Program-made: the position numbers and the translations under genes | Source: Enterococcus phage EFRM31 | Length of the DNA: 16,945 nucleotides | Sequence record: GU815339.1 | Strand: one strand, 5' to 3' | The notes under the pieces: generated by a model | Database searches by the model: none | Seen by the model: the letters and a program-made list of their open reading frames with translations, nothing else | Told to the model about the DNA's origin: nothing | In this document: positions 1-16,945 of the stretch, piece after piece | Position numbering within the stretch: the stretch's first letter is position 1 | Layout of the letters: each line of letters opens with the position of its first letter

Positions 1-12
1 AAAATTTAGCTC

Positions 13-49
13 TCCCTCCCATTTTATTTTGGTAGTCCCTCCCACTTTT
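13..49. repeat. two direct copies of TCCCTCCCA(T/C)TTTT (13-25 and 36-49), 23 nt apart, downstream of leftward HNH gene
   Basis: Seen directly in sequence; on minus strand reads TGGGAGGGA x2 (SD-like). Confidence 0.5.
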
Positions 50-79
50 TAAAATCTGATAGCCCCAACCTACCTGCAA

Positions 80-451
80 TCACCCCTTGCGGTGGCGGAA
101 GCTGGCTGAATGCTCTTCTTTATTGTGACACTCTTGACAGATGCTTTCTAGGTTATCTATATCCAACCTATGTTCCCAACCCATTGTGGTCCGTACCTCT
201 TGCCTATGATGCACTATGGTTGCTATGCTTGTATTACATACTTCACACATTGGATTCATTGATAGCTTTCTTGCTCTAACGTTTCGCCACTGTGTTGATG
301 CATAGAAGTCCGCATACTTCTTGTTATCTGGTGAATGTCTTACTTGCTTGTTGTATGTCTTTGCTTGTTGTCCTCTGTGTTGTTCACAGTATACTTCTGG
401 TATGTCTACATACTCCCTGCAGTGTGCAACCTTACACCGTCGCTTAGGCAT
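80..451 (-). CDS. HNH endonuclease, zinc-finger type (phage HNH family)
   Basis: ORF track 80..463. Motifs CxxC...HH...CxxCHN (CEVC, HH, CQECHN). Likely ATG start at 451 overlapping upstream stop as TAATG (translational coupling); GTG at 463 is the alternative. Confidence 0.8.
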   Translation of the reverse strand: MPKRRCKVAHCREYVDIPEVYCEQHRGQQAKTYNKQVRHSPDNKKYADFYASTQWRNVRARKLSMNPMCEVCNTSIATIVHHRQEVRTTMGWEHRLDIDNLESICQECHNKEEHSASFRHRKG

Positions 452-654
452 TAGAAGCCCCACATATCTTTGTTAGTATTACTATTAAAGATGTCATAAG
501 ATACTTTAGGTTTGGTTGTTGGTTCTGTTGTTGGTTGTTCTGTTGTGTCTGATGTGTTGGTAACCATTGCTTGCTCTAACTGTCTGATGTATGATACTAA
601 CTCTAACTTAGTATGAGATAGTAGTTGCTTGTCTGTCATGCCCTCCATGTTCAT
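451..654 (-). CDS. hypothetical protein (Thr/Pro-rich C-terminal half)
   Basis: ORF track. Minus-strand RBS AGAGGAGGG 9 nt upstream of ATG at 654. Confidence 0.5.
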   Translation of the reverse strand: MNMEGMTDKQLLSHTKLELVSYIRQLEQAMVTNTSDTTEQPTTEPTTKPKVSYDIFNSNTNKDMWGF

Positions 655-736
655 ATAGTATACCCTCCTCTATGTTGTGTTGTCAAGGGTACAGTATTAA
701 ACTATACCCTCCATTCTATATTGTATATGGTGGTAC

Positions 737-940
737 TTATTTGTTGTAGCCCTCTAGTGTGGACTTCATACCTGTTAGTAGCATACGTCCAAATACATTC
801 CATAAGATATAGACAATAGCTAAACCAGTGTTACCTGATGTCCACAATACATAGGGTAGATACACATACATTAGTCCTGCCATTCCTACTGTAAATACTA
901 AGATGATTGTTGCTGTTACGAATTGCGTTAGTTTATTCAT
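737..940 (-). CDS. small membrane protein (2 predicted TM helices)
   Basis: ORF track. Perfect RBS AGGAGGAATAATAATG on minus strand (plus 941-953). Hydrophobic composition. Confidence 0.55.
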   Translation of the reverse strand: MNKLTQFVTATIILVFTVGMAGLMYVYLPYVLWTSGNTGLAIVYILWNVFGRMLLTGMKSTLEGYNK

Positions 941-976
941 TATTATTCCTCCTATTTGTTTTTGCTTTACTTCTAT

Positions 977-985
977 ATTATAGCA
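977..985 (-). promoter_or_regulatory. leftward promoter, extended -10 (TGCTATAAT on minus strand)
   Basis: Plus-strand ATTATAGCA at 977-985 is the reverse complement of TGnTATAAT. Positioned upstream of the minus-strand operon. No clear -35. Confidence 0.4.
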
Positions 986-1043
986 TACTTATTTGTAGTT
1001 TAGGGAATAGATTAACCATTAATCGAAACCATTTAATGATAAA

Positions 1044-1325
1044 GTGTAACGCTTGTAACGCTTATGTAACGCTTTGAATTTCTAAGTGTTACACCCTTCA
1101 GCCTTACTCTCCCAAGGGATTAACCAATAGTGTAACACTTGTAACGCTTATATTTGACTTTATAGAATAAAAAGTGATGGTATATTAAAGTGGTGTATAT
1201 ATAGAGTAGAAAAAAATAAAGCGTTACACGTTACAACCATAATAAAACTGGTTACTATCGTTGTTATATCAACGTTTATAGGTGTAACACTTGTGTAACG
1301 CTTAAGTGTTACAAAGCGTTACATT
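1044..1325. repeat. iteron/operator array: ~14 copies of core TGTAAC/GTTACA (as GTAACGCTT direct/inverted and near-palindromic GTGTAACAC) in two clusters flanking an AT-rich stretch (1150-1222)
   Basis: Seen directly. GTAACGCTT at 1046-1054, 1055-1063, 1067-1075, 1141-1149. GTGTAACAC/GTGTTACAC at ~1086, 1130, 1282, 1308. AAGCGTTACA at ~1219-1235, 1294-1303, 1314-1323. Lies between divergent promoters. Confidence 0.7.
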
Positions 1326-1356
1326 AAACAAATTTCAATAAATTTAAACAAAAGTG

Positions 1357-1385
1357 TTGACAAATTACCAAACATGGTTTAGTAT
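1357..1385 (+). promoter_or_regulatory. rightward early promoter TTGACA-17-TAGTAT
   Basis: TTGACA 1357-1362, 17-bp spacer containing CATGGT, -10 TAGTAT 1380-1385. About 30 nt upstream of the first rightward RBS. Confidence 0.55.
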
Positions 1386-1417
1386 ATAGACATACCAAAC
1401 AAACAGGAGGAAACAAT

Positions 1418-1750
1418 ATGTACAAAAAGAAAATAAGAAGTAGAAGCTTTGAACAAATTGAATTAAACAAAGAAGAGGTAAGACAATACTTATCTGAACA
1501 CAATTACAAGATATGTAATGTAGACCACAGAAGATGGATTCCACTTGTAGACGCATGTAAACATTTCAATGAGTGGTCAGACACAGAAGAAAGAATCACA
1601 GTATTTGACTTCACATACGCACTATTTATTATTGCAATATATGATTACAATGTACCAACAAAAGGAACAACCAAGTTAGTAAATGGTAAGCAACAAAAAG
1701 TATTAACTAATATTTATATCAAACCAACATTTAAGGAGGAAACAAAATGA
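1418..1750 (+). CDS. hypothetical early protein (first gene of rightward operon)
   Basis: ORF track. RBS AGGAGGAAACAATATG. Confidence 0.6.
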   Translation: MYKKKIRSRSFEQIELNKEEVRQYLSEHNYKICNVDHRRWIPLVDACKHFNEWSDTEERITVFDFTYALFIIAIYDYNVPTKGTTKLVNGKQQKVLTNIYIKPTFKEETK

Positions 1751-2124
1751 TTAAACGAGAACTACACACAGCAATCACTAACAGAGATATTGAAGAAATA
1801 CTTGACCACATTAGTGGTGAAACAAAGATTGTAAGTCACGTTGTTGACAGTCTTGGTACGCATTACATTATTACTGAAACAGAAGAACCTGAAACACAAG
1901 AACCTGAAAATGAAATACAAAAACTTGAACAACTTATTAAAAGTACACAGGACCATTTCACAGAGGACTTATACAATTGTGTTGATAATATGAATTTCTA
2001 CTATAGTCAAGGTATAATGACAGATTATAGAGAGTATGTAAAACAGTATGATGGAATAATGAAACGATATGGAGAAAGATTAAAAGATTTAAACAAAAAG
2101 CTTGAAAAACTAAAACAAGTATAG
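1747..2124 (+). CDS. hypothetical acidic protein (Glu/Asp-rich)
   Basis: ORF track. RBS AAGGAGGAAACAAAATG. ATGA overlap with upstream stop. Confidence 0.6.
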   Translation: MIKRELHTAITNRDIEEILDHISGETKIVSHVVDSLGTHYIITETEEPETQEPENEIQKLEQLIKSTQDHFTEDLYNCVDNMNFYYSQGIMTDYREYVKQYDGIMKRYGERLKDLNKKLEKLKQV

Positions 2125-2164
2125 TAAACTGGTTTCATAAGATAAGATAAGAGGAGGAAACAAA

Positions 2165-2353
2165 ATGACATTCAAAAAAGGCGATAAGGTGAAATACACG
2201 GATAGTTTTTGGTTTGATGAATTAGGAAAAATTGAAGGTGAACAACCAAACACAATAGTGTTTACAGTGGAATGGGCTTCTGAAACAGTATTACGATTAG
2301 CGGGCTTTACTTATACATTCGAACCAAAATATTTTGAAAAAGTGGAAAAATAG
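2165..2353 (+). CDS. hypothetical small protein
   Basis: ORF track. RBS GAGGAGGAAACAAAATG. Preceded by TCATAAGATAAG leader motif. Confidence 0.55.
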   Translation: MTFKKGDKVKYTDSFWFDELGKIEGEQPNTIVFTVEWASETVLRLAGFTYTFEPKYFEKVEK

Positions 2354-2366
2354 GAGGAACAGTTAA

Positions 2367-2447
2367 ATGATTGACTTAAAAAATATATTACTAGGTATTG
2401 TTGTTGGTTGTGTGCTAAAGTGGTTAAAGGATAGAGGTAAATTATAA
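2367..2447 (+). CDS. 26-aa hydrophobic micropeptide (MIDLKNILLGIVVGCVLKWLKDRGKL)
   Basis: Not in ORF track (under 60 aa). RBS TAGGAGGAACAGTTAAATG. Stop overlaps next start as TAATG. Confidence 0.35.
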   Translation: MIDLKNILLGIVVGCVLKWLKDRGKL

Positions 2448-2662
2448 TGAACTCACGCCTAAATGATGAAGTATTTCAAGATTGTATGCAACCAAGATAC
2501 GTTAACCGTGACGAACCAAGGCAATACGAATGTATTACAATAAATCATAAAGACCAGATTGACACACAGTATATTTACGCTTATACTATTAAAGAAGCAA
2601 TTGAAATGCTACACAAAATGCAAAACGTAACACGCATAATTGATATTAAGGAGGTAAAGTAA
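2447..2662 (+). CDS. hypothetical small protein
   Basis: ORF track. Translationally coupled to upstream micropeptide. Confidence 0.55.
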   Translation: MNSRLNDEVFQDCMQPRYVNRDEPRQYECITINHKDQIDTQYIYAYTIKEAIEMLHKMQNVTRIIDIKEVK

Positions 2663-3067
2663 ATGAAATACACAGAAAAAGACATTAAAGAAGGTACTAA
2701 ATTAATTTGCACAAAAGGCAATATAATCTGGTGGACCGTAGGTAAATTGTATGAAGTAAAACTAACTAAAGATGATAGTTTATCAATTAAGGACGACCAT
2801 GGACATGACGCATATACAGATTATATGTTAGACTGTTTAAACGGAGACCATATAGTAAAATTTGAAATTGTTGAACAACCAACCGCAACAATCACAGTGG
2901 ACGTTGAACAACGGTTAAATGATAAGATTGAATCACTAAGAAGTGAACGTGAAAATATCTTAAGTAAAATGGATAGAATGGAAGCACAACAACTTAAATT
3001 GCGTGATAAAATCAATAAACTAAGCGAAGCGAAAAAAGCGCTAGAAATTTTAAAAGAATTTAAGTAA
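2663..3067 (+). CDS. hypothetical protein with C-terminal coiled coil
   Basis: ORF track. RBS AAGGAGGTAAAGTAAATG. Confidence 0.6.
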   Translation: MKYTEKDIKEGTKLICTKGNIIWWTVGKLYEVKLTKDDSLSIKDDHGHDAYTDYMLDCLNGDHIVKFEIVEQPTATITVDVEQRLNDKIESLRSERENILSKMDRMEAQQLKLRDKINKLSEAKKALEILKEFK

Positions 3068-3073
3068 AACACT

Positions 3074-3102
3074 TGACACCTACTATATCACATGGTATAG
3101 TA
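3074..3102 (+). promoter_or_regulatory. promoter TTGACA-17-TATAGT embedded in an 11-bp perfect inverted repeat (CACCTACTATA / TATAGTAGGTG, 3077-3106)
   Basis: Seen in sequence. Shares AAAACACTTGACA with the promoter at 6987. Confidence 0.5.
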
Positions 3103-3132
3103 GGTGTATAAGATAACTAAGGAGGAAATAAC

Positions 3133-3210
3133 ATGGCAGTATTTGGTTTAGTATTTGTAACAGTTGGTATATTTGGTACTTACAACATTATAAAGTATAT
3201 TGAGGACTAG
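3133..3210 (+). CDS. 25-aa hydrophobic micropeptide (MAVFGLVFVTVGIFGTYNIIKYIED)
   Basis: Not in ORF track. RBS AAGGAGGAAATAACATG. Confidence 0.35.
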   Translation: MAVFGLVFVTVGIFGTYNIIKYIED

Positions 3211-3221
3211 GAGGAACAAGA

Positions 3222-3446
3222 ATGCCAGTAAAAACGAACTATTATATTTGTTTAACAAATAATGAACTATTCAGCTTATACACAGAAGAACCAATTCTTG
3301 TAATGTATGAAAAAGCAGTTGAAAATGATGAAAAGTTATTGAAATTGGAAAAACCAGAAGCAATTGAAATTGATGGTGAAATGCAATACACATTTATCAC
3401 CATTCCATTAGATTCAATATTATATGTATTGGAGGACGCAAAATAA
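3222..3446 (+). CDS. hypothetical acidic small protein
   Basis: ORF track. RBS TAGGAGGAACAAGAATG. Confidence 0.55.
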   Translation: MPVKTNYYICLTNNELFSLYTEEPILVMYEKAVENDEKLLKLEKPEAIEIDGEMQYTFITIPLDSILYVLEDAK

Positions 3447-3601
3447 TGAGATTATTAGAAGCAATCGCAATCGCTTTATTGGTAACATTCGCAATCGCAG
3501 TACCACTATTATTTGTATTTATTATTTATATGGCATATGTAACTGATGGCTGGGGCGGCATTTGGTTAATGTTAATTGTTTTGTGGATTATGATTAAATA
3601 G
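3446..3601 (+). CDS. 51-aa membrane protein (MRLLEAIAIALLVTFAIAVPLLFVFIIYMAYV...)
   Basis: Not in ORF track. ATG overlaps upstream stop (TAATG). Two hydrophobic helices. Confidence 0.45.
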   Translation: MRLLEAIAIALLVTFAIAVPLLFVFIIYMAYVTDGWGGIWLMLIVLWIMIK

Positions 3602-3612
3602 GAGGAATAGTA

Positions 3613-3834
3613 ATGAAGAAAGATGTAGGTACGTTTTGGAAATTTGAAAATGATTCATGGTACTTCTTTATTATTGGTAGTTTTGAAGATGAAGTTAGTG
3701 TATGTGCAATTGACACTTCAAACAATCAAATTAGTTTTATGATGATGAACCACGAACAAACAATTGACTTTATACCAAGTGATAATTTTGAAATGAATAA
3801 CTATTTAATTGAGGTGATGGGAAAATATGAGTGA
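3613..3834 (+). CDS. hypothetical small protein
   Basis: ORF track. RBS TAGGAGGAATAGTAATG. Confidence 0.55.
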   Translation: MKKDVGTFWKFENDSWYFFIIGSFEDEVSVCAIDTSNNQISFMMMNHEQTIDFIPSDNFEMNNYLIEVMGKYE

Positions 3835-4045
3835 TTCAGTGAAGGTTATTGGCTCAATTTGGGCTTCAACTGATGGTCTAAATATTTACAGAATTGACCA
3901 GATAGACACACGTGGTTATTTTATCACATTGTTAGATAATGAAATAAACATGGTTTCTAAAGCATGGATACACAAGCAAGCTACAATGTGTGACACAAAA
4001 GCAACAAAAGCACAAAAACAACAATTTGAGGAGGAAGCAAAATGA
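3827..4045 (+). CDS. hypothetical small protein
   Basis: ORF track. Overlaps neighbours, indicating operonic coupling. Confidence 0.55.
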   Translation: MSDSVKVIGSIWASTDGLNIYRIDQIDTRGYFITLLDNEINMVSKAWIHKQATMCDTKATKAQKQQFEEEAK

Positions 4046-4248
4046 GTAGAATTAATAAATTAGAAGCATTATGTTTAGCAGTGGCATTCGTTGTTTTATT
4101 AGGTTGTTTCATATTGTTAGGAATCGCAGTTGTGTGCATTTTACTATCATTAAACACTATAGAATGGTTAATTGTGGGTGTTGCGTTAGTATTAATATTA
4201 ATGCTTTGGGTTGGCATATACCAATATGATAAACAAAAATATAATTAA
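4042..4248 (+). CDS. small membrane protein (2 TM)
   Basis: ORF track. RBS GAGGAGGAAGCAAAATG. Hydrophobic. Confidence 0.55.
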   Translation: MSRINKLEALCLAVAFVVLLGCFILLGIAVVCILLSLNTIEWLIVGVALVLILMLWVGIYQYDKQKYN

Positions 4249-4264
4249 ATATGCTATTATAAGG

Positions 4265-4301
4265 GAGAAAGTTAAATAAAACAGTTGACTTTCTCTTTTT
4301 T
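4265..4301 (+). terminator. rho-independent terminator (stem GAGAAAGT/ACTTTCTC + T6) overlapping the next promoter -35
   Basis: Seen in sequence. Near-identical cassette repeated at 5938-5975. Confidence 0.55.
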
Positions 4302-4313
4302 ACATGGTATATT
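4285..4313 (+). promoter_or_regulatory. promoter TTGACT-17-TATATT with CATGGTATA motif; leader TCATAAGATATTAGGAGGA
   Basis: Seen in sequence; consensus spacing. Confidence 0.55.
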
Positions 4314-4342
4314 AATGTCATAAGATATTAGGAGGAATAATA

Positions 4343-5929
4343 ATGGTAAATGAATTACAAAAAGTTGAATATGACCAACCAGTGGAATTAAGCTTTATCA
4401 GCACGCTTGAAAAGACTTTGACACCTAGCAAGCAATATATCAAAGCACTAAAGGAGTATGAAAAGGATCACAAAGAGTGGGAAGTGGACTTCAAAAATGG
4501 AGATGTGGCTAAGAATGCAGAACCACAACGACCAGAACCAACATATGATGGCTTAAACGCAGAAGCCTTAGCTGTTCACATGGCTAAGGTGTTGCCAGTA
4601 CACGCAAGTTCTACAATTGGTTTACCAGTTGTTTACAACCATGACACAAAAATTTATGAGGTATCAGAGGACAATTTAGAAGCTCGTTTATGGCAAAAGC
4701 TTTACAATGAATTTATGATGGTCTACACACCACATTATGCAGAAAATGCAAAGGTTGCTAACCAATTTAGAAATGCAGTCCAAAGAATGGCAAAAAATGC
4801 GCTTGCTTCTGGTGCTAACTTACCATTTAATGACAAAATGGACCCAAATAAGATTGCATTTAAAAATGGGACATATCGCTTTAAAGAGGACACATTAAAA
4901 CCAACGGTAAAAGAGGACTACCAAACAACAAGAATTGAATATGATTATATTGATAATCCTAAACACAATATCGTTGCTGAATGGATTGAGTACATTTTAG
5001 AAGAGGACGCAAAAACACTATTTCAATTGATTGGACGTATTTTCTACCGCAACCAAGACCCACAAGCAATGGTATTTGCAACTGGTGAAGGTAGTAACGG
5101 TAAATCGCATGTAATGAGCTTCATTGAGGACCTAGTAGGTAAATCAAATACAAGTCATGCAACACTAGCTAGCTTGTCAGGTAATAATGACAAATTCGCA
5201 AGCTCTCAATTATTTGGTAAAATGGTAAATATTGAAACTGATATGCCAGCGCAACACATTAAGCAAACAGGTACACTGAAAACATTGTCAGGTAATGACG
5301 TAATGAGTGCAGAGTATAAAGGTATTAACAAGTTCACATTTACGAACTACGCACTAATGATTTTCACAACTAATAACATGCCTACTTTTTCAGACACTTC
5401 ACATGGTTTCTTGCGCCGTATTATCACGCTTCCATTTAACAAGACCATGGGAAGAGATAACCCAACAGATTCAATGTGGCTAGAACGTTCAAAGAATTTC
5501 ACATATGAAGAAAAGTCAGAGTTTATCAGCTACTGTCTGCAACAATATAGAAATGTATTGTTTGGGCTAAATGGAGAAACAAAAGGGCAGTTCTGGACCA
5601 GTGATAATGCAAATAAATTACGTGACGCATTTATCCAAGGAAATGACACAATGGCTAACTTTATTGAATTGAATGAACTTGAATTTACAAACAATATTGA
5701 TGATGTAATTCCAAATACAGAATTATTAGAAGCATATAACACTATGTTACGTGAAGAGAATCTAATGGAAGTATCAGCCAAGAAGTTCATTCCAGAATTG
5801 AAACGTAAAGCACAATCAGAAAACATTATTCTTAGTGTAATTACTAAGCGTGTTGATGGAAGAGTACAACGTTGTACAACTAACGTGAGATGGAAAACCA
5901 ATACCTCTGAAACAGATAATATTTTTTAA
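4343..5929 (+). CDS. DNA helicase / primase-associated NTPase, D5_N + SF3 (phage/plasmid primase P4-family C-terminal domain)
   Basis: Walker A GEGSNGKS. Motif pattern of the D5/P4 SF3 NTPase family (FTTN, RR finger region). 528 aa. No recognisable primase (AEP/DnaG) catalytic motifs seen by eye. Confidence 0.85.
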   Translation: MVNELQKVEYDQPVELSFISTLEKTLTPSKQYIKALKEYEKDHKEWEVDFKNGDVAKNAEPQRPEPTYDGLNAEALAVHMAKVLPVHASSTIGLPVVYNHDTKIYEVSEDNLEARLWQKLYNEFMMVYTPHYAENAKVANQFRNAVQRMAKNALASGANLPFNDKMDPNKIAFKNGTYRFKEDTLKPTVKEDYQTTRIEYDYIDNPKHNIVAEWIEYILEEDAKTLFQLIGRIFYRNQDPQAMVFATGEGSNGKSHVMSFIEDLVGKSNTSHATLASLSGNNDKFASSQLFGKMVNIETDMPAQHIKQTGTLKTLSGNDVMSAEYKGINKFTFTNYALMIFTTNNMPTFSDTSHGFLRRIITLPFNKTMGRDNPTDSMWLERSKNFTYEEKSEFISYCLQQYRNVLFGLNGETKGQFWTSDNANKLRDAFIQGNDTMANFIELNELEFTNNIDDVIPNTELLEAYNTMLREENLMEVSAKKFIPELKRKAQSENIILSVITKRVDGRVQRCTTNVRWKTNTSETDNIF

Positions 5930-5937
5930 AATAATTT

Positions 5938-5975
5938 AAAGAAAGTTGACTAAAACAGTTGACTTTCTTTTTTTC
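5938..5975 (+). terminator. rho-independent terminator (AAAGAAAGT/ACTTTCTTT + T8) containing tandem AGTTGACT x2
   Basis: Seen in sequence. Duplicate of the 4265-4301 cassette. Confidence 0.55.
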
Positions 5976-5987
5976 GCATGGTATACT
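5959..5987 (+). promoter_or_regulatory. promoter TTGACT-17-TATACT; leader TTCATAAGTTAAGAGGAGGAATTAAACAATG
   Basis: Seen in sequence; consensus spacing. Confidence 0.55.
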
Positions 5988-6018
5988 TAGTTCATAAGTT
6001 AAGAGGAGGAATTAAACA

Positions 6019-6186
6019 ATGACAATCAAAATAGGTAATGAAGTAATGGGTGTTAAAGAATGGTCAGGAAATGGATTAATCAAAGGACATAAATATGTTA
6101 TCAAAGATATTGACAGTAACATTGAAGAAGGTTTAAAGTATGTTGTACGTGATTCATCAGGTTATTTCTGGGTGTGGGATTGGTAA
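6019..6186 (+). CDS. 55-aa hypothetical protein (MTIKIGNEVMGVKEWSGNGLIKGHKYVIKDIDSNIEEGLKYVVRDSSGYFWVWDW)
   Basis: Not in ORF track (under 60 aa). Perfect RBS and the conserved leader shared with the 6283 gene. Confidence 0.5.
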   Translation: MTIKIGNEVMGVKEWSGNGLIKGHKYVIKDIDSNIEEGLKYVVRDSSGYFWVWDW

Positions 6187-6223
6187 ATAGAAAAAATTAA
6201 TTTAAAAAGTTAATAAAAAGGGG

Positions 6224-6252
6224 TTGACAAACTTCTAAAAGCTTGATATAAT
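6224..6252 (+). promoter_or_regulatory. strong promoter TTGACA-17-TATAAT with extended -10 (TGATATAAT)
   Basis: Seen in sequence. AAAAGGGGTTGACAA shared with the promoter at 6482. Confidence 0.6.
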
Positions 6253-6282
6253 CAATTCATAAGTTAAGGGAGGAATTAAACA

Positions 6283-6471
6283 ATGACAACTAAAGAAAAA
6301 TACGAAAACAAATTACAAAAATTAAACGAAAGATTTGACAAATTAAAAGCTGAAATGATTGAAGCATACGACAAAGGAGATAACGAAAAAGGACATGAAC
6401 TAAACGATAGACTAGAAAACATGTTAGATGTGATTTTACTAACTGAAACAGTATTAGAAAACTTAAAATAA
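6283..6471 (+). CDS. hypothetical coiled-coil small protein
   Basis: ORF track. Leader and RBS identical to the 6019 gene. Confidence 0.55.
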   Translation: MTTKEKYENKLQKLNERFDKLKAEMIEAYDKGDNEKGHELNDRLENMLDVILLTETVLENLK

Positions 6472-6485
6472 AATCAGAAAAGGGG

Positions 6486-6514
6486 TTGACAAGTTCAGCC
6501 CCAACTGATATACT
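6486..6514 (+). promoter_or_regulatory. promoter TTGACA-17-TATACT (TGATATACT extended -10)
   Basis: Seen in sequence. Confidence 0.55.
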
Positions 6515-6543
6515 TAATTCATAAATTAAAAGGAGGATATGAG

Positions 6544-7005
6544 ATGGACTTTCAAATTGGAACAGTAAAGAAAACACAAGGACAAGTAAAGAAACACATT
6601 ACGCAATGTACTACACAAGAGAAAGAACAACTAAACAAAGCAAAAGACAGAGTGAAAGACTTGTGGTTAAAGCGTGGTATAAAAACAGGGTATCACTTAC
6701 AAGATAAAATAAGAAACGGTGAAACTAAATTTTCATATCTGCGAGCAATGGAAGCAATGATACATGGTGAAATTATTGAATATAACGAAACAGGTGCAGA
6801 TAAACGTGTTTTGATTCGTTCAGGAATTGGGCATGTAGGTGAATCTATTGATGATATAGTAGTACAATGTATAGTGGTTTCTCTATTTAGCGGTAAAGTA
6901 ATTACAAGCTATTTAAACAAAGCTAGTGATAGACATAAGACACTTGACCCAAGGCGATATAATAAAAATTTAAAAATTAATTTACCAAAACACTTGACAA
7001 AATAA
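6544..7005 (+). CDS. hypothetical protein (153 aa); 3' end contains the next promoter
   Basis: ORF track. RBS AAAGGAGGATATGAGATG. Confidence 0.55.
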   Translation: MDFQIGTVKKTQGQVKKHITQCTTQEKEQLNKAKDRVKDLWLKRGIKTGYHLQDKIRNGETKFSYLRAMEAMIHGEIIEYNETGADKRVLIRSGIGHVGESIDDIVVQCIVVSLFSGKVITSYLNKASDRHKTLDPRRYNKNLKINLPKHLTK

Positions 7006-7022
7006 AAACAATCATTTATACT
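6994..7022 (+). promoter_or_regulatory. promoter TTGACA-17-TATACT, followed by a second TATATAAT
   Basis: Seen in sequence. AAAACACTTGACA shared with 3067. Confidence 0.5.
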
Positions 7023-7053
7023 AAGTATATAATCAATTAGGAGGAATAAATAA

Positions 7054-7326
7054 ATGAAACATAAAGGATTAATCATTGGATTGGCAGTAGGATTGAGTTT
7101 TTCAGGAAGTACAGCAATGTTGGCAAACAACTTAAACAAGCAGAAATTGAATGAAGCTAAACAGGAATTACACTTATACAAAGAATTGAATGAACGTCAA
7201 CAAGATATTATTTTAGAGTATAAAGTAGTATCAGGAATTGAAGTATCAAGTATCACAAAAACATTAGACAATAAAGAGTTAATCAAAGAATTAGAAAAAC
7301 GAATTAACAAATTGGAGGATAAATAA
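7054..7326 (+). CDS. small exported/anchored coiled-coil protein (N-terminal signal-peptide-like segment)
   Basis: ORF track. N-terminus MKHKGLIIGLAVGLSFSGSTAMLA followed by a heptad-like KELNE repeat region. Confidence 0.55.
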   Translation: MKHKGLIIGLAVGLSFSGSTAMLANNLNKQKLNEAKQELHLYKELNERQQDIILEYKVVSGIEVSSITKTLDNKELIKELEKRINKLEDK

Positions 7327-7327
7327 A

Positions 7328-7489
7328 ATGAATGAAAATATGGAAGTTTTAACGGCAATTTTAGTGGCAAATTTAGTAGGTATTTTAACAATTGTATTCA
7401 CAACGTCAAGTGACGCTGGTTTAGTATCTTGGTTAGTATCATTCGCATTAACATTCTTAGCAATTCAAACATTTACGGAGGTTGAATAA
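7328..7489 (+). CDS. 53-aa membrane protein (MNENMEVLTAILVANLVGILTIVFTTSSDAGLVSWLVSFALTFLAIQTFTEVE)
   Basis: Not in ORF track. Starts 2 nt after the upstream stop. RBS TTGGAGGATAAATAAAATG. Confidence 0.45.
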   Translation: MNENMEVLTAILVANLVGILTIVFTTSSDAGLVSWLVSFALTFLAIQTFTEVE

Positions 7490-7490
7490 C

Positions 7491-7700
7491 ATGAATTTAT
7501 TACAAGCGTATGAAGTGGTTGACAGTCATTTTTTAGTAGTGAAAGAATCAAATGGTATGACTGCATTAGTAATTGACACAACAAGCGACAAGTCAGTAGC
7601 ACGATTATTTAATAAATATAATGAGTTGACAAAGGTATTAAATATCAGTTACAATGAATCATGGGGCGGAATTGAATTAGTAATTGGAGAGGAAGAATAA
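7491..7700 (+). CDS. hypothetical small protein
   Basis: ORF track frame (7482..7700). ATG at 7491 with GGAGG 10 nt upstream preferred over TTG 7482. Confidence 0.55.
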   Translation: MNLLQAYEVVDSHFLVVKESNGMTALVIDTTSDKSVARLFNKYNELTKVLNISYNESWGGIELVIGEEE

Positions 7701-7702
7701 TA

Positions 7703-7894
7703 ATGAAAACAGAACGTATTATTGCAATTGACAATATTTTGAATGAACTGGAAAATGATTTCAGAAGTAAAGGTGTTTCACAAGATGACATAGAAAAGTA
7801 TGCAACATACACAGTATTAGCAATGTTAGGTGTATTTTCTCAAAATAATATTGATGTAGAAAAAGCCATTGAAGTATTGACAAATATGTTATAA
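7703..7894 (+). CDS. hypothetical acidic small protein
   Basis: ORF track. RBS GGAGAGGAAGAATAATAATG. Confidence 0.55.
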   Translation: MKTERIIAIDNILNELENDFRSKGVSQDDIEKYATYTVLAMLGVFSQNNIDVEKAIEVLTNML

Positions 7895-7919
7895 GGTAAT
7901 AAAAAAGGTGGTTCAAACC

Positions 7920-8294
7920 ATGGGAAGAGAAGCTAACTTTAGTAGAGAAGTTGTAAAGTATTTGAAGAGTAGAGGTGCATTAGTAAACGTCAATACAGCA
8001 AACATATATGACCGCGTTGGACGTGCAGACATTGAAGCATGTTATAAAGGTTATTATATCGCTTTAGAATTGAAAACAGGTAACTACAAAGCTGATAAAT
8101 TACAAATACGATATTTACAAGAAATTAGATGTGCTGGTGGATATGGGCTATTATTAAGAGATACGCTAGATGATTTAGAGGACCTATTACTTCACTTAGA
8201 CCAGATGGATAATGGTGTGGAATATCCATACACATATGAACAACCAGATTTACCAGAAATAAATTATGACGAATTGGAGATTGACTATGATTGA
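7920..8294 (+). CDS. VRR-NUC-like PD-(D/E)xK nuclease
   Basis: ORF track frame (7908 GTG; ATG 7920 with AAGGTGG RBS). D...E-L-K arrangement (GRADIEA ... IALELKTG) typical of VRR-NUC phage nucleases. Context: next to helicase. Confidence 0.55.
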   Translation: MGREANFSREVVKYLKSRGALVNVNTANIYDRVGRADIEACYKGYYIALELKTGNYKADKLQIRYLQEIRCAGGYGLLLRDTLDDLEDLLLHLDQMDNGVEYPYTYEQPDLPEINYDELEIDYD

Positions 8295-8787
8295 AGAATG
8301 GAAAGATATTAAAGGTTATGAGGGTTTATATCAGGTTAGTAACTTAGGTAGAGTGAAGAGTTTAAAGTTTGGTAAAGAACGGATATTGAAGACAGGTGTA
8401 GACCGTTATGGATACATATCTGTTAATTTATATAAAAATAACAAAAGAAAACTATGTAAAGTCCACCGCTTAGTAGCTCAAGCATTCATACCAAACCATG
8501 AAAATAAACCACAAGTAAACCATATTGATGAAGATAAAACAAATAACATGGTTTCCAATCTTGAATGGGTTACAGCTAAGGAGAATGTAAATCATGGTAC
8601 ACGTAATGATAGAGTTTCAAAAGCAGTCAAGGTTATTGATATTGCAAACGGTGAATATAATTACTATAATTCAATCAATGAATGTGTAAGACAACTTGGA
8701 CTCCATCAAGGTAATGTCGTTAGTTGCTTAAAAGGTAGACGTAAAACATGCGGTGGATACACCTTTAAATATAAGGAGGTGGACTAA
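8287..8787 (+). CDS. HNH endonuclease, NUMOD4 + HNH_3 (homing-endonuclease-type)
   Basis: N-terminus MIEEWKDIKGYEGLYQVSNLGRVKS (NUMOD4 signature) and HNH_3 core (VHRLVAQAF...NHIDEDKTNN...NLEWVT). Start 8287 overlaps the VRR-NUC stop by 8 nt. Stop abuts the terS ATG. Confidence 0.85.
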   Translation: MIEEWKDIKGYEGLYQVSNLGRVKSLKFGKERILKTGVDRYGYISVNLYKNNKRKLCKVHRLVAQAFIPNHENKPQVNHIDEDKTNNMVSNLEWVTAKENVNHGTRNDRVSKAVKVIDIANGEYNYYNSINECVRQLGLHQGNVVSCLKGRRKTCGGYTFKYKEVD

Positions 8788-9261
8788 ATGGCACGACCAC
8801 GAAAATTAATCAACGCAACAAACAAACACTATACTGAAGAAGAACGTATTCAAAAACAAAAAGAAGAAAAAAAATTGTACAGCTACGAACCTTTAGACTT
8901 TTCATATTTTCCAATGGGGTTATTACGAGGTGCTTATGCAGAATGGGAACGAATTGGTAACTTCGTAGGAGATTTACCACTAAGTGAGTTAGATTCGCAG
9001 ACACTTGTTTCTTACTGTAACTATGTTTACTTATACAGTAAACTAGCAGAAGAGGTTTCTATTGAGGGTGAAGTGACAGAAGATGGAAAGCTAAACCCCA
9101 AAGTAACCGCAATGATGGGTTATAGTAAGCAAATCAAAAGCGCAACTAATGACTTAGGTTTAACTATCAATTCAAGATTGAAACTGGTAGCACCAAAAGA
9201 AGTAGAGGACGAAAGCAAAGACCCACTAGGTCAATTGCTTAAAATGCGTACACAAGCATAA
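8788..9261 (+). CDS. terS: terminase small subunit, P27 family
   Basis: N-terminus MARPRK..., size ~157 aa, position immediately upstream of terL. RBS AAGGAGGTGGACTAAATG. Confidence 0.8.
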   Translation: MARPRKLINATNKHYTEEERIQKQKEEKKLYSYEPLDFSYFPMGLLRGAYAEWERIGNFVGDLPLSELDSQTLVSYCNYVYLYSKLAEEVSIEGEVTEDGKLNPKVTAMMGYSKQIKSATNDLGLTINSRLKLVAPKEVEDESKDPLGQLLKMRTQA

Positions 9262-9266
9262 GATTT

Positions 9267-9277
9267 TGTGTTATAAT
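9267..9277 (+). promoter_or_regulatory. extended -10 promoter (TGTGTTATAAT) immediately after terS
   Basis: TGnTATAAT seen in sequence. Weak -35 TACACA 17 bp upstream. A second TATAAT sits at 9315-9320. Confidence 0.45.
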
Positions 9278-9283
9278 GTATTT

Positions 9284-9523
9284 ATGTAAAAGATATTCTA
9301 TATTATTTGTATAGTATAATAATAGCGGGTATTATTATACAGGCGCAACTACTCCAATAGTTGCGGACATGTTAGCTAAAGTGTTGTGAGGAACGCCGTA
9401 TACAGAAGGTCCGCTAACTGTATAACAACACTTTAGCATTAAAGAATGGTTGCTGTGCGACCAATTGACTTAGGTAAGTTTGTTATCCCCTTTGGATAAA
9501 CTCATGACCTAAGTCTTTTTATT
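9284..9523 (+). ncRNA. candidate structured non-coding RNA (~240 nt) between terS and terL
   Basis: Own promoter and own terminator. Four strong hairpins: 9314-9340 (11-bp AT stem, GCGGG loop), 9344-9365 (8 bp), 9375-9437 (13-bp + 7-bp stems with 11-nt bulge), 9467-9515 (terminator). No ORF above 17 codons. No tRNA-like T-loop. Confidence 0.4.
9467..9523 (+). terminator. rho-independent terminator (GACTTAGGT...ACCTAAGTC long imperfect stem + TTTTTATTT)
   Basis: Seen in sequence. Confidence 0.6.
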
Positions 9524-9534
9524 TGTGCTATAAT
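9524..9534 (+). promoter_or_regulatory. extended -10 promoter (TGTGCTATAAT) for terL
   Basis: TGnTATAAT 22 nt upstream of the terL ATG at 9556. Confidence 0.5.
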
Positions 9535-9555
9535 AATGATAAGGAGGTAATACAT

Positions 9556-11280
9556 ATGAATAATATTGATTATGTACAAGACTATATAGACTACGTAAAA
9601 GAAAATCAAATACCAATAGGTAATAAAATCAAACAAGCTATTAGACGACATGAAAAAGATTTAGAGAAGTCAAAAGACCCAGACTATCCATATTACTATG
9701 ACCCTAAAGAAGCATTAGAACCAGTGGTTTTTATTGAAATGCTACCAGACCCAAAGACACGCAAAACAAATAAGCTAGCTAAGTTCCAGAAGTTTATTAT
9801 TGCAATGATATATGGGTGGCGCAAAAAGAAAAACGGAATGCGCAGATTCAGAAAAGTATATATCAGTTTAGCACGTAAGAACGGAAAATCTATTCTGGTT
9901 GCTGGTATCTCACTATACGAGTTTCTATTAGGTCAATATCCACAGGCAAGCCGTCAGATAGTCGCCGCCGCCAACACCAAAGACCAAGCAGGTATTGTAT
10001 TCAACATGTTAAAATCACAGCTAAAGGCATTGCGTGCAGTAAGTGATGGAACAAGGAAAGTAACCAAAGTTAATAAGAAAGACATTGAACACTTAGAAGA
10101 TGAATCAACGGTTAAGCCACTATCAAGTGATGCAGATAGCTTAGACGGACTAGACGTGCTATGTGGTGTACTTGATGAGTATGGAGAAGCTAAAAGCACA
10201 GCCATGATTGAGGTATTAGAAAGTTCACAGTCACAACAATTACAAGGTTTAATTTTGATTATTAGTACAACAACCAAAAACTTGAATGGACCAATGCACA
10301 GCATAGAATACCCATTTATAACTAAGCTACTTAATGAGGAAGTGGAAGCTGATGCTTACCTTGCATTGTGTTGGGAAATGGATAGCCTAAGTGAAGTAGA
10401 TGATGAAGCTAACTGGATTAAGAGTAACCCATTATTTGAGAATGCACAGTTACATGAAACAATGTACGAACATAAGGTTAACTCATTAGCAGAGTATAAG
10501 GCTAAGGGTGACATGAGTGGTTGGCTAACTAAAGAGATGAACTTCTGGGTACAATCATCACAAGACAGTTTCATTGATAAAGAATCTTGGGAAGCTGTTA
10601 AACAAACACAACCGTATGACATAAAAGGTAGACCAGTTTATATAGGGCTGGATTTGGCACGTACAGGCGATATGACGGCTGTTAGTTGGGTGATACCTAT
10701 TGCAGAGGAACGCAAGCTACTTCTTGACAGTCACGCTTTTATAGCCTCTGTGGGCGGTATTGAAGCTAAACAGATAAAAGATAAGATACCGTATAGACAG
10801 TATGAGAACTTAGGACTAGTAAACATCAGTCAGCGACCAGATGGTTTGATAGACCATGAAGATATGTGCGAATGGATAAGAGAGTTCATAACAGAGTATG
10901 ACTTAGACCTACAAGGTATTTACTATGACGGACACCAAGCAACACCATCTGTAATCAACTTAAGCAAGGACTTTCCAGACAAACTAATTGAAGTACCACA
11001 GCGCATCCAGTATTTAAATGCACCTACAAAGTACTTACGTGATGCAATTATCAAGGGTGAAGTGATTCAAACAGATAACCCACTACTAACTAGAGCGGTA
11101 TATAATGCTATTATGCGTGAGTTTGCGGACAATATAGCTATTGAAAAGGCTATGAATCGTAACAAAATTGACCCTATAGATGCCTTAATTAATGCAATGA
11201 GTGAAGCAATGTACTTTGATTATGAGTATATTAGCTTTAAAGAACTGATTGAAGAAGGTAAATTTGGATTTGGTGTATAA
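9556..11280 (+). CDS. terL: terminase large subunit (Terminase_1-type ATPase + nuclease)
   Basis: Walker A SLARKNGKS. Length ~575 aa. ATG 9556 with AAGGAGGT RBS preferred over the track start 9523. Gene order. Confidence 0.9.
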   Translation: MNNIDYVQDYIDYVKENQIPIGNKIKQAIRRHEKDLEKSKDPDYPYYYDPKEALEPVVFIEMLPDPKTRKTNKLAKFQKFIIAMIYGWRKKKNGMRRFRKVYISLARKNGKSILVAGISLYEFLLGQYPQASRQIVAAANTKDQAGIVFNMLKSQLKALRAVSDGTRKVTKVNKKDIEHLEDESTVKPLSSDADSLDGLDVLCGVLDEYGEAKSTAMIEVLESSQSQQLQGLILIISTTTKNLNGPMHSIEYPFITKLLNEEVEADAYLALCWEMDSLSEVDDEANWIKSNPLFENAQLHETMYEHKVNSLAEYKAKGDMSGWLTKEMNFWVQSSQDSFIDKESWEAVKQTQPYDIKGRPVYIGLDLARTGDMTAVSWVIPIAEERKLLLDSHAFIASVGGIEAKQIKDKIPYRQYENLGLVNISQRPDGLIDHEDMCEWIREFITEYDLDLQGIYYDGHQATPSVINLSKDFPDKLIEVPQRIQYLNAPTKYLRDAIIKGEVIQTDNPLLTRAVYNAIMREFADNIAIEKAMNRNKIDPIDALINAMSEAMYFDYEYISFKELIEEGKFGFGV

Positions 11281-11310
11281 AGAGTGCTTTAACTAGCACT
11301 CTTTTTTCTA
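11281..11310 (+). terminator. rho-independent terminator (AGAGTGCT/AGCACTCT + T6) directly after terL stop
   Basis: Seen in sequence. Confidence 0.6.
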
Positions 11311-11349
11311 TTGTTTTGTGGTAAAATGGGGTATATAGGAGGGGTAAAT

Positions 11350-11514
11350 ATGCAAAATCCGGTATTGTTAGTAGTAATTTTCTACGTTTTAGGTATGCTA
11401 TCACTAGTCACAGCAATGTTTTTCACTGGTTTAGTAGCTGGTTTAGTAGCCTTAGCAGTAGCATTATTAATTCCATCAGTAATCTTATACAAAGAATTGG
11501 GAGAAGGTGAATAA
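11350..11514 (+). CDS. 54-aa membrane protein (2 TM) inserted between terL and portal
   Basis: ORF track frame (11311..11514). ATG 11350 with AGGAGGGG RBS. Extended -10 TGGTAAAAT at 11319-11327 upstream. Very hydrophobic. Confidence 0.45.
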   Translation: MQNPVLLVVIFYVLGMLSLVTAMFFTGLVAGLVALAVALLIPSVILYKELGEGE

Positions 11515-11518
11515 TTAA

Positions 11519-12670
11519 ATGGGAGTTTTTGTCGCACCTAGAAGCACAACAAAGCAGAACTTCATTGACTTTATCGAAAGCAGTGACATTTATTCAACAG
11601 AAATCACAGGTGAAAAGGCATTACGTAATTCAGACATTTTCACAGGTATCAACATTATTAGTGGTGACTTAGGACAGTCAAAATTTAGACCAACTAAGAA
11701 TAGTGAAGCTGATGAACAATTTCTAAAAATGATTAACAAACGACCAAACAATAAACAAAGTCATTACATGTTCATGTACGCAACAGTAGCAAACTTGATT
11801 CTAAGCGGTAACTCATATGCATTAATCCACAGAGATAAATTAGGAGTAGTTGAGAGCTTGGAGTTTGTAAAACCTGAACAAGTAAATGTAATCCAAAACG
11901 TTACAACAGGCGAATGGTCGTATGATGTAACAATGGAGTATGGTAGCATTATGTACAAATGTACACCAGAAGATATTTTGCACTTTAGAATTACAACTGT
12001 AGATGGTTTCCTTGGTAGAAGTCCTTTACTATCATTGAAAGATGAAGTAGCTATGCAGTCAAACGGTAGTAAGATTTTAAGCAAGTTCTTTGCCAACGGT
12101 GTATTTGGAGGAGGTATCTTAAAACTAAAAGGCGGTTACGTTGACAACGAAACAAAAGCAAAAATCAGACAGGACTTTGAAAAGGCAAACGGTGGTAGCA
12201 CTAACAGTAATGGCGTTATTGTCTTAGACGAATCAACAGAGTTCCAAGAATACAAAATGAATACTGATATTCTTAAACTGATTCAAGGTAACAAGTTTAG
12301 TACACAACAGATTGCAAAAGTATTAGGTATTCCATTGAACCGCTTTGGTATGGAATTAGTAAACTCTACAGATAGTGGTGCAAATGACATCTATATTGCT
12401 TCAACTATTAGCCAATATGAAAGAGCTATCTGTGATGAAATTGAAATTAAAACAGGTAACGAGTTAGAATTAGACCTCACAACATTATTAAATGATACCT
12501 ATGAAGATAGACGTAAACGAGTTTTTGAAGGTAAACAGAATAATGAGTTGCTAAAAGCAATTAAGACTAACGAAATTCGTGACTATTTAGGTTATGCAGA
12601 TGTTGAAGAAGGTGAAGAATTAATGAAAGTAGATGAAAAAGAAGGAGTGTCAGCAAGTGAAGAATCTTGA
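11519..12670 (+). CDS. portal protein, HK97 family
   Basis: 383 aa. Motif pattern typical of HK97-family portals. Position between terL and prohead protease. Confidence 0.9.
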   Translation: MGVFVAPRSTTKQNFIDFIESSDIYSTEITGEKALRNSDIFTGINIISGDLGQSKFRPTKNSEADEQFLKMINKRPNNKQSHYMFMYATVANLILSGNSYALIHRDKLGVVESLEFVKPEQVNVIQNVTTGEWSYDVTMEYGSIMYKCTPEDILHFRITTVDGFLGRSPLLSLKDEVAMQSNGSKILSKFFANGVFGGGILKLKGGYVDNETKAKIRQDFEKANGGSTNSNGVIVLDESTEFQEYKMNTDILKLIQGNKFSTQQIAKVLGIPLNRFGMELVNSTDSGANDIYIASTISQYERAICDEIEIKTGNELELDLTTLLNDTYEDRRKRVFEGKQNNELLKAIKTNEIRDYLGYADVEEGEELMKVDEKEGVSASEES

Positions 12671-13220
12671 AATTAGACAACTACAACAGGTTGAAACAGT
12701 AACAGACAATATTGTTGAAGGCTACGCTTTAAAGTTTGATTCACCTAGTGAAAACTTAGGTGGATTCATTGAGTTCATAGATAAGCGTGCATTAGATGGT
12801 GTTGATATGAGTGACGTTCGTATGTTCGTTGACCATGATTCAAGTAAGTTATTAGGACGGACAAAGAGTGGAACATTAACATTAGAGGTTGACGACATTG
12901 GTTTAAAATTTAGAGCATTACTTCCTGATACATCAGTTGGACGTGATGCAATGGAACTAGTTAAACGCGGTGACCTTAGTCAGTGTTCGTTTGGATTCAC
13001 AGTTGCTAAAGATGAATGGCGCAAAGCTGATGGAATAAATCACAGAACTATCAAACAAATCAAGTCACTATTTGAAATCTCACTGGTTTCAATTCCAGCA
13101 TATGCAGACACAGATGTTAGTGTGGCTAAACGTTCATTAGAACAAATGGAAGAGGAAGCAAAACAATTTCAAAAGCGTAAACTAGAATTAGAATTAAACC
13201 TATTAGGGTTATACAAGTAA
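12633..13220 (+). CDS. prohead protease, HK97 family (S78)
   Basis: Conserved EGYA..FD, H-D..LG and S-GF motifs. Overlaps portal 3' end; alternative GTG start at 12657. Confidence 0.8.
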   Translation: MKKKECQQVKNLEIRQLQQVETVTDNIVEGYALKFDSPSENLGGFIEFIDKRALDGVDMSDVRMFVDHDSSKLLGRTKSGTLTLEVDDIGLKFRALLPDTSVGRDAMELVKRGDLSQCSFGFTVAKDEWRKADGINHRTIKQIKSLFEISLVSIPAYADTDVSVAKRSLEQMEEEAKQFQKRKLELELNLLGLYK

Positions 13221-13242
13221 CACCCACAAGTTCCCTTGTTCG

Positions 13243-13280
13243 TGATATACTATCTTTAGTAAGAAAAATAATATTAAAGG
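13243..13280 (+). promoter_or_regulatory. late-gene upstream element TGATATACT (extended -10-like) + CTTTAGTAAGAAAAATAATATTAAAGG leader, shared with the major tail gene
   Basis: Near-identical element at 16303-16342. Confidence 0.45.
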
Positions 13281-13289
13281 GGTGTGCGT

Positions 13290-14537
13290 ATGTCACGGCA
13301 AGAACTTATGGAACAAGCACAAACTTTATTATCAGAAGGTAAACTTGATGAAGCTGAAAAAGTAATGCAACAAATTAAAGCTTTAGATGAGGAAAAACCT
13401 AAAGAAGAAGAACGTGCAGTTGATAATAAAGAAGAGGAGAAACCAGAGGAAGAACCTAAAGCAGAAGATGCTAAGGACGAACCAAAGGAAGAACCTAAAG
13501 AAGATAAGGAAGAAACAAAAGAAGAACGTTCAGCAAAAACTGAACAAGATTTTGAAGAACCTAAAGAGGAACCAAAGGAAGAACCTAAAACAGAAAAACG
13601 CTCACTAGAGCAAAAAGGAGAAGAAAACATGGAGAAAGTTATTTTAGATGGAAAAGAAGTAGAAAATAAAGAAGTGCGTGGATTCTTAGAATACTTACGC
13701 TCAAAAGAAACACGTGCATTGCCTGAATCATTTGAAGGTGTTAAGTCTGCGGATGCATCAGCAATTATCCCAGAAGAAATCATCACAAAAGCTAAAATGT
13801 TACCTGAAACAGTTGTTGACTTACGTAATATGGTTACACGTCAAAAAGTAACAAATGCTATGGGTAAATATCCAATCTTGAAAGCTAATGAAGCCGTGTT
13901 GGCATCAGTTGAAGAACTTAAAAAGAACCCTGATTTAGAAGGACCAGCTTTCGAAGAAGTCAAATATGAAGTTGAAACTTACCGTGGTCAAATTGCAGTA
14001 GCAGAAGAAGCTTTACAAGATTCTGATGATGACTTATCTGGAATCATTGCACGTCACATTCAACGTCAAGGTTTGAACACAGCTAACAAAGCTATCGTTA
14101 CTAAATTAAAAACAGCAACAGCAGTAGCCGCAACATCAATTGATGACTTGAAAACACAAGTTAACACTGGTTTTGACCCAGCTTACAACTTAGAGTTTAT
14201 TGTTTCTCAATCATTCTTTAACGCTTTAGACCAAATGAAAGACGCTAACGGTCGTTACTTACTAGAAGATGACATCAAAGCACCATCTGGTAAATCTCTA
14301 TTAGGACGTAAAGTAACTGTTTTAGCTGATAAATTAATTGGTACAGTAGACGGTGACAAAGTAGCATTCTTAGGACAACCTGATGCATTCGCAGTCTTCT
14401 TCGACCGCGTAGACACAACTGTACGTTGGGTTGAGCATCAATACTTCGGTCAAGTATTAGCAGTAGCTATGCGCTTTGACTGTGAAGTCGTTGATAAAAA
14501 CGCTGGTAAATATATCACTTTAACACCAGCACCCTAG
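13290..14537 (+). CDS. major capsid protein, HK97 family, with charged KEEPK-repeat N-terminal (delta/scaffold-like) domain
   Basis: C-terminal two thirds typical HK97-fold MCP. ATG 13290 with AAAGGGGTG RBS (track 13284 is GTG). Follows protease. Confidence 0.9.
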   Translation: MSRQELMEQAQTLLSEGKLDEAEKVMQQIKALDEEKPKEEERAVDNKEEEKPEEEPKAEDAKDEPKEEPKEDKEETKEERSAKTEQDFEEPKEEPKEEPKTEKRSLEQKGEENMEKVILDGKEVENKEVRGFLEYLRSKETRALPESFEGVKSADASAIIPEEIITKAKMLPETVVDLRNMVTRQKVTNAMGKYPILKANEAVLASVEELKKNPDLEGPAFEEVKYEVETYRGQIAVAEEALQDSDDDLSGIIARHIQRQGLNTANKAIVTKLKTATAVAATSIDDLKTQVNTGFDPAYNLEFIVSQSFFNALDQMKDANGRYLLEDDIKAPSGKSLLGRKVTVLADKLIGTVDGDKVAFLGQPDAFAVFFDRVDTTVRWVEHQYFGQVLAVAMRFDCEVVDKNAGKYITLTPAP

Positions 14538-14562
14538 TACGCCACCTGTGGTAGGGCAGGTG
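14532..14562 (+). other. putative recoding (programmed +1 frameshift / shifty-stop) element: CCC UAG UACGCCACCUGU + hairpin CACCUG-UGGUAGGG-CAGGUG
   Basis: Identical 18 nt at the 3' end of the major tail gene (16916-16933). +1 frame is open for 21 codons (STPPVVGQVTPAETSATIELS) to TAA at 14599. Confidence 0.5.
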
Positions 14563-14606
14563 ACACCAGCTGAAACATCAGCAACAATTGAATTATCGTA
14601 AACACT

Positions 14607-14640
14607 AAGAGGTGGGGCATTCGCCTTACCTCTTTTTAAA
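14607..14640 (+). terminator. rho-independent terminator (AAGAGGT...ACCTCTT + T5)
   Basis: Seen in sequence. Begins just after the stop of the +1 extension frame. Confidence 0.6.
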
Positions 14641-14662
14641 CTATAAAAGGAGAGTGTAAATT

Positions 14663-14863
14663 ATGGCTAAAGTATTTAACGTATACAAGAAAACAGGTAA
14701 AAAGATTGTGACTGGACAACCCTCACCAGTAACAATCACTGGTTTAACAGCAGAAACACCATATAGTAAAGGTGATTTTCAAGTAACAGCTATTGAAGAT
14801 GGAAAACCCGAGTCTAGTAAAGTAGATGTACCAGCATTCACTACAACTGCAACAGCTGGATAA
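14663..14863 (+). CDS. small hypothetical protein, possibly Ig/FN3-like (beta-strand-rich VTITGLTAET...FQVTAIEDGK)
   Basis: ORF track. RBS AAAAGGAGAGTGTAAATTATG. Bracketed by terminators. Confidence 0.5.
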   Translation: MAKVFNVYKKTGKKIVTGQPSPVTITGLTAETPYSKGDFQVTAIEDGKPESSKVDVPAFTTTATAG

Positions 14864-14865
14864 TA

Positions 14866-14888
14866 AAAGAGGGTTAAGCCCTCTTTTT
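14866..14888 (+). terminator. rho-independent terminator (AAAGAGGG-TTAAG-CCCTCTTT + T5)
   Basis: Seen in sequence. Confidence 0.6.
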
Positions 14889-14906
14889 AACTAAGGAGGT
14901 ATGATA

Positions 14907-15203
14907 ATGTTAACATTAGCAGAAGTAAAAAACAATCTAAGATTAGACTATGATTTTGATGATACCTACCTACAAGGACTGATTGATACGAGTGAACTAT
15001 TCATCTTAGGAGCTATTGAGTTAAAGACCGCACCAGATGATAAACGATTCAAGACATTACAGTTCATGTTGGTTTCATTATGGTATGAAAACAGAGTACC
15101 AGCAACAAGCGCATTACAACAACAAGTACCCTTTACAATCGTAGCAATGATTCATCAATTAAGGGGGTTACAAGATGCCACTGATACCAACACAACGACT
15201 TGA
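14907..15203 (+). CDS. head-tail connector protein (gp6-like / DNA-packaging connector)
   Basis: N-terminus MLTLAEVKNNLRLDYDFDD...LIDTSE typical of the gp6-like family. ATG 14907 with AAGGAGGT RBS. Confidence 0.8.
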   Translation: MLTLAEVKNNLRLDYDFDDTYLQGLIDTSELFILGAIELKTAPDDKRFKTLQFMLVSLWYENRVPATSALQQQVPFTIVAMIHQLRGLQDATDTNTTT

Positions 15204-15510
15204 CAGAAAGATAAGTATCCAACATAAAACCACTCATAAGAACGAATATTATGAGTGGGTCACTGATTGGGAAACCAAGGCCACTATATGGTGTTCAGTA
15301 AAACAACAGTATTTCAAAGACTATAAAGAATCATTAGGTACTGTTTTAGAGGATACAACAAACTTCATTATCAGATACGAACAACAGATTCATATTGACA
15401 ATACTATGCGTGTTGTATACAACGGTGTTAACTATGACATCATACAAGTATTAGAAGGTAGCTTCCAACGTGACTTTACAACGCTTGTATGTAAGAGGGT
15501 GAAGGAATGA
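15175..15510 (+). CDS. head closure / head-tail adaptor protein
   Basis: Size ~110 aa. RxxxISIQ motif pattern. Position after gp6-like gene. Confidence 0.7.
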   Translation: MPLIPTQRLDRKISIQHKTTHKNEYYEWVTDWETKATIWCSVKQQYFKDYKESLGTVLEDTTNFIIRYEQQIHIDNTMRVVYNGVNYDIIQVLEGSFQRDFTTLVCKRVKE

Positions 15511-15914
15511 GTAGTCCAAACTACGTTGACTTTTCACAAGTCTACAAGCGATTAGAAAAAAGCGGTAAAAAGGCTGACCTAATTGTTAGTAAGGCAGTGA
15601 ATACAGCTGGTGAAAAAGCAATGAATGAACTAAAGCAAAATACACCACGTTTTAACGGCACAAAGTATAGTAGGGATGGTCAGGACTACAAAAAAGAACA
15701 TATGCGTGACCATGTTGTAATGAGTAAAGCAAATAAGAATAACCATATAGCAGAAGTTGGCTTTGATGATGATGTGGCATGGATGGCACACTTTCCAGAG
15801 TTAGGAACAATCAAACAACGACCACAAGGGTTTATACAAAAAACAATAAACAGTATTGAGAGTGAAGTTGCATCAATCATTCAAAAAGCATTACAGGAGG
15901 CGTTTCTAAAATGA
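15507..15914 (+). CDS. HK97 gp10-family tail/neck protein
   Basis: Size ~135 aa. Conserved AWMAHFPE-G region and C-terminal QKALQEA pattern typical of gp10-like. Gene order. Confidence 0.7.
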   Translation: MSSPNYVDFSQVYKRLEKSGKKADLIVSKAVNTAGEKAMNELKQNTPRFNGTKYSRDGQDYKKEHMRDHVVMSKANKNNHIAEVGFDDDVAWMAHFPELGTIKQRPQGFIQKTINSIESEVASIIQKALQEAFLK

Positions 15915-16276
15915 GACTACCCATATTACAAGTAGCAGAAGCTTTAGAGCAAGCACACCCAGAAGTCAACTGGTTTACTAATGAAGTACCCACTGAATTT
16001 CAAACATTACCACAATTACCAGTAGGTAGAATTGTAGAACTTGACGGACGGTACACAGAATATGCCAGTGCAGACCCTAATTATTTTGTAACACATGTTC
16101 AGGTGGATTTGTGGTGTGAGGACTTGAAAGAAGTTGAAAAGTATTACTTTGAAATTGACAAGACCATGCGTGCAGATAATGTGCAGTGCGTATTATCACA
16201 ACAATCGTACGACCCAGACCTAGAGGGTGCACGTAGGGTTATCAAACGTTACACAATCAGTCAAAGAGTTGTCTAA
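15911..16276 (+). CDS. tail terminator-like / tail-tube junction protein (gp11-like position)
   Basis: Position immediately before the major tail protein; ~120 aa. Confidence 0.55.
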   Translation: MRLPILQVAEALEQAHPEVNWFTNEVPTEFQTLPQLPVGRIVELDGRYTEYASADPNYFVTHVQVDLWCEDLKEVEKYYFEIDKTMRADNVQCVLSQQSYDPDLEGARRVIKRYTISQRVV

Positions 16277-16302
16277 GTGACACCCTAAAACACGTTGATT
16301 AA

Positions 16303-16342
16303 TGATATAATTATTCTAGTAAGAAAATATAAACACTAAAGG
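16303..16342 (+). promoter_or_regulatory. late-gene upstream element TGATATAAT + TTCTAGTAAGAAAATATAAACACTAAAGG leader (copy 2)
   Basis: Matches the element upstream of the capsid gene. Confidence 0.45.
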
Positions 16343-16354
16343 AGAGAAACAATT

Positions 16355-16921
16355 ATGGCAGTAGTAGGTTTTAAGAAAGCTATTATCAGCGTACCTAAAG
16401 CAGAAGGTTCTGGCGTTGATAAATACACAATTGATAAAAGCGGTGGCGGTACTATTGAAGCGTCAATTAAAGGAATTTCAGCAGAACAAACAACCGTTTA
16501 TGCGTCAAACGTTCCAATTTGGGTATCAGCTAAAGGGGTTGGAGAGTTAACAGCTTCATTAAACGTATTTGACTTGTATAAAGACAACGTTTATGAGAAA
16601 ATTTTAGGTATTGAACGTGGTGAAGATGGTATTGCAATCGTTGGTGAAGATACAGAAGCACCTTACGTTTCAGCAGTATTTGTTGCAGACGGTGCAGACG
16701 GTAAAGAAATGTACTTTGGTTTAGTTAAAGGACGTTTCAGCCACCCAGAAATCGCATTGAATACAACAGAATCTGGTGGTACAGAACCAAACACAGAAAC
16801 AATTGAAGGTTCATTTGTAACAGATTCACGTGGCTTTGCATACATGAGTGCTGTTTCAAGCGAAACATTAACACTTGATAAGTTTGTTGACAAAGTAAAC
16901 AATATTAATCCATTGCCCTAG
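16355..16921 (+). CDS. major tail protein (siphovirus tail tube, TP901-1/phi13-like)
   Basis: 188 aa. Gly/Ser/Thr-rich beta protein after neck genes. RBS AAAGGAGAGAAACAATTATG. Confidence 0.85.
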   Translation: MAVVGFKKAIISVPKAEGSGVDKYTIDKSGGGTIEASIKGISAEQTTVYASNVPIWVSAKGVGELTASLNVFDLYKDNVYEKILGIERGEDGIAIVGEDTEAPYVSAVFVADGADGKEMYFGLVKGRFSHPEIALNTTESGGTEPNTETIEGSFVTDSRGFAYMSAVSSETLTLDKFVDKVNNINPLP

Positions 16922-16945
16922 TACGCCACCTGTCCTACCACAGGT
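16916..16945 (+). other. second copy of CCC UAG UACGCCACCUGU recoding element + hairpin (CACCUGU-CCUACC-ACAGGUG); runs off the window
   Basis: Identical 18 nt as at the capsid gene end. +1 frame open (STPPVLPQ...) to the window edge. Confidence 0.5.

What the first reader, a model, noticed from the sequence alone, without database searches (positions are those of the whole stretch)
9262..9555. Promoter-structured RNA-terminator unit inserted between terS and terL (candidate novel ncRNA, or cos/packaging-site region)
terS and terL are normally adjacent or overlapping; here they are separated by 294 bp. The spacer has its own extended -10 promoter (TGTGTTATAAT, 9267-9277) and about 240 nt of densely hairpinned, non-coding sequence. 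It ends in a strong intrinsic terminator (9467-9523) and is immediately followed by a second extended -10 promoter (TGTGCTATAAT) that restarts transcription for terL. The four hairpins are: an 11-bp AT stem with GCGGG loop; an 8-bp GC-richer stem with CUCCAA loop; a 13+7-bp stem with an 11-nt purine-rich bulge GAGGAACGCCG; and the terminator. That architecture fits a standalone small RNA gene. Possibilities include a packaging-associated RNA by loose analogy with phi29 pRNA, a regulatory sRNA, or an anti-defence RNA decoy. Alternatively, the DNA could be the cos site with terminase-binding inverted repeats, since the upstream region (VRR-NUC/HNH/terS all overlapping) leaves no room for cos there.
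Basis: partly seen in the sequence, partly recalled or inferred. Interest (0 to 1): 0.75.

Follow-up and report, generated by a model that had tools for sequence, protein, structure and literature searches.

The report
Modular non-coding RNA cassette between terminase genes
The 294-bp gap between the two terminase genes of this Enterococcus phage is not a DNA packaging site; it is a self-contained, unannotated gene for a hairpin-rich non-coding RNA of about 240 nt, whose hairpin modules are swapped among related phages and in some relatives include a mimic of a bacterial anti-phage antitoxin RNA.

Summary
terS ends at 9261 and terL starts at 9556. A second extended -10 promoter (9524-9534) follows. 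The fold is far better than shuffles (z -5.5 to -5.7), and the three largest hairpins show compensatory changes in 16-17 distinct relatives.

It is not cos. In the close relative IME-EF4 the measured genome ends lie about 480 bp upstream of terS.

The spacer behaves as an accessory "RNA moron". Relatives have 41 to 603 bp here (945 in more distant ones), built from a shared set of hairpin modules in many combinations. An E. cecorum phage carries a related cassette, sharing the long hairpin, away from any annotated terminase gene. There is no Rfam match and no annotation in about 90 GenBank phages.

In some relatives, but not in this window, one module is an abiF-type hairpin, the RNA antitoxin of AbiF abortive-infection toxins, with no toxin gene beside it.

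Best reading: a trans-acting decoy RNA, probably anti-defence. That it is a structured RNA gene is well supported; the function is inferred.

The parts
8788..9261 (+). terS (small terminase, P27/Terminase_4 family). It is the upstream neighbour, and read-through transcripts would carry the RNA as a 3' UTR.
   Evidence: ORF list; Pfam PF05119, E 1.6e-12
9249..9277 (+). Promoter P1: weak -35 TACACA, 17-nt spacer, extended -10 TGTGTTATAAT (9267-9277). The predicted transcription start is near A9284.
   Evidence: Promoter scan 10/12 with TG; TGNTATAAT occurs 5 times in the window, all intergenic; P1 follows the terS stop in most alleles
9288..9313 (+). Module M1, the 5' leader AAAAGAUAUUCUAUAUUAUUUGUAUA. 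It is a diverged form of the commoner AAAACGCCUUCCAGAUGAUUUGUAG.
   Evidence: Alignment A1. The common form, but not the window's, is homologous to a site on E. faecalis plasmids.
9314..9340 (+). Module M2, hairpin 1: 11-bp A/U stem with a GCGGG loop. Relatives have an 8-bp stem; a G-rich loop core, mostly GGG, is kept.
   Evidence: Inverted repeat I7; fold; 94.9% of cells paired, 3 of 8 pairs with changes on both sides
9344..9365 (+). Module M3, hairpin 2: CGCAACUA / UAGUUGCG with a variable loop, followed by the conserved linker GACAUGUUAG (9366-9375), which is where modules are joined in relatives.
   Evidence: Inverted repeat I14; 97.8% paired, 4 of 8 pairs with changes on both sides; module junctions seen
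9375..9437 (+). Module H, the long hairpin. Outer stem 9375-9387/9425-9437; 11-nt bulge GAGGAACGCCG (9388-9398); inner stem 9399-9405/9418-9424; 12-nt loop AAGGUCCGCUAA (9406-9417). The bulge and the loop each contain a GG-N4-CC mini-hairpin.
   Evidence: Inverted repeat I4; fold; 93.1% paired, 12 of 20 pairs with changes on both sides, slid controls 26-53%; a further compensatory variant in a metagenome contig
9448..9462 (+).
   Evidence: Fold. Conserved in most alleles, with compensated variants GGUUG-CACGA-CAACC (Vaquero) and AGCUAC-AGU-GUGGCU (A40), seen by inspecting the sequences.
9467..9523 (+). Intrinsic terminator: base GACUUAGGU/ACCUAAGUC with an inner stem-loop, then UUUUUAUU. The RNA ends here, giving about 240 nt from the predicted start.
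   Evidence: Inverted repeat I2; fold; the short allele is called as a + strand terminator by the scan; the base and U-tract are conserved while the interior differs between alleles
9524..9534 (+). Promoter P3 (TGTGCTATAAT) for terL. It forms a 13-nt direct repeat with P1, so the cassette sits between two copies of one promoter.
   Evidence: Direct repeat D1; the cassette-less allele L012 has a single promoter in a 41-bp spacer
9541..9558 (+). terL ribosome-binding site AAGGAGG (9541-9547) and ATG (9556-9558).
   Evidence: Sequence; Pfam terL domains from 9556

Best explanation
The spacer is an autonomous accessory transcription unit, an 'RNA moron', inserted between terS and terL.

Host sigma-A RNA polymerase starts at the extended -10 promoter P1 (about 9284). 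It transcribes five hairpins (M2, M3, H, M10 and the terminator) and stops at the intrinsic terminator (about 9520), releasing a stable RNA of about 240 nt. A duplicate promoter, P3, then restarts transcription for terL, so late-gene expression does not depend on the cassette.

The RNA is a string of independently exchangeable hairpin modules with covarying stems and conserved loops and bulges, which is the signature of protein-binding sites. Its most likely role is in trans, as a decoy that titrates host RNA-binding defence proteins such as abortive-infection or toxin-antitoxin nucleases (antitoxin mimicry).

Shown here: the anatomy, the conservation of structure, the modularity, the independence from genomic context, and that it is not cos. 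Inferred: that the RNA is transcribed, that it acts in trans, and that its function is anti-defence. That last inference rests on sister alleles carrying an abiF-type antitoxin hairpin, which this window's allele lacks. My estimate is about 0.75-0.8 that this is a functional structured-RNA gene and about 0.3 that its function is anti-defence decoying; the confidence of 0.45 given for this explanation is for the whole statement taken together.
For: 1. Structure beyond chance: z -5.5 and -5.7.
2. Covariation: M2+M3 are 96% paired, with 7 of 16 pairs changed on both sides. H is 93% paired, with 12 of 20 pairs changed on both sides. Slid controls give 23-55%.
3. Transcription signals: consensus extended -10 promoters and a U-tailed terminator, all on the gene strand.
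4. Dispensable and modular: 29 distinct Efquatrovirus-type alleles (28 terS-terL spacers of 41-603 bp plus the A40 cassette) carry many different module combinations. One allele is just a promoter.
5. Independent of context: E. cecorum phage A40 has a related cassette (promoter, modules including H, terminator) after a nucleotide-kinase gene, with no terminase gene annotated nearby.
6. No + strand ORF in the spacer.
7. Link to anti-defence, in relatives only:
- Module M0 scores 29-32.6 bits on Rfam abiF (gathering score 37), with E 0.0013 in a local search.
- M0's best match in the plasmid collection is the leader of an 'Abi family protein' gene in Legionella plasmids.
- A covariance model built from phage copies alone finds that genuine leader at E 3.4e-5.
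- M0 itself covaries: 97% paired, 7 of 9 pairs changed on both sides.
- The abiF hairpin is a proven RNA antitoxin that binds the AbiF toxin (PMC12373285).
- 39 Enterococcus plasmids encode Abi-family proteins, with leaders of similar architecture.
8. Modules M1-M2 of relatives align over 52-57 nt (z about 10) with a site on E. faecalis plasmids. That site is antisense to the region downstream of a 39-aa hydrophobic ORF.
Against: - There is no transcript evidence. No Efquatrovirus transcriptome was found in the library.
- The window's own allele lacks the abiF-like module. Its M1-M2 shows no similarity to the plasmid site (z 0.3).
- No host counterpart of H, M2 or M3 was found. Motif scans for H found only Enterococcus phages plus chance hits, and BLAST of the spacer against plasmids found only weak AT-rich matches unrelated to Enterococcus.
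- The phage-derived abiF model hits the Enterococcus Abi leaders at the right place, but not significantly (9.3-9.6 bits, E about 0.4-0.5).
- Wobble pairs favour the + strand only mildly (13 G.U cells against 6 A.C cells). Both strands fold well.
- IME-EF4 lacks P1, so there its modules would exist only as a terS 3' UTR. This fits a cis role as well.
Confidence: 0.45

Rival explanations
1. A cis-acting mRNA element. The hairpins act as 3'-end stabilisers or RNase III-type processing sites for the terS message. The terminator plus P3 act as an insulator that uncouples terS from terL expression, as the intergenic RNase III hairpins of phage T7 do.
For: The position is directly after terS. IME-EF4 has the H/M10/terminator modules without P1, so there they are only a 3' UTR. 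H is about 20 bp with an internal loop, the size of an RNase III substrate (the T7 comparison is from general knowledge). The terminator-promoter junction is the most conserved part.
Against: Most alleles have their own strong promoter in front of the modules. Relatives manage with 41 or 92 bp. Modules are shuffled in many combinations, which an mRNA end does not require. The cassette has its own promoter in a different context in A40. The bulge and loop of H keep GG-N4-CC mini-hairpins in most alleles, which suggests specific recognition rather than a generic duplex.
Confidence: 0.2
2. Functionless debris. The promoters, terminators and hairpins are left behind by repeated insertion and loss of homing-endonuclease genes and other morons at a recombination hotspot.
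For: Homing HNH genes sit next to or inside this spacer in some phages: window 8266-8787, and L046 with an HNH/NUMOD-like ORF in the spacer. Promoters and terminators are duplicated. Length varies from 41 to 945 bp.
Against: Compensatory substitutions keep the hairpins paired, at 93-97% of cells. The GG-N4-CC units in the bulge and loop of H recur across alleles. The same modules persist in about 90 GenBank phages and in metagenome contigs.
Confidence: 0.1
3. A late-gene regulatory leader. The RNA made from P1 modifies RNA polymerase, or binds a phage factor, so that the polymerase reads through the terminator into terL. This would resemble the put RNA of HK022, or the PR'-6S RNA-tR' unit of lambda controlled by Q.
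For: The promoter / structured RNA / terminator / late genes layout resembles lambda PR'-tR'. Two adjacent conserved hairpins follow the promoter. Both comparisons are from general knowledge.
Against: A full consensus promoter, P3, sits immediately after the terminator, so read-through is unnecessary. The cassette is absent in L012 and minimal in EnP. A related cassette in A40 is not in front of late genes. No antiterminator gene was identified.
Confidence: 0.07
4. A DNA-level packaging site: cos, or terminase-binding inverted repeats.
For: It lies between the terminase genes and is rich in inverted repeats.
Against: [quoted passage not shown] They lie at the record end, 479 bp upstream of terS, across from the packaging HNH (PMC4445525).
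- The phiSHEF2 record opens at the same place.
- Window position 1 aligns to position 18 of the IME-EF4 record. It lies 26 nt from the corresponding end of the phiSHEF2 record.
- The spacer ranges from 41 to 603 bp among phages with at least 84% identical TerL N-terminal regions.
- Stems covary while loops stay fixed, which is an RNA signature.
Confidence: 0.03
5. A packaging RNA analogous to phi29 pRNA.
For: Only its location near the packaging genes.
Against: No Rfam family, pRNA included, matches at E up to 10. The phage has a classical terS/terL/portal cos system. Relatives lack the cassette.
Confidence: 0.02

Closest known systems
Morons of tailed phages (Hendrix/Juhala concept; from general knowledge)
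   Same: Extra DNA with its own promoter and its own factor-independent terminator, inserted between two genes that are adjacent in related phages. Presence is patchy and mosaic.
   Different: Classical morons carry a protein gene and are usually described in prophages. Here the payload is non-coding RNA, in phages classified in Efquatrovirus that are isolated as lytic.
abiF RNA motif (Rfam RF03085) / RCd22 antitoxin of AbiF (PMC12373285)
   Same: In sister alleles (phiSHEF4-like L015, IME196-like L024, Vaquero, A40), module M0 has the same two-stem architecture and loop CCUCUUAACAAUG. It matches the Rfam model at 29-32.6 bits, and reciprocally finds a genuine Abi-gene leader.
   Different: The scores are below Rfam's gathering score of 37. 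No Abi gene lies beside the module in the loci examined. The window's own RNA does not contain this module at all.
Pseudo-ToxI of Pectobacterium phage PhiTE, a phage-encoded mimic of a type III antitoxin RNA (from general knowledge)
   Same: The proposed logic is the same: a phage expresses an orphan copy of a host antitoxin RNA to keep an abortive-infection toxin silent.
   Different: Pseudo-ToxI is a tandem repeat homologous to ToxI, and its function was shown genetically. Here the mimicry is inferred, applies to relatives, and the RNA is a mixed string of unrelated hairpins.
Lambda PR'-6S RNA-tR' unit and HK022 put RNA (from general knowledge)
   Same: A constitutive promoter, a short structured RNA and a terminator sit ahead of late genes.
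   Different: A second full promoter follows the terminator, so antitermination is not needed. The cassette is dispensable and also occurs away from late genes.
cos sites of HK97-like HNH-dependent phages, including IME-EF4 (PMC4445525)
   Same: Close to the terminase genes and rich in inverted repeats.
   Different: The mapped ends lie about 480 bp upstream of terS, between the packaging HNH and terS, not in this spacer.
cabRNA of staphylococcal phages, a structured RNA from the terminase region sensed by CBASS (from general knowledge)
   Same: A structured phage RNA arising at the terS-terL locus that interacts with host immunity.
   Different: cabRNA overlaps coding sequence and triggers defence. 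No sequence relationship was tested or seen here.

Membership tests
cos site (cohesive-end packaging site) | Virion DNA ends map within the segment | tested here: not met
   By homology to experimentally mapped IME-EF4 ends: the record end (terminal sequence GAGATTCGTTTAAGCGAAAG) lies 479 bp upstream of terS (PMC4445525). Not measured for this phage itself.
cos site (cohesive-end packaging site) | Conserved among phages that share the same terminase | tested here: not met
   The spacer ranges from 41 to 603 bp, with different content, among phages whose TerL N-terminal regions are at least 84% identical.
phi29-type pRNA | Match to the pRNA family, and a packaging motor that needs an RNA ring | tested here: not met
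   No Rfam match of any kind above chance. A classical terS/terL system. Cassette-less relatives exist.
Moron (autonomous accessory transcription unit) | Own promoter | tested here: met
   TGTGTTATAAT scores 10/12 with TG. This is sequence evidence only; promoter activity was not tested.
Moron (autonomous accessory transcription unit) | Own factor-independent terminator | tested here: met
   Stem 9467-9515 plus a U-tract. The short allele is called by the terminator scan.
Moron (autonomous accessory transcription unit) | Inserted between genes that are adjacent in related phages | tested here: met
   L012/L031 have 41 bp with a single promoter, and EnP has 92 bp.
Moron (autonomous accessory transcription unit) | Payload is a protein-coding gene | tested here: not met
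   No + strand ORF of 20 aa or more lies inside the spacer, and the stems covary. Hence 'RNA moron'.
abiF RNA (RF03085) | Score at or above Rfam's gathering score (37 bits) in the window | tested here: not met
   No hit in the window at gathering threshold or at E up to 10. The phage-derived model R1 also finds nothing in the window.
abiF RNA (RF03085) | The same locus in relatives carries the motif | tested here: inconclusive
   29.0-32.6 bits, below the gathering score of 37. Against that, the module covaries and reciprocally hits a genuine Abi-gene leader at E 3.4e-5.
Phage-encoded antitoxin mimic (pseudo-ToxI type) | Resembles an antitoxin RNA of the phage's own host | tested here: inconclusive
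   Enterococcus plasmid Abi leaders share the architecture and ACGCCUCU...GCGCA, but score only 9.3-9.6 bits. No resemblance was found for the window's own modules.
Phage-encoded antitoxin mimic (pseudo-ToxI type) | Protects the phage from the cognate toxin | not testable with these tools
   Needs plating assays on strains with and without the Abi system.
Intrinsic terminator | G+C-containing stem followed by a U-run on the transcribed strand | tested here: met
   On the opposite strand no U-run follows the stem (sequence).

The most novel reading that the evidence does not exclude
Efquatrovirus phages and their relatives carry an RNA anti-defence island. A single, highly expressed transcript strings together interchangeable decoy hairpins. 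Each hairpin would mimic the RNA partner of a different host or plasmid toxin: the AbiF type III antitoxin, a plasmid antisense antitoxin, and others still unknown, including the H hairpin of this window. Phages would re-assort these modules by recombination to match the defence repertoire of their hosts.
Probability: 0.25. Interest if true: 0.85.

Novelty: new variant of a known kind. Interest (0 to 1): 0.62.

Why it matters
Efquatrovirus phages are among the phages most often isolated for therapy against E. faecalis and E. faecium. This locus is unannotated in about 90 deposited genomes.

If the RNA is an anti-defence decoy, its module content would help predict host range on strains that carry Abi or toxin-antitoxin plasmids. 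It would also be an easily engineered slot, since natural alleles range from empty to 600 nt.

It would extend RNA-based counter-defence, so far known from pseudo-ToxI and RNA anti-CRISPRs, to the AbiF family, the proposed ancestor of Cas13. It would also give a natural example of a multivalent decoy RNA.

Even if the function is different, this is a new covariation-supported RNA family with clear experimental handles.

Tried and rejected
- Rfam on the whole window (gathering threshold) and on the spacer (E up to 10): nothing credible. Nothing either for the long alleles of relatives, apart from abiF.
- tRNA/tmRNA scan: none.
- IME-EF4 cos overhang and flanks searched in the window: absent. 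The window holds only the left-end flank.
- 'Second copies elsewhere in the genome' suggested by BLAST: these were duplicated terminators inside the same spacer.
- Resemblances recalled from memory (type II tracrRNA nexus, Y RNA Ro-binding stem, E. faecalis CRISPR repeat): no Rfam support at E up to 10, and the motif is not conserved in the window's allele. Dropped.
- Genome-contig scan with a loose H pattern: the pattern was too permissive. None of the records listed was an Enterococcus genome, so I treated the hits as chance. This wasted the only scan of that collection.
- Stricter H patterns in viral and metagenome collections: only Enterococcus phages plus three GC-rich chance hits.
- BLAST of the window spacer against plasmids: only weak AT-rich matches.
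- Phage abiF-like model against Enterococcus Abi leaders: hits at the right position, but not significant.
- Strand test by wobble pairs: weakly favours the + strand, not decisive.
- Literature: no Efquatrovirus transcriptome and no description of this spacer.

Full report
**What is there**

The window comes from an Efquatrovirus-type Enterococcus siphophage. The terS-spacer-terL segment is 100% identical to phage vB_EfaS_SZ1, and 80-97% identical to about 100 other Enterococcus phages.

terS is 8788-9261 (Terminase_4) and terL is 9556-11280. The 294-bp spacer reads, in order:
- extended -10 promoter P1, TGTGTTATAAT (9267-9277; 10/12 with TG);
- an A/U-rich leader, M1;
- hairpin M2 (9314-9340, 11 bp, loop GCGGG);
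- hairpin M3 (9344-9365, 8 bp);
- the linker GACAUGUUAG;
- the long hairpin H (9375-9437), with outer stem 13 bp, 11-nt bulge, inner stem 7 bp and 12-nt loop;
- a terminator (stem 9467-9515, then UUUUUAUU);
- a second extended -10 promoter P3, TGTGCTATAAT (9524-9534), 21 nt ahead of the terL start codon.

TGNTATAAT occurs only five times in the 16.9-kb window, always intergenic and in the right orientation. The spacer folds at z -5.5, and the predicted 240-nt transcript at z -5.7. No + strand ORF of 20 aa or more lies in it.

**Is the structure selected?**

I collected terS-terL spacers from IMG/VR, GenBank and metagenome contigs. This gave 37 distinct spacers, plus the related cassette of phage A40.

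| Element | Distinct sequences | Cells paired | Pairs changed on both sides | Slid controls |
|---|---|---|---|---|
| M2+M3 | 17 | 96.3% | 7 of 16 | 23-55% |
| H | 16 | 93.1% | 12 of 20 | 26-53% |

For M2+M3, no shuffle reached the observed covariation score. The inner stem of H exists as UAUACAG/CUGUAUA (window, G01), UAUGUGG/CCACAUA, CGUUUGA/UCAAACG, UAUGCGA/UCGCAUA and UAUGCGG/CCGCAUA. The bulge and apical loop each keep a GG-N4-CC unit in most alleles. M10 has compensated variants too (inspection of the sequences).

Stems that change in a compensated way around fixed loops indicate a folded RNA recognised by something specific. Strand assignment rests on the promoter and terminator orientation. 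Wobble pairs favour the + strand only mildly (13 against 6 cells).

**It is not cos**

[quoted passage not shown] The terminal sequence reported there is the end of the GenBank record. It lies 479 bp upstream of terS, and the packaging-type HNH lies just across the junction. The phiSHEF2 record opens at the same place.

Window position 1 aligns to position 18 of the IME-EF4 record and lies 26 nt from the corresponding end of the phiSHEF2 record. So the window starts at the cos-proximal left end, and the packaging HNH is at 80-463 on the minus strand. The HNH gene abutting terS (8266-8787) is an I-HmuI/NUMOD4 homing endonuclease.

**It is an accessory, modular cassette**

Among phages whose TerL N-terminal regions are at least 84% identical, the spacer is 41 bp (one promoter only), 92, 169, 175, 252, 265, 294 and so on up to 603 bp. 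It is assembled from about a dozen recurring modules in many combinations (matrix).

The cassette is flanked by a 13-nt direct repeat of the promoter. The simplest history is therefore insertion of [modules + terminator + promoter] behind an ancestral terL promoter.

More distant IME-EFm1-like phages (TerL about 60% identical) hold a different but equally hairpin-rich, promoter- and terminator-bounded spacer of 314-945 bp. It sometimes contains a homing-endonuclease-like or other small ORF.

E. cecorum phage A40 carries a related cassette after a nucleotide-kinase gene, with no terminase gene annotated nearby. It has its own TGATATAAT promoter, an abiF-like hairpin, further modules absent from this window, H, an M10 variant and a terminator. 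The unit is therefore autonomous and not tied to packaging.

This architecture is that of a moron, but with an RNA payload. The matching stretch is unannotated in most of the roughly 90 GenBank records that hold these modules. I found no paper describing it.

**What might it do?**

The window's modules match no Rfam family. They match nothing meaningful in plasmids or in the motif scans.

Sister alleles give a lead. Module M0 (for example ACUACCGCGCCUCUUAACAAUGCGAACCAGGUAGUG in L015) matches the Rfam abiF motif:
- 31.1 bits (E 0.0013 in a local search; gathering score 37) in L015, 32.6 bits in A40 and 29.0 bits in Vaquero.
- Its best BLAST match in 72,556 plasmids is the 5' leader of an 'Abi family protein' gene on Legionella plasmids. 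That leader itself scores 42 bits on abiF.
- A covariance model built only from the phage copies (97% paired, 7 of 9 pairs with double changes) finds that leader at E 3.4e-5.

The abiF hairpin is the RNA antitoxin that binds and neutralises AbiF/Abi_2 toxins (PMC12373285). No Abi gene lies beside the phage copies in the loci examined.

Thirty-nine Enterococcus plasmids encode Abi-family proteins. Their leaders have the same outer-stem / A / CGC / loop / GCG / bulge layout and share ACGCCUCU...GCGCA with the phage variant M0v. The model scores them only 9.3-9.6 bits.

Separately, modules M1-M2 of several relatives align over 52-57 nt (z about 10) with a site on 31 E. faecalis plasmids. That site lies antisense to the region downstream of a 39-aa hydrophobic ORF, a possible type I toxin. 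The window's diverged M1-M2 does not align (z 0.3).

So two modules of this RNA family resemble antitoxin-type RNAs. That makes 'decoy antitoxin' the leading functional hypothesis for the family. For the window's own hairpins it is an extrapolation.

**Rivals**

- A cis role as a terS 3'-end stabiliser or RNase III site plus a terminator-promoter insulator remains possible (0.2). IME-EF4 lacks P1.
- Debris from homing-endonuclease traffic is contradicted by the covariation (0.1).
- A put/Q-like antitermination leader is made unnecessary by P3 (0.07).
- cos (0.03) and pRNA (0.02) are effectively excluded.

**Verdict**

This is a real, conserved, unannotated RNA gene of a new family, in a known architectural class: a phage moron or phage-encoded ncRNA.
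- Well supported: the anatomy, the selection for structure, the modularity, and that it is not cos.
- Inferred: transcription, trans action and the anti-defence role.

Interest is moderate to high, because the locus sits in widely used therapeutic phages, offers simple experiments, and may link phage RNAs to AbiF-type defence.

Noticed in passing
window 8190-8430 (whole-window layout): The gene order is unusual. In this window the early/replication arm (1418-8294, + strand, ending in VRR-NUC) runs straight into the homing HNH, terS, terL and portal on the same strand. In IME-EF4, SZ1 and phiSHEF2 these arms converge from opposite strands. Homology to other phages breaks at about 8286, inside an HNH gene type that occurs at two loci in inverted orientation in relatives. 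This is either an inversion by recombination between the two HNH copies or an assembly artefact.
   Followed up: partly
window 1-463: The window starts at the cos-proximal end of the genome: position 1 aligns to position 18 of the IME-EF4 record and lies 26 nt from the corresponding end of the phiSHEF2 record. The packaging-type HNH (PF01844) is at 80-463 on the minus strand, downstream of a TGCTATAAT promoter at 977-985 (minus strand).
   Followed up: partly
window 8266-8787: A free-standing I-HmuI-like homing endonuclease (NUMOD4 + HNH_3 + I-HmuI NUMOD-like) sits directly upstream of terS and overlaps the VRR-NUC ORF end. It is present in some relatives and absent in IME-EF4.
   Followed up: partly
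L034-L046 (IME-EFm1-like phages), terS-terL spacers: A different hairpin-rich spacer of 314-945 nt sits in the same slot. It includes a conserved complex module of about 130 nt (…GAUAGUAUGACCCUAC…GUAGGGCGUGUAUAU…CAGAUACUAA) and the M0v hairpin. There is no Rfam match. Some spacers carry an HNH/NUMOD-like ORF (L046) or a small ORF (L036).
   Followed up: partly
L175 2498-2557 (E. faecalis plasmid pARO1.1 and 30 other plasmids): A plasmid sequence homologous to phage modules M1-M2 lies antisense to the region downstream of a 39-aa hydrophobic ORF (2642-2761, minus strand: MKLRKQSKTTMENLVIVLTLISCALSIVESIVGILLAIF). It may be an unannotated type I toxin-antitoxin pair.
   Followed up: partly
L187 96-193 (Enterococcus sp. 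FDAARGOS_553 plasmid): A drum RNA (RF02958, 50.2 bits, above the gathering score of 43) lies about 470 nt upstream of an 'Abi family protein' gene. This is a possible association of that orphan motif with an Abi system.
   Followed up: no
L186 509-564 and L188 508-563 (E. faecalis / E. faecium plasmids): The leaders of enterococcal Abi-family genes form an abiF-like two-stem hairpin followed by a U-run (AGUACUUGCCACGCCUCUGAUUUUAUAUCACGCGCAUUAUGGUAAGGCUUUUUUUU). Rfam's abiF model does not detect it at E up to 1, so it may be an undescribed variant of the motif.
   Followed up: partly
L049 1400-1800 (phage A40): Downstream of the A40 cassette there is a further 400 nt of non-coding sequence with several TATAAT-type promoters and another terminator-like hairpin, before the next small ORFs.
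   Followed up: no
window 6244-6252 and 16303-16311: Two more consensus extended -10 promoters (TGATATAAT) lie in intergenic gaps. One is just upstream of the probable major tail protein gene (16355-16921).
   Followed up: no

What the first reader, a model, noticed from the sequence alone, without database searches (positions are those of the whole stretch)
13221..13289. Shared upstream late element on the capsid and tail genes (TGATATA(A/C)T ... CTAGTAAGAAAA ... AAAGG)
The capsid and major-tail genes are each preceded by a ~45-nt conserved segment (13243-13280 and 16303-16342). It has an extended -10-like TGATATACT/TGATATAAT, then (C)T(T)TAGTAAGAAAA(A)TA...AAAGG, leading into the RBS. Neither copy has a good -35. 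Together with the shared 3' element, these two genes look like self-contained, separately boosted expression units inside the late operon. This suggests either a dedicated late promoter (possibly activator- or sigma-dependent) or a conserved 5' UTR processing or stability element.
Basis: seen in the sequence. Interest (0 to 1): 0.55.

Follow-up and report, generated by a model that had tools for sequence, protein, structure and literature searches.

The report
Internal promoters before phage capsid and tail genes
The repeated sequence in front of the capsid and tail-tube genes of this Enterococcus phage is real and conserved, and is most likely an ordinary host-type promoter that gives each abundant virion protein its own short messenger RNA.

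Summary
TGATATAMT-N5-TAGTAAGAAAA occurs exactly twice in the window, at 13243-13267 and 16303-16327, against 0.03 expected by chance. Each copy lies 30-45 nt upstream of the capsid or major-tail start codon.

The window is an Efquatrovirus, 99.8% identical to Enterococcus phage vB_EfS_L1. Relatives carry a third copy just past the window end, in front of the gene between the tail-tube and tape-measure genes.

Across 71 distinct upstream regions from three clades (capsid identity down to about 53%), the footprint looks like a promoter:
- an invariant CACAA at -33 to -29;
- a variable 13-nt spacer;
- an invariant TGnTATAaT;
- five variable bases;
- an A/G-rich start region, (T)AG(T/A)AAGAAA.

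TGnTATAAT without a -35 box is the standard Enterococcus sigma-70 promoter. It is found at 96-98% of mapped starts, and only about 4% have a -35 box. So the missing -35 does not by itself imply a special factor.

Strong terminators follow the capsid and tail genes, so these are self-contained transcription units. I found no stable RNA fold, no Rfam match and no recognisable phage sigma factor or activator.

Two features remain unexplained: the strictly conserved CACAA box and the conserved start region. They leave room for a lineage-specific factor. No transcript ends have been mapped in this phage group.

The parts
13220..13229 (+). Upstream box ACACCCACAA of the capsid copy. The core CACAA (13225-13229) sits at about -33 to -29, where the 3' part of a -35 hexamer would be.
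   Evidence: Sequence. CACAA is invariant or nearly so in 71 distinct upstream regions, always 13 nt before the TG.
13230..13242 (+). 13-nt spacer with fixed length and variable sequence.
   Evidence: Column conservation is only 0.3-0.6 across relatives, and the length is always 13.
13243..13251 (+). Extended -10 element TGATATACT (TGn + TATACT) of the capsid promoter.
   Evidence: T, G and TATA.T are invariant in 71 of 71 sequences. It matches the Enterococcus consensus tgnTAtaaT (PMC7724050).
13257..13271 (+). Conserved start region TAGTAAGAAAAATAA. The predicted transcription start is A13258, 7 nt after the -10 element. This position is inferred, not mapped.
   Evidence: The 5' UTR to ATG 13290 would be 32 nt, within the host's usual 14-42 nt.
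13276..13292 (+). Shine-Dalgarno AAAGGGG and the capsid start codon ATG 13290.
   Evidence: The gene 13290-14537 equals the 1248-nt capsid gene of vB_EfS_L1.
14607..14639 (+). Intrinsic terminator closing the capsid unit: a 12-bp stem followed by UUUUU.
   Evidence: The fold is -19.2 kcal/mol with z = -5.5. The sister clade has a different hairpin plus T-run at the same place.
16280..16289 (+). Upstream box ACACCCTAAA of the tail copy. Its core is CTAAA here, and CACAA in other clades and alleles.
16303..16311 (+). [quoted passage not shown]
16317..16331 (+). Conserved start region TAGTAAGAAAATATA. The predicted start is A16318, giving a 37-nt 5' UTR to ATG 16355.
16338..16357 (+). Shine-Dalgarno AAAGGAG and the major-tail start codon ATG 16355.
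959..1005 (-). A looser member of the same family, in front of the three-gene operon that starts at 940 on the minus strand: CCCTAAA-N13-TGCTATAAT-ATAGA-AGTAAAGCAAAAA.
   Evidence: PhagePromoter predicted the orthologous site in vB_EfaS-271.
9251..9277 (+). A promoter of the same CACAA class, CACAA-N13-TGTTATAAT, at the end of the small-terminase gene.
   Evidence: The orthologous site is conserved in IME-EFm5.

Best explanation
The shared element is a family of internal promoters read by the host RNA polymerase with its main sigma factor (sigma-70/SigA), chiefly through an extended -10 element, TGnTATAAT. Transcription probably starts at the A of TAGTAAG, near 13258 and 16318. That would give short, unstructured, A-rich leaders of 32 and 37 nt running into strong ribosome-binding sites.

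Each promoter pairs with a strong intrinsic terminator after its gene. The capsid and tail-tube genes are therefore made as short, separate messages on top of any read-through from upstream. This suits the two proteins needed in the most copies. A third copy restarts transcription after the tail-gene terminator, for the next gene and the tape-measure gene.

Shown here: the sequence, its statistical excess, its conservation pattern, its match to the host promoter consensus, and the terminators. Inferred: that transcription starts there, that the host sigma factor alone is enough, and that CACAA acts as a weak partial -35 element.
For: - The composite occurs twice in the window against 0.03 expected, and three times in complete relatives.
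- Conservation across 71 distinct upstream regions of three genes and three clades is promoter-shaped. CACAA, TG and TATA.T are invariant at fixed spacing. The 13-nt spacer and the five bases after the -10 element vary.
- The boxes persist where the downstream tail-gene allele or the upstream neighbour gene has been replaced, in L009, L014, L017, L023, L027 and L032.
- Host dRNA-seq found tgnTAtaaT at 96-98% of Enterococcus transcription starts, a -35 box at only about 4%, and 5' UTRs mostly 14-42 nt (PMC7724050).
- Almost every intergenic gap of the structural arm, in two clades, carries TGnTATAAT, often directly after a terminator hairpin. TGNTATAMT is enriched: 19 found against 6.3 expected in L002.
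- The third copy lies immediately after a terminator, so the downstream genes need re-initiation.
- The terminator after the capsid gene is strong, at -19.2 kcal/mol with z = -5.5.
- The predicted leaders have no stable fold, and there is no Rfam match.
Against: - No transcript 5' ends have been mapped in this phage group. Literature searches found only software predictions, and those missed these three sites.
- No terminator lies between the protease and capsid genes, or between the gene at 15911-16276 and the tail gene. Read-through could supply these genes without an internal promoter.
- A plain extended -10 promoter explains neither the strict conservation of C at -33, where a G would make a better -35, nor the conserved +1 to +10 region.
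- The CACAA composite is absent from an unrelated E. faecalis siphophage. It is therefore a feature of this lineage, not of the host.
Confidence: 0.68

Rival explanations
1. These are promoters, but of a distinct phage-specific class. On this reading CACAA at -33 to -29, possibly with the conserved start region, is bound by an unidentified phage protein. That protein could be an activator or a sigma-remodelling factor of the T4 MotA/AsiA type. It would switch the promoters on at middle or late times, so they would be weak or silent in uninfected cells.
For: - CACAA is invariant at a fixed position across paralogous sites and clades, although a G at -33 would improve a normal -35.
- CACAA-N13-TGNTATAMT occurs exactly 5 times in L002 and 7 times in L015, against fewer than 0.5 expected even allowing one mismatch.
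- The rightward early/replication arm uses canonical TTGAC(A/T)-17-TGnTATAMT in all but one case. The structural arm has no canonical -35 box apart from an HNH gene insert.
- The composite is absent from the unrelated E. faecalis phage IME-EF1.
- Precedents exist for late promoters with a long -10 and no -35 in Gram-positive phages, for example Kayvirus (PMC7698491).
Against: - No sigma, RinA, ArpU, Alt, MotA or AsiA-like family was detected in about 36 ORFs scanned with Pfam and PHROGs.
- The one ORF labelled as a transcriptional regulator (3613-3834) has no detectable counterpart in the sister clade, which keeps the CACAA promoters.
- Host promoters normally lack a -35 box, so no extra factor is required.
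- CACA lines up with the GACA of TTGACA at the correct 17-bp spacing, so it may simply be a partial -35.
- One CACAA site drives a gene of the replication arm, and another is antisense. The class is therefore not strictly late.
Confidence: 0.2
2. The conserved part acts at the RNA level, within read-through late mRNA. TAGTAAGAAAA... would be a ribonuclease processing site, a stabilising 5' end or a translation enhancer, and the TGnTATAAT resemblance would be incidental.
For: - The +1 to +10 region is more conserved than the neighbouring spacers.
- No terminator lies upstream of the capsid and tail copies, so read-through RNA containing the element must exist.
- In read-through RNA, the capsid intergenic region can fold at -23.9 kcal/mol (z = -3.4), pairing 13227-13251 with the start-codon region. 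That could make cleavage or a separate start useful.
Against: - The most conserved bases (CACAA, TG, TATA.T) and their fixed 13-nt spacing fit DNA recognition by RNA polymerase, not an RNA motif.
- No conserved structure is present. Leader z-scores are +0.55, -0.50 and +0.80, and the tail region scores +1.84.
- The capsid hairpin is absent from the sister clade, and substitutions in L005 and L010 break pairs without compensation.
- There is no Rfam match.
- The third copy lies after a terminator, where little read-through RNA would exist.
Confidence: 0.07
3. The similarity is mainly historical. The flanks of the capsid and tail genes were duplicated or homogenised by recombination, and they serve as module boundaries for gene exchange rather than being individually selected signals.
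For: - The capsid and third copies share an identical 20-mer, ATCTTTAGTAAGAAAAATAA, including the otherwise variable five bases.
- The 3' flanks of the capsid and tail genes are also about 97% identical over about 70 nt.
- Allele and neighbour-gene replacements break exactly at these elements.
Against: The spacers between the boxes have diverged to near-random identity, about 38%, while the boxes stay invariant in clades whose capsids are only about 53-57% identical. That pattern indicates purifying selection on the boxes. A boundary role is compatible with promoter function and does not replace it.
Confidence: 0.05

Closest known systems
Enterococcus sigma-70 (SigA) extended -10 promoters, tgnTAtaaT (dRNA-seq maps of E. 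faecalis and E. faecium, PMC7724050)
   Same: A TGn directly before a near-perfect TATAAT and no canonical -35 box. The predicted 5' UTRs of 32-37 nt fall in the host's usual 14-42 nt range. The ribosome-binding site is of the aGGaGg type.
   Different: These are phage-borne and internal to the structural gene arm. They carry a strictly conserved CACAA at -33 to -29 and a conserved A/G-rich start region, neither of which is reported as part of the host consensus. No transcription start has been mapped here.
Late promoters of Staphylococcus Kayvirus vB_SauM-515A1 (TGTTATATTA, no -35; PMC7698491)
   Same: Two promoter classes in one phage. Early promoters have strong -35/-10 elements, and promoters of the morphogenesis genes have a TG-extended -10 and no -35. 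Several late promoters and terminators divide the structural region into units.
   Different: The Kayvirus box is TGTTATATTA with a TT extension and was attributed to a phage-specific sigma factor. Here the box is the host-type TGnTATAAT, and there is an additional CACAA box.
Phage T4 middle promoters (MotA box near -30 plus a sigma-70 -10; from general knowledge, not tested here)
   Same: A good -10 element, often TG-extended, combined with a conserved non-sigma box that takes the place of the -35 element.
   Different: No MotA or AsiA homologue was detected. The box sequence is unrelated. CACA can also be read as the 3' half of TTGACA.
Single activator-dependent late promoters of Gram-positive temperate phages (RinA, ArpU, LtrC/Alt superfamily; PMC3152322, PMC3753634)
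   Same: They control morphogenesis genes in phages of Firmicutes.
   Different: Those systems use one promoter upstream of terS and a recognisable activator gene. Here there are about ten promoters along the arm and no such activator.

Membership tests
Sigma-70/SigA extended -10 promoter (Enterococcus type) | TG one base upstream of a -10 hexamer that matches TATAAT in at least 5 of 6 positions | tested here: met
   TGATATACT at 13243 and TGATATAAT at 16303. Invariant in 71 of 71 relatives.
Sigma-70/SigA extended -10 promoter (Enterococcus type) | Intergenic, on the gene strand, at a 5' UTR distance typical for the host | tested here: met
   Both copies lie between a stop codon and the next start codon. 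The predicted UTRs are 32 and 37 nt, against the host's 14-42 nt.
Sigma-70/SigA extended -10 promoter (Enterococcus type) | Evolutionary conservation of the boxes and their spacing, with variable spacers | tested here: met
   Footprint. Orthologous sites in IME-EFm5-like phages.
Sigma-70/SigA extended -10 promoter (Enterococcus type) | Transcription actually initiates there (a triphosphate 5' end about 7 nt after the -10 element) | not testable with these tools
   No transcriptome or start-site map for Efquatrovirus turned up in the literature searches.
Canonical -35/-10 sigma-70 promoter | A TTGACA-like hexamer 16-18 bp upstream of the -10 element | tested here: not met
   CCCACA (3/6) and CCCTAA (1/6) at 17 bp. 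Neither site is listed by the consensus scan. The early-arm promoters of the same phage do meet this feature.
Activator-dependent late promoter (RinA/ArpU/Alt-LtrC type) | The phage encodes a member of the activator superfamily | tested here: not met
   No such Pfam or PHROG family in about 36 ORFs of the window and of L002. Many ORFs have no known family, so a novel activator is not excluded.
Activator-dependent late promoter (RinA/ArpU/Alt-LtrC type) | A single late promoter upstream of terS drives the whole morphogenesis operon | tested here: not met
   About ten TGnTATAAT sites and several terminators are spread along the structural arm.
T4-type middle promoter (sigma appropriation) | A conserved non-sigma box centred near -30 that replaces the -35 element, together with a good -10 | tested here: inconclusive
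   CACAA at -33 to -29 is invariant, but it also aligns with the GACA of TTGACA at 17-bp spacing.
T4-type middle promoter (sigma appropriation) | The phage encodes an activator/co-activator pair (MotA/AsiA-like) | tested here: not met
   No family hits.
Kayvirus-type late promoter | A long -10 box, TGTTATATTA | tested here: not met
   The boxes are TGATATACT(A) and TGATATAAT(T). The hexamer is TATAAT-like, not TATATT.
Structured cis-regulatory RNA or known RNA family | A match to an Rfam model, or a fold significantly more stable than shuffled sequence and conserved in relatives | tested here: not met
   No Rfam match at the element at E-value up to 1. Leader z-scores are +0.55, -0.50 and +0.80. 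The capsid read-through hairpin is not conserved and shows no compensatory changes.

The most novel reading that the evidence does not exclude
The CACAA-N13-TGnTATAAT sites would form a separate, lineage-specific promoter class. There are 5-7 exact copies per genome, at orthologous positions in two phage clades. On this reading CACAA, and perhaps the AGTAAGAAAA start region, is recognised by an as yet unrecognisable small phage protein that redirects host SigA polymerase to the structural genes. That would be a Gram-positive counterpart of T4 sigma appropriation.
Probability: 0.2. Interest if true: 0.55.

Novelty: new member of a known kind. Interest (0 to 1): 0.3.

Why it matters
Efquatroviruses are among the Enterococcus phages most often isolated for therapy, and I found no experimental map of their transcription. 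This analysis yields a testable map: canonical -35/-10 promoters for early genes, and -35-less extended -10 promoters plus terminators that cut the structural arm into units. The capsid and tail-tube genes come out as separately boosted, single-gene messages.

That is useful for annotation, because a published software prediction missed these three sites. It is also useful for engineering, since these are compact, strong, host-readable promoters with short leaders. It helps explain how protein ratios in the virion are set. If the CACAA box turns out to bind a phage factor, it would reveal a new late-gene switch. If not, the element is ordinary.

Tried and rejected
- My first pattern search used the wrong spacing (N3 instead of N5) and found nothing. 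I corrected it.
- The 11-mer TAGTAAGAAAA alone is not significant in the window.
- An exact scan of IMG/VR for TGNTATAMT-N5-TAGTAAGAAAA gave 60 stretches. Most are this phage group. About 18 are unrelated contigs, several with normal TTGAC -35 boxes. By a rough estimate of my own, that number is close to what chance gives in AT-rich DNA. The literal motif is therefore not diagnostic outside the group.
- RNA-structure explanation: rejected. The leaders are unstructured. The one strong fold, in capsid read-through RNA, is clade-specific and has no compensatory changes.
- Rfam: no match at the element.
- Search for a phage sigma factor or late activator: Pfam and PHROGs on about 36 ORFs gave nothing relevant. 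A PDB sequence search with the conserved 128-aa protein at 7908-8294 was uninformative.
- Literature: no transcription-start or transcriptome study of Efquatrovirus was found. A search for the Listeria A511 late promoters found nothing usable.
- I first read the label 'major tail protein (x2)' in database records as an annotated frameshift. It is in fact two separate genes with the same name.

Full report
**What the window is.** Bases 12600-16945 are 99.8% identical to Enterococcus phage vB_EfS_L1, and 95-99.6% identical to IME-EF4, LY0322, AL2/AL3 and other members of the genus Efquatrovirus. The finding lies in the structural gene arm. The protease gene ends at 13220. The capsid gene runs 13290-14537. 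Head-completion genes run 14663-16276. The major tail (tail-tube) gene runs 16355-16921.

**The observation.** The composite TGATATAMT-N5-TAGTAAGAAAA, searched with up to three mismatches, hits only 13243-13267 and 16303-16327. The expectation is 0.03, and none of 200 dinucleotide-preserving shuffles gave two hits. Neither copy has a good -35 hexamer at 17-bp spacing: CCCACA scores 3/6 and CCCTAA 1/6.

- The similarity continues upstream to a 10-mer, ACACCCACAA or ACACCCTAAA, placed exactly 13 nt before the TG.
- Complete genomes of relatives have a third full copy just beyond the window end: ACACCCACAA-N13-TGCTATAAT-ATCTT-TAGTAAGAAAAATAA. It sits in front of the gene between the tail-tube and tape-measure genes, directly after the tail gene's terminator.
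- Looser relatives lie in the window. One is on the minus strand at 1005-959 (CCCTAAA-N13-TGCTATAAT-ATAGA-AGTAAAGCAAAAA). The other is at 9251-9277 (CACAA-N13-TGTTATAAT).

**Conservation pattern.** I collected the regions upstream of the capsid, tail and third genes from 33 loci. These cover Efquatrovirus, the IME-EFm5/EF36P3-like clade and one further lineage (L017), with capsid identity down to about 53-57%. Among 71 distinct sequences anchored on the TG:
- C, A, C, A, A at TG-18 to TG-14 are 100%, 87%, 87%, 100% and 93% conserved.
- The 13 bases that follow are 32-77% conserved.
- T, G and TATA.T are 100% conserved.
- The next five bases are about 50% conserved.
- Then comes (T)AG(T/A)AAGAAA at 76-97%.

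With the -10 hexamer at -12 to -7, CACAA occupies -33 to -29. It lines up with the GACA of a TTGACA placed at the canonical 17-bp spacing.

The boxes survive replacement of the downstream tail-gene allele (L009, L014). They also survive replacement of the upstream neighbour gene (L017, L023, L027, L032). Fixed boxes, fixed spacing and free spacers are the signature of a protein-DNA recognition site of the promoter type.

**Match to the host.** Genome-wide dRNA-seq of E. faecalis and E. faecium found an extended Pribnow box, tgnTAtaaT, at 96-98% of transcription starts. A canonical -35 box appeared at only about 4%. Most 5' UTRs were 14-42 nt, with an aGGaGg ribosome-binding site (PMC7724050). 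The phage elements are perfect or near-perfect instances of this. Starts 7 nt after the -10 element (A13258, A16318) would give leaders of 32 and 37 nt. The missing -35 box is therefore normal for this host and is not in itself a sign of an activator or a special sigma factor.

**Genome-wide context.**
- In vB_EfS_L1, TGNTATAMT occurs 19 times against 6.3 expected.
- On the structural strand almost every intergenic gap carries one, several directly after a terminator hairpin. The gaps are those before terL, portal, capsid, tail, the third gene, Dit and holin, plus the leftward three-gene operon. The same holds in IME-EFm5.
- The early/replication arm uses TTGAC(A/T)-17-TGnTATAMT in repeated cassettes, with one exception noted in the unexplained section.
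- The phage thus has two promoter styles, sorted largely by arm.
- CACAA-N13-TGNTATAMT occurs exactly five times in vB_EfS_L1 and seven times in IME-EFm5, at orthologous places. Fewer than 0.5 are expected even allowing one mismatch.
- An unrelated E. faecalis siphophage, IME-EF1, has none.

**Self-contained units.** A 12-bp hairpin followed by UUUUU comes after the capsid gene at 14607-14639 (-19.2 kcal/mol, z = -5.5). A hairpin followed by a run of six T comes after the tail gene in relatives, immediately before the third promoter copy. The sister clade has different hairpin sequences at the same two positions, which argues for function. The head-completion genes after the capsid terminator have no comparable promoter. 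They presumably rely on partial read-through, which fits their lower copy number. That last point is inference.

**RNA-level alternatives.**
- The predicted leaders do not fold better than shuffled sequence, with z-scores of +0.55, -0.50 and +0.80.
- Rfam gives no match at the element.
- One fold stands out. In read-through RNA, 13227-13251 can pair with 13286-13308, which includes the capsid start codon (-23.9 kcal/mol, z = -3.4).
- That fold is absent from the sister clade. Substitutions in L005 and L010 weaken it without compensation. I treat it as a side observation.

**Is there a dedicated factor?**
- Pfam and PHROG scans of about 36 early, leftward-operon and replication-arm ORFs found no sigma, RinA, ArpU, Alt or MotA/AsiA-like protein.
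- The one ORF labelled 'transcriptional regulator' (3613-3834) has no detectable counterpart in the sister clade, which keeps the CACAA promoters.
- Small proteins of unknown function are conserved between the clades. They include a 235-aa protein that has its own CACAA promoter, and proteins of 74, 67 and 60 aa. A novel factor therefore cannot be excluded.

**What remains unexplained.**
- C at -33 is never replaced by the G that would strengthen a normal -35.
- The first ten transcribed bases are conserved across genes and clades. The early promoters share a related start, CATAAG(A/T)TAA.
- One CACAA site drives a replication-arm gene, and another is antisense.
- These points keep a factor-dependent reading alive at about 0.2.

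**Comparison with known systems.**
- The element works like, and passes the sequence tests for, an Enterococcus-type extended -10 promoter.
- It resembles the two-class arrangement of Staphylococcus Kayvirus, which has early -35/-10 promoters and late TGTTATATTA promoters without a -35 (PMC7698491). The box itself is different.
- It is unlike the single RinA/ArpU/LtrC-dependent late promoters upstream of terS (PMC3152322, PMC3753634).
- The T4 middle-promoter analogy, a box near -30 plus a good -10, is only an analogy.
- A published PhagePromoter table for the Efquatrovirus vB_EfaS-271 lists the leftward-operon, post-terS and Dit promoters. It does not list the capsid, tail or third-gene sites. 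As far as I could find, this three-copy family has not been described.

**Verdict.** The feature is real and conserved. It is most likely a set of internal host-type promoters, so it is a new member of a known kind. Interest is modest at 0.3. Experimental mapping of transcript starts is the decisive missing piece.

Noticed in passing
window 14532-14600 and 16918-16945; L002 minus strand at 21205 and 18821: The capsid and tail genes both end in CCC TAG, followed by about 70 nt that are about 97% identical. Read in the +1 frame after CCC, both encode the same 21-aa tail, STPPVVGQVTPAETSATIEL(S/T). A conserved hairpin, CACCTG...CAGGTG, follows the stop codon. This resembles the +1 frameshift at CCC_UGA in Listeria phages PSA, A118 and A500 (PMC5009743). 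In variant loci, three of five substitutions are synonymous in the +1 frame. None of the records I looked at annotates it as a frameshift.
   Followed up: partly
window around 8298, and 16934-16945: The window is not collinear with any relative. Bases 1-8298 map to the early arm in one orientation, and about 8300-16945 map to the structural arm in the opposite orientation. The junction lies among HNH endonuclease genes. The last 12 bases (CCTACCACAGGT) are the inverted form of the hairpin loop seen in relatives (GGTAGGACAGGT). Together these suggest an assembly or fold-back artefact, or else a rearranged genome.
   Followed up: partly
window 13227-13251 paired with 13286-13308: In read-through RNA, the promoter spacer plus the -10 element can pair with the capsid start-codon region (-23.9 kcal/mol, z = -3.4). 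Transcripts starting at the internal promoter would lack the 5' arm. The fold is absent from the sister clade, and L005 and L010 carry uncompensated changes.
   Followed up: partly
window 9262-9555: An unusually long non-coding gap of about 294 nt separates the small- and large-terminase genes. It is preceded by its own CACAA-N13-TGTTATAAT promoter at 9251-9277 and followed by a second TGCTATAAT at 9526. It might hold a small RNA or the cos/packaging region. Rfam gives no match.
   Followed up: no
window 3054-3126, 4266-4338, 5940-6012, 6201-6267, 6455-6529, 6963-7057: The early region carries repeated promoter cassettes of about 70 nt: AAAAC(A/G)-TTGAC(A/T)-17-TGnTATAMT-N5-CATAAG(A/T)TAAGAGGAGG. 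Each sits in front of a small ORF (families D2-D5 and D14).
   Followed up: partly
L009 9326, L014 5382, L015 27649 (minus strand) and other EFm5-like loci: Divergent tail-tube alleles seem to start at a non-AUG codon (ATA, ATC or ATT) after GAGGAGTGGTTATC or AAGGACGTGATTATT. The annotated GTG in IME-EFm5 lies only 1 nt after the ribosome-binding site.
   Followed up: no
L002 39979 (minus strand) and L015 4693 (minus strand): A CACAA-N13-TG(A/C)TATAAT site points antisense within the early/replication arm and is conserved in both clades. It could drive an antisense RNA.
   Followed up: no
L002 2343-2369 with gene 2416-3123; L015 7796-7822 with gene 7868-8560: A 235-aa protein of unknown function in the replication arm is 59% identical between the clades. 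It has no Pfam family and falls in PHROG 6479 (unknown function). In both clades it has its own CACAA-type promoter.
   Followed up: partly
window 13425-13597: The N-terminal part of the capsid protein is built from imperfect repeats rich in Glu, Lys and Pro (KEEPKEE...). Such repeats are typical of a scaffolding-like delta domain (families D1 and D6).
   Followed up: no

What the first reader, a model, noticed from the sequence alone, without database searches (positions are those of the whole stretch)
14526..14640. Major capsid gene ends in a CCC-UAG shifty stop + hairpin: putative programmed +1 frameshift making a C-terminally extended capsid protein
The capsid gene ends ...CCA GCA CCC UAG. 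From the CCC codon onward, 18 nt (CCCUAGUACGCCACCUGU) are identical to the 3' end of the major tail gene 2.4 kb downstream. A stable hairpin (CACCUG-UGGUAGGG-CAGGUG) follows immediately. A Pro codon in the P-site next to a stop is the classic +1 'shifty stop' context. The closest precedent is the +1 frameshifting at the 3' ends of cps and tsh in Listeria phage PSA, where I recall a CCC-stop site with a downstream stimulatory structure; A118 uses -1 frameshifts for the same genes. Here the +1 frame stays open for 21 codons (STPPVVGQVTPAETSATIELS) and stops exactly before a terminator. The loop UAGGG is complementary to the slip-site CCCUA, so a pseudoknot-like pairing is possible. In-frame readthrough would add 11 aa (YATCGRAGDTS) and a -1 shift 6 aa (LVRHLW); +1 is the best fit by analogy.
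Basis: partly seen in the sequence, partly recalled or inferred. Interest (0 to 1): 0.8.

Follow-up and report, generated by a model that had tools for sequence, protein, structure and literature searches.

The report
Frameshift tag docks split FN3 domain
The capsid and tail-tube genes of this Enterococcus phage both end in a rare CCC codon plus stop, where some ribosomes most likely slip forward one base and add the same 21-residue tag, which looks like the missing first two strands of a small fibronectin-type protein encoded just downstream, so one tag would let one decoration protein plug onto both head and tail.

Summary
The capsid gene ends CCA GCA CCC TAG, followed by a 7-bp hairpin, a 21-codon +1 ORF and a terminator. 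The 18-mer recurs at the tail-tube gene end. In relatives the whole ~65-73 nt module follows both genes.

A +1 frameshift is strongly supported by comparison. Across 28 module variants, 58% of codon differences are synonymous in the +1 frame, against 3-5% in the other two frames. CCC-TAG is invariant, although CCC is a rare Pro codon here. Other phage lineages attach a homologous tag to both genes by different shift sites: CCC_AGY (+1), and G_GGG_AAG, A_AAA_AAA and A_AAA_UAR (-1).

Published MALDI spectra of S. aureus Triavirus virions contain an unassigned 25,208 Da peak. It matches my predicted frameshifted tail protein (25,205 Da).

The recoding is therefore a new member of a known kind (PSA/A118 tsh CCC_UGA; lactococcal PhiC0139 CCC.UAG; SPP1 gp17.1*).

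The new part is the tag itself. It equals strands A-B of an FN3 domain, and the 66-aa gene at 14663-14863 supplies strands C-G. Tag, tag and partner gene occur together or not at all. The same split occurs between Bxb1 gp29 and gp30 (PDB 9d93). Docking is inferred, not shown.

The parts
13290..14537 (+). Major capsid protein gene (HK97-type). The ORF opens at GTG 13284, but relatives annotate the ATG at 13290. The 0-frame product ends ...ITLTPAP.
   Evidence: ORF list; Pfam Phage_capsid E 2e-27; annotated as major capsid/head protein in IME-EF4, vB_EfS_L1 and others.
14532..14537 (+). Capsid shift site CCC_UAG (a 'shifty stop'). Peptidyl-tRNAPro is proposed to slip from CCC to CCU, after which AGU (Ser) is read.
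   Evidence: Invariant in all real modules, although the upstream codon varies (ACA, GCA, TTG, AAA, GCT...). CCC accounts for 8 of 119 Pro codons in 18 window ORFs, and TAG for 3 of 18 stops. The +1 frame opens only 3 codons upstream.
14543..14562 (+). 7-bp hairpin CACCUGU-GGUAGG-GCAGGUG. It starts 5 nt after the stop codon and is the likely stimulator at the mRNA entry channel.
   Evidence: Folding. The stem is invariant in 28 module variants: 0 of 4 synonymous sites vary inside the stem against 11 of 16 outside it, and the closing pair alternates U-G/U-A. Type-2 relatives have a different hairpin 6 nt after CCC.
14536..14601 (+). +1-frame tag ORF STPPVVGQVTPAETSATIELS plus TAA. The tag adds 2,066 Da. 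It is proposed to form FN3 strands A and B.
   Evidence: Translation. 58% of codon differences are synonymous in this frame, against 3.5% and 4.9% in the others, and the stop is always at the same place. The tag aligns with strands A-B of complete FN3 homologues. In the AF2 fused model it forms strands 5-11 and 15-21.
14607..14637 (+). Intrinsic terminator after the capsid tag.
   Evidence: 12-bp stem plus U run; terminator scan.
14646..14863 (+). RBS (AAAGGAGAG, 14646-54) and a 66-aa gene (14663..14863). The gene encodes an N-terminally truncated FN3-like protein (strands C-G), the proposed docking partner of the tag. Databases mislabel it 'major tail protein' (phrog_341).
   Evidence: Translation. 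The family starts at a conserved Met. PHROG assignment. Tag plus partner aligns with the complete domain of P0072 at E 9e-14. The homologue was detected by MS in phage 271 (PMC7503890) and as a free 15,871 Da virion protein in Triavirus (PMC5923470).
16355..16921 (+). Major tail (tube) protein gene. The 0-frame product ends ...NNINPLP.
   Evidence: Pfam Phage_TTP_1 E 7e-8; annotations in relatives.
16916..16945 (+). Tail shift site CCC_UAG (16916-21) and the start of the second copy of the module, truncated by the window end. The hairpin loop is flipped relative to close relatives.
   Evidence: Complete tail copies in relatives encode STPPVVGQVTPA(E/D)TS(A/V)(T/S)IEL(T/S)* followed by a terminator.

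Best explanation
The window is an Enterococcus siphophage of the genus Efquatrovirus.

Proposed recoding. While translating the capsid mRNA, a ribosome reaches the rare Pro codon CCC in the P site with UAG in the A site. A 7-bp hairpin sits 5 nt downstream, at the mRNA entrance. In a fraction of ribosomes the peptidyl-tRNAPro re-pairs one base forward (CCC to CCU). AGU is then read and 21 residues are added (STPPVVGQVTPAETSATIELS) before a TAA and a terminator. The same signal and the same tag follow the tail-tube gene. The virion would therefore contain a minority of tagged capsid and tail subunits. The sequence elements are shown, selection on the +1 frame is shown, and the slip itself is inferred.

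Proposed function of the tag (inferred, about 0.6). The tag is the first two strands (A and B, including the hallmark N-terminal Pro) of an FN3-type beta-sandwich. The remaining strands C-G are made separately as the 66-aa protein, encoded right after the capsid tag with its own RBS and ATG. The free protein is proposed to complete its fold on the tag. One small gene would then decorate both head and tail, in numbers set by frameshift efficiency. In relatives the partner carries extra Big_2 Ig-like domains, so the tag would act as a general socket for adhesin-like modules.
For: Recoding
- Exact 18-mer repeat, and a full 63-73 nt module after both genes in relatives.
- Across 28 variants, synonymous codon differences are 58% in the +1 frame against 3.5% and 4.9% in the other frames. 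Ser TCA<->AGT switches occur, and the stop position is fixed.
- CCC-TAG is invariant, yet CCC is 8 of 119 Pro codons and two of those eight are these last codons.
- The shift window is 4 codons long.
- None of 115 homologous tail-protein clusters is fused in frame to the tag.
- Other lineages carry a homologous tag after both capsid and tail genes but use other signals:
  - ACA_CCC_AGY (+1): L007, L013, L054 and S. aureus phi12/42E.
  - G_GGG_AAG, G_GGG_GAG and A_AAA_AAA (-1): L050 and L056.
  - A_AAA_UAR (-1): L058.
- Nearly all ends examined have a stem-loop 5-8 nt downstream; the L013 and L007 tail ends have only a weak 4-bp stem.
- Precedents: CCC_UGA and ACA_CCC_UCC in Listeria phages (PMC5009743; PSA record), and CCC.UAG with western-blot evidence in PhiC0139 (PMC4759559).
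- Published MALDI of CsCl-purified Triavirus virions lists an unassigned shared peak at m/z 25,208 (PMC5923470). My predicted 42E tail product shifted at CCC|A, minus Met, is 25,204.7 Da, whereas a shift at the stop would give 25,220.7 Da.

Split FN3
- A profile of the partner hits multi-FN3 giant proteins, and also 40 clusters of short proteins that begin at the same Met.
- Tag plus partner aligns contiguously with a complete domain of P0072: 38% identity, E 9e-14, with only a 5-residue gap at the junction.
- The Pro is invariant across 41 aligned sequences.
- The AF2 fused model has pLDDT 94.8, and its top Foldseek hits are all FN3 (TM about 0.7).
- The partner gene directly follows one of the tags in every lineage.
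- Related phages lacking the partner also lack both tags (L062, L064, L063).
- The partner is a free virion protein of exactly its own ATG-initiated mass.
- Bxb1 gp29 ends in strands A-B and gp30 starts at strand C. Both are in PDB 9d93 and are reported to bind.
Against: - There is no protein evidence for this phage. The one proteomic study of a close relative searched only annotated ORFs.
- The hairpin statistics are modest (Fisher p about 0.03), and the stem bases are also constrained by coding.
- The L013 and L007 type-2 tail ends lack a strong hairpin.
- The MALDI match is a single retrospective mass coincidence in a different genus.
- For the docking idea:
  - The FN3 repeat HMM places the tag in the A-B register, but the score gain is not significant against shuffled tags (71 of 300 shuffles did as well).
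  - Pfam fn3 is sub-threshold.
  - The single-sequence AF2 model was weak (pLDDT 70, no significant fold hit).
  - The confident model used an alignment of complete FN3 domains, so it shows compatibility rather than trans-assembly.
  - I could not inspect the 9d93 coordinates or read the Bxb1 structure paper.
Confidence: 0.82

Rival explanations
1. The frameshift is real, but the 21-residue tag works on its own. It might act as a strap between neighbouring subunits or as a short surface peptide. Alternatively it is a decaying remnant of a once-complete FN3 extension. In either case the 66-aa protein binds the virion by some other surface, or not at all.
For: Trans-assembly is not shown by any tool result. 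The tag's similarity to FN3 strands A-B is not significant on its own against shuffled tags. PSA adds short extensions of 24 and 47 residues that are not FN3, so short functional tails exist.
Against: - The tag is under purifying selection and is conserved across at least five lineages with different shift signals.
- The partner gene always abuts a tag.
- Tags and partner are lost together.
- The contiguous alignment to complete domains runs through the junction.
- An FN3 lacking two of the three strands of one sheet is unlikely to be stable alone. This follows from established knowledge of the fold.
Confidence: 0.13
2. No recoding takes place. The repeated module is a nucleic-acid element shared by the two highly expressed genes, such as an RNA stability or processing hairpin plus terminator, or a recombination hotspot. 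The open +1 frame would then be incidental.
For: The hairpin and the following terminator are real structures. The two copies show signs of sequence exchange: they are identical over 73 nt in L010.
Against: - Variation follows +1 codon structure, with 58% of codon differences synonymous against 3-5% in the other frames.
- The peptide, not the nucleotide sequence or the hairpin, is what is conserved in type-2, Staphylococcus and -1 lineages.
- The +1 stop is fixed in position.
- There is no Rfam match.
- The 25,208 Da virion species fits the frameshift product.
Confidence: 0.03
3. The extension is made by another route: UAG readthrough, a -1 shift, transcriptional slippage, or independent initiation of a small peptide.
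For: None beyond formal possibility. There are GTG codons inside the +1 ORF.
Against: - The 0-frame and -1-frame continuations are short, 11 and 6 codons, and are not conserved. The 0-frame stop moves in variants.
- There is no homopolymer run for polymerase slippage.
- There is no RBS, and the conserved STPP lies upstream of any internal GTG.
- The 42E mass fits ...LP-ANPQ (a +1 shift at CCC) better than the alternatives.
Confidence: 0.02

Closest known systems
Listeria phages PSA, A118 and A500: +1 PRF at the 3' ends of tsh (CCC_UGA) and of PSA cps (ACA_CCC_UCC plus pseudoknot)
   Same: The shift occurs on a rare in-frame CCC at or next to the stop, in the major capsid and major tail genes of a Firmicute siphophage. 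A 3' structure follows. Two products share an N-terminus. The type-2 relatives of this phage even share ACA_CCC_N.
   Different: The stop is UAG, not UGA. PSA adds unrelated peptides: an acidic 24-mer on Tsh and a SAP/HeH-like 47-mer on Cps. A118 adds whole HeH and Ig-like ORFs. Here one and the same 21-residue FN3 fragment is added to both proteins.
Lactococcal 936-group phage PhiC0139: CCC.UAG shifty stop fusing MTP to TpeX (PMC4759559)
   Same: The shift site CCC_UAG is identical and lies at the end of a major tail protein gene. The product decorates the tail, and western blots show two species.
   Different: There the shift reads into a complete 22.6 kDa downstream protein, giving a covalent fusion. 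Here it reads only 21 codons and stops, and the downstream protein is made separately.
SPP1 gp17.1* and the frameshift-appended Ig-like/FN3 domains of phage structural proteins (Fraser et al. 2006; PMC8718954)
   Same: An FN3-type domain is displayed on a subset of tail-tube subunits, with the ratio set by frameshifting. It is dispensable surface decoration thought to bind cell-wall carbohydrate.
   Different: In SPP1 the FN3 domain is contiguous and covalent. Here only strands A-B are covalent and strands C-G come in trans. The same socket is present on the capsid as well.
Mycobacteriophage Bxb1 tail spike gp29 and tail wing base gp30 (PDB 9d93)
   Same: The FN3 domain is split at the same B-C loop. 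gp29 ends ...TPPNVSALHVDVSATSTSITIT..., and gp30 starts MPSGLRGYNVY..., matching the partner profile from residue 7. The two proteins are reported to interact in the solved tail tip.
   Different: No frameshift is involved, because the A-B strands are the ordinary C-terminus of gp29. It is a one-to-one tail-tip joint, not a tag shared by capsid and tube. I could not check the coordinates or the primary paper.
Donor-strand complementation in chaperone-usher pili, and engineered split-domain tags (SpyTag/SpyCatcher, split GFP)
   Same: The working principle is the same: an incomplete beta-sandwich is completed by strands supplied by another chain. This comparison rests on established knowledge, not on a test here.
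   Different: The folds are unrelated. There is no evidence of an isopeptide bond here, since the partner flies as a free monomer in MALDI. Two strands are donated rather than one.

Membership tests
+1 programmed frameshift at a CCC 'shifty stop' in phage structural genes (PSA/A118 tsh, PhiC0139 mtp) | An in-frame CCC Pro codon immediately 5' of the stop, with CCN available in the +1 frame | tested here: met
   CCC TAG T is present at 14532-38 and 16916-22, and is invariant in all real modules.
+1 programmed frameshift at a CCC 'shifty stop' in phage structural genes (PSA/A118 tsh, PhiC0139 mtp) | The +1 ORF is open from the site and under protein-coding selection | tested here: met
   A 21-codon ORF with 58% synonymous codon differences in the +1 frame, against 3.5% and 4.9% in the other frames. 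The stop is fixed in position. The peptide is conserved in lineages with other shift sites.
+1 programmed frameshift at a CCC 'shifty stop' in phage structural genes (PSA/A118 tsh, PhiC0139 mtp) | The shift codon is rare in the genome | tested here: met
   CCC is 8 of 119 Pro codons in 18 ORFs of the window, and two of the eight are these terminal codons. Compare 5% in Listeria.
+1 programmed frameshift at a CCC 'shifty stop' in phage structural genes (PSA/A118 tsh, PhiC0139 mtp) | A 3' stimulatory RNA structure at the right distance | tested here: inconclusive
   A 7-bp hairpin lies 5 nt after the stop and its stem is invariant: 0 of 4 synonymous sites vary in the stem against 11 of 16 outside, p about 0.03. 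There is no compensatory double change, and the L013 and L007 type-2 tails lack a strong stem. Stimulation itself is untested.
+1 programmed frameshift at a CCC 'shifty stop' in phage structural genes (PSA/A118 tsh, PhiC0139 mtp) | Two protein species with the same N-terminus and different C-termini in virions | not testable with these tools
   There is only indirect support. An unassigned 25,208 Da peak in Triavirus virions matches the predicted 25,204.7 Da product for 42E. No data exist for Efquatrovirus.
prfB-type +1 frameshift | A Shine-Dalgarno-like stimulator about 3 nt upstream of the shift codon | tested here: not met
   The sequences upstream of CCC vary freely and are not SD-like (ACACCAGCA, AATCCATTG, ATTGTTACA...).
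Frameshift-appended complete Ig-like/FN3 domain (SPP1 gp17.1*, A118 Tsh-L, T3 10B) | The extension encodes a whole Ig-like/FN3 domain of about 80-100 aa | tested here: not met
   The extension is 21 aa and ends at a conserved stop before a terminator. It corresponds only to strands A-B.
FN3 domain (tag plus 66-aa protein taken together) | The sequence passes the Pfam PF00041 threshold | tested here: not met
   fn3 scores only E 0.085-0.094, below the gathering score. The family is a divergent phage subfamily (phrog_341).
FN3 domain (tag plus 66-aa protein taken together) | A seven-strand FN3 sandwich fold with the N-terminal Pro and the TGL...Y core motifs | tested here: met
   The partner profile hits hundreds of FN3 repeats. 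The alignment with complete domains has an invariant Pro and near-invariant P43, G48 and L49. The AF2 model has pLDDT 94.8, and the top Foldseek hits are NCAM, CDO and fibronectin FN3 domains (probability 1.0, TM 0.65-0.71). Caveat: the model used an alignment of complete domains.
Split FN3 joint of the Bxb1 gp29/gp30 type | Strands A-B lie at the C-terminus of one chain, and strands C-G at the N-terminus (from the initiator Met) of another chain encoded next to it | tested here: met
   In the window, the tag is followed by a stop, an RBS and the ATG of the 66-aa gene. The same layout occurs in L050, L053, L054, L056, L058, phi12/42E and Bxb1.
Split FN3 joint of the Bxb1 gp29/gp30 type | The two pieces form one domain in the assembled particle | not testable with these tools
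   gp29 and gp30 are both in PDB 9d93 and are reported to interact. The coordinates and the primary paper could not be examined.

The most novel reading that the evidence does not exclude
A widespread plug-and-socket system may exist in phages of Firmicutes. I found 496 phage records with a partner homologue, including S. aureus Triavirus and phage K relatives, Enterococcus and Lactobacillus phages. In this reading, programmed frameshifting (+1 or -1, with at least four different shift signals) puts the same two-strand FN3 fragment on a set fraction of both capsid and tail-tube subunits. A separately encoded FN3 remainder, alone or carrying Big_2 adhesin domains, then completes its fold on that fragment. 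The result would be a naturally split domain used as a universal docking tag, with copy number set by recoding efficiency.
Probability: 0.55. Interest if true: 0.8.

Novelty: new variant of a known kind. Interest (0 to 1): 0.68.

Why it matters
The recoding alone adds a new genus to a small, well-documented class: CCC-stop +1 frameshifts in Gram-positive siphophage head and tail genes. It also corrects the annotation of more than 100 therapeutic-candidate Enterococcus phage genomes, which miss two virion protein isoforms and call the 66-aa protein a 'major tail protein'.

The larger point is the split FN3 domain. If a 20-residue frameshift tag is the socket for a separately made decoration or adhesin protein on both head and tail, three things follow.
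- It explains why short, seemingly pointless extensions are conserved.
- It explains the small 'major tail protein / Ig-like' virion proteins of S. aureus phages.
- It offers a natural, non-covalent display handle for engineering phages without touching the capsid or tail genes.

The idea is directly testable with existing reagents and existing spectra.

Tried and rejected
It appears only in copies whose loop ends GGG and is absent from most tail copies and from IME-EF4. It cannot form while CCC is in the P site. Rejected.
- Readthrough or a -1 shift in this phage. The continuations are not conserved. Rejected.
- Known RNA family. The only Rfam hit is noise, at 18.5 bits against a gathering score of 428.
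- Pfam on the tag, the partner and the fusion gave no significant domain.
- HMM of FN3 repeats from giant bacterial proteins against tag plus partner. The register is right, but the score gain is cancelled by the B-C loop gap and 71 of 300 shuffled tags did as well. Not usable as proof.
- Single-sequence AF2 of the fusion gave pLDDT 70, and Foldseek found nothing significant.
The accepted alignment contained complete domains only.
- In-frame fusions of the tag to the tail protein: none among 115 clusters.
- The context of P0108 (L059) was not a structural module and was uninformative.
- Literature. I found no paper on frameshifting in Efquatrovirus and none on a split FN3 in phages. The Bxb1 structure paper is not held.
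- PSA and A118 extensions were checked as possible tag homologues. They are unrelated.
Full report
**What the window is**

The capsid-to-tail part of the window (13284-16945) is 99-99.8% identical to Enterococcus phages of the genus Efquatrovirus, such as vB_EfS_L1, LY0322 and IME-EF4. The gene order is terminase, portal, protease, major capsid, a 66-aa ORF, four head-tail connector genes, then the major tail protein.

**Checking the observation**

- The capsid ORF ends CCA GCA CCC TAG (14526-14537).
- The 18-mer CCCTAGTACGCCACCTGT occurs exactly twice, at 14532 and 16916. The second copy starts with the last codon and stop of the tail gene. No match occurred in 200 shuffles.
- The hairpin (14543-14562), the 21-codon +1 ORF STPPVVGQVTPAETSATIELS (14536-14598, TAA at 14599-14601) and the terminator (14607-14637) are all there.
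- In relatives the tail gene is followed by a full second module: same hairpin, a 21-codon +1 ORF, a stop and a terminator.
- The last 18 nt of the window are the exact reverse complement of the corresponding hairpin in vB_EfS_L1. This looks like an artefact at the end of the record.

**Is the +1 frame translated?**

I collected 28 distinct 70-nt modules from capsid and tail ends of related phages. The results are unless noted.

- Variable sites fall at +1-frame codon positions 1, 2 and 3 in the ratio 7:5:12.
- 58% of pairwise codon differences are synonymous in the +1 frame, against 3.5% in the 0 frame and 4.9% in the -1 frame.
- Serine switches between TCA and AGT, which needs several base changes.
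- The +1 stop is always at the same position.
- The codon before CCC varies widely (ACA, GCA, TTG, AAA, GCT), but CCC TAG never changes.
- CCC is only 8 of 119 Pro codons in 18 ORFs of the window, and two of the eight are these terminal codons. TAG is the rarest stop.
- The +1 frame opens only three codons before the site in the capsid gene, so the shift must happen within ACA CCA GCA CCC.
- None of 115 clusters of homologous tail proteins is fused in frame to the tag.

**Other lineages reach the same tag by other routes**

Homologous tags follow both the capsid and the tail gene in each lineage below.

| Lineage | Shift signal | Direction | Example tag |
|---|---|---|---|
| Type-2 relatives (EFAP-1-like L007, L013, L054) | ACA CCC AGY ... 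GAG TAA, usually with the stop in the loop of a different 6-7 bp hairpin | +1 | SNTPVIGAITTDETSATIELS |
| S. aureus Triavirus phi12 and 42E | TTA CCC AGC TAA at both genes | +1 | AKPQKVNVTAKAKSAVISAE / ANPQNVEVAVNSKSATVSAE |
| Metagenomic phage L050 | GCG GGG AAG TAA at both genes | -1 | TSPVVGKVSPTIDGATLELI |
| Metagenomic phage L056 | A AAA AAA G (capsid) and G GGG GAG (tail) | -1 | (not listed) |
| L058 (different capsid family, SPP1-type portal) | UCA AAA UAR at both genes | -1 | (not listed) |

Nearly all of these ends have a stem-loop beginning 5-8 nt downstream of the shift codon, built from the tag-coding sequence itself; the L013 and L007 tail ends have only a weak 4-bp stem. A peptide kept in a shifted frame, at both genes, behind four or more different slippery signals, is hard to explain without translation by frameshifting.

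**Experimental hints**

The review by Atkins et al. states three things (PMC5009743).
- The tsh genes of PSA, A118 and A500 shift +1 at CCC_UGA.
- PSA cps shifts at ACA_CCC_UCC upstream of a pseudoknot.
- CCC is only 5% of Pro codons in Listeria.

The PSA record annotates both slippage products. Lactococcal phage PhiC0139 uses the very sequence CCC.UAG to fuse its tail protein to TpeX, shown by western blot and immunogold labelling (PMC4759559).

A MALDI-TOF study of CsCl-purified staphylococcal phages lists peaks shared by Triavirus virions at m/z 7936, 11,645, 12,598, 15,871, 23,295, 25,208 and 30,373 (PMC5923470). The authors assigned 23,295 to the tail protein and 15,871 to the 'Ig-like domain' protein. 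My calculations for phage 42E are:

| Species | Calculated mass (Da) | Published peak |
|---|---|---|
| Tail protein minus Met | 23,294.7 | 23,295 |
| Partner protein minus Met | 15,871.2 | 15,871 |
| Tail protein shifted +1 at CCC\|A, minus Met | 25,204.7 | 25,208 (unassigned) |
| Tail protein shifted at the stop instead | 25,220.7 | no match |
| Capsid protein from residue 114 | 30,374.8 | 30,373 |

The unassigned 25,208 peak, and probably 12,598 as its doubly charged ion, fits the predicted frameshift product. This is a retrospective match of one mass in another genus, so it is supportive rather than conclusive.

**What the tag is**

- The 66-aa ORF at 14663-14863 has its own RBS and ATG and is out of frame with the tag.
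- Databases call it 'major tail protein' (phrog_341). A close homologue was found by MS with 94% coverage in phage 271 (PMC7503890).
- An exhaustive profile search with this family found 638 hits. Many are giant proteins with up to 29 FN3 repeats.
- Forty or so hits are clusters of short proteins that begin at the very same Met, several followed by Big_2 domains.
- In complete repeats, the 30 residues before the matched part are the canonical FN3 strands A and B.
- The concatenation tag plus 66-aa protein aligns without interruption to a complete domain of P0072. Identity is 38% and E is 9e-14, the tag region matches at 11 of 19 residues, and there is a 5-residue gap exactly at the junction.
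- The hallmark N-terminal Pro is invariant across 41 aligned sequences.
- With an alignment of complete homologues, AlphaFold2 folds the concatenation at pLDDT 94.8, with the tag as strands 5-11 and 15-21. Foldseek then returns only FN3 domains at the top.

The tag therefore corresponds to two of the three strands of the A-B-E sheet, and the 66-aa protein to the remaining strands C-G.

**Do tag and partner work together?**

*For:*
- The truncated-FN3 gene sits immediately after one of the two tags in every lineage examined. It follows the capsid tag in Efquatrovirus, L054 and L058, and the tail tag in L050, L056 and phi12/42E. The layout is tag, then RBS, then ATG in L053.
- Related Enterococcus phages without the partner gene lack both tags (L062, L064). 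One instead has a classical contiguous Big_2 domain on its capsid, reached by a -1 shift (L063).
- The partner is present in purified Triavirus virions as a free monomer of its own ATG-initiated mass.
- The partner profile hits PDB 9d93 chain Sa, the 'tail wing base' gp30 of mycobacteriophage Bxb1, starting at gp30 residue 7. The upstream gene product gp29, the 'tail spike' (chain Pa of the same entry), ends ...TPPNVSALHVDVSATSTSITITPSGAVDDA, which is strands A-B. Its gene overlaps the gp30 start by 8 nt. gp30 is reported to bind the tail spike (PMC12646305).

*Against, or not shown:*
- I could not examine the 9d93 coordinates or read the primary Bxb1 paper.
- The tag's similarity to strands A-B is not significant on its own against shuffled tags.
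- Pfam does not recognise the domain.
- The confident model was guided by complete domains. The single-sequence model was weak.

**Mechanism proposed**

With CCC in the P site and UAG in the A site, termination is slow and the hairpin abuts the ribosome. tRNAPro slips to CCU and the 21-residue tag is added. The same happens on the tail mRNA. After or during assembly the 66-aa protein completes an FN3 sandwich on each exposed tag. The C-termini of HK97-type capsid proteins and of TTP_1 tube proteins are where other phages display their Ig-like domains, as in SPP1 gp17.1*. One gene would thus decorate head and tail. The function of the decoration, weak binding to cell-wall carbohydrate, is assumed by analogy only.

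**Novelty and verdict**

The recoding is a new member of a known kind. I found no mention of it in papers on Efquatrovirus or in three annotated records. The split FN3 domain, with its first two strands supplied as a shared frameshift tag, is in my searches undescribed. The Bxb1 structure may already show the same joint without frameshifting.

My confidence is about 0.85-0.9 that the frameshift is real and about 0.6 that the tag docks the 66-aa protein. A tblastn census finds partner homologues in 496 phage records: 365 Staphylococcus, 113 Enterococcus, 12 Lactobacillus and a few others. The arrangement may therefore be common.

Noticed in passing
window 16928-16945 (end of window): The last 18 nt (ACCTGTCCTACCACAGGT) are the exact reverse complement of the tail-gene hairpin in the 99.8%-identical phage vB_EfS_L1 (ACCTGTGGTAGGACAGGT). 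The loop is therefore flipped and the sequence stops at the foot of the stem. This looks like a fold-back or assembly artefact at the end of an incomplete genome record. [quoted passage not shown]
   Followed up: partly
window 14663-14863, and homologues in public records: [quoted passage not shown] They carry no tail-tube domain. They are N-terminally truncated FN3 proteins, often followed by Big_2 domains.
   Followed up: yes
P0092 (L048), P0140 (L058 6001-6261), P0108, P0115: Some partner homologues themselves end in a tag-like A-B piece, for example ...KPTATADGASIELA* and ...VEATATTDGASVTAS*. L048 has such genes in tandem. This could be a circular permutation, in which the protein's own C-terminus completes its own domain. 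It could also allow head-to-tail chains.
   Followed up: no
Staphylococcus phage K and relatives (hits H54-H67): Kayvirus myophages also encode partner homologues. The MALDI study finds a 7,818 Da 'major tail protein' in K1/420 virions with 96% coverage, next to 17.7 kDa 'tail morphogenetic' and 23 kDa 'Ig-like' proteins. I did not check whether these use tags.
   Followed up: no
L063 2730-3030 (Enterococcus phage contig related to the window): In this relative the capsid gene ends ...GAG GTA AAG TAA, and the -1 frame runs straight into a complete Big_2 domain. This is the classical contiguous frameshift extension. It has no tail tag and no partner gene. L062 (vB_Efm_LG62) and L064 have none of the three features.
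   Followed up: partly
window 14586-14595, and all 28 module variants: CAATTGAATT, which encodes (T/S)-I-E-L, is invariant even at its synonymous third positions (ATT, GAA), although the neighbouring codons vary. Neither the hairpin nor coding explains this.
   Followed up: no
L002 2507-3812 (phage vB_Efa_VP14): The capsid gene is annotated as two overlapping CDSs (2507-3001 and 2958-3812). This is most likely a sequencing or assembly frameshift in that record, unrelated to the recoding site.
   Followed up: no
L001 6605-6640 (IME-EF4, just beyond the window's end): The gene after the tail module ends GAA GAA AAA AAA GCT TAG. This is the usual A-rich slippery run of the tail assembly chaperone -1 frameshift. 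These phages would therefore use three recoding sites within 3 kb.
   Followed up: no
PMC12646305 versus PDB 9d93: The PNAS text calls the Bxb1 tail spike 'gp22'. The PDB entry names the tail spike gp29, and the GenBank gp22 sits where the tape measure gene usually lies. The numbering in that sentence may be an error.
   Followed up: no
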